This document shows positions 1 through 64,000 of a stretch of 64,000 nucleotides of DNA, piece by piece; positions within the stretch are counted from its first letter, which is position 1; every line of letters begins with the position of its first letter. The stretch is from the IMG/VR virus record IMGVR_UViG_3300028412_000003, one strand, 5' to 3'. The position numbers were made by a program, and so were the translations under genes. This DNA comes from a virus (Duplodnaviria; Caudoviricetes). Under the pieces are notes generated by a model that was not told where the DNA came from, ran no database searches, and worked only from the letters and a program-made list of their open reading frames with translations.

Positions 1-2
1 GT

Positions 3-653
3 GCAATCGACAGCACATGGAAGGTAGAAAACAGATGGAAGTTATATCATGTTAGTCCATATGAAGAAACTATTGTTATGGATACTGATATGCTCGTGCT
101 ACAAGACCTTACAGCGTGGTGGAATTTTTTAAGCAGTTACAGCGTGTATTTTGTAAGCAACCCCTGTACATACCGCGCACAAACGGTTACAAGCATGTAT
201 TATCGTGGGGGCTTTGTTGCTAATGACCTCGCTAATTTGTACTCAGGATTTCATTATTTTAAAAAGTGTGATCAAGCTAAATTACTTTATAAATGGATAG
301 AGTTTATAACACAAAATTGGGAAAGATTTTATGGAGAATTTCATTCTGAAAAATATCCCAATAGAGTATCAATGGATGTAACCGCAGCAATAGCAGCTAA
401 GATACTTAATATTGAAAATGAAATAATAAATTCGTTAGCAAAATATCCAACTTTTACACATATGAAACCTCATTGTCAAGACTGGCAGTTTCCTAAAGAT
501 TCGTGGCGCAAAGTTGTTGATGTTCATTTAACTCCTGAACTTGATTTGTTTATAGGTAATTTTAGACAAAGTGGAATTTTTCATTACACAGAAAAAGAAT
601 TTGTAACAGATAAAATAATTAAAATTTATGAGGATTATTTGAATGAACTTTAA
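3..653 (+). CDS. Glycosyltransferase-like protein (GT-A fold, GT8/mannosyltransferase-like), 5' truncated by window edge
   Basis: Frame is open from base 3 (AIDSTWKVENRWKLYHVSPYEETIVMDTDML); the SPYEETIV.DTD segment carries a DxD motif; C-terminal FHY motif. Confidence 0.65.
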   Translation, partial: AIDSTWKVENRWKLYHVSPYEETIVMDTDMLVLQDLTAWWNFLSSYSVYFVSNPCTYRAQTVTSMYYRGGFVANDLANLYSGFHYFKKCDQAKLLYKWIEFITQNWERFYGEFHSEKYPNRVSMDVTAAIAAKILNIENEIINSLAKYPTFTHMKPHCQDWQFPKDSWRKVVDVHLTPELDLFIGNFRQSGIFHYTEKEFVTDKIIKIYEDYLNEL

Positions 654-1254
654 GATAGGGAAATATAAATTAGAACAACGAACAATAGAACCAACTAGTT
701 TCTATGTCTATTTTGATCCTGCAAAATTAAAAATTGAGAAGATAACAAATTTACCTGCGGAAAATTATGAAGAGATTTCTTTTTTTCTAACTACACATGA
801 TGTAGTTAAAAACTTTTTAGACGGAACAAGAAAAATCGAAGATGCTAAAATTTCTTTTAATCCAGAATTAAAAGAATTTGAGATTGTAAAACTCAATCAA
901 AAAGAATTAACAGTACACGATTATATATATGAATTACTTGAGTGTGAGGATGCAGACATTTCTCTCATACTTGATTATTCTAATACATGTTGGAAGATAT
1001 TGCTAAGTGAAAGATTTATGATATCGCTTTCTCTTAATAATGTTATAATCGATTCATTGTTGCAGTTTTCGGTAACAGAAAAAGGAAATCCTAATATACT
1101 TCATAAGATGATAAAAGTTCCTTTTGACCATTTGGGATCGAATAATTATTATATTATTCCGTTTGATTCTCAATTTGAACTTGACAAAACACCGGTTTCA
1201 ATTTACACTATGAAGAAGTTTAATTCGTATTCTTTTGAGGTAATAGATGAGTAA
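643..1254 (+). CDS. Hypothetical protein
   Basis: 203-aa ORF overlapping both neighbours in the coupled operon; no motif recognised. Confidence 0.6.
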   Translation: MNFKIGKYKLEQRTIEPTSFYVYFDPAKLKIEKITNLPAENYEEISFFLTTHDVVKNFLDGTRKIEDAKISFNPELKEFEIVKLNQKELTVHDYIYELLECEDADISLILDYSNTCWKILLSERFMISLSLNNVIIDSLLQFSVTEKGNPNILHKMIKVPFDHLGSNNYYIIPFDSQFELDKTPVSIYTMKKFNSYSFEVIDE

Positions 1255-2170
1255 AAAATTTCGAGTAATAGATTATGACATAATATATCTAAGTTATGAT
1301 GAACCAAATGCTGAAAAAAATTATAATGATTTGTGTCGTAAAGTGCCCTGGGCAAAAAGAGTACACGGAGTAAAAGGGTCTGATGCTGCTCACAAGGCTT
1401 GTGCAGAGTTATCAGAAACCGATCGGTTTATAACAGTAGACGGGGACAATATAATTCGAGCAGACTTTCTTAGCCAAGAGATAGATTTTGAAGAACATCG
1501 AGATTTAGAAAAGTCTGTTATATCTTGGTGCGGAAATAATGTAGTAAATGGATTAATGTATGGCAATGGTGGATTAAAATGTTGGTCAAAGCAATATGTA
1601 TTAGATATGAAGACACACGAAAATGCAGATCAGGATAATCCACATGCACAAGTTGATTTTTGTTGGGACGTAGAGTACATACAAATGAATTCATGTTATT
1701 CGGATGTGTATAATAATTCTACTCCCCATCAGGCATGGAGAGCAGGATTTCGTGAAGGTGTTAAGATGAGTTTAGATCGTGGCATTCGACCTACAAAAGA
1801 AGAATTCTTAAAGAATCACTGGAAGAATTTACATCGGCTTTATATATGGTTAATGGTAGGAAAAGATATAAAGAATGGTAACTGGGCAATAATGGGCGCA
1901 AGACACGGATTATATATGACAATGTGTACTGGTAACAATTGGGATTATATACAGGTAAGAGATTTTGAATATCTTAATGAGTTATGGGAACAAACAAAAA
2001 CAGAATACGAAGTTAATGAGTTTTCAGAAGAATTAGGAAAAATGATAATTAAAGAATTAGAAATTCCTATATCAGCAATTCCTCTAAATTCAGAACAGAG
2101 TTTGTTCTTTAAAGAAGTTTATCAAAATCCAGCTAGGTCGTCAACTCAGCAATTTATAGACAAGGAATAG
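1247..2170 (+). CDS. Glycosyltransferase-like protein (GT-A/GT2-like)
   Basis: LSYDEPNAE N-terminus, AHKACAELS, ITVDGDN (DxD), YGNGGLK; paralog of 8571-9596. Confidence 0.65.
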   Translation: MSKKFRVIDYDIIYLSYDEPNAEKNYNDLCRKVPWAKRVHGVKGSDAAHKACAELSETDRFITVDGDNIIRADFLSQEIDFEEHRDLEKSVISWCGNNVVNGLMYGNGGLKCWSKQYVLDMKTHENADQDNPHAQVDFCWDVEYIQMNSCYSDVYNNSTPHQAWRAGFREGVKMSLDRGIRPTKEEFLKNHWKNLHRLYIWLMVGKDIKNGNWAIMGARHGLYMTMCTGNNWDYIQVRDFEYLNELWEQTKTEYEVNEFSEELGKMIIKELEIPISAIPLNSEQSLFFKEVYQNPARSSTQQFIDKE

Positions 2171-2171
2171 T

Positions 2172-3461
2172 ATGGAATCAAAAACATTTTGCGCAATGCC
2201 TTTTATAGGTATTATGCTCAACACAGATACATTTATACGATTTTGTTGTATAGCTTCTGGTCCAGAAGCTATACTTAGAGACGAAAATGGAAAAAAGTTA
2301 GCAGTTGGAACATCTAGTATTGAGGAAGCCTGGAACAGCGAAAGCATGGTAGAAGTAAGGCGTGCAATGATAGAGGGTAAAAAGGTTACAGCTTGTAGTC
2401 ATTGTTATAAGCAAGAAGATATTGGCAAAACAAGTTTTCGTGAAATGATGACAAACGAATGGAAGCATCGTTTAGGCGAATCATTTTATGATTATGTGCA
2501 AGAAGCTGTCGAAAATGATATGAAGATTAAATTGCCTCCTGTATATTTAGATTTGCGACTAGGTAACCTTTGTAATTTAAAATGTCGTATGTGTAATCCA
2601 TTTAATAGTAGCCAAATTGCTAAAGAACATTTTCCTTTGTATGAACAAGATGAAGGATATAAATCCGTTTGGACTTCTGAATTTGGAAATAATCCAATAC
2701 ATTTAAAAGAAGAAGAAGTTGTTTTTGATAGTAATTTTTTATGGAATGAAATTATAGGAATGATACCTAAGCTTCAAAAAGTTTATATGACAGGTGGAGA
2801 ACCTACTCTTATTAAGAACAATTACAGATTTATGGAAGAGTGTGTTGCAGCAGGATATAACGATCAAATAGAATTATTCTTTAACATCAATTGCACTAAC
2901 GTAACTGATAAATTTCTTGACTTAGTTTCAAAATTTAAAAGTATAAAGATTAATTGCAGTATTGACGGTATAGGATCAGTAAATGATTATATTAGATCTC
3001 CTAGTAATTGGAACAAAGTTGATACTAATTTTAGAAAATTAGCATCCTTGTCTAATGTAAGACTTGGAATGAGTCCAGTAATTCAAGTCTATAATATCTT
3101 AGATTGTCATAACATACTTGAGTATGCTAATCAAGTATCAAAAGAATATAATAAATCTATTAGTGTTGATTTTTTGATAAATGATCATCCAACATATTTA
3201 GATGTAACTATTATACCTTTAGAAATACGAAAAAAAGGAATAGAAAACCTTTTAGCCTTTAAACAACAGAATAAAATTGAAGACCATATAACACAAAATA
3301 GTATAAATGGAATAGTAAATTTATTTGGAAGACCATTGAGAGATAATCACAAAGAGATTTATCAAAATTTTATAACTATGACAAAAGCATTAGACAAATC
3401 AAGGAAAGAAAATTTTACTAATTCTATACCAGATCTAGCAAAGGAGTTAAATTTTGAATAA
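2172..3461 (+). CDS. Radical SAM protein with N-terminal SPASM/twitch-like Cys domain
   Basis: CNLKCRMC, MTGGEP; N-terminal FCAMPF..CC..CSHC. Confidence 0.9.
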   Translation: MESKTFCAMPFIGIMLNTDTFIRFCCIASGPEAILRDENGKKLAVGTSSIEEAWNSESMVEVRRAMIEGKKVTACSHCYKQEDIGKTSFREMMTNEWKHRLGESFYDYVQEAVENDMKIKLPPVYLDLRLGNLCNLKCRMCNPFNSSQIAKEHFPLYEQDEGYKSVWTSEFGNNPIHLKEEEVVFDSNFLWNEIIGMIPKLQKVYMTGGEPTLIKNNYRFMEECVAAGYNDQIELFFNINCTNVTDKFLDLVSKFKSIKINCSIDGIGSVNDYIRSPSNWNKVDTNFRKLASLSNVRLGMSPVIQVYNILDCHNILEYANQVSKEYNKSISVDFLINDHPTYLDVTIIPLEIRKKGIENLLAFKQQNKIEDHITQNSINGIVNLFGRPLRDNHKEIYQNFITMTKALDKSRKENFTNSIPDLAKELNFE

Positions 3462-4707
3462 CTCAAAAACTTTTTGCGTTCTACCTTGGACACATATGGC
3501 AACATGGACAGATGGTAGCGCCTTACTTTGTTGTGTAGCAAAGAATAGTCATAAGTTAAATCTTAATGATAACACTGTTTCTGAAATCTGGAATAGTGAT
3601 CATTTTAAAGAAGCCCGTGTTAAGATGTTAAACGGAGAAAAAGTTTCAGCATGTGAATCTTGTTACAAGGAAGAAGCAGTTGGAATTAGAAGCCATCGTA
3701 TAAATGAAAATAATCTATGGATTAAAAAATTAGGGCAAGAAAAGATTGATAGTCTAATTGAAGCAACCGACGTTGACGGAACGTTAAATGAAGATTTAGT
3801 TACGTTAGATTTTAGATTAGGTAATACCTGTAATTTACAATGTGTGATGTGCCGTCCTCAAGATAGCAGTATGTGGTTAAACAATGCTAAAAAACTAAAG
3901 GATATACTTGAAACTGAAGCTAAATGGGATTGGCAACACAAAGCAGACATTGATACAACAAGATTTGATTGGTATAAAAATGAAAAATTATGGGCTGATT
4001 TTAACGGTATGTTTTCTAATATACGCCACATTATATTTGCCGGCGGAGAACCATTATTAATTAAAGAACATCTTCGATTAATAAAAAAATTAGTTGAATC
4101 AGGGCATAGTAAAAATATTGAATTACGTTATCACACAAATGGAACTACATTAACTGAAGAAATAATAGATCTTTGGAAAGAATTTAAGTTTGTTGAATTG
4201 ATGGTAAGTATTGATGCATGGGGAAAACATCATGATTATGTTAGATATCCGGCAGACTGGCAGCAAATAATAACTAATCTAAATAGATTAGATAATACAC
4301 CAGATAATATCGATGTTAAGATTTTAGCAACCATACATGCTATGAATATATATTATATTCCGGATTTTGCAACTGAGTTACTTAAACAGGATTTTAAGAA
4401 GATAGGAAAGTTGCATCATGAAGGGTTGTTTCACGCAGGAACCGTACACTGGCCTCGTTATCTTAATATACAAATCTTCCCACAGTGTATTAAACATAAA
4501 ATAAGAGAAAAATGGGAAAGTTATATCGAGTTAAATAAAAATTACCAATGGACTAGTAAAATTAAAAGTCAATTAGAATTTATGGATTCTGAAGATCATT
4601 CAGATTTGTTCCTTCAATATATTGATTATATTGACAAACTTGACAAAATAAGGCATACAGATTTTAGTAAAGTTTTTCCAGAATTTAAGGATATATTAGA
4701 TGGATGA
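3454..4707 (+). CDS. Radical SAM protein with N-terminal SPASM/twitch-like domain
   Basis: CNLQCVMC, FAGGEP; FCVLPW..CC..CESC. Confidence 0.9.
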   Translation: MNNSKTFCVLPWTHMATWTDGSALLCCVAKNSHKLNLNDNTVSEIWNSDHFKEARVKMLNGEKVSACESCYKEEAVGIRSHRINENNLWIKKLGQEKIDSLIEATDVDGTLNEDLVTLDFRLGNTCNLQCVMCRPQDSSMWLNNAKKLKDILETEAKWDWQHKADIDTTRFDWYKNEKLWADFNGMFSNIRHIIFAGGEPLLIKEHLRLIKKLVESGHSKNIELRYHTNGTTLTEEIIDLWKEFKFVELMVSIDAWGKHHDYVRYPADWQQIITNLNRLDNTPDNIDVKILATIHAMNIYYIPDFATELLKQDFKKIGKLHHEGLFHAGTVHWPRYLNIQIFPQCIKHKIREKWESYIELNKNYQWTSKIKSQLEFMDSEDHSDLFLQYIDYIDKLDKIRHTDFSKVFPEFKDILDG

Positions 4708-6067
4708 ATTAGATAAGTTAAGAAGAGATATATTAGAGAGTGAAACATTCTGTTTTTATCCGTTTCTTGAAGTAAGCACAAGACCAAATGGAGTAGTTTT
4801 TCCATGTTGTTATTGGAATGAAAATGATCATTTATCTTTAGAAAAAAGATTAGATGATAAAAATTCTCTTGATACATTCTGGAACAACAAAAAAGTAATT
4901 GATACTAGAAATAAAATATCAAACGGAACTAAAGTTAAGGGTTGTAAAATATGTTATAGAGATGGTGCATCTAGCATGAGGGCTAGAAGTATAAAGGAGC
5001 ATATAAATGATAGAGATAAATTACAGATAGTAAAAGATACTTTAAACAATGAAGGTGTAGCAAAACATTCACCAAAAAAGATAGAACTTAAACCAAGCAA
5101 TCTTTGTAATTTGAAATGTCTAATTTGCAATGCTTATGATTCTTCTCAGATTGAAAAAGAGTTGTCAGACTTAGATGAAAAGTTTAATGGAATTAAAACA
5201 ATAGGTGGAACATTCTCAAGAATAGTAGGAAATCAGTCTGGTGTGTGGGAAGGTAATGTAGGACAATATGTTTTGAATGCTAATTCTAAATCTAAATGGG
5301 CAGAGTCAGATCGATTCTGGGAAGAATTAAAGATATTGCTACCAAAGATAGAAGTTTTAAGTTTTGCAGGAGGCGAACCAACTCTTAATCCTATAGTCAA
5401 TAAAATACTAACCTATTGTGTTGAAACAAAAATATCTAAAAATATCACCGTTTTTATCAGTAGTAATTTTACCAATCTTAATCCTAAATTTCTTTCAAAT
5501 ATGAATAACTTTAAAAAGTTTGAATTAATTGCTAGTATAGATGGTACAGAAAAGGTACAAGAATATACACGGTTTCCTTCTAATTGGAATAAAATAAAAG
5601 AAAACTTTGAAGAAGCTAAGACCTATATGCAAGGCACGGAAATTAAGATATTAACGAATATAACGGTAAGCATAATGAATATATTTCAATTACATGATTT
5701 GTTTTGGTATATTGATGAACAAAGTAGTAAACATCCTTATTACAACGAATGGCCATTTAATATTAATTTAATTAATTTTCCGGAACAGCAACGCATATCG
5801 ATTATACCTCCGGAATTTAGACAAGAGATAATTGATAATCTTAATCATTATCTTGAAAATGGAGATATCATTAAATTCTTTCCTGATTTAAAGATTAAAA
5901 TTGAAATGTTAATACATGAATTAAATAATGAATGGGACAAAGAAGATTCCGTTTTCCAATTAACTAAATTAAAAACTATGTTGGTTACTTTAGATGAGCA
6001 TAGAAAAGTGTCCTATAAGGATGCAATACCAAAACTAGATGAAATATTTAAGGAATACGTAAAATGA
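4700..6067 (+). CDS. Radical SAM protein with N-terminal SPASM/twitch-like domain
   Basis: CNLKCLIC, FAGGEP; FCFYPF..CC..CKIC. Confidence 0.9.
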   Translation: MDELDKLRRDILESETFCFYPFLEVSTRPNGVVFPCCYWNENDHLSLEKRLDDKNSLDTFWNNKKVIDTRNKISNGTKVKGCKICYRDGASSMRARSIKEHINDRDKLQIVKDTLNNEGVAKHSPKKIELKPSNLCNLKCLICNAYDSSQIEKELSDLDEKFNGIKTIGGTFSRIVGNQSGVWEGNVGQYVLNANSKSKWAESDRFWEELKILLPKIEVLSFAGGEPTLNPIVNKILTYCVETKISKNITVFISSNFTNLNPKFLSNMNNFKKFELIASIDGTEKVQEYTRFPSNWNKIKENFEEAKTYMQGTEIKILTNITVSIMNIFQLHDLFWYIDEQSSKHPYYNEWPFNINLINFPEQQRISIIPPEFRQEIIDNLNHYLENGDIIKFFPDLKIKIEMLIHELNNEWDKEDSVFQLTKLKTMLVTLDEHRKVSYKDAIPKLDEIFKEYVK

Positions 6068-7047
6068 AAAAACCAGTAACATTAAGTGGAATTGAATATA
6101 CAAAGATTGAGAATAGATCAAATAGTTTGTATCTTACATGGGTGATGAATAATATCTGTACTAATAGTTGTTCTTATTGTCCTGAAGATTTACACACTGG
6201 AAAAAATCATCATTATGAATGGAATCATGCTAAAAAGTTTCTGAAAGATTGCTTCGATCGTTATGGTAAAGTGCAATGTAGCATCTCCGGCGGCGAACCA
6301 ACAGTTAGTCCTTTTTTTAAAGAAATAGTAGATCTTATATACGACAATGGTGGATTGGTAGTATTAACTACCAATTTTGCAAGGTCTGTTTCGTGGTGGA
6401 AAGATGTGGCCCCAAAGATCAGTAGTTTATCATGTAGCTATCATCCAGAGTTTATGCCCACAAAAGAATTTGACGACAGTCTAATTGAGAAAATAACAGA
6501 AGCAGCGAAGGTAACTTGTGTTACGGTTCGAGTGATGATGCATCCAGATTATTGGGATCAATGTATGAATTTTTTTAAACGTATACAAGATTCCGGTATA
6601 GAATGTTCTGCAGAAATTGTCCGTATATTGGACAATTTTGGAATAGGAGAGGCTTTTTGTGTTATTAATTACACCGAAGAACAAGAACGCATCTTACGTG
6701 AAGTAAAACCCTACATAAATTGGCCAAATAACCTTCCGGATACATATCGACATAATGTACTGAATTCTTATTTGATTTCAGAAACTAACGAAATAATGTT
6801 AGATTTCCCGATAGCGTCGGAAATATCTAATACTATGAATAATGACTTTAATGGTTGGAATTGTAAAATTGGACTGGAAAGTCTATTTGTGCATTATGAT
6901 GGAAATGTGCAAAGGGGCAACTGTGGAGTAGGAGGTCATCTTGGCAATATTACCACCAAAATAAACTGGCCGACTGAAAGTATTATCTGTAATAAAACAG
7001 TTTGTCATTGTTTAGCAGACGTATTGATGTCAAAGGAGATAACATGA
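6064..7047 (+). CDS. Radical SAM protein with C-terminal Cys-rich (SPASM/twitch-like) domain
   Basis: CTNSCSYC, ISGGEP; C-terminal WNCKIG..GNC..CNKTVCHC. Confidence 0.9.
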   Translation: MKKPVTLSGIEYTKIENRSNSLYLTWVMNNICTNSCSYCPEDLHTGKNHHYEWNHAKKFLKDCFDRYGKVQCSISGGEPTVSPFFKEIVDLIYDNGGLVVLTTNFARSVSWWKDVAPKISSLSCSYHPEFMPTKEFDDSLIEKITEAAKVTCVTVRVMMHPDYWDQCMNFFKRIQDSGIECSAEIVRILDNFGIGEAFCVINYTEEQERILREVKPYINWPNNLPDTYRHNVLNSYLISETNEIMLDFPIASEISNTMNNDFNGWNCKIGLESLFVHYDGNVQRGNCGVGGHLGNITTKINWPTESIICNKTVCHCLADVLMSKEIT

Positions 7048-7805
7048 CAAAAATATTATTAGTTGCTGGATGTAGTCATTCTAATGGCTCCGAAATAACA
7101 GCACCGGGATCTCATAGAGATCCTAATGATTTAGAAAGATGTTTTGGAAATAAAATTGCACAACGGAATAACATGACAATGGTAAACATTGCATATGCCG
7201 GAGCATCAAATAAATTAATTGAATCTAGTATAGTAAAGAATCTCAATAAGCTAATATCAGAAGGACATAAATCAGAAGATATCATAGTGTTAATTGGATG
7301 GACTAGTCATCCGAGAGAATATGTGGTAGAGAACGGAAAGTATTACGGATTTACTCTTAATCAACATAACATGTCATCGTGGAAAAGATTTGCAACTTTA
7401 AATCTTAGGAAGTTTTATAAAGTATGGTTGAGGTTTGTAAATTATGAATTATTGTCGATTGAACATGTTATTCGACATTTAACAATAACCGGATACCTTA
7501 AGAATAAAGGTATAAAATATTATGCTTTTAACGCAGTTGACAGAATAGTTCCGCCGGCAAACGAATTTGATCCTATTAATTTTTTTAATAATTACAAAAT
7601 AGACGAAGTAGGATATAACGAAATAGAAAAAGATATTTATTATAGAAAACCTTTTTCTTATAATGATTCTTATTTCCAAACTTTAATGCTTGATTATAAA
7701 TTAGATCCAACGGATAATAACCGTTGGTATCATTATGCGGAAAATGGTCATGAGATATGGGCAACCATATTAGAAAAAGAAATGAAGTTACTTGGATTAT
7801 TATGA
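7044..7805 (+). CDS. SGNH/GDSL hydrolase-like protein
   Basis: LVAGCSHSNG nucleophile-like block, NIAYAGASN block, C-terminal HY..NGH; start moved to the ATG at 7044 (GGAG RBS, ATGA overlap). Confidence 0.55.
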   Translation: MTKILLVAGCSHSNGSEITAPGSHRDPNDLERCFGNKIAQRNNMTMVNIAYAGASNKLIESSIVKNLNKLISEGHKSEDIIVLIGWTSHPREYVVENGKYYGFTLNQHNMSSWKRFATLNLRKFYKVWLRFVNYELLSIEHVIRHLTITGYLKNKGIKYYAFNAVDRIVPPANEFDPINFFNNYKIDEVGYNEIEKDIYYRKPFSYNDSYFQTLMLDYKLDPTDNNRWYHYAENGHEIWATILEKEMKLLGLL

Positions 7806-8578
7806 TGAAAATAAAATCATCTTTTTCTAATATAAAATTAAATGATTTAAAAGATCTAACAACACCGGGTCTAAAAAATACTAGACCTGTATTTCTAGGA
7901 AGGTGGGAAGAACATGCAACTACTATTGATAAAAAATGGACTTATTATATAAATGAAATAGGATTTAGAAATTCTTGGCCGGAAAAAATGAAAGATCATA
8001 TTGTTGGAATATATGGATGTAGTAATATCTTTGGTGTTGGAGTTCCAGACGACCTTGTTTGTACTTCTCTATTACAAGAGAAATTTCCCGAAAAAACATT
8101 ATTAAACTTTGGAGTAATGGGCGCTTCTGTCTCGCATATAGCTAGGATATTTCTTATATCTAGTCAACTATTTAAAATTAAAACGGCATTTTTTAGTCTT
8201 CCTAGTATATATAGGATTCTAATGGTAAATGAAGCTGGATATTATAATCTACATCCGGGAACTAATTCCTTAAACAAAGATGGATTAGAAAAAAGAAGAA
8301 AACAATACTATCAATCGATAAACGAAGAAACCTTATTAATGAATTATTTAGACATAGTGGATCATATTATATTAATTGGAAAAGAATTTGGAATTAGGAT
8401 ATATTTTAGTTCATACGAAGAAATAGTACACAAAATATTAATAGAAAATTATAATGACAGTTATATAACAAAACCGATGTATAATAGTAGAAAGGCTACA
8501 GATAATAATCATCCTTGTTATCTTTGTCATAAGGATTATGCAACGATAATTGAAAAGAAATTATTAACTAATGTATGA
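7802..8578 (+). CDS. SGNH/GDSL hydrolase-like protein
   Basis: GIYGCSNIFGVGV, NFGVMGAS, DNNHP (DxxH); start moved to 7802. Confidence 0.6.
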   Translation: MMKIKSSFSNIKLNDLKDLTTPGLKNTRPVFLGRWEEHATTIDKKWTYYINEIGFRNSWPEKMKDHIVGIYGCSNIFGVGVPDDLVCTSLLQEKFPEKTLLNFGVMGASVSHIARIFLISSQLFKIKTAFFSLPSIYRILMVNEAGYYNLHPGTNSLNKDGLEKRRKQYYQSINEETLLMNYLDIVDHIILIGKEFGIRIYFSSYEEIVHKILIENYNDSYITKPMYNSRKATDNNHPCYLCHKDYATIIEKKLLTNV

Positions 8579-9596
8579 TATTGTATTCTTTGGAGAAAGA
8601 AATAATAATTGGGATATTCTTAAAGAAAGATTTCCAACGGCAAAAAATATAACTAATTTAGAAAATATCAACAAGATAACATTCACTAAAATGTATTGGT
8701 TAGTTTATGATGATCTAATTATAAACGAAGACTTTAATTTTGATTATAAAATAGAAGAATGGGATCAAAAATATGTTCATTCTTTTCTCAATAATGGAAA
8801 TTATAATGGAATATCTTTAATACCTAAAACGAAAAATATATCAAAACGAGAAGCAGAATATAGGTTTTTCGTAGACAAGAAAGAAATTCCAATTGAAGCA
8901 TCAACTCCAAATCCATATGATGTAGTTTTTATATCATACAATGAACCTAATGCTGATAAGAATTATAAGAAATTACTTGAGATCGTTCCTTGCGCAAAAA
9001 GAGTAAACGGGATAAACGGGATACACCAAGCTCATATAGAAGCAGCAAAAATATCAGATACTAAAATGTTATGGATTGTTGATGCTGATGCTATAGTTGT
9101 AAATGAATTTAATTTCTCTTATTTGCCATCCGTTTGGGAACAAGACGCCGTTCATGTCTGGAGGTCAAAAAATCCTATTAATGGATTATCTTACGGATAT
9201 GGTGGAATAAAACTTTTTCCGAGAGATCTTACTTTGTCACTTGATATTAACACACCAGATATGACTACTAGCATAAGTGATAGATTTAGAATACACGAAG
9301 ATATTTCTAATCTAACAGAATTTAATACTGATCCTTTTAACACTTGGAAATCAGCTTTTCGTGAATGTGTAAAATTGTCATCTCGAACAATAACAAGACA
9401 AAATGAAAAAGAAACACAAGACCGTTTACAAATCTGGATGACGGTTGGTGCTGATATGCAATATGGTATATATTGTATAGACGGAGCTCGTAGTGGAAAC
9501 GAGTACGGAATAAAAAACAAGGATGATAAAAAGGCCCTTGCAATGATTAACAATTTTGATTGGTTAAAAGAAAAATTTGATGAGCAATGTAATTAA
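8571..9596 (+). CDS. Glycosyltransferase-like protein (GT-A/GT2-like)
   Basis: ISYNEPNAD, AHIEAAK, WIVDADA (DxD), YGYGGIKL; paralog of 1247-2170 with an extra N-terminal region. Confidence 0.65.
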   Translation: MYDIVFFGERNNNWDILKERFPTAKNITNLENINKITFTKMYWLVYDDLIINEDFNFDYKIEEWDQKYVHSFLNNGNYNGISLIPKTKNISKREAEYRFFVDKKEIPIEASTPNPYDVVFISYNEPNADKNYKKLLEIVPCAKRVNGINGIHQAHIEAAKISDTKMLWIVDADAIVVNEFNFSYLPSVWEQDAVHVWRSKNPINGLSYGYGGIKLFPRDLTLSLDINTPDMTTSISDRFRIHEDISNLTEFNTDPFNTWKSAFRECVKLSSRTITRQNEKETQDRLQIWMTVGADMQYGIYCIDGARSGNEYGIKNKDDKKALAMINNFDWLKEKFDEQCN

Positions 9597-10257
9597 GATA
9601 TTAAATGGATTAGAAGAAATTTATCAAGACAATTTTATAATTCACCTAAAACGAACATTAGAAAAGAATCCAGAGGTAGAAGATGCAATGTCTGATGCAC
9701 TTAGCATTGGACAAATAAAAAGTAAAGAATGGTTGATTGATCATTTACCAAAAGAACTTGGAAAAGTTTTTATTTGTGCAGGTTGGTACGGAACTCTTGC
9801 AGCAATGATGTTCCGAGCTAACCTTAATATAACAGAGATAAGGACGTTTGATGTTGACCCAAGTTGTGCTGTCATAGCAGAAAATATGAATAGAACAGAA
9901 GTGCAACAAGAATGGAAGTTTAAAGCCAGTACATTAGACATATTAGATATGACATATCCAACAAAATATGTTACTTATAGGGCAAACGGAACTTCGGTAC
10001 TACTTGAAGAAATGCCAGACACTATTATCAATACTAGTTGTGAACATATTAAATATTTTCAAGAATGGTATGATCATATACCAACAGGAACAACATTAGT
10101 TCTTCAAAGTAACAATTACTTTGAACACAATCAACATATAAATTGTGTTCCTTGTTTAAAGGAATTTAAAAAGAGGGCACCTATGTCGGAGATATTTTAC
10201 GCAGGAGAATTATTTCTTCCAAAATATACTAGGTTTATGTTAATAGGAAAAAAGTAA
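9580..10257 (+). CDS. Class I SAM-dependent methyltransferase-like protein
   Basis: ICAGWYG motif I-like, FDVDP acidic motif II-like, IINTSCEH. Confidence 0.55.
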   Translation: MSNVIKILNGLEEIYQDNFIIHLKRTLEKNPEVEDAMSDALSIGQIKSKEWLIDHLPKELGKVFICAGWYGTLAAMMFRANLNITEIRTFDVDPSCAVIAENMNRTEVQQEWKFKASTLDILDMTYPTKYVTYRANGTSVLLEEMPDTIINTSCEHIKYFQEWYDHIPTGTTLVLQSNNYFEHNQHINCVPCLKEFKKRAPMSEIFYAGELFLPKYTRFMLIGKK

Positions 10258-11321
10258 TGTATCAAATACAAGACATACGAACTATTCATCTTGAAGTGAC
10301 ACAAAAATGCCAAGCAGCTTGTCCAATGTGTGATAGAAATATGCGCGGTGAAGGAATAAATCCTCACATTAATTTAGACGAACTAACACTTGAAGATTGT
10401 AAAAAGATATTTTTACCCGAATTTATTAAACAACTCAATACTATGTATATGTGTGGCAACTTAGGAGATCCAATCATAGCAAAGGATACCCTTGCAATAT
10501 TTTCGTATTTTCGAGATCATAATCCTACCATGTGGCTTAGTATGAATACAAACGGAGGCGCAAGAGATGTTCGGTGGTGGCAAGAGCTTGCTGACACAAT
10601 AGGTAAAAATGGTGCAGTTATATTTTCAGTCGATGGACTAAGAGACACTAACCATTTATATCGTCAGGGTGTAAATTGGGATTTAGTACAACGAAATATG
10701 AATGCTTATATAAATCATGGTGGCCGAGCAAGGTGGGATTTTTTAGTTTTTGAATATAATCAACATCAAGTAGAAGAAGCAAGACAGCTCTCGTTACGGT
10801 GGGGAGTAGAAAGGTTTATTGCAAAAAAGACTGCCCGATTTGTTAAATCAAATTCGGAAGCTAAAGAAGAACACCAAGCTAAAGATCACAAAGGTAATGA
10901 TACCACAAATATTAAGAAACCAGAACCTCAATACCAAAATGAAGAATTAAAGAAACAAGCATTGCTAATTGAACAATATGGATCAATGGATGCGTATTAT
11001 GAGCAGGTCCCTATAAAATGTAAGGTAAAAGACGAAGGAAGTTTGTTTATAACAGCCGAGGGATTAGTTATGCCATGTTGTTGGACTGCAGGTCGAATGT
11101 ACAAATGGTGGCATAAAGATCCTAAAGTAGAACAAATTTGGGCATTTATTGAGATGTCCGGAGGAAAAGAAGCATTAGATGCACGACAAGGGTTAGATAA
11201 AGTATTTCAAACTGGAATATTTGATCGAATTGAAAATGCTTGGAATAAGAATGATCGATTAAAAGTTTGTGCTATGAAATGTGGGATCGCCTTTGATCCC
11301 TTTACTGCTCAATTTCAATAA
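10257..11321 (+). CDS. Radical SAM protein with C-terminal Cys-rich domain
   Basis: CQAACPMC, CGNLGDP, FSVDGL; C-terminal IKC..MPCC..CAMKC. Confidence 0.88.
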   Translation: MYQIQDIRTIHLEVTQKCQAACPMCDRNMRGEGINPHINLDELTLEDCKKIFLPEFIKQLNTMYMCGNLGDPIIAKDTLAIFSYFRDHNPTMWLSMNTNGGARDVRWWQELADTIGKNGAVIFSVDGLRDTNHLYRQGVNWDLVQRNMNAYINHGGRARWDFLVFEYNQHQVEEARQLSLRWGVERFIAKKTARFVKSNSEAKEEHQAKDHKGNDTTNIKKPEPQYQNEELKKQALLIEQYGSMDAYYEQVPIKCKVKDEGSLFITAEGLVMPCCWTAGRMYKWWHKDPKVEQIWAFIEMSGGKEALDARQGLDKVFQTGIFDRIENAWNKNDRLKVCAMKCGIAFDPFTAQFQ

Positions 11322-11329
11322 GTATTAAT

Positions 11330-12718
11330 ATGACATTACCATCTAATACATTTTGTATCCTTCCGTGGATACACCTTTCTTCTCGACCAGACGGAAAGAT
11401 GCGAACTTGTTGTACCAGTAACGCATCATCGGTTCAAGATCCAGATTCAAATAAAAAAATAGGAGGGGGAGAAGTAGGCGTAGTTAAAACCGATGCAGGA
11501 ATACCAGCTAATTTTAATCATACTACTCTAGAAGAAGCATGGAATTCAGAATACATGAGAAACGTTCGAAAAACAATGTTGCGTGGAGAAAAACCTGCAC
11601 CATGTTTAAAGTGTTATAAAGAAGAAGAATCTGGACATCTTTCAAAGCGTAATTGGGAAACAGCATATTGGGAAAAGAGATACAGTGTAGATGAGTTAGT
11701 TAATTCTACAAATGAAGATGGATCTTTGCCAACAAAAATACGTTATATCGATTTGAGATTAGGATCTAAATGTCAATTGGCTTGTGTGATGTGTTCACCA
11801 CATGATAGCTCAGGTTGGATTAAGGAATGGCAAACTATACATCCGCAAATACAAAATGAACGATTAAAGAATACAAGTAAGTGGGAAAACAAAGGTCGTA
11901 ATAACGGAGCAAGTTACAACTGGCATAAAAATAACCCAAGGTTCTGGAATGAACTTATGGATCAAATACCACATATGTACCAATTGTATTTTGCCGGAGG
12001 CGAAAGCCTCATTATAGACGAACATTATGAGTTACTTGAAGAATGTATAAAACGTGGATATGCTAAAGATATTGAACTACGCTATAATTCAAATGCAGTA
12101 GAATGGAGAGATGACCTTTTTGATCTATGGGCAGAATTTAAACGAGTAAGATTTCATTATTCTATTGATGCATATGGAAAACAAAATGATTATATTAGAT
12201 TCCCTTCAAAATGGGAACATCAAGAAAAGATATTTTGGCAACTTGACCAAACTACTGACAATGTAGAGATAACAACTGCAACAACGGTGATGGCATTAAA
12301 CGTTGGATATTTGCCCGAATTAGTTAAATGGAAAGTTGAACAAGGATTTAAAAAAATTAATAAGTGGCCATTTGGTGCGGGATTGATTAATATGCACTTC
12401 GCATACTGGCCACCTCAACTTAATGTAAAAACATTACCAAAAGATTATAAGAATTGGGTACAAAAAAAATATGAGAATGAATTCTATCCTTGGCTTGAAG
12501 ATAACTGGCAAAAATCTACAGGTGTTGAGGATGTTTCATACGATCAATGGAAAGATGCTCCGTATGGAATAAAAAGATATAAAGGAATTATTAATTTTAT
12601 GCAAAGTGAAGATTGGAGCGAACGTGTTCCTGAATTACAAGAATGGTTAAAATTAATAGACCAAAGTAGAGGATTAGACAGTGGGGAGATCTTTCCAGAT
12701 CTACGAAAGTATATATGA
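11330..12718 (+). CDS. Radical SAM protein with N-terminal SPASM/twitch-like domain
   Basis: CQLACVMC, FAGGES; FCILPW..CC..CLKC. Confidence 0.9.
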   Translation: MTLPSNTFCILPWIHLSSRPDGKMRTCCTSNASSVQDPDSNKKIGGGEVGVVKTDAGIPANFNHTTLEEAWNSEYMRNVRKTMLRGEKPAPCLKCYKEEESGHLSKRNWETAYWEKRYSVDELVNSTNEDGSLPTKIRYIDLRLGSKCQLACVMCSPHDSSGWIKEWQTIHPQIQNERLKNTSKWENKGRNNGASYNWHKNNPRFWNELMDQIPHMYQLYFAGGESLIIDEHYELLEECIKRGYAKDIELRYNSNAVEWRDDLFDLWAEFKRVRFHYSIDAYGKQNDYIRFPSKWEHQEKIFWQLDQTTDNVEITTATTVMALNVGYLPELVKWKVEQGFKKINKWPFGAGLINMHFAYWPPQLNVKTLPKDYKNWVQKKYENEFYPWLEDNWQKSTGVEDVSYDQWKDAPYGIKRYKGIINFMQSEDWSERVPELQEWLKLIDQSRGLDSGEIFPDLRKYI

Positions 12719-13686
12719 CAGAATTAGTTCGAATTGAGCATATTGATAAGAAATATAAAGAATGGGTTCGTGTAGAATGGAATCTTGGTAAAAGATGTAA
12801 CTTTGATTGTAGTTATTGCCCACCTGATCTACATGACAATTCAAGCGGTCACGCAGATCTAAAAAGCTTTGACAATACTATTCAAAAAATAAGAGAATCA
12901 TATATTGATAAAAAAGTAAGAATGAGTATAACAGGTGGAGAACCATTTGTGCATCCTCGCATTCTTGAAATACTTTCTTTGTTTTCAAAATATAATATAG
13001 ATGAAGTTTCTACTATTACTAATGGTAGTTTACCATTAGTAAAATATGAAGCCTCTTTTGAACATCTTGATCATTTAATTTTTAGTTGGCATTATGAACA
13101 TTTAAAAGAAGAACATATGAGGAATGTTTTATATGGATTAAAGGATCGACCAATACATGTACATCTTATGTTTTTACCTGGACGTTTAGAAGAGATTAAA
13201 AATACGGTTAGTTGGTTAGAAGATAACGGAATTAGATATAACATAAGAAGGATCAGACCTTTATTTACACCAGTTGGTGGATTTAATCTTCCTGGCTCAA
13301 GTGGAATGGAAGGAATACATTCAAAACAATCACCTGATGGTTATTATTCTCAAGAAGAGTTAGAATATTTAGATACCTTTTCAAAAGCAGGTACAAGTCA
13401 AGATAATGCTGAATTTTTTACAACAGAATCTAGTTGGTTTGATAATGTAAACACGTTATTAAAGAATAGGCAAAATTCTTTTGTAGGATGGAAATGCATG
13501 GCAGGAATTGAAACATTGTATATAGAGAATGATGGAAATATTTTTAGGGCAACTTGCAAACAAGGTGGTCCGATTGGAAACATAAGTGAAGATTTTAAAA
13601 TTCCAAATAATCCAATTATTTGTGCTAAACAATGGTGTAATTGTGCAGCTGATCTAAACACAACAAAATGGAATAAAAATGGCTAG
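12715..13686 (+). CDS. Radical SAM protein with C-terminal Cys-rich domain
   Basis: CNFDCSYC, ITGGEP; WKCMAG..ATC..CAKQWCNC; paralog of 6064-7047. Confidence 0.9.
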   Translation: MTELVRIEHIDKKYKEWVRVEWNLGKRCNFDCSYCPPDLHDNSSGHADLKSFDNTIQKIRESYIDKKVRMSITGGEPFVHPRILEILSLFSKYNIDEVSTITNGSLPLVKYEASFEHLDHLIFSWHYEHLKEEHMRNVLYGLKDRPIHVHLMFLPGRLEEIKNTVSWLEDNGIRYNIRRIRPLFTPVGGFNLPGSSGMEGIHSKQSPDGYYSQEELEYLDTFSKAGTSQDNAEFFTTESSWFDNVNTLLKNRQNSFVGWKCMAGIETLYIENDGNIFRATCKQGGPIGNISEDFKIPNNPIICAKQWCNCAADLNTTKWNKNG

Positions 13687-14761
13687 TTTTTGCAAAGCAA
13701 TCGATCATCATGTGTCAATTAATAGTCAAGGGTTAGTTCGTCCTTGTTGTTGGTTTAAGGGCGGAACAAATAGCGACATAAGTGAAGCAAGATCTAATTT
13801 TAAAAAAGAAATTAAAAGTATTGATCATCCAGGTTGTATCAAATGTAAAAATTCTGAATTAATCGGAGTAAAAAGTCGGCGCATTTTTTATGAAGAAAGT
13901 TGGCCTGCTTCTTCGGGATTGAATTATTTAGATATAAGTTTCGCTAACACTTGCAATCTTGAATGTTTGATGTGTAATTCAAGTAATTCAAGTAAATTGT
14001 ATAAAAGAGATATAGAACTAAAGGGCAATGATTTTCCTGTTTCGGCACACAAACATGCTACGATGGATTTTAATCGCATCAAAGAATTAGCAGAAATATG
14101 TAATAGCTCAATTGGAGAATTTTTAATTGATGTAAAAGGAGGAGAACCAATGGTAACTCCAGAATTTGTATTATTTTTGTCTATGCTTGATATAGAATTT
14201 AAAAAAAGATGCACGTTAAAGATTATTACAAATGGAACTAGGATAATGAAAGAACTTCCTTCAAATTTTAAAAAGGTAAAATATCTTTTTAGCATAGAAG
14301 CATTAGGGCAATTATATCAATATATAAGAGGTGGTAAAGAATTTACATCAGATCAAATGTTTGATATTATAGAAATGATAAAAACTGAAAATATTAAAAA
14401 CTTTCAAGATGCTTCATATAATTTTAGCATAACCGTTATGTCCTACAATCTTTTTAATCTTGTAGAATTAGATAATGAGATTGCAGATAGAGGATTTTGG
14501 CCTCCTACTTATAACACCATATTAGTAAATCCAGATTTTTTAAGTTTTGGGATTTTACCACAACAGTTATCAAATATGATGATAGAAAAATTAAAAGAAG
14601 AAGATGTAAAATTCAAACCAGTTATTACTGCATTAAAGAACATGGAAAAACTTGACAATAATAAAGTTGAGATGTTTATTAGATATACTCGTATGATGGA
14701 AAAAAGAAATAAAATGCCACCAATTGAAGAAATAGTGCCAGAGTTTAGGACTATGTTATGA
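13679..14761 (+). CDS. Radical SAM protein with N-terminal SPASM/twitch-like domain
   Basis: CNLECLMC, VKGGEP; FCKA..PCC..CIKC. Confidence 0.88.
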   Translation: MASFCKAIDHHVSINSQGLVRPCCWFKGGTNSDISEARSNFKKEIKSIDHPGCIKCKNSELIGVKSRRIFYEESWPASSGLNYLDISFANTCNLECLMCNSSNSSKLYKRDIELKGNDFPVSAHKHATMDFNRIKELAEICNSSIGEFLIDVKGGEPMVTPEFVLFLSMLDIEFKKRCTLKIITNGTRIMKELPSNFKKVKYLFSIEALGQLYQYIRGGKEFTSDQMFDIIEMIKTENIKNFQDASYNFSITVMSYNLFNLVELDNEIADRGFWPPTYNTILVNPDFLSFGILPQQLSNMMIEKLKEEDVKFKPVITALKNMEKLDNNKVEMFIRYTRMMEKRNKMPPIEEIVPEFRTML

Positions 14762-15936
14762 GTAATTTTTGTTCCCTGCCATTTACACATTTTAGCACAC
14801 GTCCGAATGGCGACGTTCTTCCTTGTTGTAGATATCCTGGAAAATTAGGAAATATAAAAGATAATTCATTAGAAGAAATATGGAACGGAGAACAGATGAA
14901 AGAACTCCGAAAGCAATTTCTTGCAAATGAAAGACCAGAAAAATGCTGGCCTTGTTGGCAACTTGAGGACTCAGGCGGAACAAGTATGAGACAAACTATG
15001 AATCAAAATCGAAATTATGAGTTTGAACTTTTACCGGAACAACCATTTAAGATTCCAGTCATTGAACTTAAACTTAGTAACCTTTGTAATTTTCGTTGTC
15101 GTACATGTAAACCTGATTTGAGTACTACATGGCTCAAAGATTGGCATACTGTCTCTAATATGTACTATGACAGCAATATCTCTATAAACACTGAAAAAGC
15201 TAATTTTTTCGATACAGAAGAGTTCCTCTACAACATGTTGCGCCTTGCACCTACCATAGAGATACTAGAGTTTGCGGGTGGGGAACCTTTAATGGATCCA
15301 TTGCATTATATGGTTCTTAATGCACTAAAGAGCGAAGCAAGTCATATAGAAATTAAATATTCTACTAACCTAAGCAGATTGCAGATAGGTAAATGGGACG
15401 TGTTTGATTATTGGAAAGATTATAAAAGTGTTGATGTATCTTTGTCAATGGATGGATATCCGGATCTCAATGATTACATACGATCAGAATCAAATACAAA
15501 GTCAATAGAAGAAAACTTAAAATTAGTAAGAAAAGAATTAGGTGATAAATTTAAAGGAAGGATTGCATTATGTTTTTCGGCATTTAATGCTTATTACCTA
15601 CCCGAGAGTTATTCTTATTTTGTTAGAGAATTAGATATGCCAGTTCATGGAAACATAGCATACGATCCACCGTTTATTAATCCTCAATTATTACCAATTG
15701 ACATTAAACAAAAAATTATCACTAGATACAATGTATTTAGAGAAACAATAAATGATATGAGTAAGTATCATCAAAAAAGGATTGATCGATTCTTAACAAC
15801 TAATGGAAATTATATGATGAGTGAAGACAAGTCTCATTTGTTAGATCAATTCTTAAAATATACTTCAATATTAGATAAGTCAAGAAATACTAATTTTTTG
15901 ACAATAGCAAAGGAATTTTTAAATGACATGGGATAA
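14758..15936 (+). CDS. Radical SAM protein with N-terminal SPASM/twitch-like domain
   Basis: CNFRCRTC, FAGGEP; FCSLPF..PCC..CWPC. Confidence 0.9.
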   Translation: MSNFCSLPFTHFSTRPNGDVLPCCRYPGKLGNIKDNSLEEIWNGEQMKELRKQFLANERPEKCWPCWQLEDSGGTSMRQTMNQNRNYEFELLPEQPFKIPVIELKLSNLCNFRCRTCKPDLSTTWLKDWHTVSNMYYDSNISINTEKANFFDTEEFLYNMLRLAPTIEILEFAGGEPLMDPLHYMVLNALKSEASHIEIKYSTNLSRLQIGKWDVFDYWKDYKSVDVSLSMDGYPDLNDYIRSESNTKSIEENLKLVRKELGDKFKGRIALCFSAFNAYYLPESYSYFVRELDMPVHGNIAYDPPFINPQLLPIDIKQKIITRYNVFRETINDMSKYHQKRIDRFLTTNGNYMMSEDKSHLLDQFLKYTSILDKSRNTNFLTIAKEFLNDMG

Positions 15937-17194
15937 ATCAAAAGCAGAACAAACATATTGTCCATTACCTTGGTTGCATTTAGCAACTAATGCAACTGGT
16001 AGATTGCGAGTATGTTGCAATAGCTTTACCGGAAACAACAAATTATTACATGATAATGGATCTTTCGTAAAAGCAACAGACATTAAACAAGTAAGTGACT
16101 TGGATAAAAACAAGACATTAATGGAATTAAGAAGACAAATGTTAAATGGTGAAAGACCAGACACTTGCAGAAGATGTTTCCATGAAGAAGATAATGGAAT
16201 TATTAGTTCTAGAATGGTTTATAATGAACAATTTGGAGAAATTGATGTTGCTCTCAAAGAGACTAAGTCTACCGGTGAAGCTCCGCATAAATTTCAATAT
16301 CTTGATCTAAGGTTAGGCAACTTGTGCAATTTAAGATGCCGGATGTGTAATCCTTATACCAGTAGCCAATTAGTTGACGAATCTGCAGAACTTGGAATAA
16401 TTTCTGCAGAAGATGTAGCATTTCTTAAGAATATGGATTGGCCAGAGTCTACTAAATTATGGGATTTATTAGAAAGTAATCTATCTACAATAGATCTAAT
16501 ATACCTAACAGGTGGAGAACCAACATTAATATTGGAACAACTCCGTCTTCTTAAAGCTTGTATAGATAGAGGTTATGCAAAGAATATCACTTTGAAATAT
16601 AATACCAATGTTACAAATATTCCAAAGAAATTCCTTGATTATTGGAAAGAATTTAAGAAGGTAAAAATTAATTGTTCAGTTGACGGATTAGATGATGTAT
16701 GTCGTTATATAAGAAATCCAAGTAACTGGAAAGCGATTGATAAAAATTTAAAGATGATTGATCAAATTGCAGGTACACATTCTAATATAGATGTTGAAAT
16801 ACACACAACGGTACAAGTTGCAAATATAACAAGGTTGATTGAAATATTTGATTATTTTTCAAAATTTAAGAATATCACTAATTTTCCTTTTTTAAACTTG
16901 CTTACTAATCCACCTTATTACAATATAAAGATTTTACCACAACACATTAAGGATGAAGTGTCTAATGAGTTATTAACTTGGTACGAAGAAAACAAAAGCA
17001 AATATGAAGGAACACATGCATCTTCTCCAAACAAGATACATAAAATACCAGGTCTAATAAGTTATATGAAAATGGATGATTGGTCTCACCATGCTAAAGA
17101 ATTTAAGAAATACACAGTATGGTTTGATAAAAGTAGAGATGAAGAGTTTGTTTCAGTTGCTCCTCGATTAAAGGATTGGTATGAATCAATATAA
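15923..17194 (+). CDS. Radical SAM protein with N-terminal SPASM/twitch-like domain
   Basis: CNLRCRMC, LTGGEP; YCPLPW..VCC..CRRC. Confidence 0.9.
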   Translation: MTWDKSKAEQTYCPLPWLHLATNATGRLRVCCNSFTGNNKLLHDNGSFVKATDIKQVSDLDKNKTLMELRRQMLNGERPDTCRRCFHEEDNGIISSRMVYNEQFGEIDVALKETKSTGEAPHKFQYLDLRLGNLCNLRCRMCNPYTSSQLVDESAELGIISAEDVAFLKNMDWPESTKLWDLLESNLSTIDLIYLTGGEPTLILEQLRLLKACIDRGYAKNITLKYNTNVTNIPKKFLDYWKEFKKVKINCSVDGLDDVCRYIRNPSNWKAIDKNLKMIDQIAGTHSNIDVEIHTTVQVANITRLIEIFDYFSKFKNITNFPFLNLLTNPPYYNIKILPQHIKDEVSNELLTWYEENKSKYEGTHASSPNKIHKIPGLISYMKMDDWSHHAKEFKKYTVWFDKSRDEEFVSVAPRLKDWYESI

Positions 17195-17375
17195 GAAACT
17201 TTGTTCTCAGCCATTTTTAAATTTAACAATAGACAAGACGGGTAAACTAAGTCCTTGTTGTCGAATTCCCTCTTTTTTGAATAGCAACATTAATGAATTT
17301 AGAGAACAAGAAAAAGAAAAGAACATAAAATTTTTAGATTATTGTCCTGAATTTAAGGAATGGTTTGATGTCTAA
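17181..17375 (+). pseudogene. Internally deleted radical SAM paralog remnant (N-terminal SPASM-like start fused to the C-terminal tail)
   Basis: LCSQPF..SPCC matches paralog N-termini, DYCPEFKEWF matches the end of 17368-18504; no CxxxCxxC core. Confidence 0.65.
17337..17366 (+). repeat. 30-bp direct repeat, copy 1 (copy 2 at 18463-18492)
   Basis: GATTATTGTCCTGAATTTAAGGAATGGTTT vs GATTATTGTCCGGAATTTAAGGAATGGTTT, 1 mismatch. Confidence 0.85.
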
Positions 17376-18504
17376 GTATAATTCAAATACCCTTTGTCCT
17401 TTTCCTTTTTCTGGTTTCTGTATAGAACCATCAGGAGTAGCAAAAATGTGTTGCCGGTCAATGCCTTTAACTGATGATAATGGAAAGTTTATCAATATAA
17501 AGGATTATTCTTTTGAAGAAATAAAAAATTTAAAACAAATAAAAGAAGTTCAAGAGTCTATGTTAAAAGGAGAAAAACCCCAAGCATGTCAAAAATGTTG
17601 GAATCAGGAAGCAAAAGGGGTAAAATCTCTCAGGAACTTTATAAGAGGAAGGTCCTGGCATGGAGATTATATATACGATAAAAAAGAATTAATTTATTTA
17701 GATTTAAGACTGAGTAATAAATGTAACCTCAAATGTATTATGTGTTCTCCTGATTCAAGTGATCAAATTGGGATTGAACAAGGAATAGAAAGTGCTTATC
17801 AATCAGCAGAGGTTGCCGAAGAGGTTATTAAACATAGCCCTTATTTAAAAGAAATTTATTTTGCCGGCGGCGAACCTATGCTAGATAACGATCATTTTAA
17901 GATAATAGAACATCTAGTGAAAACTGGAGAAGCAAAGAACGTTGAATTAAAATATAGTACCAATTGTACGACAATAAGAGATAAGTGGTTTGACTTAGCC
18001 AAACACTTTAAGACGATAAAGATGCAACTTAGTATTGATTCAATCGGTTCTAGAGCATTCTATGTTCGGCATCCTAGCAAATGGGATATAATAGAAAAAA
18101 ACATTGATAGGTTGTTGTTAGAAAAACCCAAAAACACTAGACTTTCGATAGATACTGCATTGCATAATATGACGTTATTTGGAATACCAGAATTAATGTT
18201 ATGGGCGGAAAATAAAGGAATAAAACAGAACTTTATAGAAGTAACTTCTCCTAGATATCTACAGATACATATATTACCTAATATTCAAAAAGAAATAATA
18301 ATAGAGCAATTACATAATTCAAATAAAACAAAAAATTTAGTTGATAATAAATGGTTATCTCGTATAGAAGAGATGATAAAGAAAGACCCAACAGTGGAAG
18401 AGGTTCGGCAGTTTAAAGAATATATAAAATATACTGAGAATTTTCGTAATATAAAGATTAATGATTATTGTCCGGAATTTAAGGAATGGTTTAATGAGTT
18501 ATGA
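17368..18504 (+). CDS. Radical SAM protein with N-terminal SPASM/twitch-like domain
   Basis: CNLKCIMC, FAGGEP; LCPFPF..MCC..CQKC. Confidence 0.9.
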   Translation: MSKYNSNTLCPFPFSGFCIEPSGVAKMCCRSMPLTDDNGKFINIKDYSFEEIKNLKQIKEVQESMLKGEKPQACQKCWNQEAKGVKSLRNFIRGRSWHGDYIYDKKELIYLDLRLSNKCNLKCIMCSPDSSDQIGIEQGIESAYQSAEVAEEVIKHSPYLKEIYFAGGEPMLDNDHFKIIEHLVKTGEAKNVELKYSTNCTTIRDKWFDLAKHFKTIKMQLSIDSIGSRAFYVRHPSKWDIIEKNIDRLLLEKPKNTRLSIDTALHNMTLFGIPELMLWAENKGIKQNFIEVTSPRYLQIHILPNIQKEIIIEQLHNSNKTKNLVDNKWLSRIEEMIKKDPTVEEVRQFKEYIKYTENFRNIKINDYCPEFKEWFNEL

Positions 18505-19570
18505 TTTTACAAAGATCCCGTTTGAAGATATAGTACGGCTTGGGCAACGCACTATGATACACCGTGACCTTTTTACAGTGAGTTGGTTACTTGGTCGTTT
18601 TTGTAATTATCGTTGTTCATATTGTTGGCCGTATGCCAGGAGTGATCGAAAAGATCACCGTCCTACAGAACTCTGTTTAACAACAATAGATGAGATTAAA
18701 CGACAAGCTAGAAACAATGGATTTAATTCTTTTCATTTTAGTTTTAGTGGAGGTGAACCAACCTTTCATCCGGGTTATTTAGATATATTAAAATACCTAG
18801 CAGATGATGTTTCTAATACAAACGGAACAACAATTCATATGACATCAAATTGTTCTCGTAATATGAAATGGTTTGAGGAATATACAGAAACAGCAAAGTC
18901 TTTTCAGCGTGCTAGTATCACAGCAAGTTTACACACCGAACATGTTAATACTCCGGAAAAGATGCAAGACTTTGCAGACAAATTGATATTTGCTCAAGAA
19001 CAAGATATACAAGTAACTATCAATATGGTAATGGTACCAGAATGGTTTGAACAATCATGGGAAAACGCATTATTCTTTCACAATCAAAATATCAATGTTA
19101 CACTTAAACCACAAAGCGATCCGACCGCATCTCGTATAGTAGATGGATATACAGATGACATGCTTGATAAACTTCATAACGGAATGCCTCAAGAAAATTT
19201 TACAACAATAAAGAGTAAATTTTACAATCGTCCTAAACAGAAAATCTCTATCCCTCAAGACGTTCCTTCTAATATGCAAGTAGAAATGGAAGATTCTAAT
19301 GGAAAGAAATGGTATATAGATCAAGCAGAAAGATTTAATGCTTTTAATTTTAACAAATTTGAAGGCTGGAGTTGTAATGCAGGATATCAGGGTATCATAA
19401 TAAGAGAACCGGATGGTAGTGTTAAGCGTTCATATTCATGTAAAGATCAACCATTAGGTAATATCAAAACAGGATTTAAAATATTTGATACACCTATGCC
19501 GTGTATTACACCGACTTGTGTTTCAAGTGCAGATAGCAAAATACCAAAGAAGAAGAAGAAGAAGATATGA
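18494..19570 (+). CDS. Radical SAM protein with C-terminal Cys-rich domain
   Basis: CNYRCSYC, FSGGEP; WSCNAG..YSC..CITPTC; start moved to the ATG at 18494 (AAGGA RBS). Confidence 0.9.
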   Translation: MSYDFTKIPFEDIVRLGQRTMIHRDLFTVSWLLGRFCNYRCSYCWPYARSDRKDHRPTELCLTTIDEIKRQARNNGFNSFHFSFSGGEPTFHPGYLDILKYLADDVSNTNGTTIHMTSNCSRNMKWFEEYTETAKSFQRASITASLHTEHVNTPEKMQDFADKLIFAQEQDIQVTINMVMVPEWFEQSWENALFFHNQNINVTLKPQSDPTASRIVDGYTDDMLDKLHNGMPQENFTTIKSKFYNRPKQKISIPQDVPSNMQVEMEDSNGKKWYIDQAERFNAFNFNKFEGWSCNAGYQGIIIREPDGSVKRSYSCKDQPLGNIKTGFKIFDTPMPCITPTCVSSADSKIPKKKKKKI

Positions 19571-20427
19571 TTATAAATGTAAACGAAGTACCTCAAGATA
19601 AAGAAATACTTAGTTTTATAAAGAAACAATTACCAGGAAACGAAGAGGATAGAGTTGGTCCTTTTATTTTTGAAGAGTTAGATGTTTGTGAACTCGGAGT
19701 TAAAACGTCTAATCTTTTAACTTCAGTTGAACAGATTGAAAGATTACATGGGCTTGAAGGATGGCAAAAACAACACGGATATTCAACTCCGCATTATAGA
19801 GGGTTTTCATTAACTTACAACAAGGAGTTTAATGATAAAAGCAGGAGCCAATATCATCAAACTTTTGGATCTAAATTTATAAAAGATTCCTTCTCTCGAG
19901 AAGCGTCTGGAGTAGTTACTATGAAAAATACATATTATGATACATATGCTTTCCGACATTTAAATTCAACAATAAAAGAACATTTTAGCGGGTTATTTTC
20001 TCGCATAAAAGGGGCAATATTACGAAGTCGTGTTGCGTATTTATATTCCGGAGAAATTGACTTAAATACATTTAAAGGAGGATGGCATATAGATGAACCT
20101 CAGTATATGATGTTGAGGTTAGTTATACCCCTTAAGACAAATGAAAATTATTATTTAAGATTTGATGGAGATGATAATCTAGGTAATCAAGCATCGTTTG
20201 ATAAGATACTCGAATACGACAAAGCATACATCTGGAATAACCGTATTCCACATGAGGTTGGGTGTTATAAAAGTGATCCACTTACAGACCCCCGGATTAA
20301 TATGATTGTTGGGTTTTCTCCGTGGTTTGACTACGATGAAGAAAATGATAGATTCGTTTCAAATAGTAATTTTGGAATACCAGTTTCTAGAATAATAAAG
20401 GATAGGTTATTTTTAAATGACAGCTGA
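19567..20427 (+). CDS. 2OG-Fe(II)/cupin oxygenase, Asp/Asn beta-hydroxylase-like
   Basis: WHID (HxD)...RLVIPL...IPHEV distal His. Confidence 0.6.
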   Translation: MIINVNEVPQDKEILSFIKKQLPGNEEDRVGPFIFEELDVCELGVKTSNLLTSVEQIERLHGLEGWQKQHGYSTPHYRGFSLTYNKEFNDKSRSQYHQTFGSKFIKDSFSREASGVVTMKNTYYDTYAFRHLNSTIKEHFSGLFSRIKGAILRSRVAYLYSGEIDLNTFKGGWHIDEPQYMMLRLVIPLKTNENYYLRFDGDDNLGNQASFDKILEYDKAYIWNNRIPHEVGCYKSDPLTDPRINMIVGFSPWFDYDEENDRFVSNSNFGIPVSRIIKDRLFLNDS

Positions 20428-21136
20428 CACAAAAATTAAGTTATTAGCTATACTGAATCACCTACTCTTTATAGGAGGAGTAGTATATTCATTTTCATGG
20501 ACAGGATTATTATATGGATTTATCATTTACTTGTTAATAGTCACGATTGGAACAAGCATTGGCTATCATAGGTATTACACTCACAAATCATTTAATACCA
20601 ATAAGACATGGGAATTAATTTTCCTTTTCTTCGGAAGCATAGCTTTTTTAGGTCCAGTTATAGCTTGGTCTGGAATACATCGTATACATCATGCTAAGTC
20701 TGATACAAATGAAGATCCACACAGTCCTTTGAATGGGTTTTTTAACACCTGGTTCCATATATTTCCTAATAAGAACATATCACCGAAGTACATAGCAGAT
20801 CTTATAAAAGATCCATGGCTAAAGTTCCAACACAAATGGTATTTTTGCATGGTCACGATTTATTTGGTGTTAGGATATCTAGCAATCGGACATTGGGCAG
20901 TTTATATAATCTCAATGCCAGCTGTGTTGATGTATCATGTAACTGGATTTATCAATAGCGTTAACCATATGATAGGAGAACAAAAATCAAAACATGATCG
21001 ATCAACTAATATTCCTATCTTATCTTTAGTTACTGGAGGAGAATCTTATCATTCTAATCATCATGTGCGTCCAGGAAGTTCGGTTTTTGGTAAGTACGAT
21101 ATAGCTAAGATTTTTTTACCGTGGATTATAAAATGA
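20417..21136 (+). CDS. Membrane fatty-acid (delta-9-like) desaturase
   Basis: Three His boxes HRYYTH, HRIHH, HSNHH; DPHSP; hydrophobic TM segments. Confidence 0.85.
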   Translation: MTADTKIKLLAILNHLLFIGGVVYSFSWTGLLYGFIIYLLIVTIGTSIGYHRYYTHKSFNTNKTWELIFLFFGSIAFLGPVIAWSGIHRIHHAKSDTNEDPHSPLNGFFNTWFHIFPNKNISPKYIADLIKDPWLKFQHKWYFCMVTIYLVLGYLAIGHWAVYIISMPAVLMYHVTGFINSVNHMIGEQKSKHDRSTNIPILSLVTGGESYHSNHHVRPGSSVFGKYDIAKIFLPWIIK

Positions 21137-22020
21137 ATTATTATGAACTTGAACCAGAAGAAAATACATTTAAAACACTTGTAGTGGACATTACTCATAA
21201 GTGTAATATGGAATGTGCCAATTGTTATATTCCAAATAGAGATATTCCAGATATGGATCTAGATCGTCTTTATGATCTAGCGAAGAGGCTACCTCGGCGC
21301 ACAGAGTTTCGATTGATGGGAGGAGAACCGACTATGCACAAAGATCTACCAGACATAATTTCTACTCTCCGCACGCTAGGTCACAGGCCTACAATACTTA
21401 CTAACGGACTCAGGCTAGGCAATTTAGACTACTGTAAGACGCTTAAAAACGCGGGCTTGCACAGTTTAAACATAAGTCTCAACGGCGCTGATGACGACAA
21501 CATCTATGTTATAACAGATGAACTTAAATGTGCAGAACGTAAAATGAAAGCATTAAGGAATGTCGTTTCTTTAAATATGTTCATCAATATCAATTGTATC
21601 ATACAAAAAGGCGTAAGTGAACCCGTGCCTGGACGGTTAATTGATATATTCCAAAATGAGTTAAACTATCCCGGTGTATTACGATTCCGCAATGTTGGAC
21701 AGATTGGCCGGTTTTCTTTAGGAAAAGAAGACAATTATACCTTTGATGAATTGATAGAGTTCATGGGTAAAGTTACTGGAAAAGATCCTGATTGGATACG
21801 TCAATGGAAACAAGTTGAAGGTTACGACGAAGAACACAACGTACTCTTTCCATTAGATGAAACAAAGAAGAGATCGACCCAGTGGATTAAAATTACGGAT
21901 TGGAGCCCTTCTTTATCTGATATTCCTGATCCAAATAGTATTAGGAGAGGAAGGATCACTCAAGATTTTAAGCTGGCACCTTTCTTTGAGCACGTTAAGG
22001 AAAACGAATTTGGATACTAA
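21133..22020 (+). CDS. Radical SAM protein (MoaA-like core, no SPASM)
   Basis: CNMECANC, LMGGEP, LTNG, ISLNG; start at 21133 by ATGA overlap. Confidence 0.85.
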   Translation: MNYYELEPEENTFKTLVVDITHKCNMECANCYIPNRDIPDMDLDRLYDLAKRLPRRTEFRLMGGEPTMHKDLPDIISTLRTLGHRPTILTNGLRLGNLDYCKTLKNAGLHSLNISLNGADDDNIYVITDELKCAERKMKALRNVVSLNMFININCIIQKGVSEPVPGRLIDIFQNELNYPGVLRFRNVGQIGRFSLGKEDNYTFDELIEFMGKVTGKDPDWIRQWKQVEGYDEEHNVLFPLDETKKRSTQWIKITDWSPSLSDIPDPNSIRRGRITQDFKLAPFFEHVKENEFGY

Positions 22021-22645
22021 TTTTAAGAAATATAGAGGAAAGGTGATACTAGCCATAAGCTATTTTTCTTTTGTTATAGGATTTTTTTTCTATAATTGGA
22101 TGTGGATATTTCCTGCGATAGTAGCTGGGTATCTCAGTGTAGCGATCAGTCATTATATTTTGCATTTACATTTTGGCCACAAGACATATAAAGACACCAT
22201 ACAAAATAAATTATTGAGTTTAAGTTGCTTGTTTACTGGGATCGGCACTCCTCTCGAATACGCACTGATACACCGACAGCATCACAAATATAGTGATAAA
22301 AAAGGTGATCCACATTCTCCTGTGCTTGAAGGATTTTGGAACGTGTTATTCTTAAAGATGAATTCAACTAAAATGGAACTTAATTTGATTAGAGATTTCA
22401 TCAAGAGTGAATTCCAACGGAAATTAAATTTACATTTTTTTAAGATATGGATTCTAATTTTTCTTTCAGTATTGATAATTTATCCTCCTGTGGCTTTGTT
22501 TATTATCGCACCAATGTGTATACATGCAACTACGTCAGCTCAACTAATAACAGCGTGTTGTCATAGTAATGGATACGCTGAAAATGTCCCATGGATAGCA
22601 ATTATCAATCCATGGGCGTGGAATCATGGAGATCATCATGAATGA
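22010..22645 (+). CDS. Second membrane desaturase-like protein (short or degenerate)
   Basis: HLHFGH, HRQHH, DPHSP, ends NHGDHHE; probable TTG start at 22010 with AAGGA RBS. Confidence 0.7.
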   Translation: MDTNFKKYRGKVILAISYFSFVIGFFFYNWMWIFPAIVAGYLSVAISHYILHLHFGHKTYKDTIQNKLLSLSCLFTGIGTPLEYALIHRQHHKYSDKKGDPHSPVLEGFWNVLFLKMNSTKMELNLIRDFIKSEFQRKLNLHFFKIWILIFLSVLIIYPPVALFIIAPMCIHATTSAQLITACCHSNGYAENVPWIAIINPWAWNHGDHHE

Positions 22646-23390
22646 TACAATTAAACCAGATCTTAATAAATGGTATGAGCCTTATACAAGTTGGAAAATT
22701 CCAACTAAAAATTGGGCAAAACTAAACGAAAAATATAGTTTTGATCTTGATCTTATGAGATCAAATATAATAGACATAATGCAAAATTATGAACTTAAAC
22801 CGTTTCCTAGTTTCGCTGCGGGACGTTGGGGCCACAACGAGAAAACTAGATTTGATTATAATGGCATTGGGCTTACTTGTAGAGAGGATGCCACAGATCC
22901 TCTCTACGATGCCTTAAATACTTTTAATAGAAGAGAAGTAAAAGACAAGAAATATACAGAAAACGGAATAGTTAATACGTTAACATATGAACGCAATTTT
23001 ACTCAGCGTACTGATGCTTGCACTCCGTATCTAAGTGAGATATTAGATAGATTCAGTTCAACTATGTGTAAAGCCCGTATATTAGAACTTAAACCCGGAG
23101 GGATAATATTTCCACATGTAGATTTTCCTTATTATGAACAAGTGAGATTACATGCACCGATATTCTCAAATGAAGAAACTTTTTGGGAGGTGAATGGTGA
23201 AAGATTTCAGATACCAGAAGATGGAAATTTTTATTGGTTTGACACCGGCAAATATCATTCAGTTGTAAACAAAGGAACCAACCCAAGGATTATGCTATCT
23301 GTAAATTTGTCTATCTACAAAGATAGAAATGATAATTTAATTAACACAGAAGAAAATATAGATGAAATTATAATATCGGATAAAATATAA
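22638..23390 (+). CDS. Asp/Asn beta-hydroxylase-like 2OG-Fe(II) oxygenase (tandem copy 1)
   Basis: KARILELKPGGIIFPHVD, RLHAPI, YHSVVN, PRIML. Confidence 0.8.
   Translation: MNDTIKPDLNKWYEPYTSWKIPTKNWAKLNEKYSFDLDLMRSNIIDIMQNYELKPFPSFAAGRWGHNEKTRFDYNGIGLTCREDATDPLYDALNTFNRREVKDKKYTENGIVNTLTYERNFTQRTDACTPYLSEILDRFSSTMCKARILELKPGGIIFPHVDFPYYEQVRLHAPIFSNEETFWEVNGERFQIPEDGNFYWFDTGKYHSVVNKGTNPRIMLSVNLSIYKDRNDNLINTEENIDEIIISDKI
22998..23277 (+). repeat. 280-bp perfect direct repeat, copy 1
   Basis: Base-by-base identical to 23777-24056 (offset 779). Confidence 0.95.
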
Positions 23391-24169
23391 TGAGTATAGA
23401 TAAATTTGACACTTCAACAAAGGACATAGGCGATTACAATAATTGGTATCAACCACACACTAAATGGAAAATTCCAGATAGAAATTGGTGTAAGACCCAT
23501 AAGAAATTTAGCTTTGATTTAGATCGTATTCGAGAAGATGTATTGGAAATAAAAGAAACTTTTGGATTTAAAGGATTTCCAATAAAAGGAAAAAAACGTA
23601 GATGGGCATATCAAGGTATTGGATTAACTACACGTCCAGAAGCATCAGATCCTTTGTATGATGCGTTACATACTTATAATAAAGATGACGAAGTTTGTAT
23701 TGATAAGTTTTTTGTTGATCAAGCAACATATGTAAAAGAAGATGAAAAATATGCTCGTTATACCTACGAAAAAAACTTTACTCAGCGTACTGATGCTTGC
23801 ACTCCGTATCTAAGTGAGATATTAGATAGATTCAGTTCAACTATGTGTAAAGCCCGTATATTAGAACTTAAACCCGGAGGGATAATATTTCCACATGTAG
23901 ATTTTCCTTATTATGAACAAGTGAGATTACATGCACCGATATTCTCAAATGAAGAAACTTTTTGGGAGGTGAATGGTGAAAGATTTCAGATACCAGAAGA
24001 TGGAAATTTTTATTGGTTTGACACCGGCAAATATCATTCAGTTGTAAACAAAGGAAAAGAGAGTCGTTTTGTTTTAAGTATAAACCTTTCTTTGTATTAT
24101 GACAAAGACGAAAACCCAACTAATCATGAGATAGATATAGATGAATTCCTTTCTTCAGACAGATTATAA
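23390..24169 (+). CDS. Asp/Asn beta-hydroxylase-like 2OG-Fe(II) oxygenase (tandem copy 2)
   Basis: Same catalytic core as copy 1, with divergent N- and C-termini. Confidence 0.8.
   Translation: MSIDKFDTSTKDIGDYNNWYQPHTKWKIPDRNWCKTHKKFSFDLDRIREDVLEIKETFGFKGFPIKGKKRRWAYQGIGLTTRPEASDPLYDALHTYNKDDEVCIDKFFVDQATYVKEDEKYARYTYEKNFTQRTDACTPYLSEILDRFSSTMCKARILELKPGGIIFPHVDFPYYEQVRLHAPIFSNEETFWEVNGERFQIPEDGNFYWFDTGKYHSVVNKGKESRFVLSINLSLYYDKDENPTNHEIDIDEFLSSDRL
23777..24056 (+). repeat. 280-bp perfect direct repeat, copy 2
   Basis: Identical to 22998-23277. Confidence 0.95.
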
Positions 24170-24788
24170 AACTATTGATATAAAAAAAGATGATAATTGG
24201 AGAGAGATCTTTGAAAATTACCGCAATGAAATTTTACAAGCAGATGATGCATTAATAAGGAATTATGCTAAAGACAGGCTTAAAGTTGATGACCATTCTG
24301 GCTTCTTTATCACAATAAATAATTCTTTGGATATTGTTGCTTTCTATGGTGTCTATAAAAGAGACTGGTGGCCCGAAGGATTTTTTAGGATAGGAAATAG
24401 GACTTGGGTTGATCCTCGTTATCGTTCAAAATCTGCAAGGCATCACACAGGATATCCTTTTAGGTTAGGATGGTTATTTACACATGGGCATGATCCTATG
24501 ATTGAATGCTGTAAAGAAAACGGTGGTCTGATTGCGTTTGCATCAAAAGAAAATACCGGACGTAAAAAGAATGTGTTTGTTTATACCGCAGGAATAGAAT
24601 TACCAAAATTAAGACCAGAATGGAGTTTACTTGATGGATACTATAATGTAGTTGGAGTAAACGATACTAAAGATTGCTGGCAGAAAATAACATATAGACA
24701 ACTAACAAATAATGATATTTCCTTTGTTGGATTTGATCATATAAGCGACGAAGAATTTGAAGAGAGATTTATTAATGAAAGTATATAA
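24141..24788 (+). CDS. Hypothetical protein, possible GNAT-like fold
   Basis: IVAFYGV..RIGNRTWVDPRYR resembles GNAT motif A; weak match, start uncertain. Confidence 0.4.
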   Translation: MNSFLQTDYKTIDIKKDDNWREIFENYRNEILQADDALIRNYAKDRLKVDDHSGFFITINNSLDIVAFYGVYKRDWWPEGFFRIGNRTWVDPRYRSKSARHHTGYPFRLGWLFTHGHDPMIECCKENGGLIAFASKENTGRKKNVFVYTAGIELPKLRPEWSLLDGYYNVVGVNDTKDCWQKITYRQLTNNDISFVGFDHISDEEFEERFINESI

Positions 24789-25629
24789 TGAAAATTTTGC
24801 AGGATTAGATTATAAGTCTTGGGAATTTGAACAAGTTGGATTAAAAGGTGTTGGAACAAATCACATTCCTATTTTAGGAATGGACAAATACATAGACACT
24901 TCTATGAACGAAGAATTACATGCTGAATGTAGCATTGGATTAGCGTTATGTAACACAATGAAAATGGGAGGATTTTCTGGATCGATTCCTCCTTTTGAAC
25001 AAGAAAAATATGATGGGTTGAACACATGGACTGAGTTGTTAAGAGAAATAGAAAAGTATGATCCAACTGGTTTCCATACAAAGAACATTGAGGAAATATT
25101 AAGGCGTACTAGTAAGAACAACGTTAAAGCGGTTTATCGTTATGTGTATTTTGCAATGGGTGCTCCAATTCCGTGGTTCTTTGCTGTGTATCTTTTAAAT
25201 AATAGCTTTGGTAATAAGACAAATGAAAGTAAAGATTATACCGAAGATGCAAAATATTTTCCTAAGTTAATTGAGTATATAAACAGTTTACCTTTTAAAC
25301 AAATTGGAAGGATACTTTTCTTTACAACATTTCCACATGCTGAAGTAGTGACACACAGAGATGGTCCTATGATAGCACACCGGGATCATAACATAAATCT
25401 ATTCTTTGTTGAATCACGTAAATCATTTGTGTGGAATGATACCGCCAACGAACGGCATTACCTAGACCTTGACCAAAGAAGTTATTTTTTTAATAATAGA
25501 GATTACCATGGTGTAGAAGCAGAAAAAAAGTTCCGTTACACTTTGCGAGTAGACGGAACTTTTGAAGATTGGTTACAAGAGGATTTAGGACTTGTAGATG
25601 GATACACTTGGCATCCATCTTATGACTGA
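24775..25629 (+). CDS. Hypothetical cupin/2OG-Fe(II)-like oxygenase
   Basis: THRD (HxD) and FFNNRDYHGV distal His; last gene of the + strand island. Confidence 0.5.
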   Translation: MKVYNENFAGLDYKSWEFEQVGLKGVGTNHIPILGMDKYIDTSMNEELHAECSIGLALCNTMKMGGFSGSIPPFEQEKYDGLNTWTELLREIEKYDPTGFHTKNIEEILRRTSKNNVKAVYRYVYFAMGAPIPWFFAVYLLNNSFGNKTNESKDYTEDAKYFPKLIEYINSLPFKQIGRILFFTTFPHAEVVTHRDGPMIAHRDHNINLFFVESRKSFVWNDTANERHYLDLDQRSYFFNNRDYHGVEAEKKFRYTLRVDGTFEDWLQEDLGLVDGYTWHPSYD

Positions 25630-26853
25630 TTATGCAGCAGTACCATCGTCTAAGTTAATCCATGCACTGTTTTGATAACCATTAAATCTATTAGTTGTGG
25701 TGTTATAAACTATCATGCCGTTTGCAGCAGCTATTTCATCTCTTGTAGTTGTAGTATAAGAACCAAACTGTATGTATCCTCCTGATGTTATCGTATTATT
25801 AATTGCATCAATCATTATAGTTGAATCATCCGAAACAAGCGATCCACGGAAAGAAGCAGCATCAATTGTTCCGGAGATTATAGCATCCCCTACAATTTCA
25901 AGTCCTGCTTGCGGATTTACAGTACCCCATCCGATACCTGTATTGGTGATATTGAAAGTTTCTTCGGCTACTACGATTCCGTCGTTAGTAACAGAAAATA
26001 ACATACGTTCGTTACCACCAAGTATTAATGAAGTAGTTACATTATTAACGTCATCTTCTCTTTCAAAGTAGATAGCACCATAATATGCACCAATTCCTGA
26101 AATGTCACCGGTTGACTGTCTTGATAATTTAAGAATACTTCGATTGTCGTCTGATAAGATTCTTAATTCAGAACGAGCTTGGTCAGTTAATATCGTAATT
26201 TCGTTTGTTGATTTTATTTTTTCTGTGTAAACAGTTCTTTGATTAGCATCGTAAAATACAGTACTATCACCAGTTAGTATTCTAGAGACAGTTATGTTTC
26301 CGGTTACCATGTCTCCGGATGTAACATCAACCATTGCTCCAATATTTGGAGAGTTAACGTTACCATTCAACTCCCCAAACACATTGCCTGTTAGGTCACC
26401 TGTAAAAGTTCCAACACCTGCATTAACTAAGATAGTACTTCCGTCTGCTGATATAACATTACCAAATAAATTTCCAGTAATATCACCAAATAAATCGCCA
26501 ATTATAGTATTAGTAGTAGTATCAACTATAACGCTGCTATCGTCTCCAACTATATTAATTCTATAGTTTGATCCTTCAACAACACCCGAGCTTGTTGCGG
26601 TTTCTTCGGCAGGTATCCAATTAGAACCATCCCATTTTAATACCCATCCTGTAACAGGTGATATACTCTGGGTGTCTACATCTTGTAATGAATTAATACT
26701 TTGAAGTGAGTTAGCATCAACTGGAATTCCTCCTGCAGTGGTGCCATCACCAACATAGAGATTTTTTGTATCTGATGTATAATAAGGCTCACCCGCAGCC
26801 AGCGTAATAATTTGCCTTTCTGCATCGGTGCCTCTTCTTAAGCGTAGCGCCAT
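25630..26853 (-). CDS. Tail fibre/virion structural protein (Mtd_N-like N-terminus)
   Basis: MALRLRRGT..GEPYYTSDTKNLYVGDG..GG N-terminus, G-D/N-rich repeats (GDLFGDITGNLFGNV), C-terminal GMIVYNTTTNRFNGY. Confidence 0.65.
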   Translation of the reverse strand: MALRLRRGTDAERQIITLAAGEPYYTSDTKNLYVGDGTTAGGIPVDANSLQSINSLQDVDTQSISPVTGWVLKWDGSNWIPAEETATSSGVVEGSNYRINIVGDDSSVIVDTTTNTIIGDLFGDITGNLFGNVISADGSTILVNAGVGTFTGDLTGNVFGELNGNVNSPNIGAMVDVTSGDMVTGNITVSRILTGDSTVFYDANQRTVYTEKIKSTNEITILTDQARSELRILSDDNRSILKLSRQSTGDISGIGAYYGAIYFEREDDVNNVTTSLILGGNERMLFSVTNDGIVVAEETFNITNTGIGWGTVNPQAGLEIVGDAIISGTIDAASFRGSLVSDDSTIMIDAINNTITSGGYIQFGSYTTTTRDEIAAANGMIVYNTTTNRFNGYQNSAWINLDDGTAA

Positions 26854-26893
26854 TTAGAACTCCTCGTTAACCTTTTTGTTACTTGTATTTATG

Positions 26894-27214
26894 TCATTTC
26901 TGTTTCTTCATGAAGATCCTAGTTCGTCGTTTTATATCATTTTTAACGCGTTCGGTATCTAAACGAAAATCAACATGTACGATGACATCTTCAAATTCTG
27001 CAAAAAGTTCTTCGAGGTCGTCTTCGATTGCTCTAGCTACATCTTCTGTGTTTTTGTTAAGTTTTCGATTATCAAATTCAATTTCCCAAACTCGACCATC
27101 ATCAAATGTAACGTAAATGGCATGAAGATACTCAACGGGTATAACACTTATTTCTACATCCGCAAGTACTTCAGGCCATTGTTCTATAGCTTCGTCAGGC
27201 AGTTTGCGAGACAT
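26894..27214 (-). CDS. Hypothetical protein
   Basis: 106-aa ORF, coupled to the upstream gene. Confidence 0.55.
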   Translation of the reverse strand: MSRKLPDEAIEQWPEVLADVEISVIPVEYLHAIYVTFDDGRVWEIEFDNRKLNKNTEDVARAIEDDLEELFAEFEDVIVHVDFRLDTERVKNDIKRRTRIFMKKQK

Positions 27215-27843
27215 TAGCCCGTTTCTTCAACGGTGTCGGCTGTGTCAGATAGCTCTTTAGCCATCTTTCTTAAACGTTGTGCCTCTTTAAACATAGCATC
27301 CGCTTGAGAACGATAAGACTTAGCAAGGTCTTCATCCGACAAAGGCTTCTCTTCAATTGTTATAGCTTCGTCAACTGTTCCATCTGGCTTGATTGCATAT
27401 TCTGCAGCAGACTGACTAGCATCCATTTTAGGAGAGGAGTCTTCTGCCTTCTTTTTTACTTGATCCGCACCTAATGCTAGATCGGCAACAGTTACACCTT
27501 TTTGTTCGGCTATGAGTTTGTTAAGCTCATTCAACATAATCGAAGTTTGATTGTTTGGAATCATTTCAACTATATTAGTTGGCAACTTTGTTAGCTTACC
27601 TTCCTTGTGAAAGGCACGAAGCATATTGCGTCCATCAGGAATAGTAGAACGATTCATTGCTTCTGCAAACTCGTATACCGTTTGTCCTGTGTTAGACTCT
27701 AACACACGCATCATCGCATCATGATAATCTGAATTTAAGCTATCAGTTTGTACTACAAGACAGCTATCAGCATCACCCGGAATAACTCGATAAGCCACTA
27801 CTAGCTTACGTCGGTTATTTTTTAGTCTTCCTACATGCTTCAT
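27214..27843 (-). CDS. Hypothetical protein
   Basis: 209-aa ORF, ATGA overlap. Confidence 0.6.
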   Translation of the reverse strand: MKHVGRLKNNRRKLVVAYRVIPGDADSCLVVQTDSLNSDYHDAMMRVLESNTGQTVYEFAEAMNRSTIPDGRNMLRAFHKEGKLTKLPTNIVEMIPNNQTSIMLNELNKLIAEQKGVTVADLALGADQVKKKAEDSSPKMDASQSAAEYAIKPDGTVDEAITIEEKPLSDEDLAKSYRSQADAMFKEAQRLRKMAKELSDTADTVEETG

Positions 27844-28073
27844 TGTGCTGCTCCTCCATTTTGTTGAGCAGTCAGTGCATTGATTATTGCATCTATCTTG
27901 TTATAAACTTGTCCAACTGATTCAAGTTCGCCTGCTTTAAATGCTCCGCGTTGTGACGCTACGTCAATTATACTACGGATAGTAGCTAGGTCTTTTATAC
28001 TGATGTCGGAGTGATTTCCGCTTTCAGTTTGAGAAACAGGTTGTTCCTCTTTTGTAGTTTCTTTTGTTGACAT
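27840..28073 (-). CDS. Small hypothetical protein
   Basis: 77-aa ORF with AGGAGG RBS. Confidence 0.65.
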   Translation of the reverse strand: MSTKETTKEEQPVSQTESGNHSDISIKDLATIRSIIDVASQRGAFKAGELESVGQVYNKIDAIINALTAQQNGGAAQ

Positions 28074-28084
28074 CTATGCCTCCT

Positions 28085-28117
28085 AATATGCGTCATTTAG
28101 TACGCATATTATTTATC
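28085..28117 (-). promoter_or_regulatory. GATAAATA late-promoter-like box followed by a 9-bp leader hairpin
   Basis: Inverted repeat AATATGCGT (28085-28093)/ACGCATATT (28102-28110), 8-nt loop; TATTTATC at 28110-28117. Confidence 0.55.
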
Positions 28118-28124
28118 ACATAGA

Positions 28125-28394
28125 TTAATTTGGATATGAAATTATGAAGTAGCTTAATTCACTAGGCTTTTCAAATCCTATTTTTTTAGTGGTGATTATG
28201 TTACCATCTATTATTTCAGTAGTGTCATCAAAATAATAACGTCCGGATAGTTTACGTTCAATCCATTCAATTACATTAGATTCCCAATACTTTAAAATAA
28301 CAGTATTAAGGATTTCGTATTCGAAGTGAGGAGGGGCAACCGGCACCCTCCTCACTCCAAAGTAATCCAATGGATTAGGTTTCTTAAGCTTCAT
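28125..28394 (-). CDS. Hypothetical protein
   Basis: 89-aa ORF directly after the VWA gene. Confidence 0.55.
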   Translation of the reverse strand: MKLKKPNPLDYFGVRRVPVAPPHFEYEILNTVILKYWESNVIEWIERKLSGRYYFDDTTEIIDGNIITTKKIGFEKPSELSYFIISYPN

Positions 28395-28395
28395 C

Positions 28396-29649
28396 TTATT
28401 CTTCGTAATGAGCAGTTACACCAAACGGTGCTTGCAGAGATTTATTTGAATTACCATGAATGATAAACAATGTATCACAGTATTCAGGATCACCCCATGA
28501 ATTATAAGGATACCCGTCAGTAAACATGATAAACAATTTAGGTGCAATTTCTTTGTTTTTCATAAAACTCCAATTTGCATCAAAATCAGTTCCGCCGCCG
28601 CCTTTAATAGAATAGCTACCAATGTCACGACCGTCGTCACCGTTAAACTTATCATGGTTATAAACAGCAGTATCAAAACACCATACGTCAATTTCGTAGT
28701 CTTGAAACTCTTCAACAATGCCTTTTATTTCTGACATAAAATCAGAAGCTTGTTTGTCACCAATAGATCCAGACATGTCAATGCCAATTGCAACCTCGAT
28801 ACGAGTTTGATTGGCACTACCTGGAAGAATAGCACCGCTCTGTTGACCTTTTCGACTTGGTCGCATAAACGTAAAGTCATCCTTTCGAAGACTTTTGATC
28901 TGTTGTTGAATCAATTCTCTCCAATTTATCTTAGGTTCGGTTAACTCACGGATCATACGCTGTATCCCTGCTGGGGTATTTCCAGCACCTGCTCCCATTG
29001 CAGCAGCAATCATATCCTTTTTAATTTCGTCTCGGATCCGACGTAATTCTTCTCTGGTATAACGAGGCTGACCGTTTGCATCAATTCGACCACCACCTTT
29101 ACCGGTTTCGTCTTCCCAATCTAGATGATCATCTAGCAATTGACCAAGTGCGTCTAGTTCGGCGTCGTCCATCTTATTAAAAATATCATCATATACTTCT
29201 TCAGAAGTCCAGTTGTCATATTTCTTATCAATATAGATTTGAATCTGATCAACCATGTCACCAATTCTATCACGAACGAGCAATCCGTTGATTACATAGT
29301 CCGATGCAATATTAAAGATTCGGTGATCACGATCTTCTTTACGCAATCCGTGTTCAAACATGCAATGATAAATCTCATGTGCGATAACAAATTCAGTCTG
29401 CTTAATACTAAGCTGATTAAAGAACTCGACATTATAGTAAAGATTTTTACCGTCTGTTGCAGCAGTATTGCAAAATGCACCACCTTCTTGAATTTTCAAT
29501 CGAGTTGACATATTGCCAAAAAATGGATGTCGAAGCAAGAGTGCAATCCGCGCCGTGATAATCTTATCAACTACTTCTGGTCGCATTGCTTCAATTTCAG
29601 CTTCGGTAATATCGGGATTAGGCTTCCAACTCTTAATATTGACAGTCAT
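28396..29649 (-). CDS. Metallopeptidase-like/VWA domain protein (DUF2201-like), MoxR partner
   Basis: TAATDG, HEIYH (HExxH), IDMSGS MIDAS motif, GGGTDF, FTDG; start moved to the ATG at 29649 (GGAG RBS). Confidence 0.8.
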   Translation of the reverse strand: MTVNIKSWKPNPDITEAEIEAMRPEVVDKIITARIALLLRHPFFGNMSTRLKIQEGGAFCNTAATDGKNLYYNVEFFNQLSIKQTEFVIAHEIYHCMFEHGLRKEDRDHRIFNIASDYVINGLLVRDRIGDMVDQIQIYIDKKYDNWTSEEVYDDIFNKMDDAELDALGQLLDDHLDWEDETGKGGGRIDANGQPRYTREELRRIRDEIKKDMIAAAMGAGAGNTPAGIQRMIRELTEPKINWRELIQQQIKSLRKDDFTFMRPSRKGQQSGAILPGSANQTRIEVAIGIDMSGSIGDKQASDFMSEIKGIVEEFQDYEIDVWCFDTAVYNHDKFNGDDGRDIGSYSIKGGGGTDFDANWSFMKNKEIAPKLFIMFTDGYPYNSWGDPEYCDTLFIIHGNSNKSLQAPFGVTAHYEE

Positions 29650-29677
29650 AGAACACTCCTCTGTTACTTTATATTTA

Positions 29678-29706
29678 ATTATAAAGCAAATTTCGCAATT
29701 AATCAA
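29678..29706 (-). promoter_or_regulatory. Sigma70-type promoter
   Basis: TTGATT-17-TATAAT on the - strand upstream of the VWA gene. Confidence 0.55.
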
Positions 29707-29709
29707 GAG

Positions 29710-29741
29710 AAAAGACGGATGTTTTTCAACACCCGTCTTTT
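29710..29741 (-). terminator. Intrinsic terminator-like hairpin after the MoxR gene
   Basis: AAAAGACGGGTGTT-GAAA-AACATCCGTCTTTT, 14-bp stem with one G-U pair. Confidence 0.7.
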
Positions 29742-29745
29742 TAGT

Positions 29746-30840
29746 TTATGCTCGATTTGCAGCCGTGATGTACTTACCGTACTTATTGTGAAACTTCTCA
29801 AAGTGCGGTGCTTCATCAACGTCTACTACTAGACCGTATTGAGTCATAGCAATCTTGACTCCCATAACAACCATTTCTGTATCAAAGTTGTCCATGGAAA
29901 ACTTTAGGAAGCGATCAAACTTTTTAGCGAAGACCTTTTCGTCGTCTTTCTCGTTTGAGTCTTTTAGTTCGTAGCAAAGAGCTACTGTTAAGGAGTACAT
30001 AGCACTGACTTCCTTAGTAGAAATCTTCTCTACCTTCCCGCTCAAGATATCAGTTGGGTTAGGAAGTCCTGCGGAATTCCTACGGTGACCCATGAATTTA
30101 ATAGCAAGCCCCTCACCAATTGAACCGCTCACGAGGTCCATAGTTGTCTCTTCGTTGTCGTCGTCGTAAATCAATTCACTAACAAACGACCAAGAACGAG
30201 GAGTTGCAAAAGAACGACCACTGTTAGGACGGAAATCGTTCAACGAAGCCTTGTCAAATGTAATGTAACCAATAACATCTGGATGTTCACCGTTCTTAAC
30301 AGCCCATTCAAACCAATCATCATAAGATGAAATCATCTCAATGTGAACGAATCGATTAGCAAGAGGAGCAGGCATACGGTTAACAACACCGCGATCACCT
30401 TCGCGGTTACCTGCTGCAATAATGTAAACATTATCGGGCAAAGTGTAAGTACCAACCTTTCGATTAAGAATAAGCTGGTAAGCAGCAGCCTGCACAGAAG
30501 GTGCAGCTGAATTCATCTCGTCTAAAAACAAGATGATATTCTTGTGTTGAGAAGCAAGTTCTTGATCTGGAAGTTCAACCGGGGAACCCCATACCATCTT
30601 CTTAATCTCTGGATCAAAATATGGGATACCCTTAATATCAGTTGGTTCCCACAAAGACAACCGAACGTCAATGACATGAGCATTAAGATCGTCACCTAGT
30701 TGATTAACAATGTCAGACTTACCAATACCTGGCTGACCCCACAAGAAGATAGGACGCTTGCGTCGGTGTGCCCGTAGAATTGCTCGCTTGGCACCCTTAG
30801 GGGTAACCTGACGAACGTTAATATCAATATCTGTAGCCAT
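29746..30840 (-). CDS. MoxR-like AAA+ ATPase
   Basis: Walker A GQPGIGKS, Walker B LFLDE, AAGNR, PLANRF, TPRSW. Confidence 0.85.
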   Translation of the reverse strand: MATDIDINVRQVTPKGAKRAILRAHRRKRPIFLWGQPGIGKSDIVNQLGDDLNAHVIDVRLSLWEPTDIKGIPYFDPEIKKMVWGSPVELPDQELASQHKNIILFLDEMNSAAPSVQAAAYQLILNRKVGTYTLPDNVYIIAAGNREGDRGVVNRMPAPLANRFVHIEMISSYDDWFEWAVKNGEHPDVIGYITFDKASLNDFRPNSGRSFATPRSWSFVSELIYDDDNEETTMDLVSGSIGEGLAIKFMGHRRNSAGLPNPTDILSGKVEKISTKEVSAMYSLTVALCYELKDSNEKDDEKVFAKKFDRFLKFSMDNFDTEMVVMGVKIAMTQYGLVVDVDEAPHFEKFHNKYGKYITAANRA

Positions 30841-30885
30841 TTGTGTCTCCTTAAATTTTAAACGTCAGTGCTTAATTGTTTTAAA

Positions 30886-30914
30886 ATTATAACAGCACAT
30901 TCTAAGGTTGTCAA
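30886..30914 (-). promoter_or_regulatory. Perfect-consensus sigma70 promoter
   Basis: TTGACA (30914-30909), 17-nt spacer, TATAAT (30891-30886). Confidence 0.8.
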
Positions 30915-31333
30915 GTGTCTTTATTGATATCTTCGATATCTATGTCTACATTTTCACCTAATGTTTTTTTCATAGCTTTGTTTAGACCGTATTTGAGAAG
31001 GTTTCCTGAAAACATTGTTAATTCTACTGCCTTTCGCTCTCCTGCTACATATATAGATCTCTCATTAACATAATACGGACAATCAATAAATTTATCAAGG
31101 AATATTAAAACTTGAGTAGTCATTTTTAGTTTATCATAAAATGGGATTTCATAAAGTCTTAAATCAAGATCTCTAACCATGTTAAGTCCATCTTCTGTCA
31201 GACGTAATCCACCCATAGTTTCTCGATGACGTGTGTTCTTAAACCACCTATGGTGATGTTCTTTTATAGACGGTTCATTAACTGCTATATTATTGGCTTT
31301 AAGAAAAATCTTCGTATATGTTTCAGAGTTCAT
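30911..31333 (-). CDS. Hypothetical protein
   Basis: ORF with start moved to MNSETY. Confidence 0.55.
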   Translation of the reverse strand: MNSETYTKIFLKANNIAVNEPSIKEHHHRWFKNTRHRETMGGLRLTEDGLNMVRDLDLRLYEIPFYDKLKMTTQVLIFLDKFIDCPYYVNERSIYVAGERKAVELTMFSGNLLKYGLNKAMKKTLGENVDIDIEDINKDT

Positions 31334-31616
31334 CTCGAAGCATGATTCCTTCAACTAGTTGATAGACACTAAACTCTGTTGTTTTAAAAAGATCATTCAT
31401 CTTTTTAGCTAAATTTCTAGCATGTCCTGGATTAGAAAAGGAAACCTTCTTATACTTTGGACCAGGATAACTGGTTAACATATTAGATGATTTTAAATTG
31501 AAAGGTTTTCCTTTATAGTAGACTGCCCATATAGCATCTGCTTCTAATATCTGTTCTACTTTGTATGTTTCTCGGTCAGTGTGTTCTAATAATATTGTAG
31601 GCTTTGGTCTTGACAT
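31323..31616 (-). CDS. Hypothetical protein
   Basis: 97-aa ORF preceded by a GATAAATA box and hairpin. Confidence 0.65.
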   Translation of the reverse strand: MSRPKPTILLEHTDRETYKVEQILEADAIWAVYYKGKPFNLKSSNMLTSYPGPKYKKVSFSNPGHARNLAKKMNDLFKTTEFSVYQLVEGIMLRDEL

Positions 31617-31617
31617 T

Positions 31618-31649
31618 TGCGTAGTCCCCTTTAACTACGCATATTTATC
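31618..31649 (-). promoter_or_regulatory. GATAAATA box followed by an 8-bp leader hairpin holding the RBS
   Basis: TGCGTAGT (31618-31625)/ACTACGCA (31634-31641), sense loop TAAAGGGG; TATTTATC at 31642-31649. Confidence 0.55.
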
Positions 31650-31667
31650 ATTTTTATATTCGTATTT

Positions 31668-31907
31668 TTACCATCCTGTTTTACTTCCTACTTCAACCTT
31701 AATTATTTCAGTTGCAGTTTCATTTGATTCTTTTACAAGTCTCTCTAAGTCACCTTCCATTCGCGACATAACTAGACCAATTGTAAATGCAAGGTCTTTG
31801 GCTTCGTTCATCGAAAGCTTAACTTCCTTTGCATTTGAACGATCAGCCGTTTTAACACGTTGCAGGTATTGTTGTAATGGTAATGTATTAAGTGGTTCTA
31901 TTGGCAT
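31668..31907 (-). CDS. Hypothetical protein
   Basis: 79-aa ORF in the coupled series. Confidence 0.55.
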   Translation of the reverse strand: MPIEPLNTLPLQQYLQRVKTADRSNAKEVKLSMNEAKDLAFTIGLVMSRMEGDLERLVKESNETATEIIKVEVGSKTGW

Positions 31908-32364
31908 TCTTCAACGCTGCTTTCATTTCAATTTCTGTCTTAAAAGGACCTTTGTATTCATATCCTTCAATTGTTGATACTTTTGGACAAAAAGATTTAA
32001 CCCATCCTTTGTCAAAGTTTATTATATAATAACCAGCACAATACAAACTTTTTGATTTTTCACTCTTTGTAAAGAGAGGAAGCTTTCTTTTTATGTCAAA
32101 CATTGCGGTTGCAGACTTTGTACTAATAGGAAATCCATAAATTTCATTTATCTTTATTTCAGTTTTATCTTCAACTTCCGTTGAAGTCCAAACAATTTTT
32201 CCTAAATGTTTCTTTAACTTGCTTTCGTTGTCAAACACAATGGTACCGGTTTGACATTGGTAGACAAACCTATCTTCTTCTTTTGTAATTGTACCTAAGC
32301 TCTTATCGTTTTCGTTAACGATCCAAAATTTGCCTTTAAGCAGAGATTTTGCATTTATTGTCAT
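31888..32364 (-). CDS. Hypothetical protein
   Basis: 158-aa ORF. Confidence 0.55.
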   Translation of the reverse strand: MTINAKSLLKGKFWIVNENDKSLGTITKEEDRFVYQCQTGTIVFDNESKLKKHLGKIVWTSTEVEDKTEIKINEIYGFPISTKSATAMFDIKRKLPLFTKSEKSKSLYCAGYYIINFDKGWVKSFCPKVSTIEGYEYKGPFKTEIEMKAALKNANRTT

Positions 32365-33346
32365 TTAAATACCTCGAACTATATTGTTCATTATATGTAA
32401 GGATGTTATCACTAACGCGACGAAGATCCCATTTGGCACAAAATTTTGCCAATAATATACCAACTTGACTAACATCCTTTGGATTATTAGTAGATTCGCT
32501 GATAGTTTCGTTTATCATTTCTTGTACATGATCCGGTTGTGCAGTAAGATCACAAAGTTCAACGTTTCTTTTATAATCGTCTATAACTCTATGTTCTACA
32601 TCGTTATGATCAGTCCAGCGTTGCAACATGAAATTGTTCCAGTTATATCCTTTTGTATTTTTGTCTTCAAAAGCTTCTAACATTCCAACCTTTTTTGCAG
32701 TACCCTTTTTTCGTGCGCCGGGATAAGCAGGGAACACATTATCACTCTTGTCGCCACGTATGCACTTTTCAAATAACAACCAGTTAGGATTAGGTGCAGG
32801 CTTTTCTTTTTTAGTTTTTTTATCGATTATAGGCTTGCCTTTATCGTCAAAATATCCTTCGTGTGTAATGGTAGTATTCGTAACACCATTGTATTGTGAT
32901 ACAGTAGGGGATATCAATTGAGCAAAATCACCATCGGTAGAAAGTACAACATGGTTATCATCAGGATGAGCACGAATCCATCCTGCAATAAGATCATCAG
33001 CTTCTAAATTAGGATGTCTCAAAACAGTACAGTTTGTCTTTTCGTTTATAAAATCTTTAAACTCATCAAACACTTCCCAGAAGAGTTTTTCTTCTTCTTG
33101 TTCCTTTGCAGACATAGCTGCTCTATCTTCTGATCTATTCTTTTTATAAGGTTCGTAATAATCCTTTCGCCAAGATCGACCTTCTAAACAAAAGACCACA
33201 TGTTTCCCATCAAAATCCTTCCATGCTTTTCTTATAGCATTGAGGGTAATATGAAAACACATACCTATTTTTGTATCTAAATCACCCCTAACAACATGTC
33301 GAGCGCGAAAGAATAAGTTGGCGGTATCTACTATAATATAAGTCAT
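32336..33346 (-). CDS. rnh: T4 RNase H-like / 5'-3' exonuclease (PIN/FEN fold)
   Basis: IIVDTAN, LEADDLIA, LSTDGDFAQL, IRGDKSDNV acidic motifs. Confidence 0.85.
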   Translation of the reverse strand: MTYIIVDTANLFFRARHVVRGDLDTKIGMCFHITLNAIRKAWKDFDGKHVVFCLEGRSWRKDYYEPYKKNRSEDRAAMSAKEQEEEKLFWEVFDEFKDFINEKTNCTVLRHPNLEADDLIAGWIRAHPDDNHVVLSTDGDFAQLISPTVSQYNGVTNTTITHEGYFDDKGKPIIDKKTKKEKPAPNPNWLLFEKCIRGDKSDNVFPAYPGARKKGTAKKVGMLEAFEDKNTKGYNWNNFMLQRWTDHNDVEHRVIDDYKRNVELCDLTAQPDHVQEMINETISESTNNPKDVSQVGILLAKFCAKWDLRRVSDNILTYNEQYSSRYLNDNKCKISA

Positions 33347-33723
33347 GAAATTTCGCTTCTGCCTTTTCTACTACTTGGTACTATTTTAATATATCCTGCA
33401 TCTCTCGGAGTATCGTTGAGACCTTCTTCTTCTAACATTTGAGTTATCAATGTAACAAACCAAGCGTTGATGATTTCTTCATTTGATTCTCCGTTATAAC
33501 CGGCATCTACCAATTGCTCAATAAATTCGTTATTCCAGTCAAGTTCAAAAAATCCATTCTTAATGTCGTGTGGATTTACGTGCGTGTCTAAAACAGCTAC
33601 CCAAGCTTCGCCTTTTTTTGTAGCGGTTTCTTTTTCTTTAGCTAAAGCTTCTCGCCTTATATCTTCCTCTGTCTTTATACCTTTGACTTCTTCACTGCCA
33701 AAGATTTTGCGTAACCATTTCAT
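33343..33723 (-). CDS. Hypothetical protein
   Basis: 126-aa ORF, ATGA overlap. Confidence 0.55.
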   Translation of the reverse strand: MKWLRKIFGSEEVKGIKTEEDIRREALAKEKETATKKGEAWVAVLDTHVNPHDIKNGFFELDWNNEFIEQLVDAGYNGESNEEIINAWFVTLITQMLEEEGLNDTPRDAGYIKIVPSSRKGRSEIS

Positions 33724-33887
33724 AATTTATCCTTGTATGTATTTTCTAATCCTGTTACAATTTCTTCGAGAGGATTAACAATTTTTTGTTCAATCTGTTG
33801 TAACTCTTCTTTTGTAAATTTCTTAGTTTTAATCTCTTCCATTATATGAACAAGTTTGTTAACTAAGTCTTGTGTTGATATTTTCAT
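33720..33887 (-). CDS. Small hypothetical protein (55 aa, not in the ORF track)
   Basis: MKISTQDLVNKLVHIMEEIK...TYKDKL; GGAAAG upstream; its stop overlaps the next ATG (ATGA). Confidence 0.5.
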   Translation of the reverse strand: MKISTQDLVNKLVHIMEEIKTKKFTKEELQQIEQKIVNPLEEIVTGLENTYKDKL

Positions 33888-33932
33888 TTACTTTCCTATT
33901 GCTTTGAATACATAAATGCTTTGATACTGGCA

Positions 33933-34802
33933 TCATGTTCCCCATGCGTTTCCGAAGACTTCGACATGGAGCCTTGGGGTATATCTCCAACCTTCTTGCA
34001 TCGCAATTTCAACGATTCTATCTTTATTGAGATAATATTCTTCACTTCTTCCACCCAGCGGCATAAGGTAGACAGGACAATTAATACCGGCTTTGCGGTA
34101 AGCATCAACAGCACGACGAACATCTTCCACATCATCGTCATTAGCGACAACAAACTTAAAATACATGTCGCTATTAGGAACATCAAAGTATTGACGAGCA
34201 ATATCAGGCTGTATTGCAGCATTCCAAGATTCGCCGCTAACTGTGAGCTTAGGCGAACATGAGAACGTAATTCGTATGTGGTCTTGATATCCGAAGAACT
34301 CTTTAAGATTTGATTGAAGATGTTGTGTAGTGTTAGTCTCGAAAGTAACATTTTTTAGATCCTTCATGTTAGGATGGTTAAACAACTCAACATACAATTT
34401 TTGCCAACCAAGCAAAGGTTCACCGCCTGTTAAAATAAAATGTATATCTTGTCCATTATCTAAAGACCATTTGCCGGTTGGAGTTAATTTCAATAAATTA
34501 TCAACTACGTCGTTTACTGTTTCATTTTTCATAAAACGTTTAAATTCAGGATAGATACTAGCATAAGTGTCACATCCTGTGTGTATAATCGGAAGGTCTT
34601 CAAATTTTTCATATTGGTCAATACCATTCTCTAGAAGTTGTTCTACTTCTGGATTATATTTTCCAACTTCTTGATCTTTAGGAAGACCAAATTTCTTGCA
34701 TCGAAAATTGCAACCAAAAGTTCGAAGAAATACACTAGGCACTCCAACAAACTTACCTTCACCTTGTATAGAATAAAATGCTTCGCTATATCTTAATTTC
34801 AT
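33933..34802 (-). CDS. queE: 7-carboxy-7-deazaguanine synthase QueE (radical SAM)
   Basis: YSEAFYSIQGEG..GVPSVFLRTFGCNFRC, CDT, LTGGEPL, FETN, SPKL, PRLH; adjacent to folE; start at 34802 by ATGA overlap. Confidence 0.85.
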   Translation of the reverse strand: MKLRYSEAFYSIQGEGKFVGVPSVFLRTFGCNFRCKKFGLPKDQEVGKYNPEVEQLLENGIDQYEKFEDLPIIHTGCDTYASIYPEFKRFMKNETVNDVVDNLLKLTPTGKWSLDNGQDIHFILTGGEPLLGWQKLYVELFNHPNMKDLKNVTFETNTTQHLQSNLKEFFGYQDHIRITFSCSPKLTVSGESWNAAIQPDIARQYFDVPNSDMYFKFVVANDDDVEDVRRAVDAYRKAGINCPVYLMPLGGRSEEYYLNKDRIVEIAMQEGWRYTPRLHVEVFGNAWGT

Positions 34803-35485
34803 CTTGGTGCCCACTGTTGTTGTAGTTTGATGTTATCAAAGAATTCTTGCTTTGTGGCAGGATCATGTTTAAATGCACCTTTTAGCACAGTAGTCTGTGT
34901 CAAACTAGAATGTGCCATTATGCCTCTGTTTTCGCAACATCCGTGAGTTGCTTGTATGTAAACTCCGACATCATTGCTGCCTGTTGCAGAAATTATTTCT
35001 TTTGCAATATCATTACATAATTCTTCTTGTAATGTACCACGTCTTGCACACCATTGTGCAATTCTTGTATATTTGCTGAGTCCTATCAATGTTTCTGCAG
35101 CAATAATTCCAATGTAAGCAACACCTGTAACAGGTTGATGGTGATGCGAGCAAACTGATTTAATTTCACTTCGCACCACCAACATTCCTGTATAACCATC
35201 TTCGACTTCGTTTGGGAACGAAGTTGCATCTGGCATTGGATAATATCTTCCACGCATTAATTCGTGTATATACATTTTCGCTAGTCTTCTACCTGTGTCC
35301 TTGCTATTAGGATCATTTAATCGATCTATAACAAGCGAGTCAAGCACTGCTTCAAATTTTTCTGTGAGCTCGTCAGTTAATTCTTCTAGCTCACCTTCTT
35401 GAATATGTTGGCTGATATTATCTCCAGCCCAATATGTATTACCTTCTTTTAAAATTCTATTCTTAATAATATTAGAGATAGTCAA
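34799..35485 (-). CDS. folE: GTP cyclohydrolase I
   Basis: SVCSHHHQP, GLSKYTRIA, LQEEL, HGCCENRG; TTG start. Confidence 0.92.
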   Translation of the reverse strand: MTISNIIKNRILKEGNTYWAGDNISQHIQEGELEELTDELTEKFEAVLDSLVIDRLNDPNSKDTGRRLAKMYIHELMRGRYYPMPDATSFPNEVEDGYTGMLVVRSEIKSVCSHHHQPVTGVAYIGIIAAETLIGLSKYTRIAQWCARRGTLQEELCNDIAKEIISATGSNDVGVYIQATHGCCENRGIMAHSSLTQTTVLKGAFKHDPATKQEFFDNIKLQQQWAPR

Positions 35486-35537
35486 TAAATTTCCTTTCCG
35501 AGTTATTAAAGACGAGGATGTCTTGTAAGTATATTTT

Positions 35538-35565
35538 ATTATACACTTTATTTAGGTTTTGTCAA
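35538..35565 (-). promoter_or_regulatory. Sigma70-type promoter for folE-queE
   Basis: TTGACA-16-TATAAT on the - strand. Confidence 0.65.
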
Positions 35566-35568
35566 GAA

Positions 35569-35820
35569 TTAACCGTCAAACCTACTATCTTTTACTTGTT
35601 GTTCAGCCCATGCCTTTTCTTCGGGAGCAACAGTGTTAAATTCAATTACCCGAAATCTTTTCCAAATAGCACCTGCTTCTTTTGCTTCCTGTTCGGAATT
35701 GTAAGTAACAACAATTCTATCACCTACAATACCATTTGGATGTTCGGTTGTTACATAAATCCAATCATCATGGCCTTCTTCATCCTTACTAAACGGTATT
35801 TGTATTGAATATACTTTCAT
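35569..35820 (-). CDS. Hypothetical protein
   Basis: 83-aa ORF. Confidence 0.5.
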   Translation of the reverse strand: MKVYSIQIPFSKDEEGHDDWIYVTTEHPNGIVGDRIVVTYNSEQEAKEAGAIWKRFRVIEFNTVAPEEKAWAEQQVKDSRFDG

Positions 35821-36317
35821 TATTCAGACTCCCAAGGATAAACTAACCAAACGTTTTCTTCGTTCTTATCAATCTCTTCAAATACATAATTAACAGAACC
35901 AAATCCACTTGATATGTTATCGGTCATTACTGCAAAACGAACGTTTCCACCCCATATAGTTCCATCGGTCCATTTACCGTCAAGTGGACAACACGAAGAA
36001 TTCCAATCTTTTTGTATCCATTCAAAAGTAGCACCTTTATCGTTTATGTCATCTACTATAAGTATTTTTTTTCCATTAAACGCATCTTCTGCCATCCAAA
36101 GATTTGATTCAACGTCGTCTGGATTACTTCTAAGGCTAACATTAAGAGTGTGACACGGAATTTGGATAATATGAGACAACATAACTGCGAGTGTAAGTCC
36201 ACCCCTTGTTATACCAACAATATAATCAGGTTTCCATTCATCTCGTAACATTTGTTTGAGAAAAGTGTTACAAGCATCGTCAACGTCGTTCCAGTCATAA
36301 TATTGTTTATTTTTCAC
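35820..36317 (-). CDS. Purine phosphoribosyltransferase (Gpt/Hpt-like type I PRTase)
   Basis: IVGITRGGL, PRPP-binding ILIVDDINDKGAT, C-terminal WLVYPWE; probable GTG start at 36317. Confidence 0.8.
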   Translation of the reverse strand: MKNKQYYDWNDVDDACNTFLKQMLRDEWKPDYIVGITRGGLTLAVMLSHIIQIPCHTLNVSLRSNPDDVESNLWMAEDAFNGKKILIVDDINDKGATFEWIQKDWNSSCCPLDGKWTDGTIWGGNVRFAVMTDNISSGFGSVNYVFEEIDKNEENVWLVYPWESE

Positions 36318-36636
36318 CTTTGATAATCTCCAATGTTTCGTATTTGTTTTTAATTTCAACATACCGAGTACCTGCTCTTTTAAGTTCGGGGTACTTTTCT
36401 TCCATTACAAGATCTCTTTCAACTATTAATAGTCGTTCTTGCAAATTGCGTATAGCTTCATCTACGTTTTCTATATTTGCTGTAGATAGATATGATGAAA
36501 AGAGTACATCAGCGTCTATTCTATCACATCTTATATTACCATTAATTCTCACTTCTGGAATAGAATCAAAGTTATTACGAATAGTATCAGATATTTTTGT
36601 TCCCGAACTTGCTATTGGATTAATTGTTAATCCCAT
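36307..36636 (-). CDS. Hypothetical protein
   Basis: 109-aa ORF. Confidence 0.5.
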   Translation of the reverse strand: MGLTINPIASSGTKISDTIRNNFDSIPEVRINGNIRCDRIDADVLFSSYLSTANIENVDEAIRNLQERLLIVERDLVMEEKYPELKRAGTRYVEIKNKYETLEIIKGEK

Positions 36637-36950
36637 TATATTTCACCTCTGTCTTTTCTTCCATCGTAATCATCTTTTGACATCATATACAATAATTTAA
36701 ATTTTTCATATTGAGAAGCTAATGGAGGATAATGTTCACACATTTCTTTTATCTTTTCGAGTGGAGGCATATAATTTTCAAAATCTATTTCCTTTTCATC
36801 TATACCTGTTTTTATAGTATAAATGATATCAGATGTGTTTATTTTATTGATCGTCATACTAGGCTGATAGTACATATTAAAATCGGTATAATAATTTAAA
36901 TCTGTACTTATATTGAAAACCGTGTCATAGTTCTTATCGCTCGAATTCAT
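36636..36950 (-). CDS. Hypothetical protein
   Basis: 104-aa ORF. Confidence 0.5.
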   Translation of the reverse strand: MNSSDKNYDTVFNISTDLNYYTDFNMYYQPSMTINKINTSDIIYTIKTGIDEKEIDFENYMPPLEKIKEMCEHYPPLASQYEKFKLLYMMSKDDYDGRKDRGEI

Positions 36951-38028
36951 TTATTACCTCGTAAATTCTATCTCCATTAAAGAATTCTTGCTCTAACATC
37001 CTACATTGAATTGCAATTTTAGGAATGTATGTAGAATAATTCTCTATATATTCTTTAATTTGATTTTTAATCAGTTCTTGATTTTCTATATAATTGTCAA
37101 AACTAGAAGTCCAATTAGAAGGATATTTAAAATCATATATTGCCATTTCAGTGTATGAAAGACGATTTGGTACCATTGGAATACAATTAACTTGAAGTCC
37201 TTCATACCAACTTATGCCTAGTGTTTCTTGTAGGTTAGCAGAAAAAACTATTTTAGCTCTTCCTAAGAGATTATAATATTCGTTCTTTGTAAGAGTTTGA
37301 TCTTGACAAACAATAAACTCATATTCTGGCATATGCTGTTTGAGATCACGAAAGATCTCAACTTGTTTTTCGGGTGCAATGCGATGGGGGAAAAGAATTA
37401 AATTTTCTTTTGGCATTCCTTTATATTGTGTTAATGATCCTGATAGATATTCCATCGGCCATCCTGCACGAACAATAGTGTCATTTGCTAATTTAGGATC
37501 AGTTATATCCCATCCTTTACCATTATCCCATCCAAATATTCCATTAGAAAACATTTGGATATGGTAATCGGTTGCAAAGAAGTTATGATCGTAACTGCTG
37601 AACATTGAATGTTCAGCAGAACGAATCCAGGGTTGGTCACCAATTAATCGACCAAGGAAATCTTGTGGATCATAACTTCCTGCATGCCACATCCCACCAA
37701 TTTTAATGTGTATTCCTAGCAAGGAAGCCATATACTTTAATTGTATAACGGTTGGATTCCATGCATCAGTGTACAAGAAATAATCATTATTCTTTATTTG
37801 ACCATTACAAAACAATTCACCAATTTGCATTAACTGATTGCTTTTGTAGATATTAGTTCCGCCAAAGTTTAAAAAGGCACCTGGCGTTGTAGATTGAGGA
37901 ACATCTCCTCCAGAGATTACAACTACTTCTTCAGTTGTTCTCTTTTGTATTTGCTTTGGAAGATACTCTTTCCATTGTTTAGTATAGCGATTATCAACCG
38001 CCTCAATATCTACAATATAAATGGTCAT
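36934..38028 (-). CDS. GT-B fold glycosyltransferase (GT4-like)
   Basis: FPHRIAPEKQ (R..K donor site) and ETLGISWYE (EX7E). Confidence 0.75.
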   Translation of the reverse strand: MTIYIVDIEAVDNRYTKQWKEYLPKQIQKRTTEEVVVISGGDVPQSTTPGAFLNFGGTNIYKSNQLMQIGELFCNGQIKNNDYFLYTDAWNPTVIQLKYMASLLGIHIKIGGMWHAGSYDPQDFLGRLIGDQPWIRSAEHSMFSSYDHNFFATDYHIQMFSNGIFGWDNGKGWDITDPKLANDTIVRAGWPMEYLSGSLTQYKGMPKENLILFPHRIAPEKQVEIFRDLKQHMPEYEFIVCQDQTLTKNEYYNLLGRAKIVFSANLQETLGISWYEGLQVNCIPMVPNRLSYTEMAIYDFKYPSNWTSSFDNYIENQELIKNQIKEYIENYSTYIPKIAIQCRMLEQEFFNGDRIYEVINEFER

Positions 38029-38213
38029 CTCTTGTACCTATTATCTCTTGTTTGCCGTGGTCTACCTTTGCTTCTAGTATAAACCTGGTATGCTCTCCAA
38101 CTATCACTAGAATTCTTATAAAGATCTGCCTCATTAAAAACCTTGCCATTAAAACGACAATAATCTCGGAATTGATCTAAATCATCAAATATCCGTTCGA
38201 GTTCAATTTTCAT
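38025..38213 (-). CDS. Small hypothetical protein
   Basis: MKIELERIFDDLDQFRDYCRF; start moved to 38213. Confidence 0.5.
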   Translation of the reverse strand: MKIELERIFDDLDQFRDYCRFNGKVFNEADLYKNSSDSWRAYQVYTRSKGRPRQTRDNRYKR

Positions 38214-38637
38214 TCTCATCCTTTCTTGGATAAAATAGTGTGGCACCATTTTCGCCGTCTTCTGCTACTTCTATTTCTACAAAGCGACCGGGGTACCTTT
38301 TATTAATTTGCTTATATAAATCATCTGCTATCATTTCGCAAGACCTATGATTTAATTCAAGTTTTTCTTGATATAATGATTCTAACCAACGCTTAAATTG
38401 TATAAATTCAATATCTCTATCGTTGTGAAACACTTCAATTCGAACACGAAAATGAAATAAATGTCTATGTTCGTATCCTAAGAAACTAACATCATATTCA
38501 TCTCCGGTCGCAAGAGCAGCATTAGTGTCTGCTCCGGGATAAAAATGTATTCCTTCTTTCCTAAAAGTAATCCAAATACTTCTTATTGGATCTAAGTTAT
38601 TCTTTTCTGGTTCTTTATTAAACCAATAATTCTTCAT
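38203..38637 (-). CDS. dpdL: QueD-paralog T-fold protein (DpdL-like, putative CDG decarboxylase)
   Basis: FLGYEHRHLF fits the LxxxHRHxF signature I recall for DpdL; RDIEFIQFK, SCEMIA; lies in a deazaguanine locus. The symbol is tentative. Confidence 0.6.
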   Translation of the reverse strand: MKNYWFNKEPEKNNLDPIRSIWITFRKEGIHFYPGADTNAALATGDEYDVSFLGYEHRHLFHFRVRIEVFHNDRDIEFIQFKRWLESLYQEKLELNHRSCEMIADDLYKQINKRYPGRFVEIEVAEDGENGATLFYPRKDENEN

Positions 38638-39170
38638 TATGATATTATCTCGTCTTTTGTATATTTTGACCAGTCTGTAAATACTCGTCTGTCTTGTAAA
38701 TCATGGATTGGATGAACCCATACGCCTGGATTTGATTTACGAAAGTCACTGTCATCTATTTTTAGGCAGGCGTTATAATTTAATGATTTAATGTTTGGTA
38801 TCTTTACACTTATGAGAGGAATAAAACGATCATACTCTCCCCAACAAAACTCAGTTACAAACTCGTGATATTTAATATCATAATCGAGTGTAAACCACAT
38901 TTCACTCTTTGATAGCTCTTTCATTAAATTAGTCCAATATTTTATTTCTTCGTCTGTACCATTTGGTAAAGTAGGATTAAACGATTGATTAGCCCCAAGA
39001 TAAATGTGTTCACAACCTTTTATTCTAGCATATTCTAATATATCTTCTGCTAGTGGTTTCTTAGTAAGAAACAATGTTTTCATTCCATAAGCAGGAGTAT
39101 GTTCTACTTCAACACCTATAAAAGTGGAAACATCATTAGAAGTTACGTTTCCTGAGTATTGTCTTTCCAT
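38637..39170 (-). CDS. Uncharacterised protein in the deazaguanine locus
   Basis: 177-aa ORF coupled between the TGT-like and DpdL-like genes. Confidence 0.6.
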   Translation of the reverse strand: MERQYSGNVTSNDVSTFIGVEVEHTPAYGMKTLFLTKKPLAEDILEYARIKGCEHIYLGANQSFNPTLPNGTDEEIKYWTNLMKELSKSEMWFTLDYDIKYHEFVTEFCWGEYDRFIPLISVKIPNIKSLNYNACLKIDDSDFRKSNPGVWVHPIHDLQDRRVFTDWSKYTKDEIIS

Positions 39171-39337
39171 TGTAATTCTTTCTCTACTTTAAATAATTCA
39201 TCTTTTATTGCTAATTTTTTGATTTTAAGTTTGCTTATTTCTTCTGTAGGCAGTTTATTATTATAAGCGTCTTTCACTTGTTTGTCAAGAATATTATGTT
39301 TTTCAGTTAATGATTCTATACGATTAGTCAAGGTCAT
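39143..39337 (-). CDS. Small coiled-coil protein (DUF465-like)
   Basis: LTEKHNILDKQV..LKIKKLAIKDEL. Confidence 0.55.
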   Translation of the reverse strand: MTLTNRIESLTEKHNILDKQVKDAYNNKLPTEEISKLKIKKLAIKDELFKVEKELQWKDNTQET

Positions 39338-40922
39338 TCTCTAATTTCTCCAATAACTCTTCATTTTCTTCTGTGAAGGTTTCTTCTTGTGTAACAGTTT
39401 CTTCTTCTTCAAAAAGACTATGAAAAAATGTTGTTGAGTTAATGGTCTTCTTACCAATTGCACCTCGTGTACCAGGAATATCCATCCAATATGCACGATG
39501 CTCTTCAACTAACGCTTCTGCCTTTTCTCTGTCGTCTGTAGCAAAAATATCTTCAACTATATCACGAAAAAATTCTCTCTTATAAGTTCGAAACTTCTTT
39601 CCGTGTAATTTCGAAGCAATTAGCATATGTGGAAATGTACCAGAATCACACATTCTATTAGCTTCCTGTACTGCATTGATATGAGACCAAACATTATGTC
39701 CCATTTGTATAGCATATGAAAAGCTGTCCCAAGAAGTTCTTCCTTCTTTACCTATTTTATTTAGGTCTCCCGGCTTATAGATACACACGTCTGATACCCC
39801 TAATCCATCTGTTATAGGAGAATCAACGAAGTCTCTAGTTATTAATACATTGCCGGCTGAATCTTTCTTATCAAAAATACCATCTTGTAAAACAGTATCA
39901 CGAAATCCACGAGGATCAGTTGCATATTTTTTGTTATCAATACTTGGTAACATTCGATATGTCCATTTACCCATAGGTTCTGTTTCAGTCTGTAAATAAA
40001 TTTGTCCATTAGCAGTAGCTAAGAAAGGACTTGCACAATCAAATGTTATTGTATAATTTTCATTATGATGTTTTCGAACTGCACGCTGTATATCTGTTAA
40101 CAAACATGCCCATTCTAATTTTGAAGTACCCAAAAAGTGCATAAAATCATGAACACCCTTTTCTAAATATCCATCAAAACGAAGTGCAATCAAACGCTTT
40201 AACACAAGGTGGACATCACACATATTTTGTCCACCCATTGACCATCCTTCAAAATGTTCATTTGGATATTTCTTTGGATCACAAAAATCACGCATCTGAA
40301 AATACCAATCGTCGGCTTCTTGAAATGTTTCACCCTGCAGAACGTTTAGAAATTTACAATTACCATTTCTATTCTTAATAAAATAATCATTATTAATTCT
40401 AGTAGCGTCAACTGCTCCTTGATATGAATTAATACCTGTTGCCGCTGCACCTGCAGGTGAACGAGCTACCCAGGCCGGAATATCTAATATCATTCCGTAA
40501 TCCATATATTTGTCCATCCAACTAAGAACATCTGTTCTTTTCTTCATTGCTTTAGGACAACTTGGATCCTTCCAATTGCCTTCCCACACTCCCTTACCAA
40601 TCTGGAAACCACCACTGTCACCAAGTACCCAAGAATTTTCACGATCTCTATTTCGGATCATATCTTCTTTAGGTGAATCCTTATTAACATCTAATTCAGC
40701 ATGTCCTGCTGAATAAAGTGACCATTTGTAATGAAATGCTCCTTCTTTTTTATTTAGGTAATTGAGACTTTCAACTCCGTTGTTAAAATTAGAAGGTATA
40801 CGAGTCTTATCTACATATTCACCAAAGCGTTGTTTACCTACATAAGTGGCATAGAAACCACTTAATGCAGGAAGAAAAAACGCATAATCGTTTTGTGTTG
40901 AGGTTAAATCTCTGTTAATCAT
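39324..40922 (-). CDS. dpdA: TGT-superfamily transglycosylase, DpdA-like (deazaguanine insertion)
   Basis: LGDSGGFQ (TGT catalytic Asp motif), NVLQG, GWSMGG, HFLG, TFDCASP; clustered with folE/queE. Confidence 0.78.
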   Translation of the reverse strand: MINRDLTSTQNDYAFFLPALSGFYATYVGKQRFGEYVDKTRIPSNFNNGVESLNYLNKKEGAFHYKWSLYSAGHAELDVNKDSPKEDMIRNRDRENSWVLGDSGGFQIGKGVWEGNWKDPSCPKAMKKRTDVLSWMDKYMDYGMILDIPAWVARSPAGAAATGINSYQGAVDATRINNDYFIKNRNGNCKFLNVLQGETFQEADDWYFQMRDFCDPKKYPNEHFEGWSMGGQNMCDVHLVLKRLIALRFDGYLEKGVHDFMHFLGTSKLEWACLLTDIQRAVRKHHNENYTITFDCASPFLATANGQIYLQTETEPMGKWTYRMLPSIDNKKYATDPRGFRDTVLQDGIFDKKDSAGNVLITRDFVDSPITDGLGVSDVCIYKPGDLNKIGKEGRTSWDSFSYAIQMGHNVWSHINAVQEANRMCDSGTFPHMLIASKLHGKKFRTYKREFFRDIVEDIFATDDREKAEALVEEHRAYWMDIPGTRGAIGKKTINSTTFFHSLFEEEETVTQEETFTEENEELLEKLENDLD

Positions 40923-41650
40923 TTAGCCTGCGCTGGAAGAATATAATCGTATGTAGCTAATCCGCTATCAACAGATATCTTCATTGCGCCCTGATCTGAT
41001 AATCTCATAGTTATCTTACCATCTAAGCTAAGTATAGCAAGGGTTTGAGCAACAGGCCAAGACCATGTGTGCTTTAATTCACCTGTTATATTACTTTGAA
41101 AAATAAATTTTCCTGCATGTGATGATTCATCACCAAATGTCATTACTAATGCACCGTCTTCGGTTTTAACATTAACTATTAATTCATCTGGATTTCCAGC
41201 AGCCTGTAACTTCATTCTTCTTATAGAATCAATAGCGGGTTCAAGTTCAACGTTCCATGTTGCTCCCTTAAACTTCACATTCTTTAATTTTTCTTCAATG
41301 TGAGCTTGATTCATAAATCTATAATCATTTTCAAAATCACCATTTGAATTCTCAAAATGAATATGTGTATTGATAGTTTCTCCCTTTCGAACATCAGTCT
41401 TAATTTCAAGAACACTATCTTTTTCGTATTCTGGATTTTTTAGATGAAAAGCCAGAAGTCCTAAGTTTGGCATGCCAAACGTACCAATAAATTCATCAAC
41501 CTTATTTTTAGTTGCAGCCATTAGTATAACTGTTCTATCTTCAGACATAGTTTCAATTTTAGTCTTGTCTTCTTCGTTTGTCACCTTAACTAGGGATAAG
41601 AACCCCAATGAATGTGTATGCGCTATAATATCTTTAAGTATATCTTTCAT
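40919..41650 (-). CDS. DNA polymerase sliding clamp (gp45/PCNA-like)
   Basis: 243 aa, directly after polB, C-terminal SGLATYDYILPAQ; start moved to MKDILKD (GGAG RBS). Confidence 0.7.
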   Translation of the reverse strand: MKDILKDIIAHTHSLGFLSLVKVTNEEDKTKIETMSEDRTVILMAATKNKVDEFIGTFGMPNLGLLAFHLKNPEYEKDSVLEIKTDVRKGETINTHIHFENSNGDFENDYRFMNQAHIEEKLKNVKFKGATWNVELEPAIDSIRRMKLQAAGNPDELIVNVKTEDGALVMTFGDESSHAGKFIFQSNITGELKHTWSWPVAQTLAILSLDGKITMRLSDQGAMKISVDSGLATYDYILPAQAK

Positions 41651-41672
41651 ATTATTCTCCGTATGATTTATT

Positions 41673-41701
41673 ATATTACTATGAATTTTTCGTATTGTCA
41701 A
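41673..41701 (-). promoter_or_regulatory. Sigma70-type promoter for the clamp-dpdA operon
   Basis: TTGACA-17-TAATAT on the - strand. Confidence 0.55.
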
Positions 41702-41718
41702 GAAAAATCATCTTTTGA

Positions 41719-44385
41719 TTAATCTCCAAAATCAAATAAACTTCCAAATGTTGTGTCTTGTTTTGTAGATTCGATGTCATAATTCAAGACACCTATTAAG
41801 TTATCAATTTTATTATCAATGATAGTATTTTCCATTGCTCTGTCATCAAAAGGTAAATCCTTAAACCATTGCGGTAAGCGTAGTTCGTCTGTTGGAAATG
41901 CAACACTTGTAAATCCTAATGGATTTGGCCTTAGTTTACAAACGATAACTTTCATTCCATCAACTATGTCTTGGCTGTAACGATCACTATTCATTCTTTT
42001 TAAAGTATTCCAATTAAGTGATGCACGAACGTGTCCTGGCATATTTGCCTTTCCTTTTTCTTCTTCTAAATCTCGAAATTTACTTAGGTTGTTAACACGT
42101 TTGGGAGTTCCTTTTTCCCAACCAGGCCGTTCCTTAAATAGACTACGAAAATCTTCAATCTTTTTTAAAATTTCGTTTTCGTCTTTTGTTGTTAAAACCA
42201 TAAGTAGAATATCCTTAAGGAAGTCTTGCATAAAAACCGGAGTATCTGATCGCCGCAAATCTAATCCCATTGCTTTAACCTTACCAATTTGACCGTCTAT
42301 ATCTTTTCTGTTACCGTCGTCGTCAATTACTAGGGCAGCATATCTTTTCTTAGTAATATACAATCCACTCTGTGCAACAATTTCTCTACCTGCTGCAATA
42401 ACACCTGAGCGAGATTTAGGACAATGATATGCATCAGCCATAAATCTAGTAAATGATTTATTTGTTTCTTCTGCTACTTGATCATATAACTGAATTATAC
42501 GTTCCTTTTCCCAAGGAATAGTACCATTGTCTATTTCGTCTTTTAGTATAGGATAAGCACTAAAATAAACAGAATCGGTATCACCGTATATAACAGCCTT
42601 ACCAACGTGGTCATATTCTCCTGTTATTACTTCGTTTGCCTTTGCACTCATATGTTGAACAATTCCTCTACCAGTAAGTGTAGTTGATTGACCAATTCTT
42701 TTATCAAAGAACCTACAACCTGGATTTAAGATAGCACCATATAAGCTATTCAAATTAATCTTCTTAACAAGCTGACGCTTGTCCCAAAAGGCTATTTCGG
42801 TTTTATTGTTGGCATCAATTGCCTTTTTTAATTTTGCTTGTAATTCTTTACGTTCTGAATACCAACGTTTTAGAAGTCCAGGAATGACAGCTTCGAATTC
42901 ATTTGTAAAAATAGTACCATTAGCACTAATCATCCAAGGATTGTTACTATTGAATATAAGTTCGTAGGTTTCTGCACCGCTAAGTACATCAACATCTCCG
43001 TTCTCCCAATCGATGGTAATATCTTTACCTCTATTTTTTTCTATCATATGTTTGTATTCAATAGAACTAAACAATCCTTCCCATGCTCCTGCAAAAGACT
43101 TCTTCTCAAAAGTCATCTTTTCTTTTATATAAGCATCGGTATCGGTTGGTCGTAATTGGCCAACTACTGCTTCCGGAGCCATATTCAATGCACGAATAAC
43201 AGATGGATATAGTGAATTTAAATCCATTGATGCTAACCACATATGCAAGCCTTTCTTTGGATAAGCAACATATGCTCCGGCTGCACTTGAATTCTCTCGG
43301 TCAACAACTGGACGATTAGGAACTACCATTCCTCTATCATGTGCTTCGTTTATGATAGCCTGTTCGGTAACTGCAACTGCTCCCATAGTAGTTTGCAATA
43401 AAACAGTATTAGAATGAGCTAGTTCGTTTGACAAATCAATAAAGCGAAGTTTACGATCAAGTTTATCAAGCAACGAAGTATCTTGTCTGTTATATTCAAT
43501 AAACTTTTTAAAGTCATTATTATATAATTGATCAAGTGTTCCTTCGTATACTGTTTTGTTTTCACCTATTTCAATTTCACCAATAGCATCCAACCGATAA
43601 GAATGTCTTTCTTCATAATTATATTTACGATACAATTCTAAACTATCGAGATGAACTCTGCCAATTAAATCAAATGTTACTGCTTCTTTACCGTATTTTT
43701 CATAGAGTCGTTTCTTTGGAAGTTGATCCCATAAACAAAATCTTCTAGTATCATTCTTACTTAATACTCTTGCAACACGGTTAACTGTATACGGAATATC
43801 ATATCCTTCACTATTCCAACCAGTTAACATATCGGCATCTTCTATTAGATCAAGAAATGCAGATAACATTTCACCTTCGTCACTGTAGAGATAGGTATTA
43901 GGAAAATCTTTAACTTGCTCTTCTGCATCTTTCATACTAAGCCCCTTTGGAGGCATAGCAAGGGTGACTAGTGTATCCATCCATTGTAAACAAACACTAA
44001 TAGCAGTGATTGGCATAAATGGATCACTTGGCTGAGCAAATCCTTTTTCTGGATCAAAGTCAGTCTCAATATCAAAAAATGCAATATTAAGTTCTGGTGC
44101 ATCTGCAGTGAGGTAATTCTCACTTAAACATTGAAAAATAGGATTAATGTCGCTTTCAAATAAAGTTTTGCTTTTATTGATCGCTACTTCTTTTCTAAAT
44201 TCCTTTGTATTTTTACAAACTATTCTTGTTACTGGATCACCGTAAACACTTCGTTGTTTACCAGCTGGATCCTTATAATAGAATGTATATTTAATAGGAT
44301 ATTCTTTAAATATCCTCTTGCCTTCTTTACGTTCAACGACACGAATAATATCCGCATCTCTATCAAACATTGCATCAATGTACAT
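41719..44385 (-). CDS. polB: Family B DNA polymerase
   Basis: ExoI FFDIETD, motif A DLNSLYPS, motif B KINLNSLYG, motif C YGDTDS, KKRYA; no intein visible. Confidence 0.95.
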   Translation of the reverse strand: MYIDAMFDRDADIIRVVERKEGKRIFKEYPIKYTFYYKDPAGKQRSVYGDPVTRIVCKNTKEFRKEVAINKSKTLFESDINPIFQCLSENYLTADAPELNIAFFDIETDFDPEKGFAQPSDPFMPITAISVCLQWMDTLVTLAMPPKGLSMKDAEEQVKDFPNTYLYSDEGEMLSAFLDLIEDADMLTGWNSEGYDIPYTVNRVARVLSKNDTRRFCLWDQLPKKRLYEKYGKEAVTFDLIGRVHLDSLELYRKYNYEERHSYRLDAIGEIEIGENKTVYEGTLDQLYNNDFKKFIEYNRQDTSLLDKLDRKLRFIDLSNELAHSNTVLLQTTMGAVAVTEQAIINEAHDRGMVVPNRPVVDRENSSAAGAYVAYPKKGLHMWLASMDLNSLYPSVIRALNMAPEAVVGQLRPTDTDAYIKEKMTFEKKSFAGAWEGLFSSIEYKHMIEKNRGKDITIDWENGDVDVLSGAETYELIFNSNNPWMISANGTIFTNEFEAVIPGLLKRWYSERKELQAKLKKAIDANNKTEIAFWDKRQLVKKINLNSLYGAILNPGCRFFDKRIGQSTTLTGRGIVQHMSAKANEVITGEYDHVGKAVIYGDTDSVYFSAYPILKDEIDNGTIPWEKERIIQLYDQVAEETNKSFTRFMADAYHCPKSRSGVIAAGREIVAQSGLYITKKRYAALVIDDDGNRKDIDGQIGKVKAMGLDLRRSDTPVFMQDFLKDILLMVLTTKDENEILKKIEDFRSLFKERPGWEKGTPKRVNNLSKFRDLEEEKGKANMPGHVRASLNWNTLKRMNSDRYSQDIVDGMKVIVCKLRPNPLGFTSVAFPTDELRLPQWFKDLPFDDRAMENTIIDNKIDNLIGVLNYDIESTKQDTTFGSLFDFGD

Positions 44386-44395
44386 ATATTTCTCC

Positions 44396-44674
44396 TTAAC
44401 TGTTAGATGGGGTAGTCATAAAATATTTTGTTATTTCAATATCCTTTATGACTATTAGATCTTTTGGATATTTCATTGAAATAGATCTCCAACTTTGATA
44501 TTCTGTTGAAGCAGGTTTAACAGAAATCATTTTAGGATTAATACTTTCAACAGAACATATACGAAGATCTCTAGTACCATAAGGTGCTGCAACAAAATCA
44601 CCTACCTTGATAATTTTACCTAATTTGTCTTTGTGTTCTATAACTGGTTTAACGGTTTTACTGGTCTTTGCCAA
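44396..44674 (-). CDS. Hypothetical protein
   Basis: 92-aa ORF. Confidence 0.55.
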   Translation of the reverse strand: MAKTSKTVKPVIEHKDKLGKIIKVGDFVAAPYGTRDLRICSVESINPKMISVKPASTEYQSWRSISMKYPKDLIVIKDIEITKYFMTTPSNS

Positions 44675-44918
44675 CGGTTACTACAATCGTTTCTAAATCT
44701 TCAAACTCATCATGATGCTTATCCCAATCACGCTTGTGCGCAATCTTTATAGCCTTCTTTATGAGTGATGGTTTAACTTCTAGTTCTTCTGCTACTGCTT
44801 TAATTGTTTCACTTAGACCTTCGGTTAGGTCTTCGATTTCTTGGAGCACAGTGACTCCTTCATTAACTAAGCGCTCTAGCTTAGCCTTTTCTTCTGTACC
44901 ATAAGTACGACTTGACAT
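44658..44918 (-). CDS. Small dsDNA-binding protein (T4 DsbA/GapR-like)
   Basis: Helical pattern EIEDL.E.L.E.IKAVAEELEVKPSLIKKAIK; GGAGG RBS. Confidence 0.5.
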   Translation of the reverse strand: MSSRTYGTEEKAKLERLVNEGVTVLQEIEDLTEGLSETIKAVAEELEVKPSLIKKAIKIAHKRDWDKHHDEFEDLETIVVTVGKDQ

Positions 44919-44943
44919 TTAATACCTCCTAGTAATATAATTA

Positions 44944-44972
44944 AATATACTAGAGATATCATCATTTGTCAA
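44944..44972 (-). promoter_or_regulatory. Sigma70-type promoter for the polB operon
   Basis: TTGACA-17-TATATT on the - strand. Confidence 0.6.
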
Positions 44973-44975
44973 TCA

Positions 44976-45806
44976 TTATTTTTTATTAGAAGTTTCCATT
45001 GGAATCTTACCACGAGCAGCTTTTTTATTGGCAGTTTTCTTTTTATCTGCCATAGAGCTGGTAGGCTTATGAAATGTATTTCTGTTCTTAACACGATCCT
45101 TATCAGGATCCCCTGTTAATCCCTTTCCTTTAAGATACGATTTGTTCATTGTATCTTTTTTAGCTTCGTCGATTGAATTCATAGAATTCAATCTTTCTTC
45201 TAAAGATCCCTTGTATTCATCGCCGCCTGCTTCGAATGCCTTACGAACTCTTTCCTTAGCTTCCATTCTAGCATTAGTTTCAAGATTTTCATATTCTAAA
45301 TGATGATAAACAGAATCAAGGAATTCAGCAGACTTGGTTATCTTAGCTTGTACCCAACTTTCTAAATCAGTATGCGGATCCATTGCTTTCATCATCTCGT
45401 GTAGCTTAATTGCATATTTTGCTATCTTATATAATTCCGAACGAGCCATCTGTACTTCGTGATCTTTTTCAGCATTGTGAGCCATATCACCAAGGCCTTC
45501 TTTAACATTAGATGATTCTAATTTGCTGCTATTCTTTCTCATGTAATCATATGCAGCATCTTTACTTGGTAATGTTTTCACCGTCTTCCCCTTAGAATTA
45601 ACAACGCGCCAGCGGTATTTCCCCATTCTGACAACATTTGGTTTTTTACTTTTTACAGAAACAGGACTTTTCTTCTTTTCATCTTTTCCTAAGAACGCAT
45701 CAACTGCTTTTTCGGCACGATCCGTCCCAAGACCACCGCCGGCTTTTGCCGCCTTGTAGCCAGTACCTACTGTCCAGTCGCTCATTTTTTCTGTAACATA
45801 TCTCAT
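44976..45806 (-). CDS. Putative internal head/virion protein
   Basis: Lys/Glu-rich, low-complexity segments; GATAAATA box 4 nt upstream of the ATG. Confidence 0.5.
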   Translation of the reverse strand: MRYVTEKMSDWTVGTGYKAAKAGGGLGTDRAEKAVDAFLGKDEKKKSPVSVKSKKPNVVRMGKYRWRVVNSKGKTVKTLPSKDAAYDYMRKNSSKLESSNVKEGLGDMAHNAEKDHEVQMARSELYKIAKYAIKLHEMMKAMDPHTDLESWVQAKITKSAEFLDSVYHHLEYENLETNARMEAKERVRKAFEAGGDEYKGSLEERLNSMNSIDEAKKDTMNKSYLKGKGLTGDPDKDRVKNRNTFHKPTSSMADKKKTANKKAARGKIPMETSNKK

Positions 45807-45813
45807 AACGTAT

Positions 45814-45999
45814 TTATCGTTTAACTACAGCACCACCCATTAGATTGTCTTTGCTATCTAATGCGTTTTTTGCAGTTCTATTTTTATTCTTTTTTTGATT
45901 AGTATTTTTCTTTGATTTAGGATTGGCAACAACTGCAATTGCTCCTGCGCTTGATCCCCCAGCGCTGGCTGTTTCTATCATTATTTCATATATTTTCAT
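45814..45999 (-). CDS. Small hypothetical, putative packaged protein
   Basis: MKIYEIMIETASAGGSSAGAIA. Confidence 0.5.
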   Translation of the reverse strand: MKIYEIMIETASAGGSSAGAIAVVANPKSKKNTNQKKNKNRTAKNALDSKDNLMGGAVVKR

Positions 46000-46463
46000 G
46001 TTATTTCCTTGTATAATGGTCCGCTTATGTAATTTGAACTACGTTCTGCTGTCGCACCTTGTATCATTTTATCTTTTATCTCAGGTGTAAGATGTCTTGC
46101 TCTCATACCATTACTTAGCAAAAGATGAACTTCGATTAGATCATTGCCTTCCAATTTCATTATTGCTTTCATTCTGTTTCGACCTTCGTGACCTATTATC
46201 TTTAATGGTTGATCAAAATTACCTTCTTCCCATTCTTGAGGAATATTGATCAAGAGAAAAGGGGCGCCAATTGCCCCTCCTTGTCTTATATGATTTATGA
46301 TCTTGTCTTCTGGTTCTTTATCTAACGGAGCTGCTAGTTTTAAGAAAGTGCTAGGACGCATAAGAACTTTCATCCCTTTATAATCAACTTCTTGATTATC
46401 TGGAACTGCTCCTATACCTCTAACATTATCAATCTTAACTTCTAGTATTTCTTTAAATCTCAT
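45996..46463 (-). CDS. ParB/Srx-like N-terminal domain protein (putative)
   Basis: IIGHEGRNRM resembles the ParB GxxR motif; N-terminus MRFKEILE. Confidence 0.45.
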   Translation of the reverse strand: MRFKEILEVKIDNVRGIGAVPDNQEVDYKGMKVLMRPSTFLKLAAPLDKEPEDKIINHIRQGGAIGAPFLLINIPQEWEEGNFDQPLKIIGHEGRNRMKAIMKLEGNDLIEVHLLLSNGMRARHLTPEIKDKMIQGATAERSSNYISGPLYKEIT

Positions 46464-46467
46464 TAGG

Positions 46468-47031
46468 TTACCACTTCTTGCAACTCCAATATCTTGCTTT
46501 TGTGCGAGGTCCTGGATTGTCGCAATTATGTCTTGCTCTAAAACTTTTCCTGCGTTTAGGATTGCTTTTCTTTATTCGCATATTAGGATCACCAAAGTTA
46601 ACCTTTTTTACATTACCTGTACTAGGATCCTTTACATATACTTTGAATTTTTTAACATCACCCTGCATAGGTTTACCAAGTGTTACTGATCGACCTTGAT
46701 ATTCTGCTTCGTCTAATTGTTCGTCTTCGTTAAACCAAAGTTCACCGTATGCTTCATAGAATTCATCTCCGTTGTATGTTTCTTCTGCATCTTCGATTTC
46801 TGCCTTAGCAAGTCTGTCATAATAATCAGGAAATTCAGCGAGATGATCTCGAGCAATTTCCGCAGCAAGAATTTTATCTTTTGTGTGTTCTATCTCAATC
46901 CTAATACCTTTGCCTAATTGAGATAGTATTACATCACGATCAACACCATGCTTTTCTGCAATTTCATTTACACTAGGAGTCTTAACTCCAAGTTGATCTT
47001 CTTCATTATTAAACAGTTCTCTAAGTTTCAT
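46468..47031 (-). CDS. Two-domain phage protein (DUF5661-like plus basic C-terminal domain)
   Basis: EHT..LAAEIARDHLAEFPDYYDRL; C-terminal KVNFGDPNM..RKSFRARHNC..ARYWSC. Confidence 0.55.
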   Translation of the reverse strand: MKLRELFNNEEDQLGVKTPSVNEIAEKHGVDRDVILSQLGKGIRIEIEHTKDKILAAEIARDHLAEFPDYYDRLAKAEIEDAEETYNGDEFYEAYGELWFNEDEQLDEAEYQGRSVTLGKPMQGDVKKFKVYVKDPSTGNVKKVNFGDPNMRIKKSNPKRRKSFRARHNCDNPGPRTKARYWSCKKW

Positions 47032-47249
47032 TTACGTCTTCCTCTAAATCCACTGGTACCTTGCATAGCAGGAAGACTAAACCAAAGATCAAACCATTCT
47101 TGAGAACCGGGTTTTATTCCTAATTCTCGTTCTTTTTGTTTAAGAGCCGTTGCAGTATAACTCATATTTTCAATCACTTCTGATTGATTCATTGGTGCTC
47201 GAGGATTATTAACTCCGGCTAGTCTTTTAATTGCATCAAGATCATCCAT
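47028..47249 (-). CDS. Hypothetical protein
   Basis: 73-aa ORF. Confidence 0.55.
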   Translation of the reverse strand: MDDLDAIKRLAGVNNPRAPMNQSEVIENMSYTATALKQKERELGIKPGSQEWFDLWFSLPAMQGTSGFRGRRK

Positions 47250-47987
47250 TTATTTCTTCTTATAGTTCTTAATTAACTCTTGCACAAATCGAGGAGAAAG
47301 GTTAAACTCATTTGCAGCTATTTGAATGCCATCCTTTAATGCAGCTTTGATAACTTTCTCTTTTGTATGTGGCGGCAGGGCTACATTCATAGCAACATTC
47401 TTAAAATTAATTTCGTTAATGCCCATACCTTCACGAACCGCATCGTATAATTCCTCTGCTAATGCAGGAGCACCAGATTTAAAATAAGTAAAATTACCAT
47501 TTTTGGCAGCAGTTCGCATTTTGCTGGCACTCATTCCAGCGGTACCCTTTGTATTAGGATCTCTATCTCCTGCACTGATTACTTGTATAGATTCAAACTC
47601 AAATGGAATCACACCCTTCTTGTCTGATTTTCCATTATAAGAATCAAATAATTTTTGAAATTGTTCAATCCGATCGGAGCCTGCAACATAGATAATTTTA
47701 GTATAACCTTGTTCTTGCAATCTCTGAAGCATCTGTACAGGATTTTTTACATCTGAGTTACCCACAGTAATTTCAGGAAAAAATTGTTCTACAAATTTTA
47801 TTTTGGTATTAAAATCTAAAGGATTATTATCTAATTCCTGTGTTTGACTTAAGAAAAGAAAATGATCTCCTTTTATAGATTTAATGGTCTCAACTAATTT
47901 AGCATGACCGATTGTAGGAGGATTCATACGACCGAAGGCAACTACTGCTGTTTTACCTTTTGGTTCAACTAGCTCACTTAAAATCAT
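47250..47987 (-). CDS. HxGH-class nucleotidyltransferase (cytidylyl/NMN adenylyltransferase-like)
   Basis: FGRMNPPTIGH, YVAGSDR, MSASKMR. Confidence 0.7.
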   Translation of the reverse strand: MILSELVEPKGKTAVVAFGRMNPPTIGHAKLVETIKSIKGDHFLFLSQTQELDNNPLDFNTKIKFVEQFFPEITVGNSDVKNPVQMLQRLQEQGYTKIIYVAGSDRIEQFQKLFDSYNGKSDKKGVIPFEFESIQVISAGDRDPNTKGTAGMSASKMRTAAKNGNFTYFKSGAPALAEELYDAVREGMGINEINFKNVAMNVALPPHTKEKVIKAALKDGIQIAANEFNLSPRFVQELIKNYKKK

Positions 47988-48322
47988 TAGTATTCTCCGT
48001 TTCTGATTTCGTCTTCTTCTTCTGCAACTATCATCTCTATTATACTATTTTTATCATCGTCTGTAAATATATCTTTTGGTGCACGATTGATTTTATATTT
48101 TTTCATATACATAGGAATAGCACGATCAATTAATGTTGAAAGATCACTTTTGTCTATTTTCTTTTTCTTTTTATAGATGTCAGACATTTTAGCCATCGTT
48201 GGATAATAATATCGACGATAAAAACTAGGATCGTTTCTCATATAGACAACAAGGTCATCTCGGACATCAAAATCCATACCTTTGTCGTCATCTTTAACAA
48301 ATCCCATTTCGACTAATTTCAT
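47987..48322 (-). CDS. Hypothetical protein
   Basis: 111-aa ORF. Confidence 0.55.
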   Translation of the reverse strand: MKLVEMGFVKDDDKGMDFDVRDDLVVYMRNDPSFYRRYYYPTMAKMSDIYKKKKKIDKSDLSTLIDRAIPMYMKKYKINRAPKDIFTDDDKNSIIEMIVAEEEDEIRNGEY

Positions 48323-48615
48323 TCGGAACCTCCGTCACCTGATACATATATATCAAATTCAGTGTGTCCGTGATCAAATAATTTGTCTGCTAACTTATTT
48401 ACGATCACGTCGGCTTGTTCATTTGTAAGATCACCCGGCATCTTAATCATCAAGATTTCTTCATCTTTATCGTTGCCTTCGGCAATAGCCATTTCTGATA
48501 CAAATCCTGATTCATAAAGTAGATCGGTCATGTTCAATAAAGATTCAACAATTCCATCATCTTTCAATTTTTCTAATTTGTATTTGTTTATACCAACGCC
48601 AATAAAATGTTCCAT
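48319..48615 (-). CDS. Hypothetical acidic protein
   Basis: 98-aa ORF. Confidence 0.5.
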   Translation of the reverse strand: MEHFIGVGINKYKLEKLKDDGIVESLLNMTDLLYESGFVSEMAIAEGNDKDEEILMIKMPGDLTNEQADVIVNKLADKLFDHGHTEFDIYVSGDGGSE

Positions 48616-48623
48616 CTTTTTCC

Positions 48624-48986
48624 TTAGTGGTTTAATAATATGTTACGGATACTTCCGTCTGTCCAATCTTGGACAATAACTCGCACCCAAACAAAGTTTC
48701 CTGTAAAGTTATAAATGAATGCACCCGAAGCATTAGTACCATCCGACTCTTCACTGGAATGTGTTGCAGGATTGATTGTAAACCAATCAGCCTCAACTGG
48801 CATAACTGCCAAAGATGCTTGCATACTAATAGTTCCTATAAAACCATTAAGATTGTATTGGACCGTATGCAATCCGTCTGCTCGTCCATAATAACCGTCA
48901 CCTTTAAATTTTTCACCTGTTATAGATTCAGTTGAACTATCTCCTGGGTGTACTTCGTTAGATAGAATAATTTGGCTGTTTTCCAT
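48624..48986 (-). CDS. Hypothetical beta-rich, possibly structural protein
   Basis: Start moved to MENSQIIL; GATAAATA 5 nt upstream. Confidence 0.55.
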   Translation of the reverse strand: MENSQIILSNEVHPGDSSTESITGEKFKGDGYYGRADGLHTVQYNLNGFIGTISMQASLAVMPVEADWFTINPATHSSEESDGTNASGAFIYNFTGNFVWVRVIVQDWTDGSIRNILLNH

Positions 48987-49005
48987 GTAAATATTTATCA
49001 AAGAT

Positions 49006-49683
49006 TTAGTTATGTTCTAATTCATAAACTTTCTTTATCTTATCAGATATTCTCATATTGAGAACAGTCAGCATTATATCGTCTCTTACATATATTTGAA
49101 GAGAAGATATAACATGACCATTTTTTAATTCTTTAGCTCCCCCTTCTGAAATCTTTATCTTACCTTTGTTATTCTCTACCCATTTAGGAAATTTACTATC
49201 TGAAATATTATTTACTATCACTTTGTACTTATAATCCTTAAATGCATCTGATACTATTAATTTACCAGATTCTAAAGAAGACAAATTATTTGGATCTGGT
49301 TCAGTTAAATCAATTGCTAAATTAGCCTTAATAAGTTTGTTAGGAATATCCATATCGTTTGTATAGATCATTAGTTCGTTATTTTCTTTTCTTAAAGAAA
49401 AATCTTTATTTTTAGTTAAAATCTCTTTTAATTTTAGAGCATCTTGATATTCTTTAAACGATATATTAATTGTTCTTTTTACTGGTACTAATGGATTAAT
49501 ACAAATTTCAGTATCGGGATACGGCTTACTATTTAACTCGTTAAATTTATTATCTATTCTATCAAGTAATGCGTTGGTTGTTTTATATTTTGGATAATCA
49601 AGCCAACGGGTTAGGCAATGCCTAACCCGTGTTCTGTAGAGATATTTACCATAGAATAATTTTTTGGTCTTATACCTCTTCAA
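49006..49683 (-). CDS. Hypothetical protein
   Basis: 225-aa ORF, TTG start overlapping the clpA end. Confidence 0.55.
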   Translation of the reverse strand: MKRYKTKKLFYGKYLYRTRVRHCLTRWLDYPKYKTTNALLDRIDNKFNELNSKPYPDTEICINPLVPVKRTINISFKEYQDALKLKEILTKNKDFSLRKENNELMIYTNDMDIPNKLIKANLAIDLTEPDPNNLSSLESGKLIVSDAFKDYKYKVIVNNISDSKFPKWVENNKGKIKISEGGAKELKNGHVISSLQIYVRDDIMLTVLNMRISDKIKKVYELEHN

Positions 49684-51919
49684 TTGTTAGCACCTCATGC
49701 GTAATGTCAAACTCTAGTGCATCATTATGAGCGTTAATTGTAACAGTTCCGCCATTCTTAAGAAGACCAAATAGCATTTCTTTAGCTAGAGGGCGTTTGA
49801 TCTCGTCGTTTATTAGACGCTTAAGAGGACGGGCACCATACATTGGGCTAAATCCTTTTTCTGCAAGATAATCAAAGGCTTCGCCAGTCATTTCAATATT
49901 GACTCCCTTTTCTTTTACTTTAAGTTTTAGCTCACGCATGAATTTTCCAACTATCTTAATTATGATTTCCTTAGGCAACTTGCCAAACTTGATAATACCA
50001 TCAAGTCTGTTACGGAATTCAGGAGCAAAGAATTTTTCAACAGCTTTTAAATCATATTCCTTATCTAAAGGAGTGCTAAAGCCAATGTTTTTCTTTTCTG
50101 CATCTGATGCACCAAGGTTAGTGGTAATGATAAGAGTTACGTTACGAAAATCTGCAACCTTATTATTTGCACCAGTTAACTTTCCATTATCCATAATCTG
50201 CAACAATATTTGAGAAACATCAGGGTGTGCTTTTTCTATTTCGTCAAGCAATAACACACAGTTAGGATTTTCTTGAATTGCTGTGATGAGCGCACCTGCA
50301 TTGTCTTCAAATCCAACGTAGCCTGGAGGAGAACCAATCAACCTAGATACAGAGTGTTTCTCCATATATTCTGTCATGTCAAACCTTACTAGCTTAACGC
50401 CTAGTTCTTCTGACAAAGCCTTTGCTGTTTCAGTCTTACCTACACCAGTTGGTCCCATAAAGACAAAAGAACCAATTGGCTTATCATCTTCTTGCAATCC
50501 AGCTTGTGCAATAATAACCTTATCAACTAGTGCAGTAACAGCAGAATCTTGACCATATACCTTGCCTAAGATATTCTTTTCAAGGTTAGCCATATTCTCG
50601 CTTTCTTTTTCAGCAATTCGATCAGCATCTATGTTAACCATATGAGACAGTTCGCGTTGAATATTTTCAACATCTACTGTCTTGTTTTCAGTTTGATTTA
50701 TCAATTTAAATCGAGAACATGCAACATCAATAAGATCTATTGCCTTATCAGGCAATTTCTTATCTGGTTGATATTTAACTGACAATTTAATTGCTTCTTT
50801 AATAGCACCGTCTGTAATAACAGCATCATGAAATTCTTCATAATACTGTTTGATAGACAGAAGAATTTCTTCTGCTTCAGATGCACTAGGTTCATTAACT
50901 GTAACACGTTGAAAGCGCCTCATTAATGCACGATCCTGTTCAAAATACTTTCTGTATTCTTCCCATGTAGTAGAAGCAACAACCTTAACATCGCCCTTAC
51001 CTAATGCAGGTTTAAGCATATTAGCCAAGTCATTTGCATTATTAGAAGAACCAGACCCAGCACCATTCATCATATGTGCTTCATCAATAAACAAAACACA
51101 CTTACCTTTTTTAACAATGGCACTCAATACTGCCTTAAAGCGTTCTTCAAAGTCACCTCGGTATTTAGATCCTGCAAGCATTGAACTTATATCAAGGTTG
51201 TAAACTGTGTAATCTTTTAGAAATTCTGGAACATCACCATTTACAATCTTGTATGCTAGTCCTTCAACAATTGCAGTCTTACCTACACCAGGATCACCAA
51301 CAAGAATTACGTTATTCTTATTACGCCTACCAAGTGAAAGTGCAATACGATCAAGTTCTGCACTACGGGCAATAACAGGATCAATCTTTTTCTGTTTTGC
51401 TCTTCTGTTCAGGTCAACGGTAAAAGTCTTTAGTGCTTTTTGTTCACCTTGTGTGATCTCTTCAGCTTCTATTGCTTCTTCAATTTCTGTATTAACAAAT
51501 TCAGCAAAAGATGATCGGTCAATACCAGCTTGAGTCAAATAATAATAACACATTGACTTCTTTTCATGCAACATACTTATGAGTACATCAGTAAGTTCCA
51601 TTGTACGACCGCCACTAAACAAGACCTGTGTAAATGAACGATTTAATACTCGCTCAACTGTTTGAGTCTTCTTTGGCTTATATTTTGTAATTGAAGAATC
51701 AACCTTGATATCATCTAGCTTAGTCTTAAGCATCTTATCTAAATTAGTTTGAACGTAGTTTACCTCTGTTCCGTATCCCTCAAGCAATTTTACAAAATTT
51801 TCTTCTGTAAGCATTGCGAACAATAGATGCTCTAACGTCACATATTCATGACGTAAATTCTTTGCTATTTCTACTGCTTTTTCGAAAATAGAAGATAGTT
51901 CTTTAGACGGTTCGACCAT
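49670..51919 (-). CDS. clpA: ClpA-like two-AAA-domain Hsp100 chaperone
   Basis: Clp-N HEYVTLEHLL, GDPGVGKT, LFIDEAH, GPTGVGKT, LLDEIEKAHP, GARPLKR; about 750 aa with no ClpB middle domain. Confidence 0.9.
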   Translation of the reverse strand: MVEPSKELSSIFEKAVEIAKNLRHEYVTLEHLLFAMLTEENFVKLLEGYGTEVNYVQTNLDKMLKTKLDDIKVDSSITKYKPKKTQTVERVLNRSFTQVLFSGGRTMELTDVLISMLHEKKSMCYYYLTQAGIDRSSFAEFVNTEIEEAIEAEEITQGEQKALKTFTVDLNRRAKQKKIDPVIARSAELDRIALSLGRRNKNNVILVGDPGVGKTAIVEGLAYKIVNGDVPEFLKDYTVYNLDISSMLAGSKYRGDFEERFKAVLSAIVKKGKCVLFIDEAHMMNGAGSGSSNNANDLANMLKPALGKGDVKVVASTTWEEYRKYFEQDRALMRRFQRVTVNEPSASEAEEILLSIKQYYEEFHDAVITDGAIKEAIKLSVKYQPDKKLPDKAIDLIDVACSRFKLINQTENKTVDVENIQRELSHMVNIDADRIAEKESENMANLEKNILGKVYGQDSAVTALVDKVIIAQAGLQEDDKPIGSFVFMGPTGVGKTETAKALSEELGVKLVRFDMTEYMEKHSVSRLIGSPPGYVGFEDNAGALITAIQENPNCVLLLDEIEKAHPDVSQILLQIMDNGKLTGANNKVADFRNVTLIITTNLGASDAEKKNIGFSTPLDKEYDLKAVEKFFAPEFRNRLDGIIKFGKLPKEIIIKIVGKFMRELKLKVKEKGVNIEMTGEAFDYLAEKGFSPMYGARPLKRLINDEIKRPLAKEMLFGLLKNGGTVTINAHNDALEFDITHEVLTIEEV

Positions 51920-51950
51920 AATTACTCCTTTAAAATAAAGTTTATGTTAT

Positions 51951-51978
51951 ATTGTATACTATATTCATAAAATGTCAA
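51951..51978 (-). promoter_or_regulatory. Sigma70-type promoter for clpA
   Basis: TTGACA-16-TACAAT on the - strand. Confidence 0.55.
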
Positions 51979-52811
51979 GAATTTAAATCTTTTCTTAATT
52001 CTCTTAACTTATCCATAACTTCATTGGATTCTATTTTAGGAATATTTGCGTGTACTTTGACTAATAATCTGCCTCTTATTTTATTGTTTATATTTGGTAA
52101 TCCGTGATTGCTTACTCCAAAAACAGTTCCATTTTTAGTACCAGCAGGAATTTTAACTTTGACTTTTTTCTTTTCAATAGTAGTGACTTCGTGACTACAT
52201 CCAATTATTAAATCTAGTGCATTAATATCACTTATGACAATTAAATCATCGTCTTGTCTAATCCATTTTTGATCTGGAATTATTATTATTTTAACAAAGA
52301 GATTTCCTCTTTGTACACCCTGAATTCCTTCGTCGCCTAATCCTGCATATCTCATAGTTGTGCCATCTTTTATTCCGGGCGGCACATTAATAGTAACAGT
52401 TTCGGTTCTACCTGTTCGTAATCTATAATTAGCTATAATTTCTTTACCTTCTAATACATCAATAAGATCAATATTTGCTGCTATTGTTATATCTGGATTT
52501 CTCATTTGTTGATTACGTCCTGCATTTCTACGGAAAAGATCATAGAATAAATCATCTACATTATGAACATATGCATCGTCTCTAAATCCACCTTGATGAT
52601 GTCCGCTATTAAAAGGATTTTGAGGAGCATCATACTTTGCTCTTCTGTCAGGATCTTTTAACGTATCGTATGCTGAACTTATTTCTTTAAATTTGTTTTC
52701 GTCTCCGCCGGCATCAGGATGGTGTTTTGCTGCTAGTTTTCGAAAAGCAGATTTAATTTCTTCTTGTGAGGCAGTTTTTTGTACTCCGAGTGTCTTGTAA
52801 TGATCATCCAT
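51975..52811 (-). CDS. dnaJ: DnaJ/CbpA-like co-chaperone (J domain plus C-terminal domain, no zinc finger)
   Basis: HYKTLGV..KHHPD J domain; G.G.PG..RGNLFV C-terminal domain. Confidence 0.88.
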   Translation of the reverse strand: MDDHYKTLGVQKTASQEEIKSAFRKLAAKHHPDAGGDENKFKEISSAYDTLKDPDRRAKYDAPQNPFNSGHHQGGFRDDAYVHNVDDLFYDLFRRNAGRNQQMRNPDITIAANIDLIDVLEGKEIIANYRLRTGRTETVTINVPPGIKDGTTMRYAGLGDEGIQGVQRGNLFVKIIIIPDQKWIRQDDDLIVISDINALDLIIGCSHEVTTIEKKKVKVKIPAGTKNGTVFGVSNHGLPNINNKIRGRLLVKVHANIPKIESNEVMDKLRELRKDLNS

Positions 52812-52823
52812 ACTGTACTTAAC

Positions 52824-53255
52824 TTATTCGTCTGGATTCTTTCGCCTTCCTGATCCAACATACAGACCAAACCAAGCTGCTCCAGCACCTACTATTATAG
52901 ATACTAATCCAGATTGTTCAAGAGATAAATTTTCTACTTCCATGGCCCAAATCACAACTTCGTAAAGCAGATAGATATAAACAGAAATGAATATCCGTGG
53001 AAAAATTCTCCAAGAGTCTAACGCCCTTGCAAGGTGTATTAGATTTTTAAAAGGATTAACACCTAAATCCTTAATAGAAGTATCAACTTCTAAGTCAAGT
53101 TTAACTTTTTTGGTTGTACCGTTTTCATTCATTTCAACTACAACGGCATCGTCGTAAATTTCTTCATTTTTAACTTCTTGCTTCGTTCTTCCAGTCCAAT
53201 ATCTCGTTTCTGATTCTGAATACGGCTCGAAGTCTTCTGGTCTTTGTCTTGGCAT
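52824..53255 (-). CDS. Putative holin
   Basis: Two C-terminal TM segments, basic tail GRRK, last gene of the lysis cassette. Confidence 0.5.
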   Translation of the reverse strand: MPRQRPEDFEPYSESETRYWTGRTKQEVKNEEIYDDAVVVEMNENGTTKKVKLDLEVDTSIKDLGVNPFKNLIHLARALDSWRIFPRIFISVYIYLLYEVVIWAMEVENLSLEQSGLVSIIVGAGAAWFGLYVGSGRRKNPDE

Positions 53256-53282
53256 CGAACCCTCCCTCTATGTTAATATTTA

Positions 53283-53750
53283 TCAGAAGGGATTAATTGT
53301 TTCAAAGAATGATTTTTGGTCTCTTGATTTATTTTCTTTTTCTACTTGTTGATTAACGGATTGAACTTCTCGTTGAGCACGACTAAGAGCTACTTCTGCA
53401 TCTTTATAATATCTTTCGTATGCAGCAATGATAGTTTTTTGTTGTTGGATAAATGCTCTTACATCACTTAAATTAAGAGATAAATTTTCGTATCCTTTAT
53501 CAGATAGTCCAAATAAAACAGGATCATTCCCTGTTTCTCTTAATTGAGAAAATACTTCTTCGTAATTTTCTTCAGTTATAATAACCCAGTCAATTATACG
53601 CAAATTGAGTTGATCAGCAGAAGGTAGAACAAGTTCTGGCCTGTCTATTGGCTTAGCTGAAATTTCTAATGGTTTAACTGAGCTACATCCACTAAGGACG
53701 AGAATCACCAGTCCACAAAAAAGGACATTCACTATTGAACGATCTTGCAT
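53283..53750 (-). CDS. o-spanin (Rz1-like lipoprotein)
   Basis: Signal peptide with lipobox LSGC, Pro-rich segment; overlaps the 3' end of the i-spanin in another frame. Confidence 0.7.
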   Translation of the reverse strand: MQDRSIVNVLFCGLVILVLSGCSSVKPLEISAKPIDRPELVLPSADQLNLRIIDWVIITEENYEEVFSQLRETGNDPVLFGLSDKGYENLSLNLSDVRAFIQQQKTIIAAYERYYKDAEVALSRAQREVQSVNQQVEKENKSRDQKSFFETINPF

Positions 53751-54168
53751 TTTTTGCATTCCTTTCTTTATCTGTAAGAGGCGCTCCACTTAATATTTCG
53801 AGACATCTACCTGCTTTTTCACTGGCATTATTGATTACACGTTCAACTAATTTTGGTTTTGCATTACCAAGTGCACCTATATCATGTTTTCCTAATCTAT
53901 CACGTAATTCATTATTTTGAATACGTATGTTTTGAAATTCTTCATTTACTCTACGGAGTTCAGACGCTATCTTTTCTTGATCAGCCTTCATGCTAGAAAT
54001 CGTCTCTTCGTTTATACTTACTGCGGTTTCTAGTTTGGCATTGTTTTCAGATAGCGTCTGAATTCTTGATTGTGAATCAGTATAATACCAATAAAATCCA
54101 CCAATCATAACAATGACTGCAACACCAATTATAGCATAAATTTTAAGAGACCCTAAAAAAGGTATCAT
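53692..54168 (-). CDS. i-spanin (Rz-like)
   Basis: N-terminal TM (IYAIIGVAVIVMIGGFYWY) then coiled coil; start at 54168 by ATGA overlap with the endolysin stop. Confidence 0.7.
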   Translation of the reverse strand: MIPFLGSLKIYAIIGVAVIVMIGGFYWYYTDSQSRIQTLSENNAKLETAVSINEETISSMKADQEKIASELRRVNEEFQNIRIQNNELRDRLGKHDIGALGNAKPKLVERVINNASEKAGRCLEILSGAPLTDKERNAKNARSFNSECPFLWTGDSRP

Positions 54169-54998
54169 CTCAATAATACCGATATTGTTTTTGGTCCTGC
54201 TATTCCGTCTGCTACTAGGCCATTCTCCATCTGCCACCGGCGCAGGTGTGCTTCGGTTCCGCTTCCAAAGATTCCATCTGCTGTTATTCCCAATGCCTCT
54301 TGTATCTTCTTTACTGTTTCTCCACGAGATCCCTTTTTCACCGTTTGGGGATATCGACGGATCGCCGAACGGTGTGAGGAAAAAAGGTCTAATGCAGACT
54401 CCCAACGGCGTTTGCGATCAGCTAATCCATGATCACCACCATTTATCAATCGAGTCATTTCGTATATGTCATATTCATCTGCATGTTGGTTTAAATTTCG
54501 AGAATCCCAAAACCAACATGCAGAATCTATTGCACCTTTTTTAGTTTCAATATATTCAATTACTTCATCTAAGTTCATGTCCATTACACGAGCAAATGCT
54601 TGATAGTTATTCTTACCGGTTAATTGTATAATTCCACGACCTCGAAATTTCCATCCGTCACCTGTTGACTCTGGTCCATTACCCATTCGACCACCATAAA
54701 CTACATTGGCAATTTTTTCAGGTTGTCGATGGTAGTTGTTTGCATCTCTGCCAGCGAGACGAAAATATTTTGGAAATACAACATTTAATCTTTCTGCAGA
54801 GTAATTTAAATTTTCATTTAGTCTACGATATCCATTACTCTCGTGTGCAGTCTGTGCGATAAATCCAGCCACTCGTTGTGGAGTATTAATACTCCACAAC
54901 GGTAATATTTCAACCATTGCTTCGTACCATTCGTCTGATTCTGAATTGTTTAGTAATTCTCTAACTTGATCTTTAGTAAAATCAAAAGTAAATCTCAT
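54165..54998 (-). CDS. Endolysin, GH19 lysozyme/chitinase-like with C-terminal peptidoglycan-binding domain
   Basis: AQTAHES, ENLNYSA, DGWKFRGRGIIQLTGKNNY; C-terminal ADGIFG..T..WQ..GLVADGIAG. Confidence 0.9.
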   Translation of the reverse strand: MRFTFDFTKDQVRELLNNSESDEWYEAMVEILPLWSINTPQRVAGFIAQTAHESNGYRRLNENLNYSAERLNVVFPKYFRLAGRDANNYHRQPEKIANVVYGGRMGNGPESTGDGWKFRGRGIIQLTGKNNYQAFARVMDMNLDEVIEYIETKKGAIDSACWFWDSRNLNQHADEYDIYEMTRLINGGDHGLADRKRRWESALDLFSSHRSAIRRYPQTVKKGSRGETVKKIQEALGITADGIFGSGTEAHLRRWQMENGLVADGIAGPKTISVLLR

Positions 54999-55011
54999 AT
55001 CTTGTCCTGTC

Positions 55012-55725
55012 TTAAAGTCGATTAAGGACTAGTGTCTTACCTTCGTTTTCAATAGTAAGTTTCTGTCCATATTTGCTAATATTATAATCTCCGAGGTATT
55101 TAGTAAGGTATATAATTTCAGCCCAGTCATTAAAATTAAGTGATTCGGTTATTGCCTCGTTCATTTCTACACTGTCGCCAAAATCAAGAACTCGAAATGA
55201 TATAGGTTGAGAATATATTTTTCTTATAGTTAAGATATCATCCATTAATTCTATGCTATCAACAAATGAACGATTGAAAAAATTCTTATAATTATCCATA
55301 GTCGATTCGTTTATATTTAATAGGTAAGCATCTGGATCAGTTGGAATTTCTCCTTCTAACTCTTCTCTTGAAGCGTTGTTGCTTCTAAACTTTTTGTGAT
55401 ACCGAAATCGCCAATTATCTACATCTGCTAATTTACCAACACCGTCTAATATATCTACTATTTGATCAATTGCATCCTTTGTTCTTTCTAGTTCAACAAA
55501 CACTCTGTATTTTGCATCTTCTTGCTCACCATCGGTTTCATCTGCATCCAAAACAAACTCATACCCACCTTCAATAAATCTTACTAAATCTTTTGCAGGG
55601 TCCTTATCTCTAACCACAAAACTAATAGTTACGATATCCTTGTCGTCTCCCATCTTTGAAGAATAGGTATCTATTTCTATTACATTATGAACTAAACTAC
55701 GAAGGTCCCCTTTTCTTAAACTCAT
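55012..55725 (-). CDS. Hypothetical protein
   Basis: 237-aa ORF. Confidence 0.6.
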   Translation of the reverse strand: MSLRKGDLRSLVHNVIEIDTYSSKMGDDKDIVTISFVVRDKDPAKDLVRFIEGGYEFVLDADETDGEQEDAKYRVFVELERTKDAIDQIVDILDGVGKLADVDNWRFRYHKKFRSNNASREELEGEIPTDPDAYLLNINESTMDNYKNFFNRSFVDSIELMDDILTIRKIYSQPISFRVLDFGDSVEMNEAITESLNFNDWAEIIYLTKYLGDYNISKYGQKLTIENEGKTLVLNRL

Positions 55726-56273
55726 TATATTGCACCTCTAATATCTTCTCCGGTCTCCATGTCGCCACCTATATCATCAGTCTGTGCAGCTTCAACATCA
55801 GCATCTTGTGCAACAGGTGCTGCTTCTTCTCTGGATTGAATTTCTTGATCAAGAATTTCTTTATGTCCGCTAAACACATCCTTCATCAATTTCTTTGGCA
55901 TTTCAATTTCAACAATCCAAACTTCTTTTCGATCCATCTTACCTTTTTTTGTACCGGGTCTTAAATCATTAGGGCTTTCAATCTTTCTTGGTATCATTAA
56001 ACTTTCTTTAGCATATCTAACTTTACAATCATAATCAAGGAGTCGTTTTCCGCCCATTGGATCTGGCATCTTATCACGGTCCCACATGAACCCACAAGTG
56101 ATCCAATATCTTTCAACTTTTGGTCCCATAGCAAGTTCGCCATCTTCCCAGTTTTCATAAACATATAAATCTAATTCATCTAACACTCTTTCAAAGTCTT
56201 TTAAAATTTGAAAAGAGTTAGGATTTTCAGTTATGGTCTCAATATTTTTGAGTAAGTCAAGTATATCTTTCAT
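55725..56273 (-). CDS. Hypothetical protein
   Basis: 182-aa ORF; GATAAATA at 56294-56301 upstream. Confidence 0.6.
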   Translation of the reverse strand: MKDILDLLKNIETITENPNSFQILKDFERVLDELDLYVYENWEDGELAMGPKVERYWITCGFMWDRDKMPDPMGGKRLLDYDCKVRYAKESLMIPRKIESPNDLRPGTKKGKMDRKEVWIVEIEMPKKLMKDVFSGHKEILDQEIQSREEAAPVAQDADVEAAQTDDIGGDMETGEDIRGAI

Positions 56274-56347
56274 TTGAGTTCCTATCTTAAATGTATTTAT
56301 CGTATAATGATTTATAAACTTCTAGTTTTACTCTTATTAATGATCGG

Positions 56348-56400
56348 TAAATATCATTGTAGGACTAAGAGATGTCCTACTTATATTTCCATAAGGAGGA
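56348..56400 (+). promoter_or_regulatory. TAAATA box, 7-bp leader hairpin and strong RBS for phoH
   Basis: TAAATA 56348-56353; GTAGGAC/GTCCTAC stem 56359-56380 with 8-nt loop; AAGGAGGA. Confidence 0.5.
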
Positions 56401-56405
56401 AATTT

Positions 56406-57113
56406 ATGAGTGCAAAGAGGAAGGCCGCTCGCCAAGAACGGTTCTCAAACGTAGTGAATGTAGATTTTGAAAAGAAAAAAGAAGTAAAAATCTTACCAAG
56501 AAGCATACACCAAGAAGATTACGTCCTCAAGCTACTTGATCCAGAAAAAAGCATAGTGTTTGGGATCGGACCTGCGGGAACGGGTAAAACCATGCTGGCT
56601 GTTTTGGCAGGGGTTAAGAAGTTTAAGGATGGTAACGTTGACAAGATTATTATTACTCGTCCAGCAGTTAATGCTGACGAAGATCTTGGATTTTTGCCAG
56701 GGACATTAGAAGAAAAAATGGCTCCATGGACAAGACCAATGTTTGATGTACTTCGAGATTATTTCACTGCACGTGATCTTCAAAGCATGATAGAAGAAGG
56801 TGTTTTAGAAATTGCACCACTTGCTTATATGAGAGGTAGAACTTTTAAAGATTCATTTATCATTGCAGACGAAATGCAAAACGCAACTCCAAGTCAAATG
56901 AAAATGCTATTAACTAGAATTGGTGAAAATTCAGAAATGGCAGTTACTGGAGACCTAGCACAAGCAGATCGACAGGCAGACAATGGATTAATTGATTTTA
57001 TTACATTATTAAATCGACGCAATACAAATTATATTGACATAGTTAAATTTACAGACAATGATATTGAAAGACATCAAGCTGTTAAAGAAGTATTAAACAT
57101 ATACGGTGATTAG
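56406..57113 (+). CDS. phoH: PhoH-like ATPase
   Basis: GPAGTGKT, ITRP, LGFLPG, LAYMRGRTF, ADEMQN, TGDLAQ; start moved to 56406. Confidence 0.92.
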   Translation: MSAKRKAARQERFSNVVNVDFEKKKEVKILPRSIHQEDYVLKLLDPEKSIVFGIGPAGTGKTMLAVLAGVKKFKDGNVDKIIITRPAVNADEDLGFLPGTLEEKMAPWTRPMFDVLRDYFTARDLQSMIEEGVLEIAPLAYMRGRTFKDSFIIADEMQNATPSQMKMLLTRIGENSEMAVTGDLAQADRQADNGLIDFITLLNRRNTNYIDIVKFTDNDIERHQAVKEVLNIYGD

Positions 57114-57115
57114 AA

Positions 57116-57146
57116 TATATGGGGTGGGTTAATCCCACCCCATATA
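57116..57146. terminator. Perfect 13-bp hairpin between the convergent phoH and sufT genes
   Basis: TATATGGGGTGGG-TTAAT-CCCACCCCATATA. Confidence 0.65.
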
Positions 57147-57431
57147 CATTCTAGTTTCTTCGGGAACCATGTCAATAGTAAACGGTGGTTCAAATGTGAG
57201 ATCTATTTCACACGAGGTTGCTCCGGTGTCTTGCATACCTGCTTCTTTTATCATTTCCATAATAAATTCAGCAAAAGGACACATTGGACTAGTTAGTGTA
57301 TGAGTGATCTTTAAGACGTCATCGTTTGTTTCAATATTATATATTAATCCAAGATCGTAAACATTAACAGTTGGCATTTCAGGATCATAAACTTCACGAA
57401 GATTAGATATTACCTTTTCAACATCTATCAT
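57129..57431 (-). CDS. sufT: SufT/PaaD-like (DUF59/MIP18) Fe-S maturation protein
   Basis: VYDPE..VNVYDLGLIY, TLTSPMCP, LTFEPP. Confidence 0.85.
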   Translation of the reverse strand: MIDVEKVISNLREVYDPEMPTVNVYDLGLIYNIETNDDVLKITHTLTSPMCPFAEFIMEMIKEAGMQDTGATSCEIDLTFEPPFTIDMVPEETRMYMGWD

Positions 57432-58294
57432 ACTGCCATCTCTGCATTTATAGCCGAATGATGTTGATAATTTTCTAATTTAAAATCAGATGGAGTTAAT
57501 TTCAATACATCTTCTAATGTTTCAAATTCTGGCATTATGAGTTTAGGTTCTTTGTATGGTTGCCGCGATAATTGTTCGTCAACTGCATCAAGATGGTTTT
57601 GATATATATGAACATCTCCACCATTCCATATAAATTCTCCTACAGTAAATCCTGCAATCTTTGCTATGATATGGGTAAGCAAACTGTAACTAGCGATGTT
57701 AAAAGGAACACCTAAAAACAGATCACAAGACCTTTGGTATAATTGACACGAAAGTTCGTTGTCTAATACATGAAACTGGAATAAACAATGACAAGGAGGT
57801 AATGCCATTAAATCAATTTGATCCGGGTTCCAAGAAGAAACAATGTGTCTTCTACTATTTGGAGCAAGTTCAAGCGAATCAAGAAGTTTTGAAATTTGAT
57901 CTACATGTCCCAACTTTGCATCCCAGTTTCTCCATTGACTACCATATACTGGCCCAAGGTTCTTATCTATATCATTATTGATATAACCAAGTGCTCTTCC
58001 TTGAGCATCTGCATTTGCAGTCCATATAGTATTCTTACCTATTAATTCACCTCTTGGTTTTCCATAGTGTATTTCAGCTAACCTACGTTCATCAGTAGAA
58101 CCTTCAAGCATCCATAATAGTTCGCTTACAACACTCTTCCACGCTAATTTTTTAGTCGTAACTGCTGGGAATGTTTCTCGCAAATCAAATCTCATTTGAT
58201 AACCAAAAACTGTTTTAGCCGGTATATCCGTTCTATTACTTCTCCATTTACCGTTGTCTCTTACATATTCTAAAGCCTTAAGATATTCTATCAT
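57428..58294 (-). CDS. thyA: Thymidylate synthase
   Basis: ELLWML, LGPVYGSQWR, ALPPCH, YQRSCD, GVPFNIASY; start at 58294 by ATGA overlap. Confidence 0.95.
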   Translation of the reverse strand: MIEYLKALEYVRDNGKWRSNRTDIPAKTVFGYQMRFDLRETFPAVTTKKLAWKSVVSELLWMLEGSTDERRLAEIHYGKPRGELIGKNTIWTANADAQGRALGYINNDIDKNLGPVYGSQWRNWDAKLGHVDQISKLLDSLELAPNSRRHIVSSWNPDQIDLMALPPCHCLFQFHVLDNELSCQLYQRSCDLFLGVPFNIASYSLLTHIIAKIAGFTVGEFIWNGGDVHIYQNHLDAVDEQLSRQPYKEPKLIMPEFETLEDVLKLTPSDFKLENYQHHSAINAEMAV

Positions 58295-58773
58295 ATTTTC
58301 TTTTTCTCCCATATTTCAAACGATGCAGTCCTAACATCAGTTATTAATATTTTATTGAAATTTTTATCTATTATATTTAAATCAATAAAAGTATCAGCAT
58401 CAAATTCACCAGGTATACGAGTTAGATAAAGTTGAGATATAACCGGTAATAGATTTTCAAATAAATGTGATCCTCCTATTACCCATATAATAAGATTTGG
58501 AAATTCTTCTTCCAAGTTCTTTATTTCTTCTAACAAGTTTTTACCAATTACTCTAAATGCACCCTCATATATTTCTGGAGATTTTTTAGAAACTACTACA
58601 TTCTTTCGATTTGGTAGAGGAGAACCAAGCCAAGTTTTAGACCCCATAACTACAATGTGTCCGGTTGTTTGGTCCTTAAACCAAGACATGTCTTCTTTAT
58701 TCTTTGGCCACGGTAAACTTTTATTTAGACCAATAGCACCTTTGTCATCACATGCTAGTATAGCTTTAATCAT
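58291..58773 (-). CDS. folA: Dihydrofolate reductase
   Basis: AIG..SLPW, VVMGSKTW, PLPNRKN, VIGG, ADTF. Confidence 0.9.
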   Translation of the reverse strand: MIKAILACDDKGAIGLNKSLPWPKNKEDMSWFKDQTTGHIVVMGSKTWLGSPLPNRKNVVVSKKSPEIYEGAFRVIGKNLLEEIKNLEEEFPNLIIWVIGGSHLFENLLPVISQLYLTRIPGEFDADTFIDLNIIDKNFNKILITDVRTASFEIWEKKKI

Positions 58774-59687
58774 TATATTCTTCCTAATTTAATTAGTGTT
58801 GCTGCAAGGTTGATCTCAGGATCAACAACTAAAGTATGATCAACCAAACCTTGTTTAATTATAATAACGGCTTTATCTTGATTTTCTCTTTCACCAAATA
58901 ATTCTATGTTATCATAAAGCCATCGATAGATAACTTCCATTTCTTCAGGACGAACTCGACCACATAGCAATTTTCTTGCTTTGTATATTTCGCCCGCTTT
59001 AAATAAGTCTACCATTTCTATCATCCAGTCTTGGCTACCAGTATCGGCTTGACTAGGTGATATTAATTTACCATCCGAACAGTTCATCTGTACCATATTA
59101 ATACATTTTCTTAAATCTGGATAGGTAGCTTTAACATATGTATCGAGTATATCTAGATCTGGATTAACTCCTTCTGATATAAGAATTTCTGCAACTCTGG
59201 CAGTAAATTCAGTTTGGTCTATCTTTGAAATATGAAATCCTTGGCACCGTGAATGCAATGCAGGAATAACCCTATTTGGATAATTACATGTTAAGATAAA
59301 TCTTGCCGTTGTGTGATATTCTTCCATAACTCCACGAAGTGCAGCTTGTGCATTTGGTGAAAGATAATCAGCCTCATCAAGTAAGACCACTTTAAAGTCA
59401 CCAAAAGGAATCATTTGTACAAAACGTACGATCTTATCTCTTACATCTTCAACTGAGTTAGTTCTCGAAGCGTTTATCTCAAGTATGTCTAAATCATTCA
59501 CTTCAAGTTCATTAAGCAAAAGTTTAGCAAGGGTAGTTTTGCCAATACCTGCATGTCCTGAGAAAAGCAAATGTGGAATACTCTTATCTTTAATCCAAGT
59601 ATCTATTTGTTTTTTCTGGGCCTCATCTCGAAAGACATATCCCGTTGCTGTTTTTGGTCGATATTTTTCAGTCCATAATTCTTTCAT
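58773..59687 (-). CDS. Clamp loader subunit (RFC small/gp44-like)
   Basis: LWTEKYRP, GHAGIGKTT, EINAS, LLDEAD, AQAALR, FILTCNY, SRC. Confidence 0.9.
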   Translation of the reverse strand: MKELWTEKYRPKTATGYVFRDEAQKKQIDTWIKDKSIPHLLFSGHAGIGKTTLAKLLLNELEVNDLDILEINASRTNSVEDVRDKIVRFVQMIPFGDFKVVLLDEADYLSPNAQAALRGVMEEYHTTARFILTCNYPNRVIPALHSRCQGFHISKIDQTEFTARVAEILISEGVNPDLDILDTYVKATYPDLRKCINMVQMNCSDGKLISPSQADTGSQDWMIEMVDLFKAGEIYKARKLLCGRVRPEEMEVIYRWLYDNIELFGERENQDKAVIIIKQGLVDHTLVVDPEINLAATLIKLGRI

Positions 59688-59938
59688 TTAGATAATAAAT
59701 CTCCTACATGGTATAGTCTGCTCATTTCATCCACACAAACATAGATAGCTCCACTACTTTCGTCTACTGGAATTAACATAAATTGATAACCATTTTCTTC
59801 ACAAACAGTTACAGATGCCTCGTATCTTAATTTTGATTTTTCAATATTATTAGGAATAAGAAGGAACACTGTATAAATTGCTACTAAAAAGAATGCAGAT
59901 GAGAATATACACATAAATATGTTTTCCGGTCTCATCAT
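59684..59938 (-). CDS. Small membrane-anchored hypothetical protein
   Basis: N-terminal hydrophobic segment. Confidence 0.5.
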   Translation of the reverse strand: MMRPENIFMCIFSSAFFLVAIYTVFLLIPNNIEKSKLRYEASVTVCEENGYQFMLIPVDESSGAIYVCVDEMSRLYHVGDLLSK

Positions 59939-60468
59939 TTTTGTTCCATAGTCTGATAAGCTATCTGTACTGCTTTGGCTTGATAGTATGCATCTGCTAG
60001 TGCATTGTGTTCATTGGTTTGGATACCCTTGCGCGGATCAATTCCCAATACTTTAAAAAGTGTTCTACTATCTAAAATTTGCCAAAATTGCCATGGAATG
60101 GGTTTTCCTACCATACGATACATATCTTCAAGAATAGTCATATCAAATCCATATCCTTGCCCCCAAATAGTATTAGATCCCCATATCCATTTAGTAAGTT
60201 GATCAAGCCCGTCTTCTACGGTAACACGTCCATCAGGGTCAAATGCAGCAGCTTGTGCTTCTGGAGATTGTTTTGCCCACCATTCAATAGTGTCATCACT
60301 TACACTTCGTCCTAAATCACTTTGTTGATCAATATCAAACTTTAAGTAAAGTTCGCTGTGTGGCTCTTCAAGAGAGTTTGGATCAAATTTTACAGCACCT
60401 AATGTAAGAACGGTGCAATTTGGTTTGGTATCTAATGTTTCAAGGTCAATCATTGCGTGTTGCGGCAT
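59935..60468 (-). CDS. DEDDh 3'-5' exonuclease
   Basis: MIDLETL, GYGFDMTIL, HNALADA. Confidence 0.8.
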   Translation of the reverse strand: MPQHAMIDLETLDTKPNCTVLTLGAVKFDPNSLEEPHSELYLKFDIDQQSDLGRSVSDDTIEWWAKQSPEAQAAAFDPDGRVTVEDGLDQLTKWIWGSNTIWGQGYGFDMTILEDMYRMVGKPIPWQFWQILDSRTLFKVLGIDPRKGIQTNEHNALADAYYQAKAVQIAYQTMEQK

Positions 60469-60637
60469 TCTTTTTCTTTCCTTCTGTTTCTTGGCCCATG
60501 CCAGCTATAATCAAGAGAATGTATAGGATGGGCCAAGCCCATCCTATAATATATCCTGTTGCATGTAAAACCATTAGTGCAATACCTGTTGCACCAGTAG
60601 TACCTATACCTGTTAATTTATCTGTACTTAATCTCAT
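60446..60637 (-). CDS. Small membrane protein
   Basis: 63 aa with two hydrophobic segments; TTGACA-16-TATTAT upstream (60670-60643). Confidence 0.5.
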   Translation of the reverse strand: MRLSTDKLTGIGTTGATGIALMVLHATGYIIGWAWPILYILLIIAGMGQETEGKKKNAATRND

Positions 60638-60666
60638 GCTTTATAATAGCGTAAATTTACAAAATG

Positions 60667-61197
60667 TCAAGTGATTAGATTTAGGTCTTTTAATTTTTCA
60701 AATATTTTATGTGGTGCGTTTACATCACCGTCTACTGTTTCATATGACAAGTTTCTTGTCTTAAGAAATTCTATTAAATCTTGATCAATCTTTCGAGCAC
60801 CATCTTCGTTTTGGTTTCTTCCAATCGGATTATATTTCTTAGTTCGGTTAATTAAGAAATTTGTATTTTCGTATTGATTCCAAAGTTCCATTAATAAGGG
60901 CTCATACGTGTCTGAAAGATATCCGGGAAGAGCATAATGTACACCTAACAGCAAAGGACTATCGGTAATTACTAAATCCATATTATGATTTAACAGTCGA
61001 GAGAGCCTTCGGTTCTGTTTTGCCGTAACATAAATTTGGTCGTTTAATATATTATGACGACCTTCCCAAGTCATGTCTTTAGCATATTCGGTTACTAATT
61101 CTACATTATAATCATTAGTCTTAAGTAAATAGAAAAGACCAGACGCAGTAGTAGATTTTCCAGCACCTGGTCCAGCCCAAAGATTAATAACTTTCAT
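60667..61197 (-). CDS. P-loop NTPase/kinase (AAA_28/NadR-like)
   Basis: GPGAGKST, VTEYAK, ITDSPL, GRNQ. Confidence 0.7.
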   Translation of the reverse strand: MKVINLWAGPGAGKSTTASGLFYLLKTNDYNVELVTEYAKDMTWEGRHNILNDQIYVTAKQNRRLSRLLNHNMDLVITDSPLLLGVHYALPGYLSDTYEPLLMELWNQYENTNFLINRTKKYNPIGRNQNEDGARKIDQDLIEFLKTRNLSYETVDGDVNAPHKIFEKLKDLNLIT

Positions 61198-61880
61198 TAT
61201 TTTCGTTCTCCTAATAGGTTCATCAACATCTGGAAAAGATTGATAAAGTTTAGATATAGATTGATTGCAACATCATATACGCCTTTATCTTGCTCTTCAC
61301 CCGAAGTCTTAGAATAAATTTCTTTTGCATATTGCACATCCCAAGCAGTTAATCCTGTAAAGATAACCACTCCTGATATGCTGATAATAAACATCAACAT
61401 AGAAGATCCAAGAAAAATATTAACAATACTTGCGATGATAATTCCAATTAACCCAATGACTAAGAAAGATGCCATTGCAGTTAGATCTCGTTTAGTGGTA
61501 TAACCATATATACTTGCAGATCCAAAAACTGCCGAAGTAATAAAAAATACTTGAGCAATACTTACACCGGTATAAAGCATAAAGATGCTTGCCATACTAA
61601 CACCCATGACAGCGGTAAAAATATAATAAAAAGCCTTTATTCCATTAAGGCTCATACTTTGTCTACCTAGGAATGAATACCAAAGTATCATTCCTAGAGG
61701 AGCAAACATAGCTATCCATATTAATGGGGTTCCAAAGACAAGACTGGAAATTGCAGGTACAGATGCAACTATCCATGCAATTAATCCGGTAATACCAACT
61801 CCGATTGCAGTTTGATTAAATAGATTAATCATAAATTGACGCAATCCTTCGTCATACGTAATTGTTTGTGATGTGTTCAT
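61197..61880 (-). CDS. Bax inhibitor-1/YccA family membrane protein
   Basis: About 7 TM segments, YGYTTKRDL, FTGLTAWD, LYLNFINLF. Confidence 0.85.
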   Translation of the reverse strand: MNTSQTITYDEGLRQFMINLFNQTAIGVGITGLIAWIVASVPAISSLVFGTPLIWIAMFAPLGMILWYSFLGRQSMSLNGIKAFYYIFTAVMGVSMASIFMLYTGVSIAQVFFITSAVFGSASIYGYTTKRDLTAMASFLVIGLIGIIIASIVNIFLGSSMLMFIISISGVVIFTGLTAWDVQYAKEIYSKTSGEEQDKGVYDVAINLYLNFINLFQMLMNLLGERK

Positions 61881-62290
61881 TCTGAATCTCCATGATATTT
61901 ACTGACCATATTTGTATATAAATCAGTCATTGGTTGCACACTTAAAATTTCTTTTGCTAATATTTCTGGATTATAAAGTGCTAACCTACGTTGACATGAG
62001 TCAAGATACTGATCATATGATAATCCAAGAAGTGCAAGATGACTATGATATTTTTTCCAGTCTTCACGCAGTCTATATTTAGCAAGTGACGAGTCTCGAA
62101 GTTCAGCATTGAGATACCATTCTCCGGGACTCATTGGTATTGTTATAAAATGATTTTCACTTAATGAGGCTTTTATATTTTCAAAAGCCTGCCATTCTTT
62201 AGAGGTCGCCCTCTTTTCGATTTTCACTTCGGTAGATGTCGAAGGTTCCGCCTGGATACCGGCTTTCAAGTTTCTTGACATTTTCTGCAA
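61877..62290 (-). CDS. Hypothetical protein (true start uncertain, possibly 62134)
   Basis: The long form overlaps the MazG-like gene by 92 nt. Confidence 0.4.
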   Translation of the reverse strand: MQKMSRNLKAGIQAEPSTSTEVKIEKRATSKEWQAFENIKASLSENHFITIPMSPGEWYLNAELRDSSLAKYRLREDWKKYHSHLALLGLSYDQYLDSCQRRLALYNPEILAKEILSVQPMTDLYTNMVSKYHGDSE

Positions 62291-62606
62291 TTACTTCATT
62301 AGGATCAAGGTTAAGTGCTCGACAAGAATTAATCCAGTACCAAATAATATCGCCCAACTCTCTTTTAAGATGGTAGACAGTTGCGTCATCCATAGGCTTA
62401 CCTTGAAATGCACACTTTTTAACAATTTCACTGAATTCTCCTCCTTCACTAGCGATACCGCTAGAACCTGTTAACAATAAAGCTATATTAACAGTTTTAT
62501 CGAGTTCCTGCAACCTGGTTGTTAATGATTCTAAATTATTAGATTCATTTGAAGTTACTTCTTCTACAAATTCTTTATACCTGTTTAAATCTATTTTATC
62601 AGTCAT
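62199..62606 (-). CDS. MazG-like NTP pyrophosphohydrolase
   Basis: EGGEFSEIVKK..ELGDIIWY (ExxE..ExxD), NVKKLESRYP; start moved to MTDKID. Confidence 0.8.
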   Translation of the reverse strand: MTDKIDLNRYKEFVEEVTSNESNNLESLTTRLQELDKTVNIALLLTGSSGIASEGGEFSEIVKKCAFQGKPMDDATVYHLKRELGDIIWYWINSCRALNLDPNEVIAENVKKLESRYPGGTFDIYRSENRKEGDL

Positions 62607-62958
62607 AATCAATGGCCTTAGTTGGGTAGTCAGTTGGTTTTTCTTCACTTGTGCTTGCAAGCATTATCGACTTAGCTTCTACCATTCTTAATGTAATTTT
62701 AGAGCCGTCTTCTTCATTAAACACTACTCCTCGAGTCCACCTACCGTGTTCTACAAGAACCCAATTACCAACTTGGTATTCGTCTTTGTTAGTGGGTCCT
62801 TTTGCATAAACCTTACCCCAACGTGGTTTTATTCCTTCGCTTTTACCGTCGTCTGAACGAAGTACAAGTCCTGATTTGGTTATTTGCTCACCAAATTCCA
62901 TGTCTTGAACGATAACTCTGTCTTTAACAGGTCTTAGTCTTCCTGTAAATTTCTGCAT
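62599..62958 (-). CDS. groES: GroES-like co-chaperonin
   Basis: LRPVKDRVIV, TKSGLVL, GKVYAKGP, VGNWV; start moved to MQKFTG. Confidence 0.8.
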   Translation of the reverse strand: MQKFTGRLRPVKDRVIVQDMEFGEQITKSGLVLRSDDGKSEGIKPRWGKVYAKGPTNKDEYQVGNWVLVEHGRWTRGVVFNEEDGSKITLRMVEAKSIMLASTSEEKPTDYPTKAIDYD

Positions 62959-62959
62959 A

Positions 62960-63379
62960 TTACTTCCTTGTAAAATTTCCGTCTTCGTCTTCTTCCCATT
63001 CAGCTTCTTCTGCGGCTGTAGGAGCATCAACTGTTTCTGCAACAGCTTCTTCTTTCTTTGATCTCTTCTTAGAGCGATTAGGTGTATCCTCAGTAAGAAG
63101 ATTTTTATCCTCTAGGAATCTCTTTTCGATATGTTCTTTTTTAGAACCGGAAGAAATTTCATCCGGTACTAGACCTTCTTGACTTGTGTAGTAGTCTCTC
63201 ATTACATCTTCGCGTTTTCGAATTATCTTTCCGCCGGGTCCAATTTCGTCTCCGCGTGCGTTAACACGTTGGTTACCAACTGCTAATGTTAATTCATTAC
63301 GCTTGCGAAGCATATCCATATCAATAGTTTTTCCATTTGCTGTTCTGTGTGTTCTTCTTTGAGATTCTTTTGCTGGCAT
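62960..63379 (-). CDS. Hypothetical charged protein
   Basis: 139 aa; GGAGGA RBS, GATAAGTA box at 63400-63407. Confidence 0.6.
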   Translation of the reverse strand: MPAKESQRRTHRTANGKTIDMDMLRKRNELTLAVGNQRVNARGDEIGPGGKIIRKREDVMRDYYTSQEGLVPDEISSGSKKEHIEKRFLEDKNLLTEDTPNRSKKRSKKEEAVAETVDAPTAAEEAEWEEDEDGNFTRK

Positions 63380-63402
63380 TTAAAATGTCCTCCTATTTTT
63401 AC

Positions 63403-63918
63403 TTATCTCAGGAACTCTTTCCAGTCCAGGTTATACTGGATTGGATTAATCTTATGAATTCCTATAAGGAATAAGACAAAGCTCGCAACAGAGCTACCTC
63501 GTCCTACACCCCAAATTATTTTTTCTTTTCGCATAAATTCTACAAGATATAATAAAAATTGAAGTAATGGTATCATATCTCTTTTTTTAAATTCTTCATA
63601 TTCTTCTTTAACTCGTTCTTCTTGATCTTTGTTTTCACATAAAGATAAGCAATAGGTTAAAATATCTTTGTTTTTATATTCTTCTGGAATAAACCAAATA
63701 GATTGTAAATTAGAATCAAATTCTTCAATCGTGCAATCTTGAGGCTGATACAACCTCAATTGGTCTGTACCTAATGACTTTGCAGAATCGTTGTATTCTT
63801 TTATTTCTTTGCACTGTTCAAAGACCATATTAGGTACGGACTCTATCTTTCCTTGATAGAGTGTATCAATAATTTCGTTAAATGAAAAGCAAAGAACACC
63901 AAATTTGTCAATCTTCAT
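63403..63918 (-). CDS. Stand-alone DnaE (Pol III alpha)-like fragment
   Basis: RVKEEYEEF..WGVGRGSSVASFVLFLIGIHKINPIQYNL..EFLR resembles the DnaE GxGRGS...YxLxFERFL block. Confidence 0.65.
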   Translation of the reverse strand: MKIDKFGVLCFSFNEIIDTLYQGKIESVPNMVFEQCKEIKEYNDSAKSLGTDQLRLYQPQDCTIEEFDSNLQSIWFIPEEYKNKDILTYCLSLCENKDQEERVKEEYEEFKKRDMIPLLQFLLYLVEFMRKEKIIWGVGRGSSVASFVLFLIGIHKINPIQYNLDWKEFLR

Positions 63919-63927
63919 GCTTTTATT

Positions 63928-64000
63928 TTAGCTTATATTTATTAATCCGTCAAGTGAATCATCGTCTTTTTCTTGCATTTTTTTGAGTGCTAAAGATTGT
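63928..64000 (-). CDS. 3' end of a gene running off the window edge
   Basis: Open frame ...QSLALKKMQEKDDDSLDGLINIS-stop. Confidence 0.45.
   Translation of the reverse strand, partial: QSLALKKMQEKDDDSLDGLINIS

Follow-up and report, generated by a model that had tools for sequence, protein, structure and literature searches.

The 64,000-nucleotide stretch of DNA analysed here (the window) comes from a large, uncultured phage from water, and it also encodes ClpB, DnaJ, PhoH, ThyA, DHFR and a clamp loader, as expected of a large phage. On its minus strand lies a module headed, as in related loci, by a family B DNA polymerase (PolB; 41719..44385, assigned from the ORF translation). The polymerase gene is followed by one for a 260-aa protein in the sliding-clamp position (40919..41701), which has no Pfam match and is conserved between PolB and the gene that comes next, that of a putative, divergent DpdA/TGT-like protein of 532 aa (39324..40922), itself without a Pfam match. 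Beyond some small ORFs are a conserved 177-aa protein (38637..39170), with no match in Pfam, PHROG or NCBIfam, and a DpdL-type T-fold protein (38203..38637; phrog_17812, E 1.8e-33), a QueD paralogue of the type described as DpdL in PMC10516641 and a proposed 7-carboxy-7-deazaguanine (CDG) decarboxylase. Next come a 364-aa protein without a Pfam match (36934..38028), two small ORFs, and the gene of principal interest here, encoding a type I purine phosphoribosyltransferase (PRT; 35820..36317). The order closes with an 83-aa ORF (35569..35820) whose ATG overlaps the PRT stop codon (TAATG), the gene for FolE, GTP cyclohydrolase I (34799..35485; PF01227, E 6.8e-38; phrog_2197), which overlaps that of a QueE-like radical SAM enzyme, or 7-carboxy-7-deazaguanine synthase (33933..34814; phrog_2076, E 3e-48, with weak NCBIfam QueE matches), and a 5'-3' exonuclease. 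Farther along the same strand are ThyA (57428-58312), DHFR (58291-58773) and an AAA_28 P-loop kinase-like protein (60667-61197).

In the complete 329-kb genome of a relative the search for QueC found nothing, and the module therefore probably makes CDG or the decarboxylated form of this base; that genome also yielded no guanylate-kinase-type enzyme, and the cluster of the window no dGTP-removing enzyme. The 177-aa protein was considered for a dGTPase or kinase role and yielded no convincing match (AlphaFold2 pLDDT 79.9; Foldseek E above 0.007; VIA Z at most 6.4); its model shows weak partial-barrel resemblances, QueE among them. The AAA_28 protein was considered as a counterpart of the kinase-like genes found at the side of the PRT in immuto and phiST, to which it has no detectable relatedness. 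Two further gene types were set aside as discriminators between the readings discussed below: the MazG-like genes of relatives are weak matches, below cut-off and distant from the cluster, and only one of five relatives has a nucleoside phosphorylase.

The boundaries of the PRT gene merit comment, as the open frame on the minus strand (35820..36362) extends over 180 aa, with an in-frame ATG at 36362. A GGAG stands 10 nt ahead of the GTG at 36317, and this codon overlaps the end of the ORF before it; in addition, homologues are about 165 aa long and their first residue aligns with this GTG. On these grounds 35820-36317, encoding 165 aa, is the best model. An initial sequence-only reading had placed a Gpt/Hpt-like PRT with the motif ILIVDDINDKGAT at this position near folE, and profile, predicted fold and ORF map agree with it. 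The protein exceeds the curated cut-off of Pfam PF00156 (E 9.5e-14; 51.4 bits against 26.3) and matches phrog_8995, "phosphoribosyl transferase" (E 8e-17). An AlphaFold2 model built from 46 homologues (mean pLDDT 87.6, pTM 0.86) has as its top Foldseek matches the HGXPRT of S. solfataricus, the purine PRT of P. horikoshii and the XGPRTs of E. coli, Yersinia and H. pylori, with a probability of 1.00 against 5BQO, 1VDM and 1A95; 1VDM is also the closest solved structure by sequence (E 1e-11). The gene product is thus, by profile, motifs and predicted fold, a type I phosphoribosyltransferase. Its scores against the NCBIfam Gpt equivalog NF006613 (35.7 bits, below the 138-bit cut-off) and against Hpt TIGR01203 (22.5 bits, below 150 bits) classify it, at the level of sequence profiles, as neither a canonical Gpt nor a canonical Hpt.

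Compared with the XGPRT/Gpt and archaeal HGXPRT enzymes (1A95/1NUL; GpT-2, 4Z1O/5BQO; PH0095, 1VDM), the window PRT has the same fold and size class and shares the RGG loop, the DD-x-x-D-T-G PRPP motif and the C-terminal W-x-x-x-P-W stacking motif. It differs in being encoded in a DNA-modification module rather than a salvage operon and, with respect to E. coli Gpt, in having only 19% identity, an Asn at the position of Lys115, an Arg in place of the loop Tyr, and an insert of about 20 residues (DW..C.P..W..VWGNNVR) that is peculiar to the window family. Alignment with E. coli Gpt shows R38-G39-G40, D89-D90, D93, T97 and the stacking W157 to be common to both. The PRPP motif and the TRGG pyrophosphate loop are present, with D89, D90, T97, R38, G39 and G40 invariant; across a set of 135 unique viral PRT sequences there is essentially no variation at the two ribose-binding Asp residues or the stacking Trp, and D93 is invariant in all 135. 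The purine-site residues of E. coli Gpt are the catalytic Asp D92, the stacking Trp W134 and Lys115, and the first two of these are retained. With its PRPP-site residues and the Asp and Trp of the purine site kept, the enzyme looks intact, as far as can be judged from its sequence. In HGPRT and XGPRT, the equivalent of D93 makes contact with N7 of the purine. Since 7-deazapurines have no N7, the invariance of D93 favours a true purine as substrate. The Lys115 column is less readily interpreted: it holds an invariant Asn in the window family and Lys or Arg in other PRT groups, and does not cleanly track the product of the pathway, as phiST has Lys and the window Asn, both with DpdL. Among the viral loci examined, PRTs of the Asn type were found solely alongside deazaguanine genes.

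The association of the PRT with deazaguanine genes is extensive. Close relatives of the protein occur on 414 IMG/VR contigs, and in the best 80 of these the whole module is syntenic, with FolE, QueE and the DpdA-like gene conserved together with the PRT and FolE sometimes on its opposite side. A homologue of the 364-aa protein is present in 69 of the 80 and one of the 83-aa ORF in none. To obtain loci by a selection independent of the PRT, 79 were fetched with the DpdL-type protein; 40 of them include DpdL, FolE and QueE, and 38 of these 40 have a PRT. Two related loci without a PRT (L334 and L350) also lack the 364-aa homologue and have a different ORF of about 395 aa in its stead; the PRT and 364-aa genes may be gained and lost together. 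The StAshley and BUCT proteins retrieved a further 105 viral loci of greater distance, and 81 of them carry deazaguanine genes within 10 kb of the PRT, in at least five gene orders (DpdL in 58, QueC in 6). Linkage to deazaguanine genes, whose absence from other genomes had been named as the finding that would count against the sequence-only reading, is strongly confirmed, and the PRT therefore belongs to the modification system. FolE is the deazaguanine gene nearest to the PRT in 95 of 161 loci, and compact cassettes consist solely of QueE, QueD, PRT, FolE, DpdL and DpdA, with kinase and dGTPase absent.

The pairing extends to named phages. Megablast of the window locus against GenBank phages gave zero matches, and tblastn with the PRT matched Cellulophaga phages phiST, phi13:1 and phi19:2, Flavobacterium immuto phages, Campylobacter CP220-type phages, Brevundimonas StAshley and MaInes, and Synechococcus BUCT-ZZ01. 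All of these matches are confined to deazaguanine-type phages, with the exception of one record (MT835497.1, "Bacteriophage sp.") that looks bacterial, encoding a BCCT transporter, an NAD-binding protein and a full-length cellular-type PRT, and was set aside. Gene orders vary: dNMP kinase-FolE-PRT in StAshley; QueE-PRT-x-QueD-FolE in BUCT-ZZ01; QueE-x-x-PRT-FolE...DpdA3 in immuto, with a MazG/PRA-PH-like gene in the cluster; and PRT-x-radical SAM in CP220. The phiST PRT has a dNMP-kinase-like ORF and ribonucleotide reductase after it, and some 15 kb separate it from the DpdA3 gene; used as a query for related loci, it returned none. In Vibrio phage 033B and relatives, and in three IMG/VR loci (L198-L200), a PRT domain without the flexible loop is fused to the N-terminus of FolE; the 033B gene, annotated folE (L168, 5821-6723), encodes about 107 aa of PRT (RGG, VFVDDIIDSGAT, WVVFPWE) followed by GTP cyclohydrolase I (Pfam residues 117-293). 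A canonical GMP reductase lies inside the deazaguanine clusters of seven loci, alongside the PRT in four (L350, 14121-15161; also L347, L346, L229, L245, L267 and L210; E 1e-144 to human GMPR1). ToyE and TubD, of antibiotic pathways, are likewise GMP reductase homologues.

A DpdA-like gene was found in every PRT-bearing system checked that was complete enough for a judgement. A putative one occurs together with the PRT in the lineage of the window, in immuto and 033B, and in many IMG/VR cassettes; StAshley has a single tentative candidate, an unannotated 266-aa protein; and phiST and CP220 encode DpdA3 (Cui et al. 2023, PMC10516641). The nearest relatives of the window version, 37% identical to it, are hypothetical proteins encoded by the PA5oct group of Pseudomonas jumbo phages and by Sinorhizobium phage Phosso, and it resembles the PA5oct-group proteins rather than DpdA3. 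The window DpdL-type protein, which by tblastn has matches in phiST, ACP17 and the PA5oct group, is 63-70% identical to the PA5oct-group and Phosso proteins. No PRT match was obtained by tblastn in the PA5oct group and Phosso, or in most DpdL phages of copiotroph hosts.

These distributions are of interest in relation to how some phages swap every guanine for a 7-deazaguanine, for which the published schemes use DpdA alone. Complete replacement is represented by three cases, phiST (dDG), CP220 (dADG) and immuto (fdPreQ1) (Cui 2023, PMC10516641), and a homologous PRT is encoded in all three groups. Common to these systems and that of the window are FolE and QueE, a T-fold protein of the DpdL type and a DpdA-like enzyme next to the polymerase. 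No role is assigned to the PRT in the pathways as published. The term "phosphoribosyltransferase" is absent from Cui 2023 (PMC10516641) and Hutinet 2019, and a literature search for PRTs in connection with phage deazaguanine, DpdA, PRPP, Firehammervirus and YhhQ yielded nothing relevant. The pairing of PRT and deazaguanine genes recurs in hundreds of phages and is undiscussed in the literature examined. The PRT is a candidate for a missing helper in complete replacement, acting either by removal and recycling of guanine or by synthesis of a modified nucleotide.

The nearest cellular homologues are 31-40% identical to the window PRT and fall into two clades, from Sphingomonadales and from marine Bacteroidota, with no FolE or QueE near the PRT in either. 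In all 24 Bacteroidota-type loci (L096-L159; for example L104, 7995-8453 and 8473-9063) a same-strand gene for a YhhQ-family transporter comes directly after the PRT gene, with -4 to +54 nt between the two; the transporter passes the cut-off of TIGR00697, "queuosine precursor transporter". The Sphingomonadales loci (L093-L167; for example L118, 7752-8438) have no YhhQ neighbour, and their PRT is often near a protein of about 474 aa without a family match. In a tree the window family groups, with moderate support, with the Bacteroidota YhhQ-linked clade, and the StAshley, immuto and FolE-fusion PRTs lie nearer E. coli Gpt; this split placement argues that PRTs were probably recruited by phages at least twice. 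Five genomes carrying the cellular gene lack QueC and canonical Hpt, Gpt and Xpt, with TGT present in four and PyrR-type genes as their other PRT-like genes. Among 81 sampled Flavobacteriaceae genomes, 64 have a canonical Hpt, and the three PRT carriers are all among the 17 that lack it. The cellular relatives therefore look like stand-ins for Hpt. They may be guanine/hypoxanthine enzymes paired with an importer of guanine-like bases or, alternatively, may act on imported deazaguanine. A search of Rfam upstream of the PRT-YhhQ operon gave no purine or preQ1 riboswitch. The operon points to a pair of genes, as yet unstudied, for purine or deazapurine salvage in streamlined marine Bacteroidota.

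The reading that we favour, tentatively and at somewhat less than even confidence, is that the PRT is a 6-oxopurine-type accessory enzyme that recycles free guanine for the 7-deazaguanine module. From its fold, its intact PRPP-site residues, the Asp and Trp kept in its purine site and its conserved membership in the cassette, which are observed, we infer guanine as the substrate and a closed loop of purines, in the following way. FolE, QueD and QueE would convert GTP to a deazaguanine base, which the DpdA-like transglycosylase would insert into DNA with release of one free guanine per exchange. The PRT would then combine guanine from this exchange, and from degraded host nucleotides, with PRPP to form GMP, and host kinases would return GMP to GTP, the substrate of FolE. 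TGT enzymes re-insert guanine, a property on which the standard exchange assay is based, and free guanine should accordingly compete with the deazaguanine base; its removal would spare DpdA a competitor and could thereby permit very high levels of replacement. Base exchange, which uses a free base and frees guanine, seems to be the shared core of the PRT-bearing systems, since the DpdA-like gene that accompanies the PRT implies that free base is still needed and that guanine is released. The position of FolE, a GTP user, as commonest neighbour and fusion partner fits a return of guanine to the nucleotide pool, as the GMP reductase in some clusters fits the handling of surplus guanine nucleotides. 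Also in favour of recycling are the presence of the PRT in all three fully replacing groups and its not having been found in most DpdL phages of copiotroph hosts, the apparent role of the cellular relatives as Hpt stand-ins, and the failure to find a guanylate-kinase-type enzyme in the complete relative.

Several observations weigh against guanine recycling. Among them are the Gpt score of 35.7 bits against a cut-off of 138, which sets the protein apart from a canonical Gpt, the Asn in the Lys115 column and the insert of about 20 residues. The YhhQ-type transporter co-transcribed with the cellular sister clade means that the substrate could be a deazaguanine, and the presence of Hpt in most Flavobacteriaceae makes a phage copy not obviously needed. 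TubE, moreover, is an example of a CDG-specific PRT with this type of structure.

TubE, from the tubercidin pathway of Streptomyces, is a CDG-specific PRT, decarboxylation following phosphoribosylation, and is the model for the alternative reading with the next best claim, a serious competitor that we rate as less likely. Here the PRT would act as TubE and ToyH (toyocamycin) do, joining CDG or another 7-deazaguanine to PRPP to give a nucleotide that, after DpdL-type decarboxylation, phosphorylation and reduction by ribonucleotide reductase, would be incorporated by PolB before DpdA mops up residual G. The parallels in gene content are considerable. TubE and ToyH are PF00156 enzymes encoded with FolE, QueD and QueE homologues; QueC is absent from the TubE pathway and, judging from the complete relative, from the window type, with decarboxylation placed after CDG; and the phage PRT is found chiefly in cassettes that contain DpdL and lack QueC (of the 105 distant loci, 58 have DpdL and 6 have QueC). 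The link in sequence between TubE and the window PRT is solely TubE's alignment, by its authors, with 4Z1O, which is also the top structural neighbour of the window PRT. The antibiotic clusters differ in having no enzyme for insertion into nucleic acid, as they make free nucleosides, whereas the window module has a conserved DpdA-like gene.

A nucleotide-pool route would also be consistent with the PRT of all three fully substituted phage groups, with the ADG nucleoside reported in CP220-infected cells (Cui 2023, PMC10516641), and with the failure of DpdL plus DpdA3 to make dDG when reconstituted in E. coli (Cui 2023, PMC10516641). The dNMP-kinase-like ORF and ribonucleotide reductase after the phiST PRT, the MazG/PRA-PH-like gene of immuto, the Asn-for-Lys exchange, the insert, the YhhQ-linked sister clade and the confinement of the viral Asn type to deazaguanine loci are compatible with it as well. 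Opposed to this are the DpdA-like gene, which requires free base, in every sufficiently complete system checked; the many DpdL/DpdA phages without a PRT match; the invariance of an N7-contacting Asp in enzymes that would be acting on a base without N7; the compact cassettes without kinase or dGTPase and the complete relative without a guanylate kinase; and the mismatch between pocket residue and pathway product (Lys in phiST, Asn in the window, both with DpdL). The sequence-only reading had offered both roles, and of these the recycling of guanine released by DpdA fits the data better, while the pre-replicative route is less favoured in view of the DpdA-like partner, the invariant N7 Asp, the preference for FolE as neighbour and the failure to find a guanylate kinase or dGTP-removing enzyme. 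Were the pre-replicative route nonetheless correct, it, and not DpdA by itself, would account for the full replacement of G in phages of the phiST, CP220 and immuto types, and the YhhQ-linked cellular clade would be an undescribed family of deazaguanine-salvaging PRTs.

An intermediate proposal, which we regard as unlikely, is that the PRT is promiscuous, taking guanine and at least one 7-deazaguanine, and so both recycles the former and leaks modified base into the nucleotide pool. Guanine and the 7-deazaguanines share the 2-amino-6-oxo face that the PRT fold reads, and in the cellular relatives the YhhQ link (deazaguanine import) and the complementarity with Hpt (purine salvage) both hold; nothing specific supports the proposal, however, and TubE sharply discriminates CDG from 7-deazaguanine. 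Far less probable is a general purine-salvage gene whose position in an early or nucleotide-metabolism region is accidental. Such a gene could account for the 24 of 105 distant viral homologues with no deazaguanine gene within 10 kb and for the phiST PRT, some 15 kb from the DpdA3 gene and beside ribonucleotide reductase, but hardly for linkage in the remaining 81 and in essentially all close loci, through at least five gene orders and fusions, or for GenBank tblastn matches that, one bacterial-looking record apart, are confined to deazaguanine-type phages. Similarly improbable is a non-catalytic sensor, in which FolE or the pathway would be regulated through binding of guanine, PRPP or (p)ppGpp by the PRT fold, a notion prompted by the immuto and FolE-fusion forms without the catalytic flexible loop and by the appearance among the best matches of 5VOG, a PRT-like protein with bound ppGpp, but at odds with the window PRT, which keeps the flexible-loop region with its invariant residues and every catalytic acidic residue.

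The favoured role in guanine recycling and its alternatives are directly testable in culturable carriers of the gene, namely phiST, immuto, CP220, StAshley and BUCT-ZZ01. In the last of these, a Synechococcus phage, the cluster (L084, 9153-16087) has the order QueE-PRT-x-QueD-FolE and, after these, a DpdL-like gene with a GT4-like glycosyltransferase on either side of it, and is a possible culturable model for the type found in the window.

Follow-up and report, generated by a model that had tools for sequence, protein, structure and literature searches.

Among the described systems that place a 7-deazaguanine in phage DNA, the closest to the locus studied here is that of the Cellulophaga phage phiST, which consists of FolE, QueD, QueE, DpdL and DpdA3 and leaves plain dDG in the phage DNA (Cui et al., 2023, PMC10516641). 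In the same work, eight deazaguanine DNA bases are listed, none of them with a sugar, there is no mention of glycosylation, and DpdL is proposed to be a 7-carboxy-7-deazaguanine (CDG) decarboxylase, an activity that was not observed in E. coli. In huimycin and the dapiramicins, which are 7-deazaguanine derivatives, it is the 2-amino group that bears the sugar; HuiG, the assigned transferase, acts on a free preQ0 derivative (PMC7439116). QTMAN (GTDC1), the tRNA-queuosine alpha-mannosyltransferase, transfers mannose from GDP-mannose to queuosine that is already in tRNA, namely Q34 of tRNA-Asp (10.64898/2026.06.28.735034). The presence of yhhQ inside bacterial dpd clusters is likewise already known (PMC5699537), and the DNA of phage PA5oct resists five restriction enzymes and has been proposed to be G-modified, with no chemistry given (PMC12191111).

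The window analysed here, by which the whole stretch of 64 kb is meant, is apparently part of a large tailed phage with a family B polymerase, a clamp, an exonuclease and a thymidylate synthase. Its deazaguanine genes (Table 1) are transcribed in the order polymerase, clamp, DpdA, a 64-aa ORF, a 177-aa gene, DpdL, a 62-aa ORF and the glycosyltransferase (GT), followed by two small ORFs, a phosphoribosyltransferase (PRTase), an 83-aa ORF, FolE, QueE, a 126-aa ORF and the exonuclease. The original prediction had placed the GT between a DpdL-like gene and the PRTase, which is where it lies, flanked by a small ORF of 62 aa on its upstream side and by two, of 104 and 109 aa, on its downstream side. 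The first of two perfect sigma-70 consensus sequences (39288-39260) precedes the 177-aa gene, DpdL, the GT and the PRTase, and the ORFs in this part overlap or abut.

Table 1. Features of the deazaguanine locus in the window, in order of transcription.
Feature	Coordinates	Strand	Basis
Family B DNA polymerase with a probable sliding clamp, immediately upstream of dpdA	40919..44385	-	Profiles; Phosso homologue annotated clamp
DpdA, TGT-like DNA transglycosylase, 532 aa	39324..40922	-	Atlas matches, motif alignment
Perfect sigma-70 consensus TTGACA-17-TATAAT	39260..39288	-	Consensus match only
Conserved protein, 177 aa, GxEVE motif	38637..39170	-	Model, homologues
DpdL, QueD paralogue, 144 aa, proposed CDG decarboxylase	38203..38637	-	LxxxHRHxF motif
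62-aa ORF, stop overlapping GT start codon	38025..38213	-	ORF overlap
GT, predicted GT-B GT4-type glycosyltransferase, 364 aa	36934..38028	-	ORF, AlphaFold2 model, fold search, alignment
PRTase, purine-type	35820..36362	-	PF00156 E 1e-13
Second perfect sigma-70 consensus, in front of FolE	35565-35538	-	Consensus match
FolE, GTP cyclohydrolase I	34799..35485	-	Profiles
QueE, CDG synthase (radical SAM)	33933..34814	-	Profiles

The DpdL-type pathway is represented in the window by a DpdA with TGT motifs, a DpdL with the signature LxxxHRHxF, FolE and QueE, a set shared with phiST (Cui et al., 2023, PMC10516641), and QueC, which phiST lacks, was likewise not found in related records; the DpdA of the window is about twice as long, and the GT, the 177-aa protein and the PRTase are additional. 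The 532-aa DpdA had no match in the profile library, the Atlas search led to TGT and DpdA clusters, and the alignment with bacterial TGT revealed that the catalytic motifs are kept (D102, D147, Q196-G197, H262 and D295). In DpdL, the signature reads LGYEHRHLF at residue 53, and a tblastn search matched the protein to CGPG_00067, the DpdL of phiST, with an E value of 6e-9. QueD had no match within the 64-kb window and is present elsewhere in four of five related genomes; QueC exceeded the cut-off in none of the ten related records searched, comprising six complete cultured phages and four long contigs. The cultured phage Paride has two QueD-like genes next to folE (L211:5496-8261), at a distance of 55 kb from its dpdA-GT-dpdL block.

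The model of the 177-aa protein (pLDDT 87.7) forms a partial alpha/beta barrel in which E21 and E23 are invariant. A QueE-like fold was considered and rejected, as three QueE structures scored Z 5.3-5.6, within the background, and there was no clear fold match. The protein is kept together with the GT in both subfamilies described below, and in distant loci its homologues are fused to a PAPS-reductase-like domain (L176:6946-8001; L184:6926-7981). The PRTase, whose best NCBIfam match is a xanthine PRTase below the cut-off, accompanies the cluster in the lineage of the window and could salvage the guanine freed by DpdA or make deazaguanine nucleotides. On the plus strand, an island at 2172-25629 contains about 12 genes of the radical SAM/SPASM type, one that resembles a fatty-acid desaturase gene, and a number of uncharacterised ORFs; it ends 11 kb from the GT. 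Two DxD-containing plus-strand ORFs (1247-2170 and 8571-9596) stand 27-35 kb from the GT, and a Pfam search did not confirm a GT-A identity for them.

The GT ORF begins with ATG, runs uninterrupted over 364 aa and is also called as a gene in independent assemblies, the longest contig measuring 228 kb. Profile searches with Pfam, PHROGs and NCBIfam gave no real match for the protein, and a PDB sequence search with the GT alone gave nothing useful. Pfam PF00534 did not match the window GT, its homologues in BUDD (45.7 bits) and BUCT-ZZ01 (26.5 bits) lie above the curated cut-off, and in the Atlas search the GT falls among viral GT4-like clusters. The AlphaFold2 model (pLDDT 84.8, pTM 0.86) consists of two Rossmann-like domains over the full length. 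Foldseek matched it to BshA (E 1e-7, probability 1.0) and also to glycogen synthase, and VIA to sucrose-phosphate synthase (Z 23.2, rmsd 3.3, 318 aligned residues), BshA (Z 22.1) and PglA (Z 20.9); the top matches are enzymes acting on small molecules. The EX7E motif, E268-x7-E276, lies in the C-terminal domain, and both glutamates, as well as the basic donor-phosphate residues R216 and K221, are invariant across 58 diverse homologues with identities down to 22%. Judged by its model, the product is a GT-B fold, GT4-type glycosyltransferase, predicted to be retaining; the EX7E GT4-like enzyme originally proposed was thus borne out by the intact ORF, by E268 and E276, and by a model that fits GT-B enzymes of GT4/GT5. 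Twelve residues are invariant in the 58 homologues (E9, R14, Y15, H115, D123, R216, E220, K221, E268, G271, E276 and E294), a pattern in the alignment that argues for a live enzyme with a single conserved acceptor site. The GT is acidic (pI 5.1) and gives no sign of a DNA-binding surface, and DpdA is equally acidic; a prediction of the GT-DpdA complex scored 0.00, which is uninformative either way.

The motif pattern of the GT resembles that of QTMAN, and this likeness was then tested. When the GT-family profile was run on 251 Pseudomonadota genomes, in which PF12038 marked 19 QTMAN genes, rank 1 was a true family member and ranks 2-20 were exactly these 19 genes, with 34.8-61 bits as opposed to at most 28.6 bits for all other proteins. 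The comparison of the two families with hhalign gave 98.8% (E 7e-17) over residues 145-337 only, which is the donor half, and the QTMAN profile matches the window GT with an E value of 3e-12. In a tree of the C-terminal halves, the GT family and QTMAN split from ten other GT4 enzymes with a support of 100/100, QTMAN being on a long branch, although the outgroup is small, branches are long and the direction of descent is not fixed by this tree. By sequence, the closest named family of the GT is QTMAN/GTDC1, for the donor half only. PF12038 (QTMAN_N) has no match in the window GT, nor in the genome of family member G001, and since the acceptor domain is unlike QTMAN_N, the GT family is a relative of QTMAN and not a member. 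Common to both would be the GT4-type EX7E motif and the action on a 7-deazaguanine put into a nucleic acid by an enzyme of the TGT fold. The GT differs in that its partner is DpdA instead of a tRNA TGT, that its family is almost wholly viral and that QueC was absent from the phage records searched, so that no queuosine cyclopentenediol is to be expected from the locus.

T4 AGT and BGT, which the original prediction cited as precedents, and other phage glycosyltransferases of modified cytosines share with the GT the GT-B fold and the proposed post-replicative sugar coat on phage DNA, but their acceptor is a hydroxyl group on a pyrimidine, and the window shows no hmC pathway. AGT and BGT are probably also not its closest relatives, and QTMAN/GTDC1 was preferred as the best match: AGT (1y6f) reached rank 36 in VIA (Z 16.8, rmsd 4.6), below many GT4 enzymes, BGT was absent among the 50 best chains listed, which does not speak against a likeness further down, and no Pfam, PHROG or PDB-sequence match linked the GT to enzymes of this type.

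The original prediction also described the GT as embedded within deazaguanine genes, and this linkage to DpdA and DpdL holds across lineages in which the gene order is shuffled. DpdL is the nearest named gene upstream of the GT in all 80 IMG/VR loci (63-69% identity), which represent one lineage. Each of the seven cultured lineages with the GT also encodes a DpdA (Paride/PA5oct, Phosso, ACP17, BUDD/X1, BCSR5, BUCT-ZZ01 and PhiXhv-15), and the order varies between DpdA-GT-DpdL in Paride, DpdL-GT-FolE in Phosso, DpdA-GT-DpdL-QueE in ACP17, GT-DpdA-DpdL-QueE in BUDD, GT-DpdA in BCSR5 and DpdA-DpdL-GT in BUCT-ZZ01. Long distances separate dpdA from the GT in Phosso and in PhiXhv-15, about 90 kb in the latter. 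A second GT subfamily with about 25% identity has deazaguanine genes within 8 kb in 26 of 28 loci, 23 of them with DpdA, and among representatives at 50% identity picked blind, all six retrieved contexts adjoin DpdA or DpdL, five recognised by HMM and the sixth, where the gene is truncated, by its motif. No complete genome with the GT and without dpdA was found; contigs L172, L173 and L192 show no DpdA, but as fragments of 21-52% completeness they are uninformative. Conversely, five DpdL phages, including phiST, lack the GT in the profile search, and as phiST has plain dDG, the GT looks like an optional step downstream of DpdA. Many loci are kin, hence the counts overstate their independence; nevertheless, gene neighbourhoods in many separate lineages make a functional tie of the GT to the deazaguanine pathway well supported, and we regard it as very likely that the enzyme acts on a deazaguanine in some form. 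The family is very large: clustering at 90% identity gives at least 8000 clusters, and at 50% identity there are 712 representatives (E < 1e-30).

Several loci contain further genes. PhiXhv-15, a Xanthomonas phage, had been considered as a GT phage without deazaguanine genes, which was rejected when DpdA, FolE and QueE were found elsewhere in its genome; its GT lies among genes for an L/F-transferase, a GNAT, an amidotransferase, a PIG-L protein and a Gfo/Idh/MocA protein (L111:1567-10824), a set that may build a complex sugar-amino acid modification. Of the 28 loci of the second subfamily, 14 encode a fusion of a PIG-L deacetylase with DpdL and 16 have a PAPS-reductase-like gene; the fusions, found within L167-L194, can have such a gene as a neighbour (e.g., L168:6747-7586), and the combination suggests a deacetylated, further modified amino sugar. 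A second, different GT4 in some phage clusters (L085:6001-7344; L215:5643-7505) and in bacterial cassettes hints at a disaccharide. One GT (P0383, L212:1288-2880), located between DpdL and DpdA, carries a 170-aa N-terminal extension with a helix-turn-helix and nuclease-like look. Finally, two loci beside head genes (L177:4346-6358; L181:9076-14283) encode a DpdA joined to a phage serine protease domain of the XkdF type (PF14550), and the modification may thus be tied to packaging.

Members of the family also occur in Alphaproteobacteria. Among the genome-binned loci L093-L110, the deazaguanine linkage is present in 18 of 18, and in 13 a Vut_1 gene is part of a VUT-GT-DpdA cassette, with hosts from Shimia, Sulfitobacter, Roseobacter, Thalassobius, Lentilitoribacter, Azospirillum, Pelagibacterium and Devosia. 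These cassettes are compact, often near tyrosine recombinases and without other phage genes, whereas several GTDB matches to the GT are phage contigs inside MAGs. The cassettes pair the GT with a phage-type DpdA and no DpdL, and their enzymes fall inside the subclade of the window GT (99/97) in the tree described above. They resemble the bacterial dpd islands with yhhQ in having a VUT/YhhQ precursor transporter beside a DpdA, but add a GT and use a phage-type DpdA (PMC5699537). Three of five cassette hosts lack full QueC and QueF while tgt and queA are kept, and two of these also have no QueE match, which means that, if the assemblies are complete, the base must be imported. In L101:7492-13471 and in L094-L109, the cassette is followed by a conserved protein of about 585 aa, often with a second GT4 on the other strand, and a two-component pair stands upstream; the cassette is possibly an undescribed defence or self-marking system.

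Context and homology alone lead us to favour, as the best reading and with somewhat better than even probability, that the GT glycosylates a 7-deazaguanine inserted into DNA by DpdA. The chemistry of FolE, QueD and QueE is established, as is the insertion of deazaguanines into DNA by the DpdA family. With the GT as the presumed last, optional step of the phage pathway, FolE, QueD (encoded elsewhere in the genome) and QueE would convert GTP to CDG, which DpdL would probably decarboxylate, DpdA would exchange guanine for the deazaguanine base in replicated DNA, and the GT, with an NDP-sugar as donor, would transfer the sugar to the modified base in a retaining reaction. Such a sugar would protect the genome against restriction enzymes as well as against defences directed at bare deazaguanines. 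The sugared purine of the original prediction is retained, but its direct analogy to glucosyl-hmC is not, since FolE, QueD, QueE and DpdL without QueC should lead to 7-deazaguanine or its 7-carboxy form, on which no hydroxymethyl group is expected. The +162 Da shift named there is only one of several possible mass shifts.

That the expected base offers no hydroxyl acceptor counts against glycosylation in DNA, as do the top fold matches to small-molecule enzymes, the likeness to QTMAN in the donor half only, the acidity of the GT, a DpdL whose role is itself a proposal, and the distance to dpdA in Phosso and PhiXhv-15. 7-Deazaguanine bears nothing at C7. If enzymes of one subclade use DG or CDG in phages but an imported base, perhaps preQ0 or preQ1, in bacteria, what these acceptors have in common would be the ring itself. 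For the acceptor, we favour the exocyclic N2 amine over a 7-carboxylate ester or a side chain from an accessory enzyme, and these over a ring carbon or O6; by analogy with huimycin and the dapiramicins, N2 receives about half the weight within the in-DNA reading (PMC7439116). A sugar at N2 would sit in the minor groove with base pairing kept. The alternatives are an ester of CDG, a side group that the 177-aa protein or radical SAM neighbours would attach, and bacteria that import DG itself. The conserved TGT aspartates read the 2-amino face of guanine, and because DpdA keeps them, transfer after insertion is favoured. The candidate donor is GDP-mannose, by likeness to QTMAN, or UDP-GlcNAc in the PIG-L subfamily, as PIG-L and the PhiXhv-15 amidotransferase, annotated GlmS, point to an N-acetyl sugar in that subfamily; no PIG-L or GlmS-type gene is near in the subclade of the window GT.

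The most serious alternative, which we nonetheless consider unlikely, is that the GT glycosylates a free deazapurine base, nucleoside or nucleotide, so that a base already carrying its sugar is inserted by DpdA, or that the glycoside stores or removes surplus 7-deazaguanine and never reaches DNA. Small-molecule GT4 enzymes, including BshA and pterin glucosyltransferases, are the best fold matches, the GT mostly stands beside DpdL, a T-fold enzyme predicted to use a free base, the PIG-L-DpdL fusions of the distant loci point the same way, and the PRTase and the VUT importer handle free bases. The cassettes, however, pair the GT with DpdA and no DpdL, QTMAN acts on the polymer after insertion, and the base-reading aspartates of DpdA would, judged by the structure of TGT, leave little room for an N2 sugar. 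HuiG, which works on a free preQ0 derivative, also speaks for this alternative; it is similar, as described, in being a glycosyltransferase inside a FolE/QueD/QueE cluster that targets N2 of 7-deazaguanine, but its product is a free antibiotic and its cluster has QueC and no DpdA (PMC7439116). It is very unlikely that the GT, like QTMAN, has tRNA as its substrate and modifies queuosine or a deazaguanine there, which would tune translation in the infected cell, with a TGT-like partner that may modify RNA: QTMAN is the nearest named family and the cassette hosts keep tgt and queA, but the QTMAN_N domain is without a match, the locus adjoins the polymerase and clamp genes and has DpdL without QueC, neither TGT nor DpdA is encoded within about 7 kb of seven bacterial QTMAN genes, and it is the DNA of PA5oct that resists restriction as G-modified DNA would (PMC12191111).

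Slightly less likely again is the modification of another DNA base or site made by a different enzyme, with the linkage to dpdA reflecting a clustering of DNA-protection genes. The phage GT-B enzymes AGT and the HY126 enzyme share the fold (Z 16.8 and 16.9 in VIA), and in PhiXhv-15 the GT stands among amidotransferase, PIG-L, GNAT and oxidoreductase genes, remote from dpdA; against this, nothing else that would modify a base is encoded upstream of DpdA in the minimal VUT-GT-DpdA cassette, every complete genome found with the GT has dpdA, and the thymidylate synthase of the window is canonical (PFNIASY) and not a dCMP hydroxymethylase, which also speaks against hmC as the acceptor. The least probable explanation is that of an ordinary surface, LPS or protein glycosyltransferase placed in the operon by chance, as the automatic name 'glycosyltransferase involved in cell wall biosynthesis' implies and as the GT clusters for surface polysaccharides in jumbo phages would allow (PMC7824862), whereas the GT has no membrane segment (maximum 19-residue hydropathy 1.03), lies outside the plus-strand island and keeps its linkage to DpdA and DpdL through shuffled gene orders.

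We conclude that the GT locus is a real feature that extends the DpdL-type deazaguanine system by a predicted glycosylation step. A search of the accessible literature found no glycosylated purine in phage DNA and no description of a glycosylated deazaguanine or of this GT, although there may be an earlier computational mention; the DNA of this phage probably carries a sugar-bearing purine described in no paper found. The full picture, to which we give a little less than even chances, is that large aquatic phages and alphaproteobacterial mobile islands carry a glycosylated 7-deazaguanine in their DNA, likely a minor-groove N2-glycoside and the first of its kind found, that QTMAN arose from or beside this GT family, and that the sugar of the second subfamily is deacetylated and decorated further. 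If glycosylation of the inserted base is true, this would be the first enzymatically glycosylated purine found in DNA. What is predicted is a new class of DNA base, and the phages concerned are very common. The reading also offers a prediction for the G modification in PA5oct and Paride, two cultured jumbo phages of Pseudomonas, and gives QTMAN a relative on the DNA side, and the GT could yield a labelling tool for deazaguanine DNA. It is relevant, too, to phage evasion of glycosylases and nucleases directed against bare deazaguanines (10.1101/2025.10.29.685425; PMC12191111).

Follow-up and report, generated by a model that had tools for sequence, protein, structure and literature searches.

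A DpdA-like enzyme with a PolB-like tail peptide encoded beside a phage sliding clamp

Next to the genes for a family B DNA polymerase (PolB) and a sliding clamp, a phage encodes a 532-aa protein that we read as a TGT-superfamily member, though a very divergent one, and as part of a new DpdA-like family. Its tail carries a putative clamp-docking peptide like the one of PolB, so the enzyme probably modifies phage DNA while riding the clamp. To the favoured explanation, a DpdA-like DNA guanine transglycosylase tethered to the phage clamp by an LF tail, we assign a probability of roughly 0.6. According to this proposal, the enzyme, whose barrel appears to have lost the canonical zinc subdomain, would replace guanine in newly synthesised phage DNA by a 7-deazaguanine base supplied by the adjoining FolE/QueE pathway, to which a QueD-like protein probably contributes. 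A glycosyltransferase may further decorate the product, and a phosphoribosyltransferase (PRTase) could salvage the guanine freed by the base exchange. The tail, a peptide of the kind that PolB would use at its own C-terminus, would dock in the hydrophobic pocket beneath the interdomain loop of the PCNA/gp45-like clamp, and this would keep the enzyme on freshly replicated duplex and make modification efficient.

Locus layout and neighbouring genes

The window, that is, the whole analysed stretch of 64 kb, derives from a marine jumbo phage. PolB, clamp and enzyme follow one another on the minus strand (Table 1), and the layout given in a preliminary description of the sequence was correct: PolB lies upstream and ends in ...TFGSLFDFGD, the 532-aa reading frame is as described, with a tail ending ...TTFFHSLFEEEETV...LEKLENDLD, and the ATGA overlap between clamp stop and enzyme start is real. 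For the clamp gene, the most likely start is the ATG at 41650, with its GGAG ribosome-binding site and a resulting length of 243 aa. A start at the TTG at 41701 is unlikely. Promoter-like sites were not more numerous across the region than in shuffled sequences in the consensus scan.

Table 1. Features of the locus, with positions in the window
Feature	Position	Strand	Basis
Family B DNA polymerase (PolB), 888 aa	41719..44385	-	Pfam DNA_pol_B 1.4e-35; DNA_pol_B_exo1 4.4e-18; phrog_262 8e-193
PolB C-terminal peptide TFGSLFDFGD, presumed clamp-binding tail	41722..41751	-	translation
Promoter-like TTGACA-17-TAATAT upstream of clamp gene	41673..41701	-	consensus scan, 10/12 matches
Sliding clamp, 243 aa, PCNA/gp45 superfamily	40919..41650	-	GGAG and ATG start; AF2 fold
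ATGA overlap, clamp stop and transglycosylase-like gene start	40919..40922	-	sequence read
532-aa TGT-superfamily enzyme, DpdA-like, family without name	39324..40922	-	AF2, fold searches, hhalign
DSGGFQ motif, residues 102-107; D102 aligned with E. coli Tgt D89	40602..40619	-	hhalign
D295 codon, aligned with TGT nucleophile (E. coli D264), in FDCASP / MFDCVMP	40038..40040	-	hhalign; invariant 55/55
Enzyme tail peptide TTFFHSLFEEE, residues 497-507, proposed clamp-interacting motif	39402..39434	-	conservation, predicted interface
Acidic extension and terminal helix, residues 508-532; subclade only	39327..39401	-	AF2 model, related contigs
144-aa conserved protein, possibly QueD/PTPS-like T-fold	38203..38637	-	hhalign to Motura QueD 66%, E 5.7e-5
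364-aa GT-B glycosyltransferase-like protein	36934..38028	-	Atlas glycosyl transferase family 1 clusters, TM 0.88-0.95
Type I phosphoribosyltransferase (PRTase)	35820..36362	-	Pfam Pribosyltran 9.5e-14
GTP cyclohydrolase I (FolE)	34799..35485	-	Pfam 6.8e-38
QueE-like radical SAM enzyme	33933..34814	-	phrog_2076 3e-48
5'-3' exonuclease (FEN/RNase H-like), conserved module end	32336..33346	-	Pfam 5_3_exonuc_N 2.5e-19

From the overlap, stoichiometric co-expression of clamp and enzyme had been deduced, and this part of the earlier interpretation did not hold, whereas its DpdA-like assignment and its clamp-interacting peptide stood in silico. The overlap occurs in the analysed genome only, across 80 related contigs the two genes are separated by -1 to about 1400 nt, a gap that can contain further ORFs, and in Sinorhizobium phage Phosso the enzyme gene adjoins primase and helicase (DnaB) genes, not the clamp gene. 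Tight coupling of the two genes is not conserved, and an ATGA overlap does not imply fixed stoichiometry in any case.

The order PolB, clamp, enzyme and, further on, PRTase, FolE, QueE and exonuclease was found in 80 marine IMG/VR loci wherever the contig was long enough, and it is common also to Pseudomonas phage PA5oct and Vibrio phage 2.275.O, the latter with additional QueF, YhhQ-type transporter, QueC and FolE genes. Other lineages of the enzyme family have QueC, FolE and PRTase, the PRTase gene recurring beside FolE or the enzyme, and one distant member, which lacks the tail motif, adjoins QueD, FolE and QueC. The 64-kb window yielded neither QueC nor QueF nor a canonical QueD. The 144-aa protein had no Pfam match; it is 63-70% identical to PA5oct gp166, Phosso 223 and a protein of locus L087, and an Atlas lead pointed to PTPS (0.92). 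The GT-B-like protein shares 47% identity with a Phosso 'glycosyltransferase' and 42% with PA5oct gp167, and the exonuclease 52% with PA5oct gp159.

Fold and catalytic residues of the enzyme

The TGT fold proposed earlier went unseen by sequence and HMM libraries (Pfam, PHROGs, NCBIfam, PADLOC and a PDB sequence search were all blank for the 532-aa protein, and PF01702 had no match genome-wide in PA5oct or Vibrio phage 2.275.O) but emerged from the DSGGFQ motif, the AlphaFold model (AF2), fold searches and hhalign. The model (pLDDT 90.5) is a TGT-type TIM barrel spanning approximately residues 11-440, followed by a helical region and a disordered tail. Top Foldseek hits were TGTs (best E 1.7e-7, probability 1.0). 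The best five non-redundant PDB matches in VIA all belonged to the TGT superfamily (ArcTGT, Z 18.4; QTRT2, 17.2; TGT, 16.6; DpdA, 15.8; Cap10, 14.9), whereas other TIM barrels reached at most 11.8. The closest named BFVD structures were transglycosylases of the phages Motura (4e-11) and Vibrio phage nt-1 (7.5e-10). By hhalign, the family matched Motura TGT and PVA8_337 with 96% probability and E. coli Tgt with 90%. As described earlier, the protein is longer than bacterial TGT (532 aa versus 375 aa in E. coli Tgt), the extra length lying C-terminal of the nucleophile aspartate.

Alignment with E. coli Tgt by hhalign paired D102 with D89, D147 of an LDIP motif with D143, and D295 of FDCASP with D264. 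All three residues are invariant across 55 diverse family members, down to 26% identity, and so are S103 and G105 of DSGGFQ. To judge from this alignment, the enzyme appears to retain all three aspartates of TGT, the catalytic pair and the one that binds the base. The canonical zinc motif (CxCxxC...H) is absent from the alignment of the 55 members. Together with the fold and the deazaguanine-synthesis neighbours, the catalytic residues support the DpdA-like reading.

Among known systems, the DpdA proteins of large myoviruses (Vibrio phage nt-1/VH7D DpdA2; Schizotequatrovirus PVA8_337; the 'tRNA guanine transglycosylase' of Achromobacter phage Motura) share with the enzyme a barrel derived from TGT and the motifs DSGG[FL]Q, LD.P, QG, H.LG and IS.D.S, and their genes are accompanied by FolE, QueD, QueE and QueC. 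Only the core aligns (approximately 180 columns, E 2-4e-9), and similarity at BLAST or HMMER level was not found. The family under study measures about 500-560 aa versus 458-473 aa in these proteins; PVA8_337 has no LF tail, and the Motura and PVA8 genes are not annotated beside a clamp gene. The Motura protein contains an internal GKKT..NLFG stretch. Bacterial DpdA (bDpdA; Salmonella Montevideo, PDB 7UI4), which inserts 7-deazaguanine into DNA, shares the catalytic aspartates and the TGT-like TIM barrel with the enzyme (Z 15.8 over 307 residues). It keeps the structural zinc motif that is conserved in TGTs and requires the ParB-like ATPase DpdB (PMC10164549), whereas the phage enzyme is without the canonical zinc motif, was not seen with a DpdB and had no PADLOC DpdA match; the sliding clamp is proposed as its DNA-loading partner. 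Bacterial Tgt (E. coli Tgt, Z. mobilis TGT) has the fold and the aspartate triad in common with the enzyme and differs in its tRNA substrate, its zinc subdomain, its length and its PF01702 match.

Tail peptide and predicted clamp docking

The designation as sliding clamp was borne out by an AF2 model (pLDDT 91.2) that matched PCNA (Z 17.9), T4 gp45 (6drt, 16.5) and beta clamps (about 15) at Z 14-18 in VIA. All 38 top hits of the fold search were clamps or processivity factors, and Foldseek linked the model to PCNA with E 2.7e-11, with at most 16% identity to any solved clamp. The entry 6DRT is a T4 gp45-peptide complex, with a DNA ligase peptide.

Peptides on PCNA-type clamps recruit DNA-processing enzymes behind the fork. 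The C-terminus of T4/RB69 gp43, the T4 DNA ligase peptide on gp45 and the PIP boxes of eukaryotic DNMT1 and UNG2 are disordered short aromatic or hydrophobic peptides docking under the interdomain loop, and polymerase tails of the gp43 kind bind gp45. The end of PolB resembles the gp43 tail and is kept as TF.SLFDFG[DE] in related contigs. The enzyme carries a similar motif, T-x-F-x-x-L-F-[D/E], conserved as T.F..LF[DE], within a disordered segment (pLDDT <50, residues 487-514) that can be likened to these peptides. In contrast to the terminal T4-type tails, it lies 28 residues before the C-terminus; many close relatives terminate just past it. The LF motif is enriched in family tails (49 of 96, versus 88 of 917 internal windows) and occurs in 4 of the 147 ORFs of the window, including PolB and the enzyme. 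In line with the earlier comparison of HSLF with the SLFDF end of the polymerase, LF tails match between PolB and enzyme in 7 of 7 lineages (Table 2).

Table 2. C-terminal tail motifs of PolB and enzyme by lineage
Lineage	PolB	Enzyme
Analysed genome (64-kb window)	SLFDFGD	HSLFEEE
PA5oct	DSLFGW	NSLFDVD
Vibrio 2.275.O	TDLFDW	NDLFGW
L085	KMFTF	KLFDFGG
L087	DLFDF	NLFDFS
L088	KLFNY	SLFEF
Phosso	DLFTF	EGLF

Complex prediction placed enzyme residues 497-507 in the interdomain-loop pocket of the clamp with a score of 0.73, versus a best score of 0.00 among three controls. Among solved complexes 58 of 80 attain this score mark, compared with 2 of 110 among mismatched pairs, figures that are only rough for the clamp-enzyme pair because our own alignment was used. 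Contact agreement between runs was at least 74% and partner pLDDT at least 54. The predicted interface comprises clamp residues 39-42, 123-130 (interdomain loop), 220-222 and 237-242 (C-terminus). Disorder, tail enrichment, the PolB match and docking support in silico the suggestion that HSLF is a clamp-binding, PIP-like motif. The literature searched links no DpdA or other base-exchange enzyme to a clamp.

It is also conceivable, if rather unlikely, that the enzyme is a DpdA-like DNA transglycosylase whose LF tail addresses another replisome partner (polymerase, SSB, helicase or primase) or is a linker without any specific function, the clamp being adjacent through a shared replication operon. 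The variable spacing and the Phosso locus would fit, roughly half of the diverse set of family members has no such motif, and the docking score may reflect likeness to, or memory of, PCNA-PIP and gp45-peptide complexes, of which many have been solved. Against this, PolB ends in the same motif class, one that binds gp45 in T4 and RB69, in every lineage examined; the predicted contacts coincide exactly with the canonical interdomain-loop pocket, and each of the three controls had a score of 0.00; and members without the motif occur at loci without a clamp.

Source of the base and substrate

A pre-replicative route, in which the PRTase makes a 7-deazaguanine nucleotide for incorporation by PolB and the TGT-like enzyme is secondary (for instance exchanging leftover G, or using nucleotides or nucleosides as substrates), seems improbable. 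A type I PRTase does adjoin FolE at this locus and in several lineages, DpdA3 phages among them, and for Campylobacter phages a route via dNTPs had at one time been put forward (PMC6884629), but salvage of exchange-released guanine would explain the PRTase equally well. The field currently regards all known 7-deazaguanine DNA modifications as post-replicative and DpdA-dependent (bioRxiv 10.1101/2023.04.13.536721). Furthermore, the full TGT base-exchange set appears in the hhalign alignment, and a clamp-docking tail would be sensible only for an enzyme acting on duplex DNA.

DpdA3 (Cellulophaga phage phiST, Campylobacter CP220-like and Flavobacterium immuto phages), which is associated with complete G replacement, is like the enzyme in being invisible to standard HMMs, with remote homology only, and in being encoded near a DNA polymerase gene, in immuto_3-5A near a PRTase too. 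It differs in its length of about 260 aa, its hhalign probability with the enzyme is only 40% over 108 columns, and the phiST protein M4SLA5 matched the enzyme in BFVD with E 4e-3. A clamp-type tail was not seen in immuto DpdA3.

Compared with the favoured DNA transglycosylase, a tRNA-acting TGT that introduces a queuosine precursor into tRNA of the host or the phage would account for the shared catalytic residues and for fold scores slightly higher to tRNA-acting TGTs (Z 16.6-18.4) than to bDpdA, but is very improbable, as neither a PUA nor another RNA-binding domain was found in the enzyme, the zinc subdomain contributing to tRNA binding is absent, the 64-kb window contains no tRNA gene and the enzyme gene is embedded in a replication module, hhalign favours phage DpdA-type proteins over E. 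coli Tgt (E 1.7e-6), and the DNA of PA5oct, which is resistant to G-site restriction enzymes, appears to be G-modified.

Fold and family of the transglycosylase

The 532-aa transglycosylase encoded beside PolB and the sliding clamp is tentatively assigned to an unnamed base-exchange family that is coupled to the replisome through the clamp. By this means, an abundant lineage of marine and soil jumbo phages would swap guanine for 7-deazaguanine during replication, and the product would perhaps be glycosylated by a GT-B enzyme. A probability of about 0.4 is given to this reading as a whole.

Searches of Pfam, PHROGs, NCBIfam, PADLOC and PDB sequences returned nothing for the enzyme, none of 55 diverse relatives had a Pfam match (PF01702 included), and the family profile compared with PDB sequences gave nothing useful. 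Its AlphaFold model (pLDDT 90.5, pTM 0.87) had Zymomonas TGT as the top Foldseek match (E 1.7e-7, probability 1.0). Exhaustive alignment against 48,161 PDB representatives (VIA) gave Z scores of 18.4 for archaeosine TGT (ArcTGT), 17.2 for QTRT2, 16.6 for bacterial TGT, 15.8 for the DNA preQ0 insertase DpdA and 14.9 for Cap10, and at most 11.8 for generic TIM barrels. Judged from the model, the enzyme is thus a TGT-type (beta/alpha)8 barrel of the TGT superfamily.

The family alignment (55 members, down to 26% identity) contains ten invariant positions, including D102, S103 and G105 of DSGGFQ as well as D147, H262, G265 and D295. Hhalign of the family profile with E. coli Tgt (90%, E 1.7e-6) pairs D102 of DSGGFQ with D89, D147 of LDIP with D143, and D295 of FDCASP with D264 of MFDCVMP, and further LQG with IQG, GWSMGG with GYAVGG and HFLG with YLMG. 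This pairing, together with the fold matches, argues that the full TGT base-exchange catalytic set is kept. The canonical structural zinc motif CxCxxC...H is absent, and the 55 members have no conserved cysteine cluster; only C380 (in 69%), H409 (84%) and H414 (42%) show partial conservation. The alignment with Tgt ends just past the nucleophile, and the approximately 150 residues beyond bacterial Tgt all lie C-terminal of D295. In the model, this C-terminal part has a beta subdomain at about 307-361 and helices at 400-480; residues 487-514 are disordered, and 518-531 form a terminal helix.

The family is very large, with 968 clusters at 50% identity and at least 7978 at 90%; the latter come largely from marine metagenomes, in many cases from contigs of 200-350 kb. 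Among cultured phages, it is found in PA5oct-like Pseudomonas jumbo phages, Sinorhizobium phage Phosso and Vibrio phage 2.275.O, always as 'hypothetical protein'.

Within phage proteins, hhalign linked the core of the enzyme, and only the core, to the 'tRNA guanine transglycosylase' of Achromobacter phage Motura (96%, E 2.3e-9) and to Schizotequatrovirus PVA8_337 (96%, E 3.9e-9), a member of the nt-1/KVP40 group, whose transglycosylase the literature calls DpdA2. DpdA3 of Flavobacterium phage immuto_3-5A reached 40% only. The nearest named predicted viral structures were likewise those of Motura and nt-1, with phiST DpdA3 far lower in the list. A proposed Campylobacter DpdA3, CPt10_1231, was dropped when hhalign showed no relation. 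We would call the enzyme DpdA-like rather than tRNA-acting, and infer DNA as its substrate, because profiles score phage deazaguanine-cluster proteins above Tgt and the gene context agrees.

A phage DpdA census from 2023 distinguishes bDpdA and DpdA1-4 and regards insertion as a step after replication (bioRxiv 10.1101/2023.04.13.536721). For these named classes, the enzyme had no match in PADLOC, NCBIfam or Pfam, nor to DUF6610; it thus matches no HMM covering bDpdA, DpdA1/2 (PF01702) or DpdA4 (DUF6610), and it is twice the size of DpdA3. Furthermore, the zinc site is conserved in bDpdA and TGTs (PMC10164549), whereas the enzyme is without it. By HMM and profile comparison, size and zinc loss, it looks like a separate family.

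Sliding clamp and tail peptide

The 243-aa protein upstream of the enzyme matched only a PHROG of unknown function in the sequence libraries. Its profile found no sequence-level match to solved clamps among PDB sequences, and hhalign of its family with the CPt10 'possible sliding clamp' gave nothing useful. The AF2 model (pLDDT 91.2) aligned over its full length with PCNAs (Z 17-18, best 17.9), T4 gp45 (6drt; 16.5) and beta clamps (about 15). All of the 38 best fold matches are clamps or processivity factors, the Foldseek E value is 2.7e-11, and the Phosso homologue is annotated as sliding clamp. On its modelled structure, the protein is a PCNA/gp45-superfamily sliding clamp with two topologically repeated domains and an interdomain loop. 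Its gene most probably starts at the ATG rather than at the listed TTG, because GGAG precedes the ATG and the resulting 243 aa are also the length of a database protein of the same sequence, from a 228-kb contig.

The preliminary description had proposed the HSLF segment in the enzyme tail as a clamp-binding motif comparable to the end of PolB, and as a candidate this has held. The segment lies in the disordered stretch 487-514, with a short helical turn at 500-503 (F-H-S-L), and the tail consensus of the close clade is GTRGA.GKKT.N..T.F..LF[DE]. Many close relatives stop two to four residues past it, and the acidic extension is therefore optional. Among 96 diverse full-length representatives of the family, [LMF]F[DENSTQKG] was found in 49 of the 45-residue tails as compared with 88 of 917 internal windows, and LF, MF, IF or FF stood within the last eight residues of 35 proteins. 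Of 147 ORFs in the window, four carry [FY]..[LMF]F[DETNSQ] in their last 45 residues, namely PolB, the enzyme, an antisense ORF and one more. Three distant members that lack the motif and have a readable context have no clamp adjacent.

The tails of PolB and the enzyme share a motif class in all seven lineages in which both genes are readable (PolB/enzyme: SLFDFGD/HSLFEEE in this window, DSLFGW/NSLFDVD in PA5oct, TDLFDW/NDLFGW in Vibrio 2.275.O, DLFTF/EGLF in Phosso, and KMFTF/KLFDFGG, DLFDF/NLFDFS and KLFNY/SLFEF in the further lineages L085, L087 and L088). The match is one of motif class only, as residue-by-residue covariation was not evident within the close clade. C-terminal tails of such kind are those by which T4/RB69 gp43 and T4 ligase hold gp45, and the T4 ligase peptide-gp45 complex 6drt is among the fold matches of the clamp.

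A prediction of the clamp-tail complex, as the preliminary description had suggested, docks the enzyme tail. With enzyme residues 484-532 and our own alignment, the scores were 0.73, 0.72 and 0.73 against 0.00 for the best control. In calibration, which applies only roughly to an alignment of our own, 58 of 80 solved complexes attained this mark, as did two of 110 mismatched pairs. The runs agreed in at least 74% of contacts, with a partner pLDDT of at least 54. Enzyme residues 497-507 are predicted to contact clamp residues 39-42, 123-130 (the interdomain loop), 220-222 and 237-242, which in the model is the canonical clamp peptide pocket. The score may, however, show likeness to the many solved PCNA-PIP and gp45-peptide complexes rather than binding.

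Other tails deserve mention. In the Motura transglycosylase, an internal stretch some 45 residues before the C-terminus reads GKKTTTNLFGGE and resembles the family tail GKKT..N..T.F..LF; clamp tethering may extend to the DpdA group of that phage. Phosso gene 228, located just after FolE, ends in ...LNDLFDFG, the polymerase tail class, and is by its sequence a candidate for another clamp client within the deazaguanine module. In the window, the only other plausible gene with F..LF[Q] close to the C-terminus is a 227-aa ORF with FINLFQ about 20 residues from its end. The acidic extension, which occurs in part of the clade only, closes with an amphipathic helix that is conserved (L-D-E-T-K-L-E-E-L-E-D-E-Q-L in relatives); the extension might serve as a DNA mimic or as a site for a second partner.

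Gene order and the deazaguanine module

The window has a G+C content of about 33%, and from about 26 kb to its end the genes lie on the minus strand (see table). Reading of the ORFs confirmed the earlier account of the 532-aa frame, its ATGA overlap, the ...LEKLENDLD end and the PolB terminus. The inference of stoichiometric co-expression from that overlap is not supported, because the spacing between clamp and enzyme varies, small ORFs intervene in PA5oct and Vibrio 2.275.O, and the enzyme is relocated beside primase and helicase in Phosso. The ATGA is confined to this genome; in related contigs the interval between the clamp stop and the start of the enzyme is -1 to about 1400 nt, and it is at most 9 nt in about 26 of 68 measured loci. 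An overlap enforcing stoichiometry was therefore rejected, and the proposed replisome link of the enzyme rests on the tail peptide, not on gene overlap.

A promoter-like TTGACA-17-TAATAT precedes the clamp gene. Some 35 nt past the enzyme stop codon there is also a perfect match to the sigma-70 consensus (TTGACA-17-TATAAT). The flanking pair may hint at a two-gene unit, but the region does not exceed shuffled sequence in the number of such sites; the same scan found no terminators. The perfect consensus falls within a small overlapping ORF; this ORF is perhaps not a true gene, or else a separate promoter may serve the pathway genes downstream.

Features of the locus and of compared phage sequences (L-prefixed positions)
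Feature	Position	Strand	Remarks
PolB	41719-44385	-	888 aa; Pfam DNA_pol_B and exonuclease domain, phrog_262; C-terminus ...TFGSLFDFGD
Clamp	40919-41650	-	243 aa from probable ATG start at 41650; listed from TTG at 41701
Transglycosylase	39324-40922	-	532 aa; ATG overlaps upstream TGA as ATGA; tail ...TTFFHSLFEEEETV...LEKLENDLD
Acidic extension	39327-39401	-	
Perfect sigma-70 consensus	39260-39288	-	
Small overlapping ORF	39143-39337		
144-aa protein	38203-38637	-	weak resemblance to QueD/PTPS (Motura QueD at 66% by hhalign; Atlas lead, 0.92)
GT-B glycosyltransferase-like protein	36934-38028	-	364 aa; conserved within the deazaguanine module
Type I phosphoribosyltransferase (PRTase)	35820-36362	-	also L002:8376-8771, L085:7981-8430, L090:2846-3301
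227-aa ORF	61197-61880	-	
ClpB/ClpA-like protein	49670-51919	-	749 aa
MoxR-like AAA+ ATPase and adjoining DUF2201 metallopeptidase/VWA protein	28396-30840	-	
Motura transglycosylase	L093:6624-8045		
Phosso gene 228	L098:13916-14323		135 aa
Genes flanking transglycosylase in L085	L085:3639-4937 and 7116-8006		
Genes flanking transglycosylase in L087	L087:7232-7966 and 9520-10326		
Interrupted PolB in L088	L088:2955-7154		
Interrupted PolB in PA5oct	L004:1614-6840		

Downstream of the enzyme, the same strand encodes the 144-aa protein, the GT-B-like protein, the PRTase, FolE, a QueE-like radical SAM enzyme and a 5'-3' exonuclease (exo). The order PolB - clamp - enzyme - o177 - o144 - o74 - o364 - PRT - FolE - QueE - exo was found in all 80 IMG/VR loci, wherever the contig was long enough, in a scan of close relatives only (63-75% identity). 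PA5oct keeps it (gp173/171, gp170, the enzyme homologue gp168, gp167, gp166, gp162 and gp159). In Vibrio phage 2.275.O, PolB, clamp and enzyme are followed by QueF, a YhhQ-type transporter, QueC, an amidotransferase-like protein and FolE. QueC, FolE and PRTase are also near the enzyme in more distant lineages, and a distant tail-less member adjoins QueD, FolE and QueC in what looks like an integrated element. The 7-deazaguanine synthesis genes occurring with the enzyme are thus FolE and QueE in the window and QueC, QueF, QueD and FolE in relatives. When phage versions of QueC, QueD, QueF, Gat and YhhQ were compared by tblastn with the 64-kb window, part of a genome of roughly 228 kb, there was no match to any of them, although divergent versions, or genes in the rest of that genome, are possible.

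PA5oct DNA resists restriction enzymes with G in their sites, which was interpreted as modified G; the same study noted QueE and QueD and did not name a transglycosylase (PMC12191111). For the family, this resistance is the one indirect sign that G in DNA is exchanged for a 7-deazaguanine. An earlier jumbo-phage survey mentions, without detail, a 'deazaguanine synthesis/incorporation system' in PA5oct (PMC7824862). No PF01702-type gene was found anywhere in the PA5oct or Vibrio 2.275.O genomes by a search that detected TGT in 14 of 14 control genomes, and the present family is therefore so far their only TGT-superfamily candidate.

The 144-aa protein is unusually well conserved, at 63-70% identity among the window phage, PA5oct gp166, Phosso 223 and L087. 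An H.H motif is invariant in it, and its role in the pathway may be that of QueD or of a DpdL-like enzyme. The GT-B-like protein shares 42% identity with PA5oct gp167, 47% with a Phosso 'glycosyltransferase' and 36% with its L087 counterpart, and suggests glycosylated 7-deazaguanine, or another sugar step, in these phages. Genes flanking the transglycosylase give a hint of lineage-specific sugar chemistry, namely inositol-1-phosphate-synthase-like and ADP-ribosylglycohydrolase-like genes in L085, and phosphomannomutase and mannose-1-phosphate guanylyltransferase/isomerase genes in L087. Several unrelated deazaguanine phages, one of them a DpdA3 phage, have a PRTase gene beside FolE or the transglycosylase. 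Its role was not discussed in the DpdA papers examined; it may serve guanine salvage or a nucleotide route.

Proposed mechanism and further features

In the mechanism proposed, FolE, the QueE-like enzyme and a QueD-like T-fold protein would make the 7-deazaguanine base from GTP, and the clamp left on the new duplex would recruit the transglycosylase by its tail. D295 would then attack C1' of a flipped-out deoxyguanosine, upon which guanine would leave and the deazaguanine base go in, as in TGT and DpdA. The PRTase could turn the released guanine to GMP and hence to GTP again for FolE, and the GT-B enzyme may decorate the inserted base.

DpdA is the signature of 7-deazaguanine DNA modification, a phage anti-restriction strategy. 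As compared with known DpdA, the new feature is the predicted clamp tethering of a DNA base-exchange enzyme; no link of DpdA to a sliding clamp was found in the literature searched. If true, the enzyme would be the first case of clamp tethering among phage DNA hypermodification enzymes, and the first transglycosylase from any source to be coupled to a clamp. Eukaryotes bring DNMT1 or UNG2 to PCNA, the same mode of recruitment as proposed here for the phage clamp. A clamp-docked DpdA-like enzyme would offer a simple explanation of the very high post-replicative replacement levels of some DpdA, as the clamp left behind the fork would deliver the enzyme to every new stretch of duplex. The family is very common in marine viromes; unseen by Pfam, PHROGs, NCBIfam and PADLOC and 'hypothetical' in cultured phages, it is therefore under-counted in surveys of deazaguanine viruses. 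The idea of a tether is directly testable, because three cultured phages (PA5oct, Vibrio 2.275.O and Phosso) have the enzyme.

The PolB region is a hotspot for selfish insertions, because PolB is interrupted in relatives, by an intein and extra ORFs in L088 and by a Hef-like homing endonuclease in PA5oct, and its distance to the clamp gene ranges from 35 to about 3900 nt in 80 contigs. Elsewhere in the window are genes for a full-length double AAA+ protein resembling ClpB/ClpA and for a MoxR-like AAA+ ATPase adjoining a DUF2201 metallopeptidase/VWA protein.
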